The notes below the pieces were generated by a model. It did no database searches and had not been told where the DNA came from. It saw only the letters and a list, made by a program, of their open reading frames with translations. A stretch of DNA of 64,000 bases from Macrostomum lignano (Eukaryota). A program made the translations under genes and the position numbers. How positions within the stretch are numbered: position 1 is the first letter of the stretch; each line of letters opens with the position of its first letter. Location of the stretch: positions 434,001-498,000 of the forward strand of contig NIVC01001022.1 in the NCBI GenBank assembly GCA_002269645.1. The letters run 5' to 3'. Positions 1-64,000 of the stretch are shown piece after piece.

Positions 1-105
1 CATCTCCTGATTCTCATCTCCTGATTCTCATCTCCGGATTCTCATCTCTGATTCTCATCTCCTGATTTCCATCTCTGATTCTCATCTCTAATTCTCATAT
101 AATTC
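1..105. repeat. Minisatellite, ~14-bp unit (CATCTCCTGATTCT), intronic
   Basis: Tandem copies visible at the window start. Confidence 0.85.
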
Positions 106-273
106 TCATTTAACGACTGTAATTAAATATAGTTGCGCATCCGTCACCACGTATAATTATCTAGGTCAAGTCCCCTGTAATAACCCATTACTTACTACCT
201 GTAATTGTCACTCATTACCTGGCTGAGTTGTACAACATCAACTACCCAATAACTGCTCCCCCCCATCTCGCAG

Positions 274-3200
274 CTGAGCTGCATCTGCCAAGAGGAGGGC
301 CTGAGCACCCTAGACGAGCTTCTGCCGGCCTTGAACTTTTTCCACGACCTCGGCCTGATAGTGTACTGCGGCAACAGGGCGGCCACTGAGCCAAGTGTGC
401 TCACCAACACGGTCATTCTGAGTCCTCGCTGGCTTTTAGACTTGTTCAGCTGCGTGATTGCCGCTAAACCTGTGGAAGAGAATGTGAGCCGTGTGAAGCA
501 TATCTGTTACACTATAAATTAGTTTGCGATGTTTACATAGGTGTTTATCTAAACCCTAATCCCAATAAACTGTCCAGGTGACTCCAAAGATTTCTGAGGC
601 TTATCAGAGGCTGATTGGAAGTGCAATTCTCAACGAGTGCCTGCTGGACCGGTACTGGGCCAGGCACTCGCACCAGAAGCCCCTGCTGATCGGCCTGATG
701 GAGAAGTTCGACTTGCTGGCTCTCAGGGTTGAGAACTCTGCTGACTCGGTGAGTGCGCTGAGGTGGAGAGATGAGTAGGGGTGAGAGGGAGAGTGTAGGG
801 GTGAGAGGGAGAGCTTAGGGGTGAGAGGGAGAGCTTAGGGGTGAGAGGGAGAGCTTAGGGGTGAGAGGGAGAGTAGCGTGAGAGGGAGAGTGTAGCTCGT
901 AGGGGTGAAAGGGAGAGTAGGAGTGAGACGGAGAATAGGGGTGAGAGGGAGAGTAGGGATGAGAGGGAGAGTAGGAGTAAGAGGGAGAGTAGGAGTGAGA
1001 GGGAGAGTAGGAGTGAGAGGGAGAGTAGGAGTGAGAGGGAGAGTAGGAGTGAGAGGGAGAATAGGGGTGAGAGGGAGAGTAGGGATGAGAGGGAGAGTAG
1101 GAGTGAGAGGGAGAGTAGGAGTGAGAGGGAGAGTAGGAGTGAGAGGGAGAGTAGGAGTGAGACGGAGAATAGGGGTGAGAGGGAGAGTAGGGATGAGAGG
1201 GAGAGTAGGAGTGAGAGGGAGAGTAGGAGTGAGAGGGAGAGTAGGAGTGAGAGGGAGAATAGGGGTGAGAGGGAGAGTAGGAGTGAGAGGGAGAGTAGGA
1301 GTGAGAGGGAGAGTAGGAGTGAGAGGGAGAGTAGGAGTGAGAGGGAGAGTAGGAGTGAGAGGGAGAGTAGGAGTGAGAGGGAGAATAGGGGTGAGAGGGA
1401 GAATAGGGGTGAGAGGGAGAGTAGGAGTGAGAGGGAGAATAGGGGTGAGAGGGAGAATAGGGGTGAGAGGGAGAGTAGGGATGAGAGGGAGAATAGGGGT
1501 GAGAGGGAGAGTAGGAGTGAGAGGGAGAGTAGGAGTGAGAGGGAGAATAGGGGTGAGAGGGAGAGTAGGAGTGAGAGGGAGAGTAGGAGTGAGAGGGAGA
1601 ATAGGGGTGAGAGGGAGAGTAGGAGTGAGAGGGAGAGTAGGAGTGAGAGGGAGAGTAGGAGTGAGAGGGAGAATAGGGGTGAGAGGGAGAGTAGGGATGA
1701 GAGGGAGAGTAGGAGTGAGACGGAGAGTAGGAGTGAGACGGAGAGTGTATTGGGTGAGAGGGAGAGTGTATTGGGCGAGAGGGAGAGTGTATTGGGCGAG
1801 AGGGAGAGTGTAGGGGGCGAGAGGGAGAGTGTAGGGGGCGAGAGGGAGAGTGTAGGGGGCGAGAGGGAGAGTGTAGGGGGCGAGAGGGAGAGTGTAGGGG
1901 CGAGAGGGAGAGTGTAGGGGCGAGAGGGAGAGTGTAGGGGGCGAGAGGGAGAGTGTAGGGGGCGAGAGGGAGAGTGTAGGGGGCGAGAGGGAGAGTGTAG
2001 GGGGCGAGAGGGAGAGTGTAGGGGGCGAGAGGGAGAGTAAGGATGAGAGGGAGAGTAGGGATGAGAGGGAGATTAGGGATGAGAGGGAGAGTAGGGATGA
2101 GAGGGAGATTAGGGATGAGAGGGAGAGTAGGGATGAGAGGGAGAGTAGGGATGAGAGGGAGATTAGGGATGAGAGGGAGAGTAGGGATGAGAGGGAGATT
2201 AGGGATGAGAGGGAGAGTAGGGATGAGAGGGAGAGTAGGGATGAGAGGGAGAGTAGGGTTGAGAAGGAGAGTTGAAGTAAATAACTGTCCTTACCCTTAG
2301 GATAAAAAAGCAGAGAGTAATCTGAACGGAGACAAAATGAAATTCCGAAACTTGAGAAACCCTAACTAAAAAAATGAAATCTACTCAAGAAACATTTACA
2401 GCATTCTGATACTACGCTCGTAATAAGCCCAATATAAAAAAAACAATTTTCCATTGCACTCGAATTTCAAGGCTATGCGAGGCACAACCGAGAGATCGTT
2501 CTATGTGCCCTCCCTGCTGCGGCATCGGAGCACTCTGAACTCGCCCAACTGCTCAAGTTCCGTGGTGTTCTACATGCGGTTTCACCACTTCCTGCCCGGT
2601 ATGCTCAAAATTCACTGCTTTTATGCCTCACGGGCGGGTTAGTGCTTTGATTTGACGGTCTTCAACCTCTCTCTCGTTTCTTGTCTTCTTTGCGATGGCA
2701 GTCTGCTTTTTGTGTTCCCGGGTTTAACTCTCTCCCCTTTCCAACTCTACAATAGCTACCTCTCGTTCTCTCCCACTCTACCATAGCTAGCTCTCTCTCC
2801 CTCTCCCACCCTACCCTAGCTACCTCTCGTTCTCTCCCACTCTACCCTAGCTAGCTCTCTCTCCCTCTCCCACCCTACCCTAGCTACATCTTTTTCTCTC
2901 CCACTCTACCCTAGCCATCTATCCTTCTCTCCTACTCTACCCTAGCTACCTATCCTTCTCTCCCACTCTACCCTAGCTACCTATCCTTCTCTCCCACTCT
3001 ATCCTAGCTGCCTATCCTTCTCTCCCACTCTATCCTAGCTACCTATCCTTCTCTCCCACTCTATCCTAGCTACCTATCCTTCTCTCCCACTCTACCCTAG
3101 CTAGCTCTCTCTCTCCCTCTCGCACTCTACTTTAGCTACCTTTCTCCCTCTCTTACCCTACCCTAGCTACCACTCGCTCCCTCTTCCACCCTACCCTAGC

Positions 3201-6200
3201 TACCACTCTCTCCCTCTTCCACCCTACCCTAGCTACCACTCTCTCCCTCTTCCACTCTACCCTAGCTACCTATCCTTCTCTCCCACTCTACCCTAGCTAC
3301 CTCGCTCCCCCTCTCCCACTCTACCCCACCTTTTAATCTTTCTCATCTACTTCAATCCTTCCTACTCTACCTGTAGCAAATTCTTTCAGCTTCATGATCA
3401 AAAAATGCGTCATACAAGCCCACAATTTCTTTTGAATAGTGGATTTGCAGCTCACCAAAGAGCAGCCAGCATATTCGATATTTCAGACTTTTCCTGGCTT
3501 CACTGAGGTAGACGCGAAGATATGTTCGATTTTAATTAATCAATTCCAGCTTTTGTCACGCATCTACTCTCAATTTCCTATTCAATCTGCGAGTCAATGT
3601 CGCAATTCTGTCCATAAAATTTAATCAAAAAGGCTTTTATGCGGAGAAATCAATCCTTTTGAGTTTTCTTCGAACACCAGCTTCACTGGGAATTTTTTTT
3701 ACTGAGGCCTTGAAAAAATCGATGAGAGAGTTGACAAAGGTGTCCGGGAACGAGAACTGAAATGCTGCTGTCTCATCACGTCACCATGGGTTCTGATTGG
3801 AAAAATTGAGTTATTATATAGTGAAGCAGCGATGTTAAGTCTCTACTTCCTGCATCTCCCTCTCTTCAGCTCCCTCTCTTCATCTGCCTCTCTTCAGCTC
3901 CCTCTCTTCATCTGCCTCTCTTCATCTGCCCTCTCTTCATCTCCCTCTCTTCATCTCCCTCTCTTCATCTCCCTCTCTTCATCTCCCTCTCTTCAGCTAC
4001 CTCTCTTCATCTGCCCTCTCTTCATCTCCCTCTCTTCATCTGCCCTCTCTTCATCTCCCTCTCTTCATCTCCCTCTCTTCAGCCACCTCTCTTCATCTGC
4101 CCTCTCTTAATCTCCCTCTCTTCATCTCCCTCTCTTCATCTGCCCTCTCTTCATCTCCCTCTCTTCATCTGCCCTCTCTTAATCTCCCTCTCTTCATCTC
4201 CCTCTCTTCATCTGCCCTCTCTTCATCTCCCTCTCTTCATCTCCCTCTCTTCATCTCCCTCTCTTCATCTCCCTCTCTTCATCTCCCTCTCTTCATCTCC
4301 CTCTCTTCAGCTACCTCTCTTCATCTGCCCTCTCTTCATCTCCCTCTCTTCATCTGCCCTCTCTTCATCTCCCTCTCTTCATCTCCCTCTCTTCATCTCC
4401 CTCTCTTCATCTCCCTCTCTTCATCTGCCCTCTCTTCATCTCCCTCTCTTCATCTCCCTCTCTTCATCTCCCTCTCTTCAGCTACCTCTCTTCATCTCCC
4501 TCTCTTCAGCTACCTCTCTTTATCTCCCTCTCTTCATCTCCCTCTCTTCATCTGCCCTCTCTTCAGCTACCTCTCTTCAGCTACCTCTCTTCATATCCCT
4601 CTCTTCATCTCCCTCTCTTCAGCTGCCTTTCTTCATCTGCCCTCTCTTCATCTCCCTCTCTTCATCTCCCTCTCTTCAGCTACCTCTCTTCATCTCCCTC
4701 TCTTTATCTCCCTCTCTTCAGCTGCCTCTCTTCATCTGCCCTCTCTTCATCTGCCCTCTCTTAATCTGCCCTCTCTTAATCTCCCTCTCTTCAGCTACCT
4801 CTCTTCATCTCCCTCTCTTCATCTCCCTCTATTCATCTCCCTCTCTTCATCTGCCCTCTCTTCAGCTACCTCTCTTCAGCTACCTCTCTTCATCTCCCTC
4901 TCTTCATCTCCCTCTCTTCAGCTGCCTCTCTTCATCTGCCCTCTCTTCATCTCCCTCTCTTCATCTCCCTCTCTTCAGCTACCTCTCTTCATCTCCCTCT
5001 CTTAATCTCCCTCTCTTCAGCTACCTCTCTTCATCTCCCTCTCTTCATCTCCCTCTCTTCATCTCCCTCTCTTCATCTGCCCTCTCTTCATCTCCCTCTC
5101 TTCATCTGCCCTCTCTTCATCTCCCTCTATTCATCTGCCCTCTCTTCATCTTCCTCTCTTCATTTCTCTCTCTTCATCTCTCTCTCTTCATCTCCCTCTC
5201 TTTAATATTCTAAATCTAATTAAGCAACCCGACCCCGCAATCTGCAGACGGACTGTTCCAGCGTCTCATCTGCCGCTTCATCCGCTGGTCGCAGGAGCTG
5301 GGCGGCCGCAACCCAGTTCTGTTTTCCAACGCGGCTTGGTTCTTCCTCGATCAGGAGCACGACTGCTCATTTGAGCTGTCCGCCTACCGGCTGGCGTGGA
5401 TCAAGGTGAGGGCTGTCTGATATGATAATGCAATAAGGATGCTTGAATCACAGCGTGTACTAACCGCAGTTAACTCAGCTTAACTTTCAAGTGTTACCTG
5501 TAACTCGACTAATTTTGATGTCTTGATTCTCAAGCATGTCTTTAACAAGCGTGTACTTATTTTTTATGTTAGATGTCTTTCCTAATAATTGTCACAGTTC
5601 CACACTTCACTCCCTAGCTAATTAGCCCAATCCCTATGATTATGTCGTAGTCAAGCACACCCTCATGATTAGTACGTCCGGGCCTCAGCGCTCTTACGCA
5701 GCTGGCAATTTAATTAGAGTGACATGATTAGAGTGTTAAAATGTAGGAAAAAATGTTGGACTTTTATAAAAGCGCGCTGGTCTGCCAACTCCCGATGCTT
5801 TGCCTCCTCTCTGGCCGTCTCGCCCTTCACGATAGGCCTGCGCACTCCTCACAGCCAAGCCAACTCATGTGCAATCGATTTTTCTTCTTCCTTTATGCTC
5901 AAAGGTGCTCAAACTTACCTTCGCCTGCTGTCCCCCCTTCCCCTCTGTCTGTCTGTCTCACTCGCTTCATCTTCCTAGCTCAGCATCTGTGTCCCCCAGT
6001 CTTATACCTTGTCTTAACATCCTGTCCGCGTGTCTCCTTCCTGTCTCTCTGCTTCCCTACCATATCGCATCCTGGATAGATGGGATTGTATGCCATGGCC
6101 AAGCTCACTTCAGAGCAGCCCCCTCCGTCCAACTCTGCTTAGTTCGCACTTCCCCAAAAAAGTTTTTCTTAGTAAAATATTTGCATTAGCCCAGGCGTAC

Positions 6201-8048
6201 TCATGATGCAGCAGTGCTTTGCTCTTGGCTCTCTTCTATTTTTCTAGATTCAGGCAAAGATTGTCGAGTTCGTTGATGCTTATACAAGTGTTTTTCCAAG
6301 CTAACTTTCTAAAGTTTCAATCTACATACACAGACATTTCAGTGTGGTAGCTAAAGTTCTACAATATTGAAAGCTCTGATTTCTGGTGAACTCAGCCTCA
6401 CTAACTCTTTCTCTCAATAGCTAAGTCGGCCTCTTACAAGATAACATTTATTACTTGAATACACATGTCATTAGCAAGAATGGCGTTTTGTTTTTCATCA
6501 ACAGGTGTCAGTCTACCGCGTGACGAGTTCCGACTTGATCTCCGAACATCCGCCTACCTCCTGCCTGTCCTCTGAGCCGCCGGATGTGGCCGTCGTTGCC
6601 AAGGTGAGTTTAATTGCTGTAGTTAATCAATTAAGCCTGTATTTAAAAGTACACATACTTTGGCATTGCAGCTTCGCAAGTTCCTGGAGTCCACGCTGGA
6701 AGAGATTCGACAGATCTGGCTGAAACGCGTCACCTTCAGCCTGAGCGTCGCTTGCCCCTGCGGCGTCGCCTGCAAGCGACACAGTCAGGAGGCCTGCCAG
6801 CAGCAGGAGTGCCTGCACTTCCTCAGCCTGGACGAGTGCCTCAGCTCTAAGCTGGTCTGCTGCGGCCACAGGCGACTGAAAACCGCCCGCTGGCGTCGGT
6901 GGTTCCCCAACCCGCAGCAGAGTGGCGGACGCGGTGGTCGCCATCCGCCGCCGCTCATCCCCTACCACGTGCTGTCCGCGGACATCTGGAACATCGAGGT
7001 GCAGAAAGGCCACTGCCTGCCGCAGTGGATGAAGTCCGCCGCCAAACTGTTGAACGGCGCACCACCCGGTCAGGACTGGCAGGCGTTAGCGGAGCGGCTG
7101 GGCTACTCATCCGGCGATTTGCACCGGTTCAACGAGGACTTGAACCCGGCCCTGATCCTGCTGGCCGACTGGGTGATCTCGGCCGGCAACAGCGACTCCG
7201 CGGTGGACATGGCCAAGGCCTGCCTGGTGGAGCTCGGCCGCTGCGACATCGCTGACGCCATCGACGCCGAACGGGAAGACGAAGGCCGCCTGGACGCCCA
7301 GGTGTTCATCAGCTACCAGTGGGACAGTCAGGAGTCTGTGCGGCTACTCCGCGACCTGCTGGAGCGTCAGGGCTTCGCTTGCTGGATGGACGTCGGCCAG
7401 CTCGGCGGCGGCGACCTGCTGAACGCTCGAATCGACAAGGCGCTGAGGGGCTGCCGCTGCGTCCTGGCCTGCGTGACGCCGAAGTTCGCATGCTCGCAGG
7501 CCTGCGTGCGCGAGCTGTGCCTGGCGGACTTGCTGCGCAAGCCCATCATCCCTGTGATGCTGGAGCGGACAGTGTGGCCGCCGCCTGGCTCTCTGAGTCT
7601 CGTGCTGTCGCCCTACGTCTACATCGACATGAACGGCGTCGGAGGCCACGGCGGCTCCGGCCGGCAGGCGGACACGCAGGCGCGCTACTTCGAGATCCTC
7701 GCCCAGGTCGGGAAGTACGCGGAGCCTCGACTCGTGTCGGCCAGCCAGCACTCAATCTCGACAAAGAACTCGCTGGATCATCTGACGCCGACGCGAGGCG
7801 GCGGTCAGCACGACCTGACGCCGGGTTCCGCCGCTGCCGCCGCCGCCGCCGCCGCAGCCGCCGTAGCTGCCGCTGCAGCCGCTGCAGCCGCTGCTGGACG
7901 CGACAACGTGAGCTACACCTCGGATTTGAGCTCAGCCGGGAATCGAACTCCGACCCCTGGCGGCGCCGGTGGCGGCGGTGGCGCCGGTGGAGCGCCGCGC
8001 TCTGGCGCCGTGTCAGTCAGAAAGTGTGCCGTCTGCAGCATTATTTGA
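274..8048 (+). CDS. ROCO-type protein, 3' part: COR domain - Death domain - TIR domain - CaaX. Exons 274-483, 578-748, 2472-2598, 5248-5405, 6505-6603, 6672-8048; 5' exons lie outside the window
   Basis: GT-AG junctions are phase-consistent across all six exons. COR-like motifs: [29 protein letters not shown] and [14 protein letters not shown]. Death-domain-like: [37 protein letters not shown]: [33 protein letters not shown]-terminus KCAVCSII*. Confidence 0.85.
775..2270 (+). repeat. Purine-rich ~18-bp minisatellite (GAGAGGGAGAGTAGGAGT variants) in intron
   Basis: Tandem array; source of the spurious (RGRVGV)n ORFs. Confidence 0.95.
2730..3350 (+). repeat. Pyrimidine-rich ~31-bp minisatellite (CTCTCCCACTCTACCCTAGCTACCTATCCTT) in intron
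   Basis: Tandem array. Confidence 0.9.
3845..5200 (+). repeat. Pyrimidine-rich 14-bp minisatellite (CATCTCCCTCTCTT) in intron
   Basis: Tandem array. Confidence 0.95.
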
Positions 8049-9262
8049 TGAAGTAATTTTTATTAAAGTTATCTAGCTAAAGATGCGGAGTGATGTGTTA
8101 GACAATACTACTTATATTTGCACTAAGCCAAGTAGCATGACGCGGCCTTAACTATCTATATTTGTTTAAATCAAATTTTCTCTAAATCATTTCGATTTAA
8201 CTCTTAGATGTTTTTAATGAAATTTTCAGAGCTGATATGAGGCATTAAAGTCACAATTTCTGCAACACTACTCTCTGTTCGTCTTCAGGCAATATTAGTT
8301 TGTCGTGAAATTTAGAGCTTTGCTGACAATTACATTTTTGTGTCTCCGTTTTCACCTGCAGCAGCTAAGAAACTTCCGTCCAATGGAAAGTTAAAATAAT
8401 ATTTTTTTAAACTGAGGCGAGCTCTGCATCTCATGCTATCGGATTTTCGATGTTCTTCAGCTTTACTTTTTCAGCGTTTTCATAATACCTTAGCAACCGA
8501 TACGATATTTAAATAATATTTTTTCTACTGCTGAAAAAAACTTATCTCCATGATAGTTCACCAAAAGAGTCATCTGTACTGAAAATCGTTCAACTTGCAT
8601 TTCGTTGTCCATCCCACTTCGAGGTTCCAAATTTTGCAATTCTATTTGAATATTATAACAAAACATTTCGTTCATCTATCTTCGTGTGTGCAATTTGCAT
8701 CATAGACTACTAGATATAAGTAATACGAGAGTAAATTCTAAAATCTTTCGCGGTCATCTGTCATAATCTCCGTCCAATGATAGTTGGGAATTATGCTTTT
8801 TCATCAGCTCACCTATTCCATAGTTGTTGTCGAGCAGTAAAACAAATCAGTCGCACATTTTCATCTGACGCTTCTTTTTGCATTACCGTTTTTTTATTGA
8901 GAATATTTTTTTCATTAATCAGCTTTCTTGACCGTATATTAAATGCAAACTTGAGTAGCAATTGTGTAGTGGCGGTTTGACCCCTGCAACCCGACATTTT
9001 CTCGACGTGAATTCTGTCCCAGGCACTAAACCTATTCACTATGATGATTTACTAAACAAGCTTAGCTCCCCATGTCTGTCAGCCTTTTTTGGAAAATATA
9101 AAACTGATATTAATTCATGAAGCTTTAGTCGGACAACCGCGTCTGTTAATAGCTCGTAAAAGCCGTCCAATAATGCAAGATGTTTACAGCATTTTTTGAC
9201 TTTTATCATTATCTAAGCATTTAGTATTTGCAACAAATGATATGGCCCCTGATTCTTGTGCA

Positions 9263-9430
9263 GGCGCCCCTTGGTGCTGGCGCCCCCTGGTGCTGGCGCC
9301 CCCTGGTGCTGACGCCCCCTGGTGCTGGCGCCCCCTGGTGCTGACGCCCCCTGGTGCTGGCGCCCCCTGGTGCTGGCGCCCCCTGGTGCTGGCGCCCCCT
9401 GGTGCTGGCGCCCCCTGGTGCTGGCGCCCC
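9263..9430. repeat. 16-bp GC-rich minisatellite (GGCGCCCCCTGGTGCT)
   Basis: About ten tandem copies. Confidence 0.9.
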
Positions 9431-9735
9431 TCAAATAAAAATGGGCACCTCAAATAAATATCACCAGTGAAGGAACAAGAAGTCGTTTAAAAGCAGAAAA
9501 AAGCAAATGTATTTCTTGGGATTGTTCCATCTAGGAGGCAGGTGTCAAAACTAAACTGATGCTTTTTGACTTTCATCTTCTTTCAAAGCCAGTTTCTCGG
9601 TTCTCAATTGATGAGCAACAATGCGCATTGAAAAATAGCAAAACCCCTCTCTTTCACAGGTTTGGGGGCTGGAGATTTTGGCAAAGTTTCTACAGGAAAA
9701 CAAAAATCGCTCGAGCAGAATTCGCAGGTGCATCA

Positions 9736-11190
9736 TCAGCCAATAGACTCGTAAGCCGGCACGCAGGGGAAATTTTCCACAAATGGCTCGGCAGCTGAGC
9801 TGTCAGTGACCGGAGTGGTGTTGGGCGTTGGCTCGGGCCAGCGGCAAATGCGCTCGGGTGTCCAATACTTCCTGCCGTAGTCCAGGAACAGCTCCACAGA
9901 TCCGCCGCGCGGCACCAGGATGTCCTTAACCGTCTGAATGTAGAACGACGTCTCACCTTTCTCGGCGACCAACTCGACGTTGACCTCGTCCGGGTTCGGA
10001 TGATGATTGATGAAGCGAGCGATGCCGCCCAGGCTGCTGCGCGAGTCGATGCAGAAGTTGTCGCAGCCCTCGAACACGTAGTAGTAGGGCGCGCTGCAGT
10101 CCGCGTACCGGCGGTAGATTCGCTGGCGATTGCGAAAGCAGCCAGTGAACGACATTATGATTGTGTTCTTCCTTACCGATGCAGTCAAGAAGACGCCTTT
10201 GCCGGCCTCTGGGACGGTTGACGTCTTCACTTGGATGTTGAACGAGGCCAGATGGCTACGACAGACCGGATGCGTGAAAGTGCAAATTCTGTTGCAGCCG
10301 CGCACTACGCACTCCATCTCGGCAACTGTCTGGCGCTTGCGCAGATCCATGTAGTCCGGGTCCATCAGCTGCGGACAGGGCAGAGGGAACAGGATGCGAT
10401 GCTGGGAGCACATCTCGAGCAGCTGCGGCAGGTGGAAGCTGGGGCACACGGGGAAATTAGGATCGTGCACAATGGACCGATAAGCCGGGAACACTGGCCA
10501 GTCCTCCGGCTCGATGAAGGACTCAGGCTCCTCTTCTTCTTCCGTTCCCGTGTCCATCGAACGCGACAGAGGTTTGCTTGGCTCGATATCGTACCAATAG
10601 TTCTCGCCATAGTCAACAAAGAGCTCGACCTCTCCGCCAGCCGGGACAACAATGTCCTTGCTGGTCACTATGCGATAGTGCAGCAGGTCCGGGTCGTATT
10701 GGAAGAATACGTTGACTTGCTCGGGATCCGGGTTGTGATTGACGTAGCGTCCAAGGCCGCAGATCGTGCTTCGACCGTCCATGGAGTTTTCGTTGTCAAC
10801 GCTGATCTTGTAGAAGCTGCGCGTGCCAGCCTCCTCGTAGGCCGCGTGCAGTTCATCGTTGGGCCGCAACACGCCAGTGTAGTCCATCAGGTGAGTGTCT
10901 GCCCGAACCGATTTGTAAATGAAGACGCCCAAGCCGGCTCCGGGGATGGTCGATTCTTTCAGGTCGACGTGAAAACCAGTGCGCGCGTGATGGTGACAGA
11001 CCGGGTGTAGGAACTTGCACATCTCTTCGCAGCCGCGAACAACACATGGCAGGCGGTGTATGTCTTGCTTCTGCTTGCGATCCACGTTCTTGTAATAAAG
11101 GTACTGCGGCCGCGGATGATCCAGGAGGCGGCTTTGGCCGCGAGCCTCGCGAATCAGCTGTTCGAGTGGAACACCCTCGGTGGCTTCCAT
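9736..11190 (-). CDS. Intronless 484-aa protein with two tandem SET domains, each preceded by a CVVRGC-x3-C-x4-PVC-x2-H motif (putative lysine methyltransferase)
   Basis: Two homologous units: STIPGAGLGVF..GRYVNHNPDP..ELFVDYGENYW and STVPEAGKGVF..ARFINHHPNP..ELFLDYGRKYW. These match SET motifs GxG, RxxNH and ELxxDY. Confidence 0.85.
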   Translation of the reverse strand: MEATEGVPLEQLIREARGQSRLLDHPRPQYLYYKNVDRKQKQDIHRLPCVVRGCEEMCKFLHPVCHHHARTGFHVDLKESTIPGAGLGVFIYKSVRADTHLMDYTGVLRPNDELHAAYEEAGTRSFYKISVDNENSMDGRSTICGLGRYVNHNPDPEQVNVFFQYDPDLLHYRIVTSKDIVVPAGGEVELFVDYGENYWYDIEPSKPLSRSMDTGTEEEEEPESFIEPEDWPVFPAYRSIVHDPNFPVCPSFHLPQLLEMCSQHRILFPLPCPQLMDPDYMDLRKRQTVAEMECVVRGCNRICTFTHPVCRSHLASFNIQVKTSTVPEAGKGVFLTASVRKNTIIMSFTGCFRNRQRIYRRYADCSAPYYYVFEGCDNFCIDSRSSLGGIARFINHHPNPDEVNVELVAEKGETSFYIQTVKDILVPRGGSVELFLDYGRKYWTPERICRWPEPTPNTTPVTDSSAAEPFVENFPCVPAYESIG

Positions 11191-11930
11191 TTTCAGGCTG
11201 AGTAGGAGTGTGTGTGCTGTCTCGATAATACCGCGATGCAGAATGCTTTGCTGAACGCTGCTTAACTTAAGCCTCGACCGCGACAGTTTGGTAAACCTTT
11301 TATCTATCTGACTGATTCGCTTGAAAGTCTCGTTAGTAACAAACTCTTTTTCAACTTTGCCTATCCAAAAGTTTGCCTTTTCTTTGCCATAGATAGTTTG
11401 CTCTTGAGGCGCAAGAAATCGCAGTCTTTTAACTGCACTTTAAGCCACATATCTATTTAGTGTAAACACGAGCGAAGTTTAACTGAGCAAAAATTACACC
11501 TGAATTAACGCATTTGTACAACACTATTCACTGTTTATCCATCGAAACATTTAATTATGTTAGCATTTGCATTCGTCATTCGTTTTGAACTTTGAAATTC
11601 TGTTTCATTCAGCCTCGCTAGCATCTTCGGCGTCGTCCACGTCTTGCAGCCGATGCGTTTGTCCTGAAAGTCTAGCCTGCATAAAAATATTCAAGCGACG
11701 AAGGCCACTAGCAAAGCTTCTGTTCCTAATGTTGTACACGAATGTCTAGAATTGAAGTAATATTTGCCAGTGACGCGATAATAGTGATCAATATATAACA
11801 AAGAATCAATATGCAGTTTCGCATTTTCTTGCCACTTACATCCGAGATTAAAAGCTTTGTGCTAATCGGGCTGGACATTGCGGCCGTTAGAAATTGCTGC
11901 ACATTGACTCTACAGCCCCGCATTTGCTTC

Positions 11931-13902
11931 TCAAAGAGAAAAAAAAGCACGGAAAAGTTTTCTACCAGCTTTGGACAGTCTACTATCTTGTTGCCAGAGA
12001 CCGTCACACCTAGACACCGAATCTGCTGCAGTTTTTTTTAACGCGATTGACTTGGCCGAAGACACAGTTAGACAATTGTCCGTATCCTCTGGACAGCGAA
12101 TGTAGCCAAGCGATGCACTAGTTGGGCCATCTTCCAGCAGCTCGGGCTCGACCAGACGGCCCATCTTGAAGAGAGCGGCGGCTCTGAGGCAGGCCTTCGC
12201 CACCGGGGCGCAGCTCGGAATCGCTCGTTCGACTTCCAACAAAAGTTGGGTCAAGCTGTTTGACTCGAAGCCAACCTGAGCTTCATTCTTGATGTTTCGA
12301 TAAATTTCATCAGCCTTTCTGATCGTACAATGATAGGAATGGCTAGAAAAACGGTGATCAGCCGAATCCAGCAGCTCCAGTTTAAAAATGTTGTTAGCCA
12401 AGAAAGAAAAGAATATCACGTTGACGCGGAAGTTCGGTAGCGACTATCGAAATCCTGCCAGGTCTCTGATCAAGTTAGCTGACGACTGACGAATCGCCTC
12501 AACAATTCTTGTCTTTGAATCGTGCTCTTGCTTAAAGAATATCCTAGCGTCGCGGAGAAAAAATGTCTCATGCACACATGATGCGAGTCTGAGCTCTCTA
12601 TCAAGGCAACTAGCATATCCAGCGACTGTTGCACGAACGTCAGCAGGTTTTCCGGTTTCCAGTCTTCTGGCGGTGTTTCATCTAGCATGTAGAACAGCAG
12701 ATTCTTTGCCACATAAGTCTTCAGACCGGTTACTCTACTGCTGATCACCTTCTTGATGAGGAACTTGATGAGAATAAAAAACTGTCCCTGCACTGTAGTG
12801 AGGTTTTGCATGACGGATCGCTCAAGTAAAGTTGTGCTCACTCGCAGCCGGCTGCCGTCGAGACCCGGTGGTGCAGTGGTGACGGCGTGACACCTTGGCG
12901 ACTCTCCAAAGACCTCCTCTCTAAGCGCCTTCATGATGTCATCCGACATGAAAGTCCTGTACCCGGGCCGTAACAGCTCGATGTGGGGGTAGCCGCAGCA
13001 GGGATACGCCAAAATCAGATCAATAGCTGGCAGATATTGCGACTCTTTTATTGGGATATTCGGTGCCGAAACAATTTAGACAAGGAAAAAATCGCATCTA
13101 GGTAGATTCGACACTTGTCAATAAACAAATAAACCCACCGTACAGTAAAACTTTTCTGGCAAATAGAAAGATCAGACGAATACGTGCGTAGACTGGCACT
13201 CACTCAAACAACTAATGCAGACCAAAGTTGGACTGCAGTCGAAATGACTCACTCATCGCCCAGGTGGTGTACGTACCATTAACAACATGTAGCTCGGATG
13301 TATCAGGAATTATGCTTCATGAACAAAATCGTGCAAGACCCAGGAGATCCAAATAAATCAGGGCAATCCTTTCAACCCCTAGAGGCACCCACTCACTATC
13401 GACACAAGCCTTGACGTGCCCGTCTTCGTACTCGGCAGGCGCGCTAAGCTTGCATTCTTCGCAGCAAATTCTAGTCAGCTGACCATCGGCAACTTGTGGG
13501 TGAAAATGTATCAACTTATTCGCGTCGGAGTCAGCGATGATAGTCAAGTCGATGTCGGAGTCGGAAGCAACGCTGCCGTCGATTCGACTCAAATTAGAGC
13601 CCCAACCGTCGGCGTAACTGCCGAAACTGTAGGAGTTTCTGAGCAGCAGTTTGTGCAGGTCCTCAATGGCCGAGACAAAGCCGCTTTGCATCAGCGCGTT
13701 GGTTGAGCAGAAGCCGGCGGTGCGCATGGCCGATGACAGAGACAGGCTCTCGGCTGCCAGATCCACTGTCATTTTCCTCTTTGATTTCTATAACTGTTGA
13801 CAGTTCTGCGGCAGACGCACACTCGTTAGTTTTTATAGTTTCTTTTGAGTATTGCTTTTGGTAGCTAAAACAGGGATCTGGCAGCTTAAATTTGGGCTCC
13901 AT
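11931..13902 (-). pseudogene. Mab-21/cGAS-like nucleotidyltransferase (cGLR-like), disrupted: exon 1 13902-13397, intron 13396-13027, exon 2 from 13026
   Basis: NTase motif FGSYADGWG..SDSDIDL; IDLILAYPCCGYP after a phase-1 splice (A|GTGAGT ... CCAG|CT); Mab-21 C-terminal signature LKTYVAKNLLFYMLDE..W.PENLL..MRHFF. Lesions: +1 A near 13773-13776, -1 T near 12558-12563, in-frame TAG at 12446-12444. Confidence 0.75.
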
Positions 13903-14255
13903 ATTGTTTCTTTTCTGCTCCAAAATCAACAGTAAAAATGTGTGTAATAAATTCATTTGGCGACGAATGTGTAGGGTCGCGTTTTAGGTATGCAACCACA
14001 GTTGTAAATACGGATGCAAAGTGCAAAGAAAAAAACTTGTATGATAATAATACGCTGATATATTTAATTTGAACTCCACCTGTGCTAAAGTGCAGCAACT
14101 AAGTTTGGGTAATTTTATAGTGATTCAACTACTATGCCAAAGCTACGAGTTAAGCTACAATAGTAATGAAACTACGGGAACTGACTAGTGGCAGAATGAA
14201 AATTCAACTTGAAGGCAGCATGCGTCAAGCCAGTTTACTACCAAACGGGCTGCAC

Positions 14256-17200
14256 TCAGTCCAGCTGATGCTGATTGTTGTTGACAAACGAACCCGTTGG
14301 CGAGGCAGCCGCCGACGACCTCAACAGCAGATGACTGTCCGGAGTGAACGACCGGACTAAATCTGGATTTCCGGCCAGCAGTTGCTGCGCCTTCGACTGC
14401 GAGCGCAGAATCAGCTGCTCGACCTGATCGGCGTGGCCCAGGCCGTGCGACTGGTGATTCTGCTGTTGTTGTTGCTGCTTGCGGGCCCGAGACAGCTGGC
14501 CCCGGAGGTACTCAACCTCGTCCTCGAGCGTGGCCGCTTTAGACTTGACGGCGGACAGCTGGGATCGCTCCTGGCTGACCAGGGCGTCCAGTTCGGCCAC
14601 CCGCTGCCTGTGCTGGGCGGTCAGCTGCGATTCTCGCTGCTTAAACCGGGCCTCCCGCTCTTTGCCATTCGTCTCAGCAGCTTGCAAACGGTTGCGTAGA
14701 GCTTCAAGTTCAGTTGCTAAGGATCTTCTGGCGGTTTCCGACTCTTCCAGCTGCGACAATCGCCGCTGCTGCTCTCCAATGGAGTTTTCCAGCTCGGCGA
14801 CCCGTTTCTTTGCCGCCGAGGCCGACTTTTCGGACTCTGCCAGCGCCGCCTCCGCGCGCTCCAATTGACGTCGCGTCGACTCCACTTCGTTGGCCTCCTT
14901 GGCGCGCTCTCGGAGCTCGCGTTTCAACTGGTCCGACTTGGACTTCAGCGCTTCGCTGCGGGTCACCAGCGTTTGCCGCTCCAACTGCCAGTCGGCCTCC
15001 GCCTGTTGAAGCGACTCCTTTAGCGCCTGTTTCTCCCCGGCCAGAGCTCGATTGTCCAGCGCCAGCTTGTCTGCGCGGTTCTTCAATCGTTCAACAACAT
15101 TCACCAGAGCTTCGGCTTTGTCGCCACCCTCAGCCGAGACGCGGCCGAGCTCTTCGTTGTCGCGCGTCAGCTCGGCGCATTTGGCGCGCAGCTGCTGCAG
15201 ACCGGCCTCGGCCGCCGCCTGCCGCTCTTGCGCTAGAGCGCAGGTCGACTGTAGCTGTGAGTTCGACTCGCGCGCGGCGTCCAAACGCGAAGTGGCGTCG
15301 CGCAGCTCGGCGCGCAACTGCTCAGCCTGATCGCGACAGGCGCGCAGGGCGGCGGCCTCCGCTGAAGCCGCTTCTAATCGGCGCGCCGTCGCTTCGGCCT
15401 CGCGACCGGCCGCTTCTGCGCGTTTACGTTCGGCGCGCAGTCGGGCCCCGCTGGCGCCGAGCGCTTCGCGAAGCTGACCAACCTCGTCAGCACGCCGGCG
15501 TTCCTCTGCGCGTAGCCGCTCGCGCAGTTCTGCAGCGGCGGCCCGGGTCGACTCCAGCGCCGCCTGAGCCGCCGAAGCGCCTGGCGCGCCGCTACCGATG
15601 GTCGCGGCGACTCCGACGGATCTAGCATTAGCGTCCATGGAGCCGTAGGCCGTGTCGCTGAGGCGCCACTCGGCGTCCCTGGCCGCGCGCTCCAGTTCCT
15701 CCAGCGCTTGACGCGCCCGCTGCAATTCCACCCGGGTTGTTCCGTCCAAAGAGCCTATTGAAGCGTCATTGTCGTCGTCGGCTTCTTCATCGGCACGGAG
15801 ACCAGCTGCAGCGTCTTGCGCAGGTGCCCGACAGTCTGGTCGCAGCGAGCGCGCAGCTCACGTACGGCCGACTCGCTGGAACCCGCGGCAGAGCCCAGCC
15901 TCTTTAGCTCCTCCATCAGGCGATTCTTCTCCGCCTCCTGATTGGCCGCCACTCGTCTGCTCAGCTCCAGCTCCCGACGGAGAGCCGTCAGATCGGCGCC
16001 GCGAGACTCCGCTTGCTGGCGCTCGGACTGTTGGCGCTGGCGCTCCGCTTCCAGCTGGGCGCGCAGCTCCGACGCTTCGTGGCGAGCGGCGTCGCGTTCG
16101 CTGACCGCGGAGCGAAGAGCCTCGTCCCTAATAGTCAATGGTCAGAAGGCGAACTAGGGTCACGGATGTTTTGTGCAATGGTTGAGTCAAAAATCTTACT
16201 AACTTGTACTCATTTAGTCATTTAAGCTAAGCAACAAGCCACTCAAAGCCAGCGGAAGAACAAGTAAGTTAAGACTACTCCCCTAAAAACAGTTATATCC
16301 TTGTCCTATCCTTGTCCTTAAAACAGAGACATCTGAGTTGTGGTCTCACCTGCCGCTAATCTGGTCGCGAACGTCTCTGCCAGAGCTGGTCAGCTGGTCA
16401 GTCAGCGCCCGCACCTGGTCGCGCAGGCTCCGCCTCTCTTCATCGGCGGCCTGAAACTTGAACTCGAAGCTGCGCAGCTCCTGCGCCTGCTCTTTGGCCG
16501 CGGCCAGCTCTGCGGTCAGCCGGTCAAGTCGCTCTTTGTCGGCCTCCCAGCGCCGGTTGACTCGATCGAAGTTCGCCGCTATACCGTCGCGTTCGCGTTT
16601 GGTCTCCTCCAGGCCGCTGGCCGCCTGCAGAGCCTCTTCTAGGCGGGCCTTCTCGTCGGCCATCATCCGCAGCTTCTCCCGGTAGACGTCTAGCTGGTTG
16701 CGCAGCTCGCCAACCTCGGCTGACGGTGGCTCCTTAGCCGTTGAAGAAGTGGCAGCAGCAGCTGAAGCCGCGGCCGCCGTTGCCGGTCGCAGATGGTCGA
16801 GCCGCTCCAAGCTGGCCAGCACCCGGCTGAGGTTCGCCTCGGATGACGAGATACCGCCGCCGCCACTGCCGCCACCTCCGCCTCCACCGCTGACTTCCAG
16901 CGCCCTCAAAGCATCATCCTTGACGGCCACCTGGTCGCGAAGTCGCTCAACCTCGGCTGCATTGGCGGCGGCGGAATCTGCCAGGCTGTCCAGATGGGCG
17001 AGCTGGTTGGCCGAGGACACGCCTAGAGAAGCCAAGCGCAGCTGAAGAGCGCCTAAGCTACGCTTGGTGGCCTGGTGTCGGTACCAGAGGCACTGCACCA
17101 CCTGATGCTCATCCGAGATGCCCTCCTCGTCGCGCACCCGATCGGCAAGAATGTCGCCATCTTCCAGTTGGTCGCCGATCGAGGTCGGCAGGTCGCACCA

Positions 17201-19544
17201 GCGTCGTTCGAGCAGTTCGATCTCAGCAACGCTGAGGTCGGGCAGCACGCCGCGGACGCGACCCAGACCGAGCTGCAGCTGGTGATTGGCATGCCTGGTG
17301 TGTGTCGGAGATTCAGACTGTTTTTTAGCATCAGTTGCTTATATTTAGAGTTCTTTATATAACAAGCAAAAAAACAAAATTCATCAACGCACCTGAGATC
17401 TACGCAGCTCTGTGTGAGCTCAGCGCAGCGCTGCTCAAGCAGTCGCGACCGTGCGGACAGTTCAGCCGCCTCAGCTGGCGACGATGCAGCAACAGCGGCT
17501 CGCAATTCGCGACGCACATCGTCAAGATCGTTGCCAACAGCGGACGCGGCGTCTAATTGGGCTTGCAAAGTTCGATTCTCCGCTAGCAGAGCTTTGTCAA
17601 CGCGAGCGATGCCTCCAGCGTCACCTGTGGCCGTCGCCGATGTCAGGGCCTCTACAACAGCTCTCGACGCACTCAGCTGCTCCAACAGGGAAGACGCCTG
17701 CGACTCGAGCTGGCCGATTCGCTGGCGCAGTCGGGGACACTCTGGACATTCTTCGGCGGCTGCTGAGGTACCCGTCGTTGGACCGGCATTATCAGTGACG
17801 TCCTTACTGTAAAGAAGTTTGTTTCTTTGTTCGTTGGTACGAATATTTGGTATAGCATATGTTGTGCGCTGCACTTTGGCGTGGAACAAGGGCACCCCGC
17901 CCTATGCGTGTACTCTTACTTGATGTTATTTGTTTATTTACTTTAATTGTTTTGGCGTCTCGGTTCTGACTGGTTGGCGGCGGGCCCCGGGCTGAGGCTT
18001 TGCGCCTCCCCCATCGGGTGTCGCCAGCTGATTGGTTGAGCCGGGCGTCTCTCTCTACCCCTTGGTTTGTGTAAACTTTTGCCGCCCGCTGATTGGCTGG
18101 AGGTGGTGGGCAAGGGGCGTCCCTCCCCCGGATGGGGTGGGGGCTGGAAGGCGTGAGGCCTCCCCCCGCGGGCAGCAGGTATTTAGCCACTCTCGCCGGG
18201 CCTTGGGCCACCCGTACAGGTTGAACTGAGTTGACTGCGAGAGCACTATTGGCCCACTGACGATTTTTGCTGCGAGGAACTCTCTAGTGCCAACTAAAAT
18301 ATATAGTACTACCCGCCAGCTTTTCTGGCCATTATTGATTGTTCACGTAAGTGCGCTGTTTGCGTTAGTTCTTGCGGTTGCCTTCCAGGGAAGAGTCCGT
18401 GCGTCCTGACGCAGACTCAGCCAAGGCCTGGGATATTTCCATATCCGTACAGTACCTAGCCAGTACCTTCCCATACGCCAGCCTGTGCGTCCCGTCACCG
18501 TGCTGAAGGTGACCGTCATTACAGCGCCCTGACGCGGGTCAGTCAGGTGGGAGCGTCCCGGCGCCCCAACCACCGGGCATCGTCAGCACTCACGTCCTGA
18601 CGCAGGCGAGCAAGGACCCAGATGCTAGTAGAGTACCCTGTACGCCCTCAAGGACCACCGAGGCTAAGGGGTCAGGGATACAACACATAGCCATATTTCT
18701 TTGGAACTGATGCACTCAAGGCAGAGCGGAAAAAGTCAGGGCAAATGTACAAGTTTTCGAGTTCTTCTAAAACTGGCTGAGGACAGACTGTTTAAACTCA
18801 CCGACTGCCACCAAATCGAGTGCCGTTCAGTGCGGCTCCAGTTGCTAGCATTGTTGAACTGTTCCTCAACGGAGCCGAGAAGTCCGGCACAACTGGTGAC
18901 TCTTCAAACGCCGGTCCTAGTACGGTATAGCCGCCTGGTAGTCGAGACACCGACTGCAGAGGCAGCCCGGTCGACTGGTGCTCGTCGGAGATGGCCGACA
19001 CCCGGCCTAGAGCGTCCAGCTCGGCAAGGTCCCGGCTTACCGTTGAGCCCTGAAGTCGGCGCTGTCGTTCAACCAGGGAGACTCGTCGCTTCTCTGCTGT
19101 GGACTCTTCCTGGCGGTGCCGCTGCGAGCGAACGCTGGAGAGACCGCGTTGCCTCGGCGCACCTCCGCCAGCAGTCGTGCTCGGGGTTGAGCCCCGGCTG
19201 CTCCCGTTCGGCAGCAGCATGTTTTCGCCGCGGTGGTTCACGTGCTGCTGGACGCTCGCCCGCAGATTGGCGGCACCCGACGACGCTCCGCCGAGACTGT
19301 CCTCACAGTCGCACTCTTTTACGCCCGCGGCGTCGTCACTGAGCAGGTCGTGACTAAAATCGTCTTCGTCGGCGACGTCTTTGCGTCGATCGTCGTCTAA
19401 ATCGCCGTCCAGAGAGTCGAGAGTGAGGTCTACGGAGGGCGATTTTATAGCGGCCGATGTGCTGTCGGACCGGAGCTGCTGCTGCTGCTGGCCAGCGGTT
19501 GTGGCTGCATTCGGCTCAATAGAATCGTAATACGAGTCGTCCAT
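14256..19544 (-). CDS. Large (~1300 aa) coiled-coil protein with an acidic/disordered N-terminus. Exons 19544-18802, 17806-17393, 17294-16350, 16127-14256, with an apparent 1-nt frameshift near 15800
   Basis: Three phase-2 GT-AG junctions join the ORFs; long heptad-rich E/R/A/L stretches. Adding one G at CAG CTG G^TC joins LRKTLQL to GLRADEEADDDNDASIGSLDGTTRVEL. Family not recognised. Confidence 0.7.
17860..18685. mobile_element. Probable solo LTR (826 bp) in intron 1 of the coiled-coil gene
   Basis: Starts TGTTGT and ends ACAACA (inverted), flanked by a CATA direct repeat (17856-17859, 18686-18689). GC-rich, two GCTGATTGG (CCAAT-box) motifs, no coding remnant. Confidence 0.7.
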
Positions 19545-20939
19545 GGCTAATTAGTAGATTGAAGAGCCGATTTGATTGGGCAGTACACTTCAGGGTCGCT
19601 TACTCAGATCAACGCCCTGATCGCATCTGCTCCTGAATATTTTAGTAGTTAAGTAACGCTGCTGCGCTTCTCAAAACGCTGCGGCGTCCACAGTTTAGGC
19701 CACTTTTTTAGTCGCTTGTTCAGTCGAGACTGAAAGCTACCTGAGACACTTCTCTATCCAGAGAGCCTTCAGTTTAAGCCTATAAGGGCCAGCAAACAAT
19801 GGAAACGACAAAATGCGAAGAAGAAGCAGGCGGAGAGACTGAAACAGTTTATGAATGCGAGGCAATTTCCAAGTTTCCTATTCGCCTTAGTTAAAAAATG
19901 AAATGTGCGTGTAAGCCTTGTGAATAGTGAATAAGTAGTAAAACCCAAGGCTCTTATTTACTGAAACCTTCGGGGTATTCTAGTTGGCCCAGTTGCAGAG
20001 GGCGTGCAGGTGTTTCACCTCGCTGCTTTGGCTGCGTGTCTTACTGAGGCTAAGCGGCGCTGGACGCTCATTTTTGGCAGAAAACCAACTCTTATTGAGT
20101 ACTTTTTTCTCTCTCTCTATGCTACTCGCTATCCATTCGCTCTATCTCTCGGCATACCATGCGTGTACTCAGCTCAAAGTTTGAGCTCACACGCCTGTGT
20201 ATGCTGTGTATGTTTACCCTTTATTTTAAATTACAATCTGGACACAGAGACCGACCGCTTCAGAAGATATACGAAATGTAGCTCCCAGACCAAATTAACA
20301 TTCGTGTAGCTCACATATAGTTATAAAATTTAAAGGTCTGCTTTTATTACAGCTGCATTCCTAGATTAACAAAAATGTCAACCCAGAAGTATTGCAAACA
20401 CTGTAATTGCAAAGCACAATTGGCCCACTGAGCATCAACTTTTCATTTCTTTGTGCATCTGTCGCGTGACTTGATGGCAGCGTGAATCAGCCTTTTAGGG
20501 GGGAGGGGGGGGAGCAATATTTAATTCCGTGCATTGGCCGGGGGATGTTTACAGGTGGCAAATGTTTCGTTCCCTTCATTCACCGCTTGGTTACAGCTTT
20601 CATCAAGTTTTTTTGAAGAAGTGCAATTTTTATGTTGGGACAGTTTTTGTGTGTAGCGATAATATCTGAAGCCAATTCTTTTCGTTTTTCATTTGTCGAG
20701 CTTCGAAAGCATGCATAATATATCATCTATGCACCCAAGGAGACCAGGTGTGAAACATCAACAGTGCTGACATTATGTGGATTACAACTGGATCTTCACC
20801 TGTTTCTATCGCAGCTCAGAGAACGAAATTCGTAGCACAGTTTAATTTGCCTCTCGCTCATAATTTACGACGCACTAACCGGTGCCAACTCTGCTTAACT
20901 CTCGCAACTTCTGATAGCGAATCTGAGTTGACCCACTGG

Positions 20940-21002
20940 ACTTACTGGGGGAATTGCTGAGATGTCGAGGCTTACTGTGGGAATAGCTGAGATGTCAAGG
21001 CA
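20940..21002 (+). repeat. Two degenerate units of the same ~29-bp minisatellite family as 33660-34930
   Basis: GGGAATTGCTGAGATGTCGAGGCTTA matches GGGAGTTGCTGAGATGTCAAGGCTTA. Confidence 0.6.
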
Positions 21003-21847
21003 AATAAATAGGATTCACATAAATAGTTTAACGTACCTTGCTTATTGGCCGCCCCGATGGGGGGACTATAGATTCCAGCTCTATATTTGTAGCTATTAGT
21101 ATCGGAGAAGTTTTAAGGTAGTGAAAAGTGAAAAAATTTATCTTATGCATTACTGACAGTAGGTAGATACTGTAATTATGATATCAGACTTGTGATCACT
21201 ATTTCTATAATTCAATCTTTTTCGTCTCTCTAACATCTGGGAGTGCGTTTGAATTGAGGATTCACGGTTTTCTTAGACGAGACAACTGATTTTAATTTAT
21301 GAATAATTAATTATACAGTTCCAGCTGATTGAGCGTTGCGTACATGTACTGGTAGCATTAATAATGCATTAGGCAACCAACTGCAATTCTAATGCTGCGG
21401 TTGAGTAGTAGGTGAATTGGGCGTTACACTTGCGATGCTTAATTGGTTAAAAAAGTCTGCCCAGACTGAGTCACGTGGGGAACTTGGAGCGAGCGCCTCG
21501 ACAGTTGTCATGGTGACATTCCCAGCGAGATCAGTACAAAATGCACTTTAGACTGGATTTAAACTGACCAGGTTCCGATTCGGTATACATACTTTTAGCA
21601 GCATGTTAGTTTCCACCTTCGAAATCAGTGGTTAACAAGTGTGGCAGTTTCAATCCTACTCAAGCCACAACTCTCCACTCTCTCCTGACCAGCCTAAGCT
21701 ATGGCCAATTGTAACACAAGTTGCATCGGCCAACAGATGAGAGCCGCGGGCGTGGTGTTAAGTTGTTGAGTATATATGATTGCTCGACCTTTTTTAACTC
21801 CTTTACTAAAATACAAGTTTTGACCAATTAATGAAGCGCTAGAACAA

Positions 21848-24800
21848 CTACTACTACTACTACTACTACCGACGGGGGGCAGAGCGCCGCGAATAGGCCG
21901 CGAGGCCCCTATCGCAACCCCAAGCTAAAAACAGAAGGGCGTTAGCCTTGGGGCTGCGCCCACCCCTCGCCGGCAGCAGAAGAGCTCGCGAGAGTGGCGT
22001 CCGCGATCTTCATCCGCCCAGAATCCCGAACGAATGCGCGTAGGTCACGGATCCGGTCCGGAGTGGTGAGCTCGTCAAGCCTTAGCGGATGACCGAGGTG
22101 ACGCCTCCGCGCCTCGTTGAAGTGCGGGCAGAAAGTGACGTGGTGCGTCGAGGTTTCCTCTTCTAAATCACAGAATGGGCAGATAGGGGAGCAGCCACTT
22201 TGCAGTGAAATATGTCTCTGGAAGAAGCCATGGCCAGTAATGACATGCACATCTCCCTCAGGTCAGTTTTACTTAAGGAGATTAGATATTCGGATACTTT
22301 CCGGTTAATGGCAGGCATTGCCTTTTGTGCTTGCCGGTATTCGGAGCAGCTGTCCCAGTGAGTCTGATGCTGGCGGTTCAGCCAATCTTGAATGGCGCGG
22401 TTGAGCGATGACTTCGGAGAAGGTAACTTGACTGAGCGTTGCGCTCCATCAGGGGTGCAACCCCGCTTGGCAAGCTGATCCACAAGCTCGTTGCCGAGGA
22501 TGTTGCTATGGCCTGGTGTCCAGATAACATTGATCCTGTTGAGAATCGCTAGGGTCTGCAAGCTTTTGAGGCAGTCTGAAACTGACTTGGTTGAGAGCTT
22601 GATGGAAGACAAGGCCTTAATAGCGGCCTGGCTGTCAGAGTAAAAATAAATGTCAAAGCTGCTGATGCCAGCTTTGTGCAGATGCTCAGCGCACTGGTTG
22701 ATAGCTACAACTTCGGATTGAAAAACCGAGACATTCTCACCAAGATGAAGACTCTCTTGTAAGATCGCCTCACCCTTGTGGAAAATGGCAATGCCTGCAC
22801 CAGCGAGACCGTCACACAGGGATCCGTCAGTGAAGCAGTGAATACCTTGGCTTCTCCGGTTGATGCCCACGTCCAGCGGGTGACTCCCTCTCGGTGGAAG
22901 AGTACACTTGAAGCCCCTCCTGAGGATGAGAGTGGGGGATTTGCAGTCCACCTCGTCTAAATTAAGGTGGATGCGTTGAAGATCGCGACGGATATAGTCC
23001 AGATGCGGGAAAAGAGTCTTCTCGGGCATGAAGCCCGAGGGCGTGTTAGCAATAAATTTATCACAGATGAGACGCGTGGCGCCCTTCATCGCCTCAGCTC
23101 TAATGAAAAAATGCAGCGGAGGCATGCTGAGGATGGTGTTGAGCCCCTCGTAAGGGGTGGGGTGGATGGATACGCACCGGTGATGGCTCGGCAGATGTTA
23201 CCCTGCAGTTGGTACAACCGGTCCCGAACAGTCTTCAACTCCAACGCACTGGACCAGATAACACACGCGTAGGTGATACTGGGCCGGATGATTCCGGTGT
23301 AGATCCATCTGACCGTCTTGGGAGAAAGACCCCAAGTAGGCCCGATGGCTCTCCTCACCTGCGCGAAGCAGCGCCTGGCGCGCCCGATGACATTGTCAGC
23401 GTGCTTGGTCCAACGCAGATCGTGGGTGAGCGTCACACCTAGATACTTAGTTTCCTTGACTAAGGGTATGTCCTTACCATAGATGGTGAGGTTCCGCATG
23501 CTCCACTTCCGCTTCCTAGTGAAGATAATGGCCACCGTCTTAGCGGTGCTAATGGTTAGGCCGTGTCGGGTAGCCCAGGCTTGCGCCTTATCGGCGAACT
23601 GCTGCATCAAGCTTCGGAGGGTGCTGGTGTCAGGGCCACTGACAATAGCAGCGACATCATCAGCGTAGCCAGCCTTGACTATGCTGCTGGGGACGTCAGC
23701 CGTCAGGAGCTCGTCCATCACGAGATTCCAGAGCAGCGGGGTGAGCACTCCACCTTGGGCTCCGCCCTTAGTAACCGTATGAGTGCAGGTGGCATCCATG
23801 AGGGAGGAAGTCACCTTCCTGTTCCGGATCATAAAGTCGATCCAACGCAGAATGCTGGGTCGAACCTTTTTCTGCAAAAGGGAGTCGCTGAAGGAGCCAA
23901 ATAAAACGTTATTGAAGGCCCCATCGATATCACAGAAAAGCCCACAGGCAATCTGCTTACTCAGGATAGCTTTCTCAATGGCTGAGGTGATAACATGCAA
24001 AGCGTGCTCAGTGGTTTTACCTGGTTGGAAGGCGAACTGGTGCTTACTTATGGGTGCCGTCCTTAAATCGCAGTCGCGCAGCCTCCACAAGATGAGTCTC
24101 TCCATCAGCTTAATACAGAAGGATATTAGGCTGATGGGGCGGAAAGATTTCACATTAGTATAGTCGCCTTTGGCAGGCTTGGGGATGAAGACCACCCGAG
24201 CGGTCCTCCAGATAGTGGGAATGTACCCAGTGGTGAAACAGTCAATGATGAGCTTAGAGAAAAAGGCAGAGAAGCTCTGCAGCTTAACCGCTTCCTGGAG
24301 AACACAGGGGGCGATATTGTCAATGCCGGGGGTTTGAACGGCTTAAAAGTGTTGGCGGCCAGCTGAATTAAATTCTTAGTGGCGCACTGCTCGAAAAGTT
24401 GTCGATCTCTCGGGTTGTGATCAGCAACGATTTGCTCAGGATGCTCGCATGTGGGGAAACATGCCGAGAAAAGCAGATTGAGGGATTCCTCGGCGGTTCT
24501 GGAATAGTTGCCATCCAAATGGAGGAGAGAGTTACACTGGGCGAGGTTGTCATGCCTGAGGGACTTGACCAGCCGGGCAGTAGGATGCTGGCCCTCCAAA
24601 CCGGCGCAAAGGCCTTCCAGGTGTCCTTTTTGGCCTTCCGGATACAACTCTTGTAGGTTCTCAAAGCAGAGTGGTAGTTCTCCCAGTCTTCTGGGGTGTT
24701 GTTCCGGTTGGCAATCCGATGCAGCCGACGGGAGGCCTTTTTCAAGCGGGTGAGCTCCTTGTTCCACCAAGGTGAGTACTTCCTTCTACTGACAATCGAG

Positions 24801-25509
24801 GAGCGTTCTTAATCGTGGCCGCATTAAGCAGCTCGACAAGTTTGTTGCAACGTGCTTCAATGCTCGGTATATCATCGCAGCCTTCCAGGTCATCGGCCGG
24901 TTCGCTGCTGATCAGAGACTCAAGGTCCCTTCTGAAGCCAGTCCAGTCCGCCCTTTTTAAATTGGGACGGTTCGCCTTGATGACGCGAGCGCCGCCAGCT
25001 GTGACGCTGAAATGGATGTAGAAATGGTCCGAGAGCGAGGGGATGTCGTCTCTGACCATCCAATTTTGAATCCGATTAAGGATGCTACTGGACGCAAGGG
25101 TGAGATCAATGACCTCTTTCCTGCTAGCATTCGCAAAGGTGGGTTTACGCCCCAAGTTGCAAATATGCAAATTCGAGGTGTTAATGAAATCAATAAGCAT
25201 ACTACCTCTGAGGTTAGTGTTACTGCTAGCCCACGCAGTGTTGTGAGCATTAGCGTCGCAACCAATGATGAGGTTCCGGTTCTCGATAGTACAAAAGTTT
25301 GCGAGATCCTGCAGGAGGGGTGACGGAATTTCATCCTGAATGTCCATGTAAACGGATGAGAAAAATATCCCGTTCACGGTGAAGGTACAGATGTCTTTAT
25401 TGCAAAACATCGGCATGAGCATGGCTGAGAGCTCGCACTTGACCAGAGCAATGGCCCTAGGGGTTTCCCCTCTAGAGAGGAAGAGGATCTGGTAGCCTTT
25501 TGTTCTAGC
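21848..25509 (-). mobile_element. 5'-truncated non-LTR retrotransposon (APE endonuclease - RT - RNase H - Cys/His knuckle), LOA/Lian-like, multiply frameshifted
   Basis: APE: IIGCDANAH..VIDLTLAS..SDH. RT: [39 protein letters not shown]. RNase H: [42 protein letters not shown]. (TAG)n tail at 21848-21869; 13-bp TSD AGCGCTAGAACAA at 21835-21847 and 25510-25522. Confidence 0.92.
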
Positions 25510-26285
25510 AGCGCTAGAACAAAAGCGATGCCTGGAAAACACAGTCTCTACTCTATTTTAACTCGGGAAAACAGCAAGGTTTATCCGATATAATTACATA
25601 GGCATGAAAAGATGCATCGTAGCCATCTTAGTTGTGTACTCGTAGCTACAGCTCCACCTAAATTGATATTTTCACCTATTTATCTTATTAGCAAAGTAAA
25701 ATGCGCATTAGCATAGGATGACAGAGTGAGAGACAGATATGACAGCCCAGGTCCTAAATAGCAATATCAGGCAATAGAAGGGTGCTATCGCTTCGAAACG
25801 AGCAGACGCGGTAAACAGAAGCAGACTCGAGTCATTCCTACACACAAAATGATCTGACCACCTTTTCCTTTCTGCACCGAGAACACGAGGCGCGCTGTAA
25901 TCTGCATCCACCCAACCCAGCAAGACGCAAAAAACTTAAGGGTAAGACAAGACAAAAAATGAGTGCCACCGAAGCTGGGGCTATCCAGAGCAGGAAAGAA
26001 AGTGCAGACTGAGTACAAACAAAAGAGTGGGCGATAGCTAACCATGCAGAAGGAAAAACGAGCCAGAGAAGGAAAGCAATAGCAGACAAAAAAGCAAAGT
26101 GGAGTGAGATGAAAAACAGCCCCCCCCGCCTGCTGTGACTGGAAAGAAAATTAAGCATAAGATGACGATGGAGAACAGAAATAAAAAGATCCACTAGGGC
26201 TTGAGTCTACGCTTCTAGAAAAAAAGATCAGATAGCTACCAAGACAAAGCAACGATTCAACGAAGCTCTGCAAAACAAAACAAAC

Positions 26286-27535
26286 ATGCAGCAGCAGCAG
26301 CAGCAGCAGCGCAGTCACTATCAACAGAGGATTCGTACGGGCCCGATCGCCTACGAGGAGAAGGTGAAATTCCGTGGAATCTATCTAGACAACATTTTGT
26401 ACTTGATTACATGTAGTAATCAAACTAGCACACAAAGCCCCCCCCCCCACGGGGCATCATTTTCCAATTCAAGTCAGAATGGTTTGCAATCAACATGACC
26501 ATCGAGCGCATATTAAAAGCATCGTTTCTCAAATATTTGATCCACTTGCCATTCGAATTTTTCATCGAAAAATGTTATGTATGACAAAGACAAGCAGCGC
26601 AAAATGACTATAATACATGTAGATACGATTCGAACGTTTTCTAGACTCGGGTGATCGACTTTCCGCCCGAGCACGACCAGGATGCCTACTTGCTGGGCAC
26701 ACCTCGCAGCGGAAATGTCCGACTGCGCAATGGACAGCGGCAGCAAACCAGACACAGCGACAGCCAATCTGCCCGCCAGTTCGACGTCACCGACTATCAA
26801 ACCGAGGACGACGGTCGGCAGAGAAGCCGAGTAAAGACTCGACCAGTGGTCGGCCATCACTATCCAGCCGTTCGCACCCGACCCCAGTCTCAGGCGCCAA
26901 GCGTTAGCAACTACACGGTCGCTGGGAATGGCAGCGGGTACTTTGAAAATCCACTATACGAGAGTCACCGGCCAATAAGCGAACGGTTTCAACCACAGCA
27001 GAAGCAGCCGCCGCCGCCGCCTTCAGCAACCGTCCAGTCGCCCGTTGGGAAACGTGTAGCAGCAGGAAAGCAGCGAATGCAGCAGGAGCAAAAGCCGCAA
27101 GGTTCCACCACAGAGACCGAATGGTCTCGACAGCGAGCTAACTCGGAATCTTCGTTCGGCGGACGACTTTTCTTCGGCTGGCGGCGCCCTACATACGAAG
27201 CGGCGGCTACTCAGGGACCTGCCGACGGCGACGTAGTAACCGCCGGGGAGCTGGAGCAGCAGCAACCACCGCAGTATCGGGGCAAGAATTTGCACAACTT
27301 CTCATTTACGGACGCCAAGATCTATAGTCCGCAATCGCATTCTCAACAGCAGCAAAGGCAAATTCTGCAACCAAGCAAGCAGCCAACAAAACAGCAGTCG
27401 CAGCAACAGCAGCCTCGCGCAAAGATCTGGTGGGCAATGGAGACAATGGGCGCTGTGAATAGCGCCCATAGCAACCAGATGCTGCTGGCAAAAGGCGCAC
27501 CAAAAGCGGTGAAAGTTCAAGGCGACTACTGCTAG
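26286..27535 (+). CDS. Uncharacterised Gln/Ser-rich protein; exons 26286-26363 and 26645-27535 (further 5' exons possible)
   Basis: Phase-0 junction AAG|GTGAAA ... TTTCTAG|ACT; GC-rich open frame against AT-rich flanks; no recognisable domain. Confidence 0.5.
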
Positions 27536-28206
27536 TAATCCCCTTCCACTCTGCTGAGTATATAACATTTTAAATGATGAAAAACAAAAACTCCACCTTA
27601 TTTAACACAAGCTATTATTTTTGTTGTCTTATTAAACCAAAAGCCAAACAAATAAATTTTTTTAACCTGTTTCATATCCTAATACGTTTATTTATCAATA
27701 AAAATATAAGTACAAGGCTCAGAAAAATAAGAGATTGTGTTTTATTTTTTTTTAAATATCAACCTTTGCATTCTGCATCTATGCAGACGGTATTTATTAA
27801 GACTAATAGTGTTAAAAAATAAGAGAATAAAATAATCATCTATTCATTTGTGACAGGCAATAAGTTTCTGTGCATTCGCTACATACTACTTGCATAGTTC
27901 CTAAGACTAGATTAAAAATAAATATATATCTAGTTTCATATTTCGCACTCAAATGCGCGGAAAGTGCACGACGTCAATAAACGAGTAAAAAGACAAAAAA
28001 AATTTTTAAACTAAGCATGCCTACACGTATGCTACTAGTAGTAATAAAAAAAGATGCACAAATTTCTAATTGCAGCCAATATACCTCGTATGTGTGTGTG
28101 CATCGCGAGAGGTAACAAATGCAAATTTGCAAAGTAAATTTCTATATTGCACAAATATCTACACGGTTCAGGTAATGGGGTAAAGTCTAGTAATATGGAT
28201 TACCTG

Positions 28207-29672
28207 CTACTGACTCGGGCTGCTGGCCACACCATTAGAGGCAGCATAAACTGTTAGTTCATCTGTCTTGACTTTTCTGCTACCACGCCAGACTTTTAGG
28301 CCTCCAATTAGAATTCTTCGAAACCAAATAATATTTAGCACGTCTAGTAGGCCGCTGAACAGGGTCCAGAACGCGAACGTGATCGGAAAGCGAAATATGA
28401 AGAATTTGCCGCTACCAGTGAGAAAGTTGACAACTTTGATCCAATAGAATGGTATTAGAACGATCCGACCGGCTGCGAATGATACCTGGAAGTTGAGTAA
28501 CATGCGAGTAGAAGCTGAGTTAATAGCTCGTATCATTTTTAACAGAAACATATAGGAATTTTTTTTTTGTTTCCAACTCGTTTCGTTGATCATAAGACGT
28601 CGTTAGAGTTTCAAACGAAGCTTAGAACATCGGAGAACGCAAAAAACCCAACTTGAATGTACAGCTAGCTGGCAATGGGGTGGAGCGTGAGCGCAGAGTA
28701 ACGTGAGCAGTGCCATGTCTACTCTCTCTCTCTTTCTCTCCCTCTGTTCTGTACTTGGGTTCGTTTTGAAACTCTACCGGCTGTTTTGACCCGTCTTTGG
28801 ACTGTACAGCTGGTTCTTCTTAAATATATGCTGGCGTGTAAAGAACACTTGGATTAAATTGACCCTGATGTCTATGATATACGAAACGCGTTGGCAACAT
28901 AAAAATGATACTATATGTTTCTGTTGGCGTCTTCGTATTATTCAGTTTTTCTTTCAAGATGTGGCATATCATATAGATGAGAAGACAGCTGTATCATTAA
29001 CGAGGAAAGAAAGCTATAATTCTCAGCTTGTATCCACGACAAAGCAGAGCTATCACATTATCTATCGTCAAGGAAACCAAAAGCAACAAGCACCGATGAT
29101 GGAACACTCACTGCAAGGACCAGTGAATTAACAGAGTTCAGCATCGGCGCCCTATTCCGATAGCCGGAGATCCGGAAGAACCACATTAAATTCACAAACG
29201 GCGTGCTGACCTCCGAGATGAGTCGGAACAGAACAAAATACTGCAGCATACCGTAGTGCGTGCAGTACAAAAAGCAGATCATTGCCACACAATGGTGCAA
29301 CAGATACGGACCCATTTCTTTCCAAGTCATGTAGGCCAGCATTCCAACACAATCGGCGAGCATATAGCCAGCCATGACAACCATGGCTGCGGTTAGGAAC
29401 CACCAGCTGCCGCCAAGATTCTTTGGATCGTTGAATAAGCTGACTGGCTGACAGAGCCAGCAGACTAGGCAGACAAGACAGCAGAAGACTGCGTGCACCG
29501 AGGAGCCGACTCGGGCGTCCCATTCGAGTCTTTGTTCGCGTGTTAAACTACCGTAGCTAGAGGGGCACCAATTGGCGCTGAATTTTGGGCTCAAATTCCA
29601 GTTGAAATGAGCAAAACCAAAAAATGATGCGACACCGCCTAAAGTGCTCCAATTTAGTAGCATGAGGACCAA
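28207..29672 (-). CDS. TLCD4: TLC-domain membrane protein (TLCD4/TMEM56-like); exons 29672-29112 and 28485-28207
   Basis: EWDARVGSSVHA, GYMLAD, LLHH, EVSTPFVNLMWFF, F..GRI motifs; phase-0 GCA|GTGAGT ... CCAG|GTA junction. Confidence 0.85.
28570..28897. mobile_element. Internally deleted copy of the foldback MITE family, in the TLCD4-like intron
   Basis: Shares sequence with 31150-31392 (GCTGGCAATGGGGTGGAGCGTGA.., GAAACTCTACCGG.., GACCCGTCTTTGGA); imperfect ~30-bp terminal inverted repeats CCAAC(T/G)CGTTTCGT.. Confidence 0.65.
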
Positions 29673-29821
29673 TTATGCGACTTTCGTGTTCGTTTGTACT
29701 TTGTAAATAAAGCGGTCTCTCTTTGTCTGCGGAACATAAATAAATATTTTTGTTCGTGGTTGAAAGTTTATTTAATAATTCGTTTAATTTCTCAACATAA
29801 AGTTGTTGCTACTTTAGCTAC

Positions 29822-30196
29822 AGAAGGGCCGGCTACAGAGGGGCGCCAGCTACAGAGGGGCGCCAGCTACAGAGGAGGCGCCAGCTACAGAGGGGGCGCC
29901 AGCTACAGAGGGGGCGCCAGCTACAGAGGGGGCGCCAGCTACAGAGGGGGCGCCAGCTACAGAGGGGGCGCCAGCTACAGAGGGGGCACCAGCTACAGAG
30001 GGGGCACCAGCTACAGAGGGGGCGCCAGCTACAGAGGGGGCGCCAGCTACAGAGGGGGCGCCAGCTACAGAGGAAGCGCCAGCTACAGAGGGGGCGCCAG
30101 CTACAGAGGAGGCGCCAGCTACAGAGGAGGCGCCAGCTACAGAGGGGGCGCCAGCTACAGAGGAGGCGCCAGCTACAGAGGGGGCGCCAGCTACAG
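29822..30196. repeat. 18-bp minisatellite (GCCAGCTACAGAGGGGGC)
   Basis: About twenty tandem copies. Confidence 0.95.
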
Positions 30197-30961
30197 AGTC
30201 ACAGACTAAGAGAGGTCTCAAGACTGCTGCTGGTAGCTGTCTGCAACAAGCTGCCTGTCAGCGCGAATCTTCAGTACTTTACTATTTCTCATGCAGCTAG
30301 CTGTTGTCTTTTCTTACTCGAAAACTGCTATGGAAGTGAAAGAACAAGTCAAAGTCCGAAGCACATTTAAAAATGAAATAAAATAAAATGTTTAATTTTT
30401 TGCATCCTTTCTTCGTCATTAAGCAGCTGCAAACCTGTCGCAACGAAACACACACTGAATAAATCATTACATGTATAAAGCACAGTCACTATCAGCGTTA
30501 GCAGTGAGCTGTCGGGTGTTCCAAATTCAAAAGCAATAAAATAAAATATTAGACAGGGGCAAAATGTAAAAAAATGAGTCAGACATATAATAGTTTCAGT
30601 TAATAGAGCAGCTTTGAACTGTATATCAGGTTTTTGTTCAGCTTTCATAAAAATAAAATAAAAGTGTCTTATAAACTAAACAGTGTCCACACAAAATCAC
30701 ACAATAAACAAAAGGCTAAAGAGATCCAAGGGTGCTGATGAAGAATCATAAACGAAATTTATTTTTGGCAAATTCTGGCACATGTAAACAGAAATATAAT
30801 TTTTACACAAAGACAGCTGAATAAGTAATAAATTAGACTTCAACTACGAATTTGTTTTGTTAGCAATGTTTCATCACAGATTCCATGGAAGTGTAGCTCT
30901 TCTAACAAAAAGTAAGAAAAATTAACGCCAACAGAAACATATAATGCAGTTTTTCCTTGCA

Positions 30962-31392
30962 GTCAACGCGTTTCGTCAATTCAACACACCAGTATGTTTA
31001 AGAATAACAAACTGTACAGTCCAAAGACGGCTCCAAACAGACCGGTAGAGTCTCAAAACGGACCAAAGCACAGAACGGAGGGAGAGAGAGAGAGCAGACA
31101 CGGCACTGCTCACAGCACTCCGAGCCCACGCTCCACCCCATTGCCAGCTACAAGTAGTTTTAAACGGAGCTTCGTATATCAAAATGCAAACCTAACTTGA
31201 ATGTACAGCTGGCAATGGGGTGGAGCGTGAACTCAGAGTACTGTGAGCAGTGGCGTGTCTGTTCTCTCTCTCTCCCTCCGCTCTGCACTTTGATTCGTTT
31301 TGAAACTCTACCGGAGTTTTGACCCGTCTTTGGAATGTACAGTCTGTTATTCTCAAACATACTGGTGTGCTGAATTGACGAAACGCGTCAAC
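30962..31392. mobile_element. Foldback/MITE-like element with ~190-bp imperfect inverted arms
   Basis: 30962-~31150 is the approximate reverse complement of ~31200-31392; termini GTCAACGCGTTTCGTCAATTCA / TGAATTGACGAAACGCGTCAAC. Confidence 0.8.
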
Positions 31393-31558
31393 CACAAAGA
31401 AGAAATGCATTATATGTTTCTGTTGGCGTTCATTTTCCCACAGATTCTACATTATCATAATGTCTTATTGAAGACATTTCGATGTCTTTTTGTTTAAGTG
31501 GAACAACTCGAAAATGATGGACTATTTGCGGTCTTTGACAATCAAATCAGCTTGGTGA

Positions 31559-32374
31559 TCACTTCGATTTCACTTCGCCGTCAAGAGGAGCATTCCGAGC
31601 AAAATATTTCTGCATCAACTTTTTTGCGCCGAGAAAGAGCTTCTTAGTCCAAAAGATGTTTAAAAAGTCGATAAGAAAAGCAAGAACAATATAGCTGACT
31701 CCAGCCGGCAGTCGCTCTCTGAAGATGATGAAATCTGTGGCTATATTATCCCGCACAACCAGATACCAGTAGATGGGCAGCGGCGCTATCCGGGTGCTAA
31801 CAAAGGTCACTAGCAGCACTAAAGAATTCAGCAAATTCAAATTCGGATATTTGTCAGCAGTTCGAGTTGTTTTAAAGAACCAAAGCTGATTAACAAACGG
31901 TGTGCTGAGCTCGGTGACGTAGCGCACAGACAGGAAACTGTGCACGGCCGGTTGAGCAAGAAATGCAACAGTGCCAACAAAGCCAACCCAATGATGCAGC
32001 TGGTATTGCAGCATCTCCCAGCCGCGTAAATAGCGAAACATGTACAGGGCGTCAACTAGCATGTAGCCGCACGTGACTGACAAGCCAAGCGTCATCACCC
32101 AGCTAGTAGCATTAATAGAAGATTGCCACAGCTCAGGCTTAACTAGGCAATAAGCTCCAATTAGGAAAGCCAGGATAGCGTGTACAGTTGAGCACACACG
32201 ACTGTGCCATTCCAACTGTTGATTGCGCGCCAATTGCTTGAAAGTGTCGCCAAATATTCGGCTATTTATAGCATCAAACCGGTAGATAATTAGCCATATT
32301 ATGCAGGAGATTAGCACATAGGCTGGCCAATAAGCGGCTGGTGACTGCCAAAATACTTGTTCAGCGGTCATCAT
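31559..32374 (-). CDS. TLCD4: Second TLC-domain protein (TLCD4/TMEM56-like), intronless, 271 aa
   Basis: EWHSRVCSTVHA, GYMLVD, LHH, ELSTPFVNQLWFF, TRIAPLPIYW, D.LNIFW.KKL motifs. Confidence 0.85.
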   Translation of the reverse strand: MMTAEQVFWQSPAAYWPAYVLISCIIWLIIYRFDAINSRIFGDTFKQLARNQQLEWHSRVCSTVHAILAFLIGAYCLVKPELWQSSINATSWVMTLGLSVTCGYMLVDALYMFRYLRGWEMLQYQLHHWVGFVGTVAFLAQPAVHSFLSVRYVTELSTPFVNQLWFFKTTRTADKYPNLNLLNSLVLLVTFVSTRIAPLPIYWYLVVRDNIATDFIIFRERLPAGVSYIVLAFLIDFLNIFWTKKLFLGAKKLMQKYFARNAPLDGEVKSK

Positions 32375-32517
32375 TGGCTGCGCCTCTTTTTCAATGAAAA
32401 TTAGGAAAAATATTGAATCATTTTTATTAGCCGCTGCAATTACATCTGGCTGATGTGACCTGCTAGAAAAGATAAACGACCCTACCTAATAATTATATAG
32501 TTATTAAATAGTACTTT

Positions 32518-32874
32518 GGGGGGCGTAGCTTAGTGGTCCAGCGCGGTGCTCTGATGTGCCAGCAGCCCAGGCTCGATTCCAAGTGCAATCACATTAAGTT
32601 GGGGCTAAATTGGAATCTCGGCTTGGCTCTGCTCGTGCAATTAACGCCCAGCTTGAGGGCCAACCCCCAAGGCACAGTGAAGTGTACATTCCTTCACTGT
32701 GATAAGTAAAGTTAGGGCCGCTGTACACTACTGTGTGAGTGTGTGCCTGTGCGTGTGACTGCGTACGTATCCGTGGCGCTTGTGTGCCTGCTCAGGGGAG
32801 TCGGCGGAATGGGCAGCAATGCCTCTCGCTGGTTGTGCGACAATTTCACTTAAAGTGCGCAACGATATTAATTG
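32518..32874 (+). mobile_element. tRNA-derived SINE, family A, copy 1
   Basis: A-box TAGCTTAGTGG and B-box-like GGCTCGATTCC; body homologous to 50479-50844; 11-bp TSD AATAGTACTTT (32507-32517, 32875-32885). Confidence 0.85.
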
Positions 32875-33659
32875 AATAGTACTTTCTATACTATATACTA
32901 CTTACTAAGTAGCTAAAATCCTCTCACTTACGAGAAGTCGAAAAACCTAACCTATATTTTTTCAACTTACAATTGAGAACAATAACATAAAGTACACGTA
33001 GCTAGTGGAAACAAAGTAGGCTAAAGTGTTTTATTCAAAATTAAACTTGGCAGCAAATTAGTTAAAAACAAACACATAAACAAATAATTAAGACAAAACT
33101 GAATGTCTAGAATGCGCTTATAACAACAGAAAGCAAATTGCTTCATAAAAACAAAATCTGAATTATTGTCTAGCAAGCTTTGAAAGCACTTTTAGTCAAG
33201 TATAAATAAGTATGCTCGAAGATATATGGTAGCTATAGTACTGTCAGTAGTTTGATTAAAGATCCTAATAAACAGCATTTGCGATACTTGGATATACAAG
33301 ACTTGATTATAAAGTATTGAATACATAGGTAATTGGTTCGTCCCATGGGCTATAAAGTTAATAGAAGAAATGCCATCAAAACAAAGCACTGGCATTTTCA
33401 AGAATAAAAATGGAACAGTTTGGAATAGTGTGAAAAATAATTGATTTCAAGTTCTCTAAGAATTCGTTCAACGTTGGATGTCGAAAATATATGGAAGAAA
33501 CAGGTACGCACAGGAATAGACAAAGAAAAGCATTTAACTTGTTAGAGCAATAGTTTGCTTTGGATATTCTTGATTTGATTTAAATTTTCAACCCTGCATT
33601 AAACCGAAAGTTGCGATAAGAAAATAGTTAATCTCTTAGTACGAGCCGTGTTTAAAAAA

Positions 33660-34930
33660 ATGGGGAGTTGCGGAGATGTCAAGGCTTATTGGGGAGTTGC
33701 TGAGATGCCAACTGGCTCATTGGGGAGTTGCTGAGATGCCAAGGCTTATTGGGGAGTTGCTGAGATGCCAACTGGCTCATTGGGGAGTTGCTGAGATGTC
33801 AAGGCTTATTGGGGAGTTGCTGAGATGCCAAGGCTTATTGGGGAGTTGCTGAGATGCCAAGGCTTATGGGGGAGTTGCTGAGATGTCAAGGCTTATTGGG
33901 GAGTTGCTGAGATGCCAAGGCTTATTGGGGAGTTGCTGAGATGTCAAGGCTTATTGGGGAGTTGCTGAGATGCCAATTGGCTCATTGGGGAGTTGCTGAG
34001 ATGTCAAGGCTTATTGGGGAGTTGCTGAGATGCCAAGGCTTATTGGGGAGTTGCTGAGATGCCAAGGCTTATGGGGGAGTTGCTGAGATGTCAAGGCTTA
34101 TTGGGGAGTTGCTGAGATGCCAAGGCTTATTGGGGAGTTGCTGAGATGTCAAGGCTTATTGGGGAGTTGCTGAGATGCCAATTGGCTCATTGGGGAGTTG
34201 CTGAGATGTCAAGGCTTATTGGGGAGTTGCTGAGATGTCAAGGCTTATTGGGGAGTTGCTGAGATGCCAATTGGCTCATTGGGGAGTTGCTGAGATGTCA
34301 AGGCTTATTGGGGAGTTGATGAGATGTCAAGGCTTATTGGGGAGTTGCTGAGATGCCAAGGCTTATTGGGGAGTTGCTGAGATGCCAATTGGCTCATTGG
34401 GGAGTTGCTGAGATGCCAATTGGCTCATTGGGGAGTTGCTGAGATGTCAAGGCTTATTGGGGAGTTGCTGAGATTTCAAGGCTCATGGGGAGAGTTGCTG
34501 AGATGTCAAGGCTTATTGGGGAGTTGCTGAGATTTCAAGGCTCATGGGGAGAGTTGCTGAGATGTCAAGGCTTATTGGGGAGTTGCTGAGATGCTAAGGC
34601 TTATTGGGGAGTTGCTGAGATGCCAATTGACTCATTGGGGAGTTGCTGAGATGCCAATTGGCTCATTGGGGAGTTGCTGAGATGTCAAGGCTTATTGGGG
34701 AGTTGCTGAGATTTCAAGGCTCATGGGGAGAGTTGCTGAGATGTCAAGGCTCATGGGGAGAGTTGCTGAGATGTCAAGGCTCATGGGGAGAGTTGCTGAG
34801 ATGTGAAGGCTTTTGGGGAAAGTTGCTGAGATGTGAAGGCTCTTGGGGGAGAGTTGCTGAGATGTGAAGGCTCTAGGGGGGGGGAGAGAGTTGCTGATAT
34901 GTGAAGACTCATGGAGGAGTTGCTGAGATG
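33660..34930. repeat. ~29-30-bp minisatellite (GGGGAGTTGCTGAGATGTCAAGGCTTATT)
   Basis: Tandem array of variant units. Confidence 0.95.
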
Positions 34931-35252
34931 GATGCTAAGGGTCTTTTGGGAGTTGTTGCATCAGAGCATCAAAGGGAGAGGTTGTGGTTAAGCAATGGCT
35001 CAACGGGAGGCTTTGATGCCAAAGCCCAAAGGGAGTGCTGATATCTTAGGTTAGATAGCTGGCTTTCAGGGCTGATGCATTTTTGCTGTAAGCGTCATTT
35101 TCCCTAAGAAACGAACAATAGATATTTCAAACATTTTTTTCTTTGTTGTTTCCCCAACGGGGGGGGGCGTTGCGTTGCTAGTCCACATACACTAATTTGA
35201 CGATTCAATGTACATTTAGGCACTATTACTAGCAGAAAAGAGCAGTTAGGCT

Positions 35253-36791
35253 TTAGGCATTCGAATGACAATTTAGTGTCTGTTGCATACTAACATTGTA
35301 TGTTAGATCGGTCCTACTTTTGCAAGAACGATGACCGCAGAGACTCAATTCCTTGCATGACACACAACAGCGCAGTCTACCAGACGGGTGGAGACACATA
35401 TAGTACAGTGCCATGAACAGTAGGCCAACGAAAAAGGAACCCAGTCCCATCGATACGAGGACTAATGAAACGTTAAACTGATACGTGAACGGCGCCAAAG
35501 ACTCGTCGCGAAGGAAGAACCAAATGCCAAGTAGAGTGAAATTCTCTACACCAACCAACGAATAGTACACGATATACTTCAGCCTAGTACGGCCTTCGAG
35601 CACGTTAAAATAATCGAAACACATGACAACCGAGACTACTAGATTGTAGCAAAACTCTAAAAATCTCTTGCCGTTGCAGAAGTCGGTACGTTGGCACATA
35701 ATCCAGACCAGCATTAGGCCATAATGGCATGCTAGAAAGCCAATAAGAAGAAAGGGTCGCGTAGCCGCAGTCAAGGATAACGCCATTACCCGCGAGAAGA
35801 CAATAAACAGTTTCCACAATAGCATAACAATAAAGGCTGGTATGCTTAGCTTCTTCTTGTCGATTCGGCCCGACCTCAAAGCCGACTGATAAGAGCAAAC
35901 AGCGTAGCTCAAAGCGAACAGCGAGATCAAACTGGACACAGCCTGCAGTCGCCATTGAAGCGTACTTGTAACTGACCAATCGGTTATAAAACTAACGTAC
36001 GACGCTAGATTATAAGTAACCTCTCCGTTAAAAGCACTAGTGCTGATACTACTACTACTACTATTAGTAACGGCACGACTCTTCAACATGATAGACAACT
36101 GCAACAACAACTGGGGCGCCGATTCTGTAAACGCTTCGAACATTCTCAGCATAGCGTTATCGGCTTCGTTTGACAACACTTGAAAGTACAAATCGTCTCG
36201 ACGCTTCCGGATAGCGCCAATCGCTACGGCGAAGCATTCGCCAACTCGCAACACCGGGGCCAGCTGTAGCACGTGCAGAGCTAATCGAAAGCACCAACGA
36301 GCCCTACTAGCTGGACTGCGTTGATGATCGGCGAAATACCAGGCCAGGCTAAAGCCGGCTATGACTAAACTGGGCACAGCGACGAATACCGTTGTCAAAG
36401 TGAAGTGCAGCATAGCCGACTGACGATAATAAACTATCGCCAAGTAGATATCGGAACCAATGTCCAGAAAGTAGGTGCAGATGGTAAACAAGTAAAGCAT
36501 GAAATTGTAGCAAGCAATCTGAGGCATTTCGGTACAAAACACATCTGCGTTGTCGCCGCGTCCCGAGTGGAGCATCGATGCGTCTGAAGGCTCTTGCCGA
36601 CTGTCCACAACTTCTAGAGTGGCAAGTAGGTTATCACGCTGAGACGCTGCATCAGCATTCAGTGAATGCAACATGCTTCTAGTGAGTAAAACTTTTTCAC
36701 CACGTCGGCGACATTCTAAAGCTGCGACGCGAGCCAGCATTGCCTCATCAGGCAGATGCTGCCGCTGATTCAATTGTGACTGCTCGGCTGT
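35253..36791 (-). CDS. XKR: XK-related protein (XKR scramblase family); one large coding exon, first ATG at 36740, splice acceptor TTTGCAG ending at 36792
   Basis: YFLDIGSDIYLA, VPSLVIAGFSLAWY, LHVLQLAP, LRMFEAFTESAPQLLLQL, FSRVMALSL and YY....VEN motifs typical of XKR proteins. Confidence 0.88.
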   Translation of the reverse strand, partial: TAEQSQLNQRQHLPDEAMLARVAALECRRRGEKVLLTRSMLHSLNADAASQRDNLLATLEVVDSRQEPSDASMLHSGRGDNADVFCTEMPQIACYNFMLYLFTICTYFLDIGSDIYLAIVYYRQSAMLHFTLTTVFVAVPSLVIAGFSLAWYFADHQRSPASRARWCFRLALHVLQLAPVLRVGECFAVAIGAIRKRRDDLYFQVLSNEADNAMLRMFEAFTESAPQLLLQLSIMLKSRAVTNSSSSSISTSAFNGEVTYNLASYVSFITDWSVTSTLQWRLQAVSSLISLFALSYAVCSYQSALRSGRIDKKKLSIPAFIVMLLWKLFIVFSRVMALSLTAATRPFLLIGFLACHYGLMLVWIMCQRTDFCNGKRFLEFCYNLVVSVVMCFDYFNVLEGRTRLKYIVYYSLVGVENFTLLGIWFFLRDESLAPFTYQFNVSLVLVSMGLGSFFVGLLFMALYYMCLHPSGRLRCCVSCKELSLCGHRSCKSRTDLTYNVSMQQTLNCHSNA

Positions 36792-36825
36792 CTGCAAAGT
36801 TTAATTGGTGACCTACATTTACTGC

Positions 36826-39420
36826 TACTTCACAGTCTATCAGTGACTTACCGCTACTTCACAGTCTTTATCAGTGACCTACCGTTACTTTACAGTCTAT
36901 CAGTGACTTACCGCTACTTCACAGTCTATCAGTGACTTACCGCTACTTCACAGTCTTTATCAGTGACTTACCGTTACTTTACAGTCTATCACTGGCCTTC
37001 CGCTACTTCACAGTCTATCAGTGACTTACCGCTACTTCACAGTCTATCAGTGACTTACCGCTACTTCACAGTCTTTATCAGTGACCTACCGTTACTTTAC
37101 AGTCTCTCAGTGACTTACCGCTACTTCACAGTCTATATCAGTGACCTACCGTTACTTTACAGTCTATCAGTGACTTACCGCTACTTCACAGTCTTTATCA
37201 GTGACCTACCGTTACTCTACAGTCTATCAGTGACTTACCGCTACTTCACAGTCTATATCAGTGACCTACCGTTACTTTACAGTCTCTCAGTGACTTACCG
37301 CTACTTCACAGTCTATATCAGTGACCTACCGTTACTTTACAGTCTATCAGTGACTTACCGCTACTTCACAGTCTTTATCAGTGACCTACCGTTACTCTAC
37401 AGTCTATCAGTGACTTACCGCTACTTCACAGTCTATATCAGTGACCTACCGTTACTTTACAGTCTATCAGTGACTTACCGCTACTTCACAGTCTGTCAGT
37501 GACTTACCGCTACTTCACAGTCTGTCAGTGACCTACCGCTACTTCACAGTCTATCAGTGATCTACCGTTACTTCACAGTCTATCAGTGACTTACCGCTAC
37601 TTCAGAGTCTATCAGTGACCTACCGCTACTTCACAGTCTTTATCAGTGACCTACCGTTACTTTACAGTCTATCAGTGACCTACCGCTACGTCCCAGTCTA
37701 TCAGTGACCTACGAGGGCTGAGCAATAAGTTTCCGGATGTGCCCAGACAGAAATAGTTAGAGAGAAAAAAAACAGTTATATCTTTTCAAAGTACTCCTCA
37801 GCAGATTCGATGCAAATTTTCATGCGCTTAAATCACTTGCTGAAACAGCTGGACCAATCTGAAGCAGGCACCTCCTCCACATGCCGGATGAAGGCCTCCA
37901 CTGCAGCTTTGGTGATCCATAGCGGATTCCACGCACCCTGCACTTGATTTGTGGAAACACAAAAAAGTCGCAGGGGGCCAGGTCCGGGCTGTTGGGTGGA
38001 TGACCGTTGAATCTGTCGAGCATGGTGCGGCACCAGGTCACCCGAGCCTCCTTCTGCTCCGGAGCCAGCTGATGAGGCACCCAGCGTGCAGAAATCTTGC
38101 TCAGGTTGAGCTGTGAATGCAGGATCGTCCTGATGGATCCTGATGAGATACCCACCTCTGCCTCTATCTGGACCACAGTCACTCGGGCATCATCCTCAAC
38201 CATGGCCCGGACAGCAGCAACATTATACTTGGTCGTTGCGGAGACAGGCCGGCCGCTGCGCTCCTCATCATCCAGACTCTGCCTGCCGCGTCAAAATTCG
38301 GCAAACCAGTCAAAAACGGTGGATCTAGAAGGTTCTTCATCCCCAAAAGCTCCTCACAATCGCTCAAGACTTTCTTGCTGCCACAAACCACTTTTAAAAT
38401 CTTAATAAATCATTGCTCTAAAAGGACTTCTATTGAGCTCCATTGTGAATTTGATAGATAGGGTAGGTATGCTAGCTTGGTTTGGGTGCTGCACCATGGC
38501 TATATATGACCAGTGCGTCTGAAACTTTACAAACATTGTACTTATATAATGTACTTGACACCTATGGTGTCAGATTTTGTCAGCCGCCTCTCAACTATGC
38601 ACATCCGGAAACTTATTGCTCAGCCCTCGTACCGTTACTTTACAGTCTATCAGTGACCTACCGCTACGTCCCAGTCTATCAGTGACCTACCGCTACTTTA
38701 CAGTCTATCAGTGACCTACCGCTACTTTACAGTCTATCAGTGACCTACCGCTACTTTACAGTCTCTCAGTGACCTACCGCTACTTCACAGTCTTTATCAG
38801 TGACCTACCGTTACTTTACAGTCTATCAGTGACCTACCGCTACTTCACAGTCTTTATCAGTGACCTACCGTTACTTTACAGTCTATCAGTGACCTACCGC
38901 TACTTCACAGTCTATCAGTAACTTACCGCTACTTTACAGTCTATCAGTGACCTACCGCTACTTTACAGTCTATCAGTGACCTACCGCTACTTCACAGTCT
39001 ATCAGTAACTTACCGCTACTTTACAGTCTATCAGTGACTTACCGCTACTTCACAGTCTTTATCAGTGACCTACCGTTACTTTACAGTCTATCAGTGACCT
39101 ACCGCTACTTTACAGTCTATCAGTGACCTACCGCTACTTTACAGTCTATCAGTGACTTACCGCTACTTTACAGTCTATCAGTGACCTACCGCTACTTTAC
39201 AGTCTATCAGTGACCTACCGCTACTTTACAGTCTATCAGTGACCTACCGCTACTTTACAGTCTATCAGTGACCTACCGCTACTTTACAGTCTATCAGTGA
39301 CCTACCGCTAATTGAGTCTATATCAGTGCAGTGACCTATCACTACTTCACAGTCTATATCAGTGCAGTGACCTAGCGCTACTTCAGTCTATCAGTGATCT
39401 ACAGTTTATCAGTGGCCTAT
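36826..39420. repeat. ~29/31-bp minisatellite (TCAGTGACTTACCGCTACTTCACAGTCTA), interrupted by a mariner
   Basis: Tandem array on both sides of 37712-38629. Confidence 0.95.
37712..38629 (-). mobile_element. Defective mariner (918 bp, internally deleted); TIR start resembles the irritans/Hsmar2 type
   Basis: TIRs CGAGGGCTGAGCAATAAGTTTCCGGATGTGC and its reverse complement; TA duplicated at 37710-37711 and 38630-38631; transposase remnants SARWVPHQL and SPDLAPCDFFVF. Confidence 0.92.
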
Positions 39421-39774
39421 TTAATTTCTATTAACATCCTATTTGTGACCTATTATCACTAATTAAAAAATTAAAAACTGCAAAAAATAAAATAAAAACA
39501 AAAACAACAAACTAACATCAACGCACAGCGTTAACAAACCAATGACCAAACAAGCCATGGCTTCATACTGTTTATATAAAAACATAGCTGTTCATAGCAT
39601 GATATCATTATGCATACACATTTGAAAAGAGCACCAAATTTTTAATAAAAGTGTAGTACAAATTCAAACAGGTTCAAACAGACGCGAGGTAATTATATAA
39701 AAAATATCAATTAAGAAAATAAAATGGACGCCTTGGTGAATCCACGACACTTTCTGGGAGGGCAGCAGTGGTTC

Positions 39775-40305
39775 AACAACTGAGGATCTGGGAGGCTGGT
39801 GGCCTAACAACTGAGGATCTGGGAGGCTGGTGGCCTAGCGACTGAGGATCTGGGAGGCTTGTGGCCTAACAACTGAGGATCTGGGAGGCTGGTGGCCTAG
39901 CGACTGAGGATCTGGGAGGCTTGTGGCCTAACAACTGAGGATCTGGGAGGCTGGTGGCCTAGCGACTGAGGATCTGGGAGGCTTGTGGCCTAACAACTGA
40001 GGATCTGGGAGGCTGGTGGCCTAACAACTGAGGATCTGGGAGGCTGGTGGCCTAGCGACTGAGGATCTGGGAGGCTCGTGGCCTAACAACTGAGGATCTG
40101 GGAGGCTGGTGGCCTAGCGACTGAGGATCTGGGAGGCTTGTGGCCTAACAACTGAGGATCTGGGAGGCTGGTGGCCTAGAAACTGAGGATCTGGGAGGCT
40201 GGTGGCCTAGCAACTGAGGATCTGGGAGGCTGGCCCAGCAACTGAGGATCTGGGAGGCTGGCCAAGCGACTGACACTCAGGGAGGCTGGCCCAGCAACTG
40301 ATGAT
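39775..40305. repeat. ~31-bp minisatellite (CTGAGGATCTGGGAGGCTGGTGGCCTAACAA)
   Basis: Tandem array downstream of the TUBGCP6 stop. Confidence 0.92.
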
Positions 40306-40458
40306 CTGACAGCAGGATCCAAGTCTTACAAATCTAACAGACTGGCGGATAGTTGGTCCAAACCAGTCACTTTCTAATCTGCGTTATCAAAGTGCGCAGA
40401 ACAAACGCAAAGGAAACAAAACTTTCAAATGCAATTTCATTGTGGAGTCATCGGACAC

Positions 40459-43400
40459 TCAAGCCATTGGCAAATTGCTGTTAGCCAAACAGTAGTAGCC
40501 ATTGAAGTCCAACCGAAGCACCAATTCGTCCAGATGAGCCGCTCTGTCCCGCAGTCTGGCCAGCAACCCGAACAGAAATCTGAGTGGGGGAAATTAATCA
40601 TTTTAATTATAGGTAGGATTGGGGCGGTAGCTTTGTGTGATCATCCATGATCTCGTGATCTCATCTAGAGAGACAATCTCATGATCTCATCTAGCGAGAC
40701 AATCTCATGATCTCATTTAGCAAGACAATCTCATAATCTCATCGATCTAGCAAGACAATCTCATGATCTCATCGATCTAGCAAGACAATCTCATGATCTC
40801 ATCTAGCGAGACAATCTCATGATCTCATCGATCTAGCAAGACAATCTCATGATCTCATCGATCTAGCGAGACAATCTCATGATCTCATTTAGCAAGACAA
40901 TCTCATAATCTCATCGATCTAGCAAGACAATCTCATGATCTCATTGATCTAGCAAGACAATCTCATGATCTCATCGATCTAGCAAGACAATCTCATGATC
41001 TCATTGATCTAGCGAGACAATCTCATGATCTCATTTAGCAAGACAATCCATAATCTCATCGATCTAGCAAGACAATCTCATGATCTCATCGATCTAGCAA
41101 GACAATCTCATGATCTCATCTAGCGAGACAATCTCATGATCTCATCGATCTAGCAAGACAATCTCATGATCTCATCGATCTAGCGAGACAATCTCATGAT
41201 CTCATTTAGCAAGACAATCTCATAATCTCATCGATCTAGCAAGACAATCTCATGATCTCATTGATCTAGCAAGACAATCTCATGATCTCATCGATCTAGC
41301 AAGACAATCTCATGATCTCATCGATCTAGCGAGACAATCTCATGATCTCATTTAGCAAGACAATCTCATGATCTCATCGATCTAGCAAGACAATCTCATG
41401 ATCTCATCTAGCGAGACAGTGTCATAATCTCATGATTTCATAACCTCGTGATGATCATCGATCTAGCAAAACAATGTCATGTAGTATAATATAAATAAGA
41501 AACAGTAACCAACCTAGCATTCTGCCGGAACATATCGCGACACTTAGCCAGAGCCTCAAACTGCGGATGCACCATTGCTGCCCCACTAGCGTCGCCATTC
41601 TCAGTCCAAGCGTAAGCCCGATAGAGTCTACAGAACCGCTCGGCTAGCGACATCATCAACAGAGCGTGCTTCAGCAGGCGCTCGCCGCCAGGCTCCAACA
41701 GGCAGCGCTGCAGACACCGACGAAGGAAACGATCGTGACACGCTCTGACAGCTTCAAGATCGGCTGCATCATTCAACTCAACAGACAGTCGAGTCCAGCA
41801 GACGTCCAACGTCTGATGACAGGCATAGGAGCCAAGAGCTTTAACAGCGTGCTCAAATTCGTGACGCCACAGTTGTAAACAGCGAGTCTGTTGATTGCTG
41901 ATCAAACCATGGACAAGAGTATCGCGTCTCAGTTGAGTGAACAAGTTGCTCAAACGACCAAGCGCTAGACTCTGACGTAATAATAGCCGCATTAGTCTGG
42001 CGTAACGACTAAGAGCGCTGTCTGTTAATATTAGATTTGCCGGCCAACCTGATTCGTAGTTAAAACTGATTGAATCAAATGGACTGGCAGTGCTAATGCT
42101 GCTACTATCATCAGTAGGCTGTACAGAATCTGCCGCCTCATTAACTATGGTTCCAAATTTAAAATAGGAAGCGGTTGATAAAGGCGATGCTTGAGTGTTC
42201 CGCTCGTCGCCAAGTTCAGCGTCTCGAACTGTTTCCTAGAAATGAATTAATAATCATTAATTAAACAACTGCTTTAACCCCACAGCCTTGATACTGCTTA
42301 TAAACTTTCGGATCTTCTTCAATTGCTTATAACTCTACTGTTGTCAGTGTGGTCAGTAAAGAACATTTTAACCCTGGAGCGAAAAAGGAAGCGTTCTAAA
42401 ACTTTACAAACGTTCTACTTTAATTTCAAAGCGTTACATTTATTAGATTTTATAAATTTTATCGCGTATAAGTTTATTAATTTCATTTAAAATCTAAGCT
42501 TGTCCTTACAGAAAAATCGTTGTTTTTTATCATCATCATCATCATCGCACTTCAAAGCAGCCTTTTCAACATAGTCTCCACTTGTAGCAACATACGCTCG
42601 TACTTCTCCCATCTCGGCAATCAAATCAAAATAGAATTACCTATTTTCAGCTAATTTCTTTTTGCTTTAGAAGTGATTAAAAGGATTAGAACTGTATTGC
42701 ATAATCAAACTTGTAATTTAGATCTTGTTATTTTCTAGCATGTTGTCAATCACAAGACCTTCCTTCGTTAAACATTGAAAGATCTGCATGGACTATCATT
42801 TCTATATCTGGCTAAATTTAATAAGGTCCCACAGATTATCGATCCATTCTCCACATGTTTAGAAACCTCGATTAGAAGATCTTTCGAGTTATTTGGTTAA
42901 TGTTTTGCACGAAGGACCAAGAGCTAATTAAATAATCTTCACCTCAGCCAGCCGTAAGCATTTAGCCAGAGCATCAGCTCCGCAGGCTGACTCCGCCTCC
43001 GCTGTAGCCAGCTCAATAAAAGTCTGCGCAAATCTGCCGTCAGCCAGAAAACAGAAGCGTCGCAATCGACGAAGATGGCGTAACAGACCGCCGTTAGACT
43101 CGTAGAGTAGCTGCGTAACCAATGCGGAATTGATGATACTGGCTTGAACTTGCAACGGCGTCCATAACGACTTTGAAGCAAGCGTTGCTATGGACAGACG
43201 TTCTACAGCGTCTGTAGCAACGGTAGTAGCAGAATCTGCTTCAGACTGACCGGATTCGCTGTGTCGAGGCATAGCTAATAAATTAGTAATGGGCGCTTGA
43301 TCGCAGAGTTGTTGAAATGCCAGCATCACGGACAATGTCCTATCGCTGGAGTCAGTTGTTTTCGAAGTCAACGCTGCCGATGGAGATGGAACTCTGACTA

Positions 43401-46400
43401 GAGCAAATTGATTATTTGTATCAAGCTCTGCATCATCAGCTTCCTCCTCGCCAATCAGCATAGTGAGTTCAGCTTCTACATCCTCTTGAGCAGACATGAC
43501 CTCCTCTTTGTCGGCCTCTTTGTCTATCAGCTTCTCCGGCTTTAATTTTGATGCAGCTTCGCGTTCGTCTCCTTTTTTAGAGAATTTCGTTGCTGCGCCA
43601 CTTTGATCGCTAGGATGGCCGTATTGATTGCGCCAACGACTGGCCAGCCGTTCTCTGGCTCGACTTTCTACATCGGCGCTGTCTTGCCCAGATTCTCGAC
43701 TAGCCGATTGCTTGTGCCCGAGGTTGATCTGGCGAAATCGGTCCAGCTGTTGCGATTCCGGCAGCATCGAGAGCGGCGACGGAGGTGGAGGAAAAGGTGA
43801 AGGCTGCTTCGCAGCCGATGCCTTAGCCGCAACGTCAGTGGATCCGTCTTTAGCAGCGGCAACTTCAAAGGGTTTGACCTCGATAGCGGAATCATCAGAG
43901 GATTTGATTTCTTCAACGACAGCATGATGTTTAGTCTCAGAGGCGGAAACAACAAATGGCTTTTCTTTGGTAGCGTCAACATCAGACGGTTTGACCTCAC
44001 TAGCGGCAACATCAGACGGTTTGACCTCACCAGCGGCAACATCAGACGGTTTGACCTCACTAGCGGCAACATCAGACGGTTTGACCTCACCAGCGGCAAC
44101 ATCAGACGGTTTGACCTCACCAGCGGCAACATCAGACGGTTTGACCTCACCAGCGGCAACATCAGACGGTTTGACCTCACCAGCGGCAACATCAGACGGT
44201 TTGACCTCACTAGCGGTAACATCAGACGGTTTGACCTCACTAGCGGTAACATCAGACGGTTTGGCTTCACTAGCGGTAACATCAGAAGAAGCAAACTGCG
44301 AAATACCATCAGCGGCAACATCAAAGGGCTGGCTTGCAATAACTGACAGAGGCTCATCCACAGAGGAAGGCGCTTGGTCCAAAGAGACCATCGGACTAGC
44401 AATCGTGGCATCAATCATTTCCTGCTTCCATCGAGCTTCATCAGCGGCTAACCGAGCAACTCTTCGCTGGTCCCAACGCCGTCGCTGAAGACGCCATAAG
44501 GCGCGCAATTCGCGCTTAGCAGCTTCATTGGTGAGCCGAGCATAGCCAGCAAGCAGCTCCTGGCGGACCCGGTCTTCGAGGTCGCGTCGCTTGCGCTCCA
44601 CAGCGGCCAGGGCGCGTTCGGTCTCGGCCGCTTCGGCTGCCGCGGTGTCAGCTTTGGCTTGACGAGCTCTGAAAATTATTTTAGAGCGAGAATAAATTTA
44701 ACTTTTGGCATGGCATGATTGGTTTTAAATATTACTAGACTAGTGGCTTACGCAATAACTCTGAGCAGCCCTGATTTTCTATGAAAATATCAGAAACAGT
44801 CAAATATCGATGTTTTGGCCAAAAGACCATTGATTCAGTGTAAATCATCGGGCAGGAGGCCATAGACAAGTTGGTGCATAGAAAGAGTCTAAGCGCCCTT
44901 GAACCCGCTGACTAAGTCTAATTTTACCATAGACATTCTCAGTGGGCAGTAAAACGCGGTTACGCGTGTAGGCTGACTACAGCAGACACGAACTGAATCC
45001 CCCTGCCGGCCATATAATCAAATGAAAAGGCGTCCTGGAGTGCAACGACAACGTCGGATTTAACCATAAACAACGTGCTTCAACAACACGAAATACGTGC
45101 GTCGACATAATTGACCCAGCTATTTCGCAGCAATGCTTGTTTATACTATAGAAGCGTGCGGCAACGCTCCATAATGTTTCCGCACGTTTCTATGGTAAAA
45201 ATAAACATGTTTGAACAGCGAACTCATTGGGCTCTCTAACTTTTTTATCTTAGCTCCACTTTCTTCTCTCACAGTTCACCTACAAGTTGTAGCCCAGGAC
45301 TACTGAAAAACCCAGGACGCGGAACTTAAACTTAGTAGGAATTTTTTCAAGGCCCGCCTGAACGAAAGCATTCTCTATGGTAAAAAGTATCTAAATAATT
45401 AGTGTAACACAAACTATAGCTTTTTGCGTTCTAGTTTGGACTGCGGGATTTTAATTTGGACACAGAGTTGAGCAAAGCCCAGAGAATGCTGGCTAGTCTA
45501 TGGCACAAACCAGAAGCAACTGACGGGCTTTTAAGTTTTTCAGTAGTCCTTGGTTGTAGCGCTTTGTAACGCTTGTGTCTATGGTCGAAAGAGACAATTC
45601 ATCGAGAGGGACGGCTGTTTATTTAATACTTAGAAACGAACGAGTGTCTAATGGAGCTCTTAGCTTACTAACGGCCTGTCAACTTAAGCCCATAAAGTGG
45701 AGTCCCTAATTATCCCCTTGCTTTTCTCTCCTATCCCACGTCCAATTTTTGTCACTTGTTTGCCAAATCCAGCTTACTGGTGTCACTGTGAGCAGAATGA
45801 CGCATCATTTGTGTAACTTAAAGAACTTAAAGTGAACTTAAACAGCAACCCACCTCTCAGCTTCGCGTTTCAACGCCTCCACCTGTTCCCGCTTTGCTTT
45901 CAACTCCGCCCGCCGTCGTTCTCCAATTGCCGCTTGCATCGCTTCAAATTCGCGCGCCGATGCTTCGCGCGCAGCCGCGGCTAAAGAGCGCAAAGTTTCG
46001 GCGCGTTGCCTCTCAGCAACAGCGCGTCGCTTTCTAGCCGACCATTCAGCCTGACGCGCTTCGGCTAGCCGCCTGTCCGACGCCTGAGCAACCAGCTCCA
46101 GATCGGCTATGGACTGACGCAGAGCTAACGGCATAGCAGCCGCAGACGTAGCTCCATCGGCAGTTGTCACTATCAACAGCGGATGCTTGGGCGCCAACAA
46201 TCGCAACAAATTAACCGACTTGCCGCAGAAGAACAATTTAGTAGAGGCATCGGCTGGCAATAGTGGCCAACGCTTCTGTTGTTGCCTTAAACTGTAGGCG
46301 TAACGCCAGTAGCCAACGCTGCGCTGACTGGCATAGTCAGGATTGCATACTACTGGGAACTCGGCCGAGTCGTGAGTAGTATATAAATGATTAGCATCTA

Positions 46401-49400
46401 GCCAAGGATTAGAAGCATCGGCCGCATTAGCTAATCCAGTGTGAACCCAGTCGTGCAGTCGACGCAAATACGGCCGGCTGGACTCTGTCAGGAAATGAGT
46501 GAGTAAAAGTCTTTCAAACTGACAAGCTCCAAGAGGTGACGCGCCGGCAAGGGCAGCTTCCAGTCGGTTTAGCAGTTTCATGCCTCCGCTAATAAACTGA
46601 CCAAACTCGGAGGAGTCTCCGCTAGGGCAGCAGAGTTGATAAACTAGCTCCACTTGTTGGCAGAATGGACGCATCCTGACCAATAGTTGAATTGGTCCGC
46701 AACTGGGACTGTAAGCTGACAGCACTAATGATTCGTGCAGATTCAAGTAGCTCTCTAAGCAGCCTAGGAAGGCCGAGGCGATCTGTGGAAATTTTTAGAT
46801 TCTCATTTTCAGGACTTGTTGAGATTAGTTCTATAGGTTTGATGATACTGATACCTGAGATGGGACTTGGATACCTGAGATGGGACTTGGATGCCTGAAA
46901 TGGGACTCGGATACCTGAGATGGACTTAGATACCTGAGATGGACTTAGATACTTGAGATGGGACTCGGATACTTGAGATGGACTTAGATACTTGAGATGG
47001 GACTCGGATACTTGAGATGGACTTAGATACTTGAGATGGGACTCGGATACTTGAAATGGACTTAGATACCTGAGATGGACTTAGATACTTGAGATGGACT
47101 TAGATACTTGAGATGGACTTAGATACTTGAGATGGACTTAGATACTTGAGATGGACTTAGATACTTGAGATGGACTTAGATACTTGAGATGGGACTCGGA
47201 TACCTGAGATGGACTTAGATACTTGAGATGGACTTAGATACTTGAGATGGACTTAGATACTTGAGATGGGACTCGGATACCTGAGATGGACTTAGATACT
47301 TGGGATGGGACTTGGGTAAGAGGAGATGGGACTCGGATACCTGAGATGAACTTAGATACCTGAGATGAGACTTTGATATGGGATTTCGATACCTGAGATG
47401 GGACTTTGACACCTGAGATGGGACTTTGGCACCTTAGAGACTTCGGTGAATCTGAGAACACGTTCACTCCTCAGATAAAATCCAGACAGTTCCGCAATAA
47501 ATCAATCTTCAAAAACCAAATGTCACCTGTCCAACATCGGTCATTCTCCGTCCCACAGTCAGCAGGTGTCTCAGCTTGCGTATCTGACCGCCAGCCACCA
47601 GCAGCGGCCGCAACAGGCGAGCCAGCGATTCAGGTGTACAACCTTCGATAGCCAATCCAGCCCGAACCGTCAGCTCAGCAGAATGTGAGTCATCCCGATT
47701 CGATGACAATGGAAAACAGACAGACGCTAAACCAATCATTAGGGCTTGAGCATCTAAGCAGAGTTTCTCGCGCGATACTCTGCTATTAACTGGTGGATTT
47801 GGTCGCCGATCTGCAGCGCACGCCAGGGCGATGTCCAGTGCCCCTGGACCGGCCTCAGTCAGGTACGGCAGCTCAGGCGGCACAGGGCGGCCTCGGTGTA
47901 GCCAGCTGTACGCTAGCGGCTCGCTTGATGGCGGTATTACAGCAGCTTCCTCGTCGTCATGGTCGCCGTCGCTATCGCTAAGCTGCGGAGATAATTGTCC
48001 ACCGCCGCCGATGCCCGCAGCACCACCGCCTGTTGAACCAGTGTAGCCATCGTCTGGCGATATCGGGCCGGCCAATTGTTGACTGTTGCCATGGCGACGG
48101 TGTCTACGCTGCCATACTGAAGCGCTGTTGTTTCTATTAACCCGGTCTCTCTGCGCGTGACAAACGTTTGACGATAGAAAAGCCTTAGATATATATAGAA
48201 ATTGCATTGGAAACTATGCTTAAAAATAGGGAAGCTTAGCGTACAAAGTCCAGGTGGTTAATACTACTGCTAGTAGCTTAAAACCCGAATTATACTACTT
48301 TCTAAGTAGCTTACCTCTATCTAAGTAGCTTAAAACTCGAATTATATTACTTCTGTGAGAACCTAAATCATACTGCTTTGCAACTAGATTAGCGTCCGAC
48401 TTTTTAAACTACTGCTAGTAGCTTAAAAAATCAAAATTAATACTACTGTTCAAGTTTCTAAGTAGCTTAAAAACTTGAATTTATACTACTTTTGTGAGTA
48501 GCTTAAAACCCAAATTATACTACTTAACAACGCAGTAGATTAAAACTCGAATTATACTACTTAACTTCGCAGTAGATTAAAACCCAAATTATACTACTTA
48601 ACTTCGCAGTAGATTCAAACTCGAGTTATATTACTTAACTTCGCAGTAGACTAAAACCTAAATTATACTACTTAACTGCGCAGTAGATTAAAACTCGAAT
48701 TATACTACTTCGGAAGTAACCGAAGTTGCAGAAGTCTGCAAACTCCACGTTTACAGATTTACTCAAAGTTTGTCAGCACTCACAACTGCACCAGTCTCAG
48801 ACCAGTCGTCCACGCTAGCAGCGTCCAGCGATTCGCCAATGCTGCCACCGTCGGTGCCACCAAGGCCTCCAATAGCGTTCCAAATCGCAGTCAGTCCAAC
48901 ACCAGGCTGCTGGTGAAACAGCACAGTATCTGGCAATATCAAATCTGGACTGGAAAATCCCATTGAACACTCGACATCCATGGAACGATCTTCTTCTTGT
49001 TCATCGCCAGACAAGCAGCCATAATCATCTTTCAGACTGCCGATTGCAGATGACATCAAAGAAGCCGATTCAAAGCATTCAATAGGATACTGGCGATAAT
49101 CAATAGAATGATGGCTTAATTTACCATGCTGTTGCATTGGAAGTCCTTGACTTCTACCGTTCTTACTAGCAGTAGTATCAGCAAGTGAAAGCAGAAATTT
49201 CAAAGCCGATGTTGCAGAATCTGTTGTTGACAAAGACGATGCTAGTATAGAATCTGACAATGACTCGATTTTATTGCAAATCCGTTGAATTCTTTCGCTA
49301 CCGTCGCTATCTGTTAAACGTAATTGCATTACGTAATCAGAAATTGCCAGCCGAATACTAGCGTCTTTATCGGTCCGTTGTGATGAAGCCCAAGCTATAC

Positions 49401-49641
49401 TAGGATTGCAGCAGTGCGGCCCAGGCTGGCGGCTCAGCAAGGCATTGTAAGCGATTTGGCGAAATCTTCGTTGCAATAATGCAATTGAATTAGCTGTAGT
49501 ATCGTTTGGCAATAAATTTGACGTGTAGAAATTGATCAGACGTTCAAGGTGAGAAATCTCTGTCGGCTTCGGAGCCAAGGGCGCCGCCGAAGGCGCTCCC
49601 ATGGCAACCGTTGGCTGACCGGGCCGACAGGTGGCAGCCAT
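40459..49641 (-). CDS. TUBGCP6: Gamma-tubulin complex component 6. Exons 49641-48784, 48183-47527, 46782-45854, 44668-42943, 42235-41514, 40579-40459
   Basis: N-terminal RRFRQIAYNALL (cf. GCP6 KKVAYNALF); ELPYLTEAGPGALD; GRIP2 motifs RRFCFLADGRF, YESGWPANLILTDSALSRY, ACHDRFL; C-terminal HLDELVLRLDFNGYY. All five junctions are GT-AG and phase-consistent; start codon is tentative. Confidence 0.9.
40648..41465. repeat. ~26-30-bp minisatellite (ATCTAGCAAGACAATCTCATGATCTCATCG) in the last TUBGCP6 intron
   Basis: Tandem array. Confidence 0.93.
43975..44300 (-). repeat. Coding 27-bp tandem repeat (SDVAAGEVKP-like, 9-aa period) in TUBGCP6 exon 4
   Basis: About eleven in-frame units of AACATCAGACGGTTTGACCTCAC(T/C)AGCGG(C/T). 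Confidence 0.9.
46850..47435. repeat. 19/20-bp minisatellite (GATACTTGAGATGGACTTA) in a TUBGCP6 intron
   Basis: Tandem array. Confidence 0.93.
48270..48715. repeat. Degenerate ~37-bp tandem repeat (AGTAGATTAAAACTCGAATTATACTACTTAACTTCGC) in TUBGCP6 intron 1
   Basis: Recurrent AAAC(T/C)CGAATTATACTACTT units. Confidence 0.8.
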
Positions 49642-49761
49642 GAAGAAATTAAATATAAAAATGAGCAAAATAAGCGAATGGTACTGCTGCACACTCGCTG
49701 AGCATTATATTAAATAATAATATCAACCTATTTGATGACAACACCGTTACTAAATTATTCC

Positions 49762-50060
49762 TATATCTACCCAGAAACCCTGATATCTACCCAGACAATC
49801 TACCCAGACACCTGGTATCTACCCAGACACTCCAGTATCTACCCAGACACCCTGGTATCTACCCAGACACTCCAGTATCTACCCAGACATCCTGGTATCT
49901 ACCCAGACACTCCAGTATCTACCCAGACATCCTGGTATCTACCCAGACACTCCAGTATCTACCCAGACATCCTGGTATCTACCCAGACACTCCAGTATCT
50001 ACCCAGACACCACGGTATCTACCCAGACACCCTGGTATCTACCCACACACCCACTATCTA
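49762..50060. repeat. 18-bp minisatellite (TATCTACCCAGACAC(C/T)C..)
   Basis: Tandem array upstream of TUBGCP6. Confidence 0.9.
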
Positions 50061-50478
50061 CTGGACACCCCAGCACTTACCCCCAAATGCTGTAATTATT
50101 ACTTACTAACGAGTTACTATATAACTTGAGGGACTACCATACCTAACAGTGAACAAGTCAATAGCAGGTGCACCTTTTTGACAAAAAATAACAACTTTTT
50201 TGCGGATAAAATTTGTTTAACCAAGTTTGTGTTTAACACGCTGAATTAACATTAAAGTAACGCGTTAAAATTAAAAAAAATCTTAGATTTCCAGGACAAA
50301 AAAACTTTTTTTTGTATTAAGTTCGCTTTCTCCACACATTCGACGATAGAAAATCTGAATAAATATTGAACGATTTTTAAATAGAAAATTGATAAGGACA
50401 AACTACACGCAGAATGTTATAGCATATTTTAGCAAAGCGTTAGGGAAATATTAGTGCATTCCCAACACAGTCACAAAA

Positions 50479-50844
50479 GGGGGGCCGTAGCCCAGCGGTA
50501 GCGCAGCTGCTCTGGTGTGCCGCGACCCAGGCTCGATTCCAAGTGCAGCCACATTAATTTGGGGCTGAATTGGAATCTTGGCTTGGCTCGCTTGTGCAAT
50601 TAACGGCCTTGAGAGCCAACCCCCCCAAGGCGCAGTGAAGTGTACATGCCTAACAATTGATAAAGTTAGGGCCGCTGTACACTCCTGTGTGAGTGTGTGC
50701 CTGCGTAACGTATCCGCGCGCTTGTATGCCTGCTCAGGGGAGTCGGCGGAATGGGCAGTAATGCCTCTCGCCGGTTGTGTGCCAAATGACGCTTAAATTG
50801 CGCCAGGGTGCACACAACCCCCCTGCCTCTAAAAATAAAAAAAA
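50479..50844 (+). mobile_element. tRNA-derived SINE, family A, copy 2
   Basis: A-box TAGCCCAGCGG, B-box-like GGCTCGATTCC, body shared with 32518-32874, A-rich tail, imperfect TSD CA(C/T)AGTCACAAA (50466-50477, 50845-50856). Confidence 0.85.
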
Positions 50845-51275
50845 CATAGTCACAAACAAGGACTACTGAATAGACGTGGACTGGAGATACAGAACACCTT
50901 CAATGAAGATTATATGTACAAAAATAACTGATTTTTAGTCATCTATGTTTTATTTAGGAAAAACTCTCCAGTCCAGGCATTATTTAGTTGTCCCTGTAAG
51001 CAAGGATACTGGTTAAAAAGGTTGCGACAAAAAATAGTGACAGAAAGTTAAAGGTGAAACGATAGAACTGGAATATAATAGTAGGTAGTATTATTATTAT
51101 AGATACAACAATATTTACTAATGTAATTATCGACAGAAATTTACAAAGAAAAAATTGAAAATTTTGCTTTCAATGAAATTTGAAAAAGAAACAAATTTCC
51201 GCATGATTTCAATAAGTAGTATGACGCAGATTCTATTATTATTATTTTTCAAAAACTGATTGTTTCCCATCAAGA

Positions 51276-51545
51276 GGGGTTGTAGCCTAGTGGTCAGAGC
51301 GTCGGACTCTCGACTGAAAGGTCGGGGGTTCGATTCTCGACCCTCAACTCGGAACAATTTGTGTCCTTGAGCTAGACACTTAACTAAAATGGGTGCCAGC
51401 ATTAGCTGGGGTAATTGAGGGTGTGTGTGGCGACCCCCCCCCCTCCCCCCAGTCATTGGACTGAACAGCTGAGCTGTCGGTTGCACATCTGGCCTAATTA
51501 GGGAAGGTGTAATCAATTATAATTATCATAATAATTTATTATTAT
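51276..51545 (+). mobile_element. tRNA-derived SINE, family B, with a CORE/V/Meta-SINE-like motif
   Basis: A-box TAGCCTAGTGG, B-box GGTTCGATTC, followed by TGTGTCCTTGAGCTAGACACTTAAC and an AT-rich tail. Confidence 0.75.
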
Positions 51546-51708
51546 CAAAAATTATCACAACAAAATCTACAGCGAGATTAAAGATTTATTGTTTGCTGTT
51601 ATTTTGTAGTGCGAAAAAAAACTGTTGACAAAAAATGTGAAGCTTAGTCAGTTTAGTCAAATCGCCAGTTCGAGCTTTCCAATCCAGGTCTCTATTATAG
51701 CGTCGCAT

Positions 51709-52029
51709 TCAGGTGAAATCCCGATCGGGGAACATCACTGGAGCCAGCAGAGTCCAAGCGTAAATGAAGATGCACAGCCAGCTTGAAGCGATTTTAATCC
51801 AAACAGACGCGTAGTTGGACTGCAGAGTCTGCAGGTTGGAACTGGGCATGAACCAGTTAGTCAGCGTCATCATCACGTACAGCGAGGCCACGGCGAACAT
51901 AACATGGAAGGCGGTGTAAGAATAAGTCGTGCCGTCCTCTTCATCGTCCACAACTGCCTGACCGCCGCTCTCAGCGCCTCCGCCCGCGCCGCCGCCAAGG
52001 TCCGTGTCGGCGATGGTGGTTGATTCGCT
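51709..52029 (-). CDS. SERINC: Serine incorporator (SERINC/TDE) family, terminal exon only
   Basis: DDEEDGTTYSYTAFHVMFAVASLYVMMTLTNW..VWIKIASSWLCIFIYAWTLLAP..RDF*; acceptor TTTTTCACAG|AGC. Confidence 0.92.
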   Translation of the reverse strand, partial: SESTTIADTDLGGGAGGGAESGGQAVVDDEEDGTTYSYTAFHVMFAVASLYVMMTLTNWFMPSSNLQTLQSNYASVWIKIASSWLCIFIYAWTLLAPVMFPDRDFT

Positions 52030-52777
52030 CTGTGAAAAATGAAAAATTTCAATTAGAAATACAATATGAAAGCCGTACCCAGGCCAAGAAGCATCCTAGA
52101 GTCACCGAGTTGTGTTTTAAAACACAAGAGTTAAAGAAATCACAAGAGTCGATAGAGCCCAACAGAGAGTTGCTTGCAACGACTTTTTAGCGATTTTTTG
52201 TCACCGGTTCGCCTGTTTCCGTTTATGAATATGTCTATGGTCTATGTTTTCTCCACTTGGTCGGCTTCTTCCTCTGGGCCACGACGGCTAAAGGGAAAGA
52301 AATTAGCATTTACAACAAGAGAAAAGGTTATCTATGTTAATACTACAGCCTAGCACGCGCGTTAACTGTGAATTTCCCCCGCGCACAAGCTTCAGCCATT
52401 AATAACTTAGGGGGGGGGGACTATTATTAAATTCCAACAGCCAATGAAATTAATGGGGGGAATATCCCGATTTTTTGAAGTCTTGGACATAGACTCGTTT
52501 TCAGAGGAGCGATCCTTTCTATTCCTTCATCCATGGCTTAACTGTCAACTTGGCTGACAAAAAAAGCAATAGGCATTTTATCATAGACGATAAAGTGAAT
52601 AGCTTGTTAAACTTGTAAGTTTTTTGTTGACATCTATAAGCAGCCAGCCTTGTGAAACACAAAGCCGAAAGTCTGTCTTTGAGATAGAATTATTGATAGT
52701 CGGGCGATTCTGTTCAATCAACCAATCGTCCTCATCCTCGCCATCACTAAACATACATGACCCGCCTGGCTGTCGTA

Positions 52778-53130
52778 ATCCGGTTTTCATCCGGCCTCGT
52801 CCGGTTTAACCCGTTTTAGGGGGGTGTTTCCGGACCAAAAAGATGTTGATCCGGTTTTGATCCGGTTTTTGTTTCCGGACCAAAAACCGGGCCGAAATCC
52901 GGAGTAAAGCCGGATGAAAGAGTTCTCTTTGTGACTCTTTTCATCCGGTTTTTGATCCGGTTGACTCGTCGATTAAACTCGAACAATCAGCCGGATTGAA
53001 AACCGGATGAAAACCGGAAGAAAGCATATTTTGGTCCGGAATTTCGTCCGGTTTTACATCCGTCCATTGACCCGCCGAAAGCCGGATAAAGACCGATGCA
53101 CGAAACGGAAGAAGTCCGGATGAAATACCG
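52778..53130. repeat. Left subterminal CCGG-motif cluster of the EnSpm-like element
   Basis: Roughly twenty (A/T/G)TCCGG / CCGGAT motifs in both orientations. Confidence 0.8.
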
Positions 53131-53936
53131 AGTTCGGAAAGGGGACTTGGATTTTTTATGAGTATGTAATTTGCAAGACCGCGTTGAGTTGTTATTAGGT
53201 AAAGAAATATGTAATGAGTGACTAGTGTGACCACTACTGTGTTATTTGAGTTTTTCTGTGCTTTTTTAAAATAGCTGTGTTATTGTGTTTTTTTAAGAAG
53301 TCATCCCTTTTCTTTAATGTGCTGCTTGAATTAGCTGGAATGAATTAAAACGAGAATAGCTATTCGGACAATAAGTAAGCATTGGCAAAATTGCTATAGT
53401 GAATGTTTTTCACTTTTTCTTCATTTAAGTAGCTGCTGTGTTTTTTCTTTCTAGCTGTGTTATTTCTCAGATTTTTGTTGCTGGTCACACTGAGTGACGT
53501 AAATAGTGAAGTACTCGTAAGTATTGAATTATAGAGCTGTATCGCCAGACGGTATAAAAGCCATACATTTTGTGGCAAAAGTCGTAGTAATTTCGTGCCA
53601 TATGTTATCCTAATTTCAATTTAAATACACTGTTGTCTATGTTGCCTATGGCCTATGTTTAATGGAATTTTCCAAAGTTTATGGCTCATGCTTTGTGATT
53701 CCATAACTAATTATGTTTAGTTGTCTGTAGCGTATCTTTCTTGTCAGTCCAGCAATCAGATCAAAGACACAATAATGAAAAAGAAGTAAGGGAGTATATT
53801 ATATTATCAGTTGAAGGAACAAAGACATGCTGAATATATTTCAGATTTAAATGCATGTGTAGGTTCATGCTAAAAATCCGTCTAGAATTTTTTTCGTACT
53901 ACTGATAATGTGACGAAGCAAACCTCATTACAGCGC

Positions 53937-56910
53937 ATGGATATGGATGGCGATGATCGTAGCACTCGCCGTCGCGACTGGATGCGACACTACATGCGCC
54001 AACGCAGGCTGTCTGCCAGACGCGGGCGTGGTTCTGCTGGCGTAAGCCGATCACGTTCTTCGGAAAGGGCATCAGCTGAAGCCGCGCACAATGGTCCGGG
54101 TGCTACCAGCTCATGTGCTACCAGCTCATGTGCTACCAGCTCAGGTGCTACCAGCTCTGGTAACTGCAACACTGACGGAAAACCTGCAGACATTTCTGAA
54201 AGTGAGACACTTGTCTCTATGAGGCGATGTGACGTTGAGATGATGTGGCTGATTATACAGTACAATTTTTTTGCACCGCTCATCCCGCACAGGTGAGCCA
54301 CTGGACAACTCTGCGAGCGTCTCATCGGATGACGAAGAGGACGATAACAAAGACGGGCGATCCCACACAGGCGATGATGGCGAGGAACCGCCATCGGGTG
54401 CAGACACGTCCGCTGGGTCCCATACATCGGACTCGCCATCGGGAGCAGACACGTCCGCTGGGTCCCATACATCGGATGACGAAGAGGACGATAACGAAGA
54501 CGGTAATATTCCTTTGACGCATTACTGTCCGTGACACAATACAGAATACAGATTGCCTGCATACGCTGCTCCACACATTCACACACCGGGCACTGTGTGA
54601 GTCTTGCTCTAATTAGTCTTACTGAGTATACAGTAATCTTTTTCCACCGCATATCCCACACAGGCGATGATGGCGAGGAACCGCGTCGTATCAACGCCAG
54701 GCTGCTGGAAGACTGGCACCCGGGATTTCCGCACACACTAGGCGAGGCTCTTTTTGAGGTCAATTCCTGTGCGGAGGATCTCAAACTGTCCCGTGAGAAG
54801 TTTACAAGACTTCTAGAGATGTTGCACCGCCTTGTGCCCAACAACAGGCTGCCCAAAACTGGACGTGCTGCGCGGGATGCGATAAAGACTGCTCAGTCAT
54901 TCTCTGGAACGACGCTGTGCTCCACAGTCTGCAACGAGTGTTACAAGAACTCTCCCGGACGGTGTGATCCAAGCACCGCAACGTGCGTCCACTGCGGAGG
55001 ACGCAGCGTCGCAAATTTCTGGCACTTTGATGGTCCTATGCAGCTGAAAGCGCTTGTGATGTGGCGTGGAATGCTCGACCACGTTGTGTTCCCTGCCGAC
55101 CGTGCCATAGATCCCGAGGTGCTCCACGTGCGTAGCAGCGAACTGTACAAAGAATTCGTCGATGGCATCGATGTGGAGAGTCGCAGCGACGTCTCCGGCA
55201 TCTTATGCTCGGATGGGTTCCCGCTTTGCAGGACAAGTACTGTTGAGGTGTGCCCCTTTTATTTGTGCTTCGTTGAAGTTCACGACCGGTACAAGTTGCA
55301 ATTCGTAATGAAGCTCGGAGTCTGGGCAGGAACTACAAAGGTGCATCCCAAGGCATGTCTACCTATTATAGTTGACGGACTTAACGATCTGCGTCTGAAT
55401 GGTATACAGTATGTGGATCGACATGGCGTTCGGCAGCGTCTTCGGGTACATGTATTGTTCGCCATGTTTGACGCACCTGCCAGGGCAGACGCTTTGTGCT
55501 TTAAGCGCTTTTCCGCCGTATACGGATGCGACAAGTGCTACCTACGGACGTCAGTTCATCCGTCAGGCCACGGCAGAGTGTATGATGTGGAGTTGACAGA
55601 CGCCATGCAAATGAACGCACGCCGCCTCGGATGTGTCCAGACAGTAGTTCGATCGCTGAATGACACATGTATCCTTGCGGAACACCGGACGTTACGTGGC
55701 AACGGAGATGACACTCTGGGTGTACGTGGACAATCTCCGCTTGGTGATCTGTTTGGCTTCGACTTTGTCAGAGCGACGCCTCCTTGCTTTCTCCATCAGC
55801 TTTGCTTGGGATTAGTGCGCTGGCTACTGTTTCAGCTTTTCCTCGTGCGCCACGAGAAACCTGACCGGTTCGCGGAGAATTGCCCCGACCTGCACAAACG
55901 GATTGGTGACATATCACAGCGCATGCGCTACATTTGAGTTCCCAGGTCCGTTCAGCGACATTCCATCCGACTGCTGAAGGACATCAGGCACGTACGGGGA
56001 CATGAACTGGCATTGTGGATAATTGCTTACTTCCCAATGCTACTAGAAGATTTTCTGCCAGAGGCTCACTATTGGCATTTGCTCGTGCTTTCGTCCGCAG
56101 TGTTCTGGTTGACGCTTGAAGGTGCGCCAAAGAGTGAACTGTGTCACGTCGAAGTTTCGCTGAGGCACTTCCACGCCAATTTGGCTCGTCTATATTCTCT
56201 TCGCGCACTCACGTATAACGCCCACCATGTTTGTGCCCATATGGTGTCATACGCGTATCTCGCGGGCCCACTGCACACGCAATCGGCAGGGCTTTTTGAG
56301 ACGATGCACGTCCACTTACGGCAGCGTCTTCACGGTTCGCGGCGTACTGACGTTGAAATTGTACATGCCATTGAGCGTGAATTTGCTCTCATAGAAGCTG
56401 AGAGCCGACTGAAGAGCGATGACTTGGAGCCGCAGCAGCACGTGACTCACAGAATGCAGTGCATTATTCACTTCGGCGTTAAGCTGCGACGACCATGGGT
56501 ACGGCGGACGGATGGCACACGGCGTCGCTTCCAAGTGGGTTGTTTATCGAAGTATTTCGACAGCCTATAGGCGATGAGCATCCGAAAGTCTCCTGCCTTG
56601 ATGCCACTCGTGGTTCCAGCGCGTGGAGACCATCAGTGCGACTGCCACAGGTGTTGTACTGACGCTGCGTGAGCTGCGTGGGCAGGACGTCGAAATCGAT
56701 CCTCTGGAGATGCTGTGTGCCGTGCCGAAGGAATCTGCTCACCGCGGTTGCCGATTCGCACATGTCAGGCGGCTCCTCGCCGATCCTTTTGGAGTCGCAG
56801 AGTACCTTGGTGAAGTCAGGCAGGCTGCAACGGAGGACATCGTCGGCGCCTGCGTTGTGTCAAACACAAAGATTACTTTGGTTCCTTATGCGCAGTTTGG
56901 CTTTTCTTAA
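53937..56910 (+). pseudogene. Spliced Tnp2/Transposase_21-type DDE transposase: exons ~53937-54201, 54293-54502, 54664 onward. In-frame TGA at 55935-55937; further lesions after ~56540
   Basis: CNEC..CVHC zinc motif, CSDGF (D1), MFDAPAR (D2), GCDKC, LHQLCLG, GPL..SAGLFE (E). Both introns have phase-1 GT-AG junctions. Confidence 0.85.
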
Positions 56911-57640
56911 CAAATATTTTTAGTCATGCTGCGTCCCATGCAATTTAATTTTGCGTACATCCTCTATATGCGTACATTTCGCGTCACTGATTTTAGTGCG
57001 GGCCTCGCTATATCACGCTCGTATGCTGGTTCATCTGCTAAACTGCACTTGTATAGAAGTATACTGTCTGGCTTGCTCCGTCTGGGCAATCGCGAATCTG
57101 AACTGCAACTGTTTTGTGTCCATATTTTTGAGTAACTATTTTTATTTAATTACGTCCGTACGGGTGAGAAAGAGGATACCAGCGCTGATACGAGCTGTAA
57201 CAGGCGTTATGGTCCTGTCCTTTTAACTATCCTTTAAGCTGCCACCAAAGTTGTAACAGATCTTTTGCCTCTGTCTGATAATTTTACCTATTTCCTAGAA
57301 TTTCATTCAAATACTTTCTGGGTAGCGTTTCTGGTAGCGTTTCTGGTAGCGTTCTGGTAGCGTCTTATGTATTGGCCTGAGCGGTCTTAGTACTGGTACA
57401 TGTATTAGTTTGCAGTCTTAATCGGGCGTTCGCCAAGATTAGAGGGTCACGGTACAACTCTCTCTGAATCCTCTTTGTATATTATCCCACTCCATTCTCT
57501 TAGTAAGTTTCTGAGCACTATTACTCTCTCTCCTTGAAATAACTAACTCAATAATTATAGAACCAACAGTCTACCATAGGCACTAGCAAAACGAATTATT
57601 AAGGTATTATAGAGACATACGAGTATAATAGGCACTGGTA

Positions 57641-58945
57641 CGAGGGGCACTAGATAAGTTTTTAGCTGCGGTCAAACCGTTTATTCAAATTAGGCCATAT
57701 TTTCTGAGCATATTGAATAAGAAGTTTTATCATGGTCCCCAAAGTTTCATGCACCTAATTGTCACCATTCTCTCACTGTCGCATTTTGTCTCAACAAGGT
57801 CTGTGACTCTTTCAGCACTGTAATGGAGCTCAATCGTGAACACTTTCGTGCCATGATTTTCTACGATTTTAAGAGCGGCTTGACATTTCACCAGTGCCAC
57901 GAGCGGCTGTCTGCTGCCTTTCCTAACCTTGCGCCATCCATCGCCACCGTCACCGCCTGGTTCCGGGAGTTCAAGCGTGGCCGAGACAGCTTGGAAGACG
58001 AAGGTCGAACCGGCCGACCTGTTTCAGTGACGACACCTGAAACTATCGACCGCGTGCGGCGCATGATTGAGGCTGATCGGCGAGTGACGTATCAAACGAT
58101 TGAGGCATGTCTTGGAATCTCATCGCCGACAGTCGCTTCTATCCTTCGTGATCACCTCGCTGTCCGCAAGCTGACCAGTCGCTGGGTGCCGCATTTGCTC
58201 ACCACCGAGCAGAAGCAGGCCCGCATGAGCTGGTGCCAGGAAATGCTGGACAGGTTTGGCGGAGGGACGTCGAAGTCTGTCACAGACATTGTCACATGTG
58301 ACGAAACGTGGTGTATTGCTACGAACCCGAGCGGAAATGCCAGTCGCGTGTGTGGGCTTTTGAAGATGAAGCCCCGCCGACCAAGGTTGTCAGGGGTCGG
58401 AGCACTGGCAAGCAAATGGTGGCAACTTTCTTCCGAAAGACTGGCCACATTGCGACTGTAGCACTCGAGAGCCAGCGCACAGTGACTGCAGATTGGTACT
58501 GCACCGTCTGCCTGCCGCGTGTCATCAGCAGCCTTAAAGAGGCGCGGCCAAAGTGCGGCGTTCGAGGTCTCTGGCTGCACCAGGACAACGCCAGTGCGCA
58601 CACGGCGAATCGAACTCGAGAGTTTCTACAGACGGTGGGCTTCCAGCAGCTCAGTCATCCACCATATTCACCTGACCTGGAACCGTGTGACTTTTTTTTA
58701 TTTCCATTCATCAAGAATTCCATGCGAGGGTGCCGATTTTCCTCCGCCGAAGAGGCTGTTGATGCCTATAGATCGGCCGTTGAGGGGGTATCCCACTCAG
58801 AGTGGCGCCACTGCTTTGAAACTTGGTTTGAGCGGATGAGGCGGTGTATCCAAGCTGATGGAGAGTACTTTGAAAAGCTCTGAAAGTTTCATCTTTATAA
58901 CTGTTACATGTTGACCGCAGCTAGAAACCCATCTAGTGCCCCTCG
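57641..58945 (+). mobile_element. Full-length (1305 bp) mariner nested in the EnSpm-like element; DD34D transposase 57823-58883 with one frameshift near 58310
   Basis: ~35-bp TIRs CGAGGGGCACTAGAT..TAGCTGCGGTCAA; TA TSD (57639-57640, 58946-58947); WVPHLL, VTCDETW, LHQDNA, YSPDLEPCDFFLF motifs. Confidence 0.93.
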
Positions 58946-58995
58946 TACATTTATGTCAATTAAAAAAATTTTGCTCCTTAACCCAACTGCAGTGA

Positions 58996-59661
58996 ATGTC
59001 GAGCAAATCCAAGCGAGCGAGCGAGCAGGCCGTCATCGACTGGTCCAAGCTGCTCGATACTGTCATTCCAGATTCCGTGCTTGGTGACCTCGATGACCGC
59101 TCCAGTGGCGACGAGACCACGGTGGCTGGGTCGCCGCCGCCAAAGTGGACTCCTGAGGTCTCACCCGACGGCGACGTTATGTCACCGTCATTGCTGGGTC
59201 CGTCGTCCCCTGTCGCATGCAGCACGCAAGCTGCATGCAAAGAAGGTCCTGGCTACTCCGTCCTGCCATCGTCGCCATGTCTGCCTAGCTCTAGCGCAAG
59301 CCTTCAACAGCCCGGCGCAGGTCGGTACACCCTAGAAGACTATAACAGACTGCCTGACGAGGCCCCCCCATCTTATGAGTCGCGCCGCCGAGACGAAAGA
59401 AGACGCCTACCTGCCCAGTGCTGTCCAGACTGTGCGGATTGGTATGGGGCTCTGCCCCCAGAAGAACGGGACAGGCGGTTGCAGAGTCATGGTCGTCACC
59501 GGCATCGTACAATCCTGCAGGCCCCGAACTTCTTTGCCATTGACATGCCACCCAGCCCGCCGCCTGCTCCCCTGGAGCACATGAAGGTCGGCAAGCGTCG
59601 ACGGCGCCCTCTGCGCGACATATCCGTCTTACCGAAAGAGGCCCCCCAGAAGAAGCCGTGA
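58996..59661 (+). CDS. RBBP8-like: Transposon-borne 221-aa protein with a CtIP/Sae2 C-terminal domain
   Basis: RRRDERRRLPAQCCPDCADWYGALPPEERDRRLQSHGRHRHRTILQAPNFFAIDMP aligns by eye to human CtIP [59 protein letters not shown] (recalled from memory); basic KRRRRP tail; intact ORF. Confidence 0.8.
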   Translation: MSSKSKRASEQAVIDWSKLLDTVIPDSVLGDLDDRSSGDETTVAGSPPPKWTPEVSPDGDVMSPSLLGPSSPVACSTQAACKEGPGYSVLPSSPCLPSSSASLQQPGAGRYTLEDYNRLPDEAPPSYESRRRDERRRLPAQCCPDCADWYGALPPEERDRRLQSHGRHRHRTILQAPNFFAIDMPPSPPPAPLEHMKVGKRRRRPLRDISVLPKEAPQKKP

Positions 59662-60210
59662 GATCTGTAGTTACAATGGACTGCTAAGCGGGGACAGGCT
59701 TTTCTATTTTAAAACTAAAGAAGTATGTTTCGTGAAGTTATGAAGTAATGAAGTAATAGTGAACTTCGAATGTTCCCGATCTAATTGTCGCAAGAGCTCT
59801 GCTTCCATCTTTTGTGCCACGACTGCCTTCTGCTGCAGAACTTATATCGAAACTTTATCGAACTTTTATGCAAAATACATTAGAGGTTGGCCCTCTGTGC
59901 ATGTGTAATGCAACGTGTGTCAATTTTGTTCTCTAAGATGTTTCCAGACATTTGTTTCATTACTTTCTTTCATAACATTGCGTCCTACGATCTTTAACGC
60001 TTGTGGTCTATGGGGTTGTAGTACAAAACCTTTTAGTTTTAAGAATGCTCTTAACTCCTATCTCGTCTGTGTAAAAAGTTTAGTACGCTAACTAAACGTC
60101 ACCTCATTAACCTCATTAATGAAAAGATTAACGTCACCTCATTAAGAAATTTCTGATGCTGTTCTGCCCCAAAGCAACTTTGGTTATCTAAACGTCTTTC
60201 CAGAGCGACT

Positions 60211-62323
60211 ATGCATGAAGCCACCGCACGTAAACGCACCGCAGCAAAACAGAAAGCCGACATGCCGGTCAAACGACACCGCCCAAGTGTAAAAAAGGTG
60301 GCGGCCAAGGTCTCTTTGGTGGCTTGCAAGAAAGGGACGGCTGCAAGGGAGACCCAACCGCCAGATTCTGCGGCTACTGTTCTGCAGGCTGGCTTGACGG
60401 CTACAGGTGACACCCAACCGCCAGATGCTACAGCTACTGCACTGCAGGCTGAGGTGACGACTGCAGGTGACAACCAACCGCCAGGTGCTACAGCTACTGC
60501 ACTGCAGGCTGAGGTGACGACTGCAGGTGACACCCAACCGCCAGGTGCTACAGCTACTGCACTGCAGGCTGAGGTGACGACTGCAGGTGACACCCAACCG
60601 CCGGATGCTGCGACTACTGCACTGCAGGCTGAGGTGACGACTGCAGGTGACTCCCAACCGCCGGATGCTGCGACTACTGCTCTGCAGGCTGGCGCAACAG
60701 CTGCAGGTTGCAATCCGTCGCCTGATATGGTGCCGTACAAAGCAGAGAGGACGCAGCGGTACTTCCTTTTTCAATATGACGACTATCTTGACAAGACCCA
60801 AGTTGTCGGCACTGATGGATCCACGGCAGCACCGCTTATTGTTGCCGTTGCGCGGGAATCGGCTATTCCCGTACAAGTAGGCTGTCGCGTCTGCATTGTC
60901 ACGGCGAAGACCAACCGAAAGACCGCAAAGCGATACCCAGGGAGGCTTGTACGGGGACCATTTTCTAATAAAGCCGAAGCCTCTGGAGCCGCAAGCTTGA
61001 CTAACGTCCACGCTCAGCCGACGGAGCTCCCCCGAGCTTGCGTGTCCTGCAAAGGACTCCTTCTCGAGTTGCAAAGGGCCAAGACACTCACTAATGCACA
61101 AGGTGAGTATACAGAGGTTCTGCCGTAGTGCATGTGTACATGTTAGCATACATACATACATACATACATGTTTTGTTTGTATACATATACGTACATCCGG
61201 TCATTGGTAGTCTAGGGTATTGAATAAACCAATATTTCAGGTTCCGAGGTTCGGGCAGCCCGCGTCACTGAAGCCCAATTGCGAGAAGAGATAAAAGTTC
61301 TGCAGCAGAAGGCAGTCGTGGCACAGAAGATGGAAGCAAAGCTCTTGCGACAATTAGATCAGGAACGTACGAAGTTCACCAACCTGGAACGGAATGTAAA
61401 GACTGCTAACGCGCTAATCGTTCGGGCCTCACAGTGTATGGTGCCACAGTCTGCAGACGCAGCAGCGATCCCAGCTTCTGGCTGCCAGCCAGGTCCAGTG
61501 GAGTCGGACAGCACGGCTTCTGACGCTGGCGATGACGCGCTGGCGGACCCCGGAGGTGGCGCCTTTGATGCTAATTGCGAGCTGTCGGCGTCCCAGACTC
61601 GCCAGTTACTGCTCACCTGTAACAAGGCGGGTCCATCGTCGGCTAGTCTGCTGTCAGGTGGCACAGTGTCACTGTCCGACAAGCAACCGTATCTAAAAAC
61701 GTCGGTGCAGCTCCGATCCGAACTGGACAGCCGCCTAGCCGACCTGCAAAAGGCGATGATGGAAGGCGTCGATCTCGATGAGCGCGACGAGACTGAGCTT
61801 CAGGGCCATTTTTACTGACACCGAGCTGGCGAACAGTAGCCTGTCAGGTCGCAAGGCTTGCGGCTACATCTCAGTGCCGGCAAATCCCGGAAAGCTAGCC
61901 GCCGCCAAGCAGTGGCTTGCCAATGCTGCCGTGCAGTACACTTCTGCAGAGCTGCAGCGCGCGTTTACGCGCTGCGGTGAAACTGCACGGGAAAGACTGG
62001 GGATGCCAAAGCGCACCCGTGGCACACTAAACGGTCGGCCTGGTACAAAGACTGCCAAGCCACGGCGAGGCGGCTCTGCCCAATCAGGGCCAGGCAGCTC
62101 GGCTAAACGGGGGACAGGCAGACACGAAGACGTGGGTACGATTGTGCGCATAATCGGACCGACGAGTGAGGCGGAAGAAGTCGCCGCTGACTCGGACAAT
62201 GCCCCCGCTAGCGCGATCTTTGACCAGGCCAGAGCTGTCTTCGCAGAGGTTGGGCCCACAAGTCAGCGTCCGGCCGGCGATGTGGACAATGCGGAAGATA
62301 TGCTACTTTCCCTGATGGGATAG
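60211..62323 (+). CDS. Transposon accessory protein (TnpA-like role inferred): basic N-terminus, 20-aa repeats, coiled coil and a probable C-terminal BEN domain. Exon 60211-61102, exon from 61241; join to the 61778-62323 frame unresolved
   Basis: Phase-1 junction G|GTGAGT ... TTTCAG|GT; BEN-like SATRLSFRAIFTDTELANSSLSG..ANPGKLAAAKQWL..ELQRAFTRCGETARE. Confidence 0.55.
60350..60700 (+). repeat. Coding 60-bp tandem repeat (QPPGATATALQAEVTTAGDT, 20 aa)
   Basis: About five to six in-frame units. Confidence 0.85.
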
Positions 62324-63235
62324 TAGGCTATATAGTCGTGGGCCAGTCGTTTTGTCGCAGACTATAGGATATAAGAGGGAGCCGTGTGCCATTGCCAGTG
62401 GCCGCGGCGTGGCGCGAATATGCTCATGACACTACTGCTTCTGCGACTGCAACTTAGCTATTGGTCACGAATCAAATATGTAGCGCCTAGGGGTCTTAAG
62501 AGCATGTGCTCGATTAGACAGTAGCATATCATTAGGACAAAAATTCCTCAAAAATTCTGCAGTATGTAAAGTGCACGATGTACCCATCGCCTGCAATCTG
62601 TACATCATGGTGGGTGTTTTAGAACAGTAACGTTACTTAACGTTACTAACGTGTACAGTAATCACTGTTCTGCAGATAGGTAATATCGCCCTCGGGTCTG
62701 CGTTTCTGGTTTTCTGTTGACACTTTCTGTTTCACTCCCAGTATGGAAAATGTATATGTCGCTATTTTTTCTGTTGTCCCCAATTTTATAAGTGAGTTTT
62801 TTTTTCTGCGCCTGTTTCTTCGTGTAGCTTGAAGTTTTTCTTCTGTGAAATTTCTAGTTTTTCTGCCTGGTACTAATTTGTAGCCGCCCAAAAGACAGTG
62901 TGTCGTCTCATTCTCCATTTCTCCTGATTTGTCCACCCAATGTGAGGTTTTGCCATTCTATTTTTGACTCAAGCATGTCTTGTGTATTTGCATTTTTAGC
63001 GACACGCAACTTTAAAAGTTATCTTCGGTTTCAATATATTCAGCTTCCACTACTCTATCCAGCACAGTGAATTAGAGGTTGGCCACCCTCTGTGCAAGTG
63101 CAATATACCTTGCTTTCTTTGAGGTGTTTCCAGCAATTTGTTTTCTTACGTTTTCAAAAGATTTCGTCTTGTTGTCAACCTTACTTAGTTCTTTAACATG
63201 TCATCTGCTTTACCATCCGGTAGACATGTGCATAT

Positions 63236-63605
63236 ATTTGATCTGGCATTCATCCGGAATTTCGTCCGGTTTCTCATCCGGTGGAGGCGTGCATACATTT
63301 GATCCGGCATTCATCCGGAATTTCGTCCGGTTTCTCATCCGGTGGAGGCGTGCATACATTTGATCCGGCATTCATCCGGAATTTCGTCCGGTTTCTCATC
63401 CGGTGGAGGCGTGCATACATTTGATCCGGCATTCATCCGGAATTTCGTCCGGTTTCTCATCCGGTGGAGGCGTGCATACATTTGATCCGGCATTCATCCG
63501 GAACTTCGTCCGGTTTCTCATCCGGTGGAGGCGTGCATACATTTGATCCGGCATTCATCCGGAATTCGTCCGGTTTCTCATCCGGTGGAGGCGTGCATAC
63601 ATTTC
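63236..63605. repeat. 59-bp tandem repeat in the right subterminal region of the EnSpm-like element
   Basis: TTTGATCCGGCATTCATCCGGAATTTCGTCCGGTTTCTCATCCGGTGGAGGCGTGCATACA, about six copies with four CCGG per unit. Confidence 0.9.
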
Positions 63606-64000
63606 GTCCGGATTCGCTCCGGAATTTGCTCCGCCCTGTTCTCCGCGGCTTTCCGGATAGCTTCCCGGATGAATTTCCGGACTAATGTTGGTTGAACACC
63701 CGGATGAAAGGTCAAATATGCATGTTTTCATCCTGTTTGTAAACTTTTCATCCGGCTCTCATCCGGTTTTTAAATGGGACATTTGTATTACGTACCGGAT
63801 GAAATTCCGGATGTCGCTCCGGATGAAAACCGGATTACGACAGCCAGGCGGGGACAAATTTCATGAAGTTTGAAATCATGAAATCCACCCCTGGGCCTCC
63901 CCCCTCGAGAGATTAAAAATAAAGATTTTGTCTATGATCTATAGAGTTTTAGTTGATGAATATGTTATCTCAATGGCCAATTTTACGAAGCACTTACCAC

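What the first reader, a model, noticed from the sequence alone, without database searches (positions are those of the whole stretch)
58996..59661. DNA transposon carrying a captured CtIP/Sae2 C-terminal (MRN-activating) domain
Seen: an intact 221-aa ORF between the TIRs of the EnSpm-like element. It contains R..ERR.L, CxxC (59422-59433), Y..LP.EER..L, RHR (59494-59502), an NF-aromatic segment and a basic KRRRRP tail. An in-frame TGA directly precedes its ATG, and no N-terminal coiled coil is present. Established: the CtIP/Sae2/Ctp1 C-terminal CxxC-RHR region stimulates MRE11-RAD50 endonucleolytic cleavage at blocked and hairpin-capped ends. Inference: the element encodes its own DNA-end-processing modulator. 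It could open flanking hairpins or steer repair of excision breaks, for example toward homologous gap repair that restores the donor copy. I know of no described cut-and-paste transposon with this cargo.
Basis: partly seen in the sequence, partly recalled or inferred. Interest (0 to 1): 0.93.

Follow-up and report, generated by a model that had tools for sequence, protein, structure and literature searches.

The report
Transposon carrying a CtIP DNA-repair domain
A flatworm cut-and-paste transposon carries an intact, long-conserved copy of only the MRE11-RAD50-activating tail of the DNA-repair protein CtIP, so the element may steer repair of the breaks it makes, but only this one, partly damaged copy could be examined.

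Summary
ORF 58996-59661 (+, 221 aa) is intact, TGA sits directly before its ATG, and every motif lies where stated.

Its C-terminal half is a real CtIP/Sae2 C-terminal domain.
- Pfam SAE2 is sub-threshold (17.0 bits against a 19.8 cut-off).
- An exhaustive search hits Macrostomum lignano CtIP at E 6.7e-23 and fish CtIP at about 1e-4.
- Profile-profile probability is 99.1%.
- The flatworm host CtIP also fails the Pfam cut-off.

The ORF lies between perfect 34-bp inverted repeats (52761-52794 and 63819-63852). These bound an 11.1-kb DNA transposon with subterminal repeats and a CACTA/CMC-like transposase. The termini are not CACTA, and Pfam support for the transposase is weak.

M. lignano has a separate, full-length, coiled-coil CtIP gene. 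The ORF has diverged from it to synonymous saturation, yet it has evolved no faster. It is therefore neither the host exon nor a decaying recent copy of it.

This copy is damaged: an in-frame stop in the transposase, a mariner nested 48 nt upstream of the ORF, and an inverted duplication downstream.

Presence in other copies, expression and activity could not be tested.

The parts
52761..52794 (+). Left terminal inverted repeat of the 11,092-bp element (CCCGCCTGGCTGTCGTAATCCGGTTTTCATCCGG). The host flank ends in GA.
   Evidence: I4: 34 nt, 100% complementary; only these two matches in the window, 0 expected. One search gives the flanks.
52795..53160 (.). Left subterminal repeat region with CCGGATGA / TCATCCGG motifs in both orientations.
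   Evidence: 23 of the 26 occurrences of the 8-mer in the window lie in the two element ends, and none lies in the element interior. (families D3, D4, D7).
53937..54296 (+). First ORF of the element (119 aa, basic and Ser-rich). TTACAG sits 3 nt before its ATG. Local duplications follow at 54323-54684.
54531..56570 (+). Transposase-like reading frame of about 680 codons, interrupted by one in-frame TGA at 55935-55937. It has a CACTA/CMC-like DGF...D.PA...G.C..C layout.
   Evidence: There is a weak DUF4218 hit (E 0.044) in the downstream part and no other Pfam hit. The motif resemblance to CACTA TnpD rests on my own knowledge.
57641..58945 (+). Nested mariner element with TA target duplications at 57639-57640 and 58946-58947. 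Its transposase is frameshifted. It ends 48 nt before the CtIP-like ATG.
   Evidence: I3: 38-nt arms, 92%. HTH_48 at 2.7e-10, DDE_3 at 4.2e-7, Transposase_1 at 9e-6. Sequence read.
58987..58992 (+). CTGCAG, which matches the M. lignano spliced-leader trans-splice acceptor motif [T/C]TNCAG. It sits 3 nt before the ATG.
   Evidence: The motif is taken from PMC8629364. Its function here is inferred.
58996..59661 (+). CtIP-like ORF of 221 aa. Residues 1-107 are an orphan, disordered, Ser/Pro-rich region.
59317..59637 (+). CtIP/Sae2 C-terminal domain (aa 108-214). It holds CPDC at 59422-59433, RHR at 59494-59502, NFF at 59527-59535, a conserved S187-P at the position of human T859, and KRRRRP at 59593-59610.
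59759..59848 (-). Inverted 90-nt copy (93%) of the start of exon 2 of the downstream gene (61290-61379).
   Evidence: (I1).
60211..61818 (+). Third gene of the element. Exon 1 is 60211-61102 and holds six 60-nt (20-aa) tandem repeats. A GTGAG...TTTCAG intron spans 61103-61240. Exon 2 is 61241-61818 and looks coiled-coil. TTCCAG sits 7 nt before the ATG.
   Evidence: No Pfam family was found.
61778..62323 (+). Overlapping ORF in another frame (181 aa). It may be the continuation of gene 3 after a frameshift.
   Evidence: No Pfam family was found.
63214..63627 (.). Array of 6.8 copies of a 61-bp unit carrying the subterminal TCATCCGG motifs (right subterminal region).
63819..63852 (-). Right terminal inverted repeat. 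The host flank starts with GA, giving a possible 2-bp target duplication.

Best explanation
The ORF is a stand-alone paralogue of the C-terminal domain of the flatworm CtIP. This is the part of CtIP that binds and activates MRE11-RAD50. It is carried as an internal gene of an 11.1-kb TIR DNA transposon of CACTA/CMC-like build in Macrostomum lignano or a close relative.

Shown here.
- The homology is real.
- The ORF lies between the element's perfect TIRs, downstream of the transposase and on the same strand.
- A distinct full-length host CtIP gene exists in the closest identifiable genome.
- The ORF split from that gene long ago and has kept evolving as a constrained protein.
- This particular copy is damaged.

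Inferred origin. An ancestral element captured the terminal exon of a CtIP gene. The whole homologous stretch lies inside the single last exon of the host gene.

Inferred expression. The ORF is translated from its own ATG as a separate cistron after spliced-leader trans-splicing at CTGCAG|TGA ATG.

Inferred function, about 35-40% likely. The protein docks on the RAD50-MRE11 surface that CtIP uses. At transposase-made ends, whether hairpin-capped or protein-bound, it promotes endonucleolytic clipping and resection. That would favour homology-directed gap repair, which restores the donor copy. Because the protein lacks the tetramerisation coiled coil, it would need to be brought to the break by the element's own proteins.
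For: Homology.
- E 6.7e-23 to P0001, 1.4e-13 to P0002, and 2.4e-4 and 7e-4 to fish CtIP, in a library of 1.84 billion proteins.
- P0002, P0004, P0005 and P0006 pass Pfam SAE2, and the two fish proteins also carry CtIP_N.
- hhalign probability 99.1%.

Transposon context.
- perfect, unique 34-bp TIRs.
- the subterminal motif is confined to both ends.
- a transposase-like frame with a weak DUF4218 hit.

Separate host gene.
- P0001 and P0007 are M. lignano Mlig004387g2 and g1.
- the coiled-coil N-terminus of P0007.
- a three-exon, 3.3-kb gene between acetyl-CoA synthetase and EMP24 genes on two homeologous contigs.

Same or closely related genome.
- the shared repeat copy is 80-86% identical to M. 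lignano copies, which are 79-84% identical to each other.

Selection.
- identity by codon position is 0.69/0.71/0.39, pS is 0.78 (saturated), dN is 0.36, and the only indels are in frame.
- Tajima relative-rate counts are 9 vs 12, 8 vs 8, 6 vs 9 and 11 vs 11, all with p > 0.4.
- there is no DNA-level match to the host gene.

Independent cistron.
- acceptor motifs sit 3-7 nt before the ATGs of all three long ATG-started + strand ORFs of the element, against a background of 2-2.5% of ATGs.
- Any exon cis-spliced at 58992 meets TGA in frame, or runs in a frame that ends at 59335.

Mechanism.
- A 15-residue C-terminal Ctp1 peptide suffices to stimulate Mre11 endonuclease in vitro, and the Sae2 C-terminal domain binds the Rad50 outer beta-sheet and Mre11 (bioRxiv 10.1101/2023.08.05.552090).
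Against: - Only one copy was seen. Its transposase carries a stop, so this copy is not autonomous.
- No other copy, transcript or predicted protein like the ORF was found in any collection.
- The species is inferred from shared repeats, not proven. If the window comes from a different Macrostomum species, the old divergence could be ordinary orthologue divergence followed by a recent capture.
- The N-terminal 107 residues have no homologue, and no constraint on them could be tested.
- Human CtIP 790-897 alone supports no single-strand annealing in cells (PMC7261161).
- The CDK-site threonine (human T847) is replaced by Gln-Ala, although the host protein shares this change.
- The 2-bp GA target duplication has a 1-in-16 chance of being accidental.
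- The transposase family assignment is weak.
Confidence: 0.45

Rival explanations
1. Passive transduplicate. The element picked up the last exon of a host CtIP-type gene fairly recently, and the exon has no role in the element's life cycle. The source would be an unannotated paralogue, the orthologue of a species other than M. lignano, or a gene of an earlier host before horizontal transfer. The constraint detected would then have been accumulated while the sequence was still a host gene.
For: Capture of host gene fragments by CACTA and other DNA transposons is common (PMC8903248 and PMC13317346). The whole homologous region lies in one host exon. The element looks young, with 100% identical TIRs and one stop in about 680 transposase codons. 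An intact 221-codon ORF therefore needs no selection since capture. The N-terminal 107 aa have no homologue. No similar protein is annotated anywhere.
Against: No second CtIP-like cluster closer to the ORF than Mlig004387 appeared in 1.84 billion representatives. The ORF has its own ATG with a stop directly before it and an acceptor motif like the element's other genes. Random fragment capture does not predict that. The ORF also ends exactly at the family's natural C-terminus.
Confidence: 0.27
2. Same transposon gene, opposite action. The tail-only protein acts as a decoy. It occupies the CtIP site on RAD50-MRE11 without tetramerising or bridging DNA, so it blocks host resection. That would protect transposition intermediates or push repair toward end joining.
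For: The tetramerisation domain is absent. It is required for CtIP and Sae2 function in cells, and CtIP 790-897 alone is inactive in a cellular SSA assay (PMC7261161). The binding residues are conserved.
Against: Short C-terminal peptides of Ctp1 stimulate the nuclease in vitro rather than inhibit it. Genome-wide inhibition of resection would harm the host, and so the element.
Confidence: 0.15
3. The ORF is the terminal exon of the host's own CtIP gene, and the surrounding transposon sequences are unrelated insertions.
For: In M. lignano the whole domain is encoded in a roughly 190-codon terminal exon of similar size. There are acceptor-like motifs inside the ORF at 59066 and 59100.
Against: No CtIP N-terminal coiled-coil coding sequence exists anywhere in the 59 kb upstream (all E > 0.28), while the host gene spans only 3.3 kb. 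The ORF lies between matched TIRs with transposase upstream. A separate complete CtIP gene exists on two homeologous contigs of the closest genome. An exon joined at 58992 cannot read into the domain.
Confidence: 0.05

Closest known systems
CtIP / RBBP8 / Sae2 / Ctp1 C-terminal domain (Pfam PF08573 SAE2)
   Same: The motif order is the same: R-x-(D/E)-E-R-R-x-L, CxxC, L-P-x-E-E-R-x-x-L, RHR, NF-aromatic, a conserved S/T at the human T859 position, and a basic RRRRP tail at the natural C-terminus. Similarity to fish CtIP and to two short CtIP-like proteins is significant.
   Different: There is no N-terminal tetramerisation coiled coil, and the N-terminal half is an orphan. The CDK-site threonine is replaced by Gln-Ala, as in the M. 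lignano host protein. The sequence scores below the Pfam cut-off. It is encoded inside a transposon.
Macrostomum lignano host CtIP, Mlig004387 (PAA54340.1, PAA88737.1)
   Same: It is the closest relative: 55-57% identity over about 110 residues. Lineage-specific features are shared, namely CCPDC, QAPNFFAI(D/E)MPP and MK.GKRR.RPLR.
   Different: The host protein has the coiled coil. Its gene has three exons and lies between host genes. Synonymous sites are saturated, and no DNA-level similarity to the ORF remains.
Pack-type and CACTA gene capture (transduplication) in plants
   Same: A TIR DNA transposon of CACTA-like build carries a piece of a host gene between its ends (PMC8903248, PMC13317346).
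   Different: Pack elements are non-autonomous, and their fragments are usually recent, DNA-similar to the parent and often chimeric or decaying. Here the element also encodes a transposase. The cargo is a complete functional domain with its own start and stop, anciently diverged and still constrained.
RPA-like single-strand-binding gene of plant Helitrons
   Same: A eukaryotic DNA transposon family carries a host-derived DNA-metabolism factor as a second gene beside its transposase (PMC4683698).
   Different: The transposon class differs (rolling-circle), and so does the pathway. The Helitron gene is documented across many copies and species. Here only one copy is known.
En/Spm (CACTA) two-gene organisation, TnpD plus TnpA
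   Same: There are long TIR-flanked subterminal repeat arrays and a transposase. Further same-strand coding regions lie downstream of it. The comparison rests on my own knowledge of En/Spm.
   Different: The termini are CCCGCC rather than CACTA. The possible target duplication is 2 bp rather than 3 bp. No Transposase_21 hit was obtained. The downstream genes are unrelated to TnpA.

Membership tests
CtIP/Sae2/Ctp1 (PF08573 SAE2 C-terminal domain) | Score at or above the Pfam gathering cut-off (19.8 bits) | tested here: not met
   The full ORF scores 14.7 bits and the C-terminal 115 aa score 17.0 bits, E 0.013. The bona fide M. lignano CtIP also fails, at 13.4-14.3 bits.
CtIP/Sae2/Ctp1 (PF08573 SAE2 C-terminal domain) | Significant sequence similarity to proteins that pass PF08573 and carry CtIP_N | tested here: met
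   Searches give E 1.4e-13 to P0002 (SAE2, 37.6 bits). They give E 2.4e-4 and 7e-4 to fish CtIP, which carries CtIP_N (111-150 bits) and SAE2 (35-40 bits). hhalign probability is 99.1%.
CtIP/Sae2/Ctp1 (PF08573 SAE2 C-terminal domain) | CxxC and RHR motifs in the conserved order and spacing | tested here: met
   C143-P-D-C146 and R167-H168-R169. C143, C146, H168 and R169 are invariant columns in the seven-sequence alignments.
CtIP/Sae2/Ctp1 (PF08573 SAE2 C-terminal domain) | CDK phospho-site after RHR (human T847, Sae2 S267) | tested here: not met
   The ORF and the M. lignano host both read QAP where fish CtIP and P0002 read TP. S. pombe Ctp1 also lacks the phospho-site yet is active.
Full-length CtIP/Sae2 orthologue | N-terminal tetramerisation coiled coil | tested here: not met
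   It is absent from the ORF and from the whole window. It is present in host P0007 and in P0002.
CtIP/Sae2/Ctp1 | Stimulates MRE11-RAD50 endonuclease | not testable with these tools
   This needs biochemistry. No complex prediction was available, and the PDB holds no CtIP C-terminal chain.
EnSpm/CACTA (CMC superfamily) | TIRs ending in 5'-CACTA | tested here: not met
   The termini read CCCGCCTGG.
EnSpm/CACTA (CMC superfamily) | Short target-site duplication (3 bp; 2-4 bp across CMC, from my own knowledge) | tested here: inconclusive
   GA is present on both flanks, but a 3-bp match fails. The chance of a 2-bp match is 1 in 16.
EnSpm/CACTA (CMC superfamily) | Arrays of short subterminal repeats in both orientations inside both ends | tested here: met
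   23 of 26 CCGGATGA/TCATCCGG sites in the window lie in the two ends. See also families D3 and D4 and the 61-bp array.
EnSpm/CACTA (CMC superfamily) | Transposase of the Transposase_21 / DUF4218 type | tested here: inconclusive
   There is no Transposase_21 hit. DUF4218 hits at E 0.044 in the expected downstream position. The DGF...D.PA...G.C..C layout was judged by eye.
Pack-type transduplicate | Non-autonomous element whose insert is DNA-similar to a parental host gene | tested here: not met
   A transposase frame is present. There is no blastn match to the M. lignano CtIP loci, and pS is 0.78. A closer unknown parent cannot be excluded.
Tc1/mariner (the nested element 57641-58945) | TA target duplication, short TIRs, HTH plus DDE transposase | tested here: met

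The most novel reading that the evidence does not exclude
A family of CACTA/CMC-like DNA transposons in Macrostomum stably encodes its own MRE11-RAD50 co-factor. This is a tail-only CtIP, expressed as a trans-spliced cistron of an operon-like transposon transcript. The element uses it to control how the breaks or hairpins made by its transposase are processed. For example, it could force resection and homologous gap repair, so that excision becomes replicative.
Probability: 0.3. Interest if true: 0.85.

Novelty: new variant of a known kind. Interest (0 to 1): 0.62.

Why it matters
Cut-and-paste transposons depend on host double-strand-break repair, both to heal the donor site and, through homologous gap repair, to gain copies. 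Eukaryotic elements that carry their own repair-pathway factor are rare. The RPA-like gene of Helitrons is the main precedent.

If the novel reading holds, it would be a direct case of a mobile element manipulating the resection decision. It would also be a natural experiment on what the CtIP C-terminal domain can do without tetramerisation. M. lignano is transgenic-tractable, so this could be tested.

If the ORF proves to be a one-off capture, it is an ordinary transduplication with an unusual passenger.

Tried and rejected
1. The word-indexed homologue search returned nothing for the ORF, the transposase or the C-terminal alignment. P0001 is in that collection, so the tool was blind here.
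2. Exact look-ups found none of the ORF, the element's other products or four host ORFs in the collection. The source record and other copies could not be fetched.
3. Metagenome scans with the transposase and with the CtIP-domain alignment found no relatives.
4. PDB searches by sequence and by profile found no CtIP C-terminal chain. The only hits were chance topoisomerase matches at E about 0.3.
5. The AlphaFold2 model has mean pLDDT 59 and pTM 0.22, with confident helices only at 132-164. A fold search would be meaningless and was not run.
6. Pfam gave nothing on the joined transposase or on gene 3. My by-eye idea that ORF 61778-62323 is BEN-like is therefore unsupported and is dropped.
7. 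A search for a CtIP N-terminal coiled-coil exon in the window returned only noise. Gene 3's coiled coil shows no similarity to CtIP.
8. Homology between ORF residues 1-107 and the host protein is not significant by BLASTP. The 'TVIP...LG.L(E/D)D' resemblance was rejected as chance.
9. No retrocopy signs were seen: there is no poly(A) tract after the stop, and the homologous region lies within one host exon.
10. A literature search for a transposon with CtIP/Sae2 cargo found nothing relevant.

Full report
**1. What is in the sequence**

ORF 58996-59661 (+) is intact, 221 aa and ATG-initiated. TGA at 58993-58995 directly precedes the ATG.
- CPDC at 59422-59433
- RHR at 59494-59502
- NFF at 59527-59535
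- KRRRRP at 59593-59610

Residues 1-107 are Ser/Pro-rich. An AlphaFold2 run on a seven-sequence alignment gives pLDDT of about 50 there. It gives 70-86 only for three short helices at residues 132-164. Overall pTM is 0.22, so I ran no fold search.

**2. Is it a CtIP domain?**

Pfam SAE2 (PF08573) scores 14.7 bits for the whole ORF and 17.0 bits (E 0.013) for the C-terminal 115 aa, against a cut-off of 19.8. Other evidence establishes the homology.

An exhaustive phmmer search of 1.84 billion cluster representatives found six proteins. All matched through ORF residues about 108-215:
- P0001: E 6.7e-23, 57% identity.
- P0002: E 1.4e-13. It is 315 aa, with an N-terminal coiled coil and SAE2 at 37.6 bits.
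- P0004 and P0006: E 2.4e-4 and 7e-4. These are two fish CtIP proteins that carry both CtIP_N and SAE2 above threshold.

A profile of the ORF with P0001 and P0002 aligns to the fish CtIP C-terminus with hhalign probability 99.1%, E 1.2e-18.

P0001 is M. lignano PAA54340.1 (Mlig004387g2). Its cluster mate P0007 (Mlig004387g1) carries the N-terminal coiled coil. This genuine flatworm CtIP also scores only 13-14 bits on the Pfam model. The sub-threshold score is therefore a property of the lineage, not evidence against homology.

The PDB holds no chain with this domain.

**3. What surrounds it**

*The element.* A perfect 34-bp inverted repeat lies at 52761-52794 and 63819-63852. It is unique in the window, and none is expected by chance. 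Inside both ends lie arrays of CCGGATGA/TCATCCGG motifs. Of 26 occurrences in the 64-kb window, 23 are in the two ends and none is in the element interior. The right end includes a 61-bp array of 6.8 copies. Both flanks read GA, a possible 2-bp target duplication.

*The transposase.* Inside, on the + strand, is a frame of about 680 codons (54531-56570). It is broken by a single in-frame TGA at 55935-55937. Pfam sees only a weak DUF4218 match (E 0.044) in the downstream part and nothing in the core. From my own knowledge of CACTA TnpD, the layout DGF...D.PA...G.C..C resembles that family.

The element is therefore a TIR DNA transposon of CACTA/CMC-like architecture. It does not end in CACTA, and its family membership is only weakly supported.

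*Later events.* Two events bracket the ORF.
- A 1,305-bp mariner (57641-58945) has TA duplications, 38-nt TIRs, HTH_48 and DDE_3 domains and a frameshift. It ends 48 nt upstream of the ATG.
- A 90-nt inverted copy of downstream coding sequence lies at 59759-59848.

*A third gene.* Downstream, on the same strand, a third gene is supported by an exact in-frame GTGAG...TTTCAG intron. It runs 60211-61102, intron 61103-61240, then 61241-61818. No family was found for it.

**4. Host exon or transposon gene?**

*Genome of origin.* The closest identifiable genome is M. lignano. A short interspersed repeat at 51275-51513 is 80-86% identical to copies beside the M. lignano CtIP loci. Those copies are 79-84% identical to one another. 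The window is therefore from that genome or a close relative. This is an inference: none of 12 exact protein look-ups matched.

*The host gene.* In M. lignano, CtIP is a three-exon, 3.3-kb gene. It lies between acetyl-CoA synthetase and EMP24 genes on two homeologous contigs. Its last exon of about 190 codons holds the whole domain.

*Arguments against a host exon.*
- The window has no CtIP coiled-coil coding sequence anywhere upstream.
- An exon joined at the acceptor at 58992 would meet TGA in frame, or would run in a frame that ends at 59335.
- The ORF lies between matched TIRs.

I put the host-exon reading at about 5%.

**5. Age and constraint**

Against the M. lignano terminal exon, the domain is 55% identical in protein and 60% in DNA. 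Identity by codon position is 0.69/0.71/0.39. pS is 0.78 (saturated) and dN is 0.36. All indels are in frame. No blastn match survives.

Tajima relative-rate counts with four outgroups are balanced: 9 vs 12, 8 vs 8, 6 vs 9 and 11 vs 11. At several canonical positions the ORF is closer to the family consensus than the host gene is:
- DERRRL in the ORF, DDRMAL in the host
- LPPEER in the ORF, LSPESR in the host
- RRRRP in the ORF, RRHRP in the host

The ORF lineage has therefore been held to the same protein constraint as a working CtIP tail. It is not a recent copy of Mlig004387, and it is not a decaying fragment.

The element looks young, with identical TIRs and one stop in the transposase. 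A recent capture from an unseen paralogue, from another species' orthologue, or before a horizontal transfer therefore remains possible (rival 1, about 27%).

**6. Expression (inferred)**

M. lignano trans-splices about 30% of its genes and resolves operons this way. The acceptor motif is [T/C]TNCAG and the cis donor motif is GT[G/A]AG (PMC8629364).

The acceptor motif lies 3-7 nt before the ATGs of all three long ATG-started + strand ORFs of the element (53937, 58996 and 60211). It also lies before the ATG of the nested mariner. The background is 2-2.5% of ATGs.

This fits an operon-like element whose cistrons, including the CtIP-like one, are translated independently. The count is post hoc and needs RNA-seq.

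**7. Mechanism**

*Established elsewhere.*
- The Sae2/CtIP C-terminal domain binds the RAD50 outer beta-sheet and MRE11, and switches on the endonuclease.
- A 15-residue Ctp1 C-terminal peptide suffices in vitro.
- Ctp1 has a hydrophobic residue where others have the CDK site (bioRxiv 10.1101/2023.08.05.552090).
- In cells, human CtIP 790-897 without the oligomerisation domain supports no single-strand annealing (PMC7261161).

*Features of the ORF.* It keeps the binding motifs and the S/T at the human T859 position. Like its host's CtIP, it has Gln-Ala where others have the CDK threonine.

*My best guess (about 35-40%).* The ORF is a locally recruited co-activator. It promotes clipping and resection of transposase-made ends, favouring gap repair that restores the donor copy.

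*Alternatives.* The decoy or inhibitor version is a real alternative (about 15%). None of this is shown.

**8. Novelty**

Gene capture by DNA transposons is well known (PMC8903248, PMC13317346). Helitrons carry an RPA-like gene (PMC4683698). I found no report of CtIP/Sae2 cargo.

I rate the finding as a new variant of a known kind. It would be notably interesting if other copies confirm that the ORF is a stable gene of the family.

**9. Limits**

- Only one, defective copy was seen.
- The species is inferred, not proven.
- No expression data were available.
- Every search that could have reached other copies returned nothing.

Noticed in passing
window 57641-58945: A nested mariner element with TA target duplications and 38-nt TIRs. 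Its transposase is split by a frameshift (ORFs 57823-58461 and 58308-58883). It inserted 48 nt upstream of the CtIP-like ATG and may disturb that ORF's expression.
   Followed up: yes
window 53928, 57810, 58987, 60198: The M. lignano trans-splice acceptor motif [T/C]TNCAG sits 3-7 nt before the ATGs of the element's three long + strand ORFs and of the mariner transposase. The background is about 2% of ATGs. This suggests transposon genes adapted to spliced-leader trans-splicing or operon-like expression.
   Followed up: partly
window 59759-59848 and 61290-61379: A 90-nt inverted duplication (93%). The left arm is an antisense copy of the start of exon 2 of the element's third gene. A read-through transcript could fold into a long hairpin and become a source of small RNAs.
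   Followed up: partly
window 59870-59909, 63062-63104, 61113-61138: A motif of about 40 nt containing the small palindrome AGAGGTTGGCCCTCT recurs after the CtIP-like ORF, after the third gene, and more weakly in that gene's intron. It could be a shared 3'-end signal or a trace of internal duplication.
   Followed up: no
window 60211-62323: The third + strand gene of the element has six 20-aa tandem repeats (60-nt unit), a canonical 138-nt intron and a coiled-coil-like exon. An overlapping 181-aa ORF follows in another frame. No family was found, and a BEN-like look by eye was not confirmed by Pfam.
   Followed up: partly
window 54323-54684: Short exact direct duplications (32-45 nt) occur in the acidic 5' region upstream of and inside the transposase frame. 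They suggest a local rearrangement of the transposase N-terminus in this copy.
   Followed up: no
window 55935-55937: A single in-frame TGA interrupts an otherwise continuous transposase frame of about 680 codons. This copy is probably non-autonomous despite its perfect TIRs.
   Followed up: yes
window 51275-51513 and 50622-50704: Short interspersed (MITE-like) repeats are shared with both M. lignano CtIP loci, L001 and L005. Pieces match at 85-98%, and the full copy matches at 80-86%. This was used to infer the source genome.
   Followed up: yes
window 773-5202: Long strand-asymmetric minisatellites: an 18-nt GA/G-rich unit in 80 copies, followed by CT-rich 31-nt and 14-nt units (the 14-nt unit in 95 copies). 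GC skew flips from +0.58 to -0.60 across them. Many further 19-37-nt arrays lie across the window, for example at 33661-34872 and 36819-39310.
   Followed up: no
window 6660-8048, 9736-11190, 35253-36797, 41477-49692, 22163-24195: Host-type genes and another mobile element. There is a Death plus TIR-domain (MyD88-like) ORF. There is a 484-aa ORF with two SET-domain matches and an XK-related protein in one exon. Gamma-tubulin complex component exons lie on the minus strand. A reverse transcriptase/RNase H retroelement is also present.
   Followed up: partly
L001 10001-13072 and L005 10001-13315 (M. lignano): The two annotated models of the host CtIP gene differ. Mlig004387g2 (395 aa) lacks the coiled-coil N-terminus that the partial g1 model (481 aa) has, so the g2 model probably misses 5' exons. 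Both fall below the Pfam SAE2 cut-off and are named 'hypothetical protein'.
   Followed up: partly
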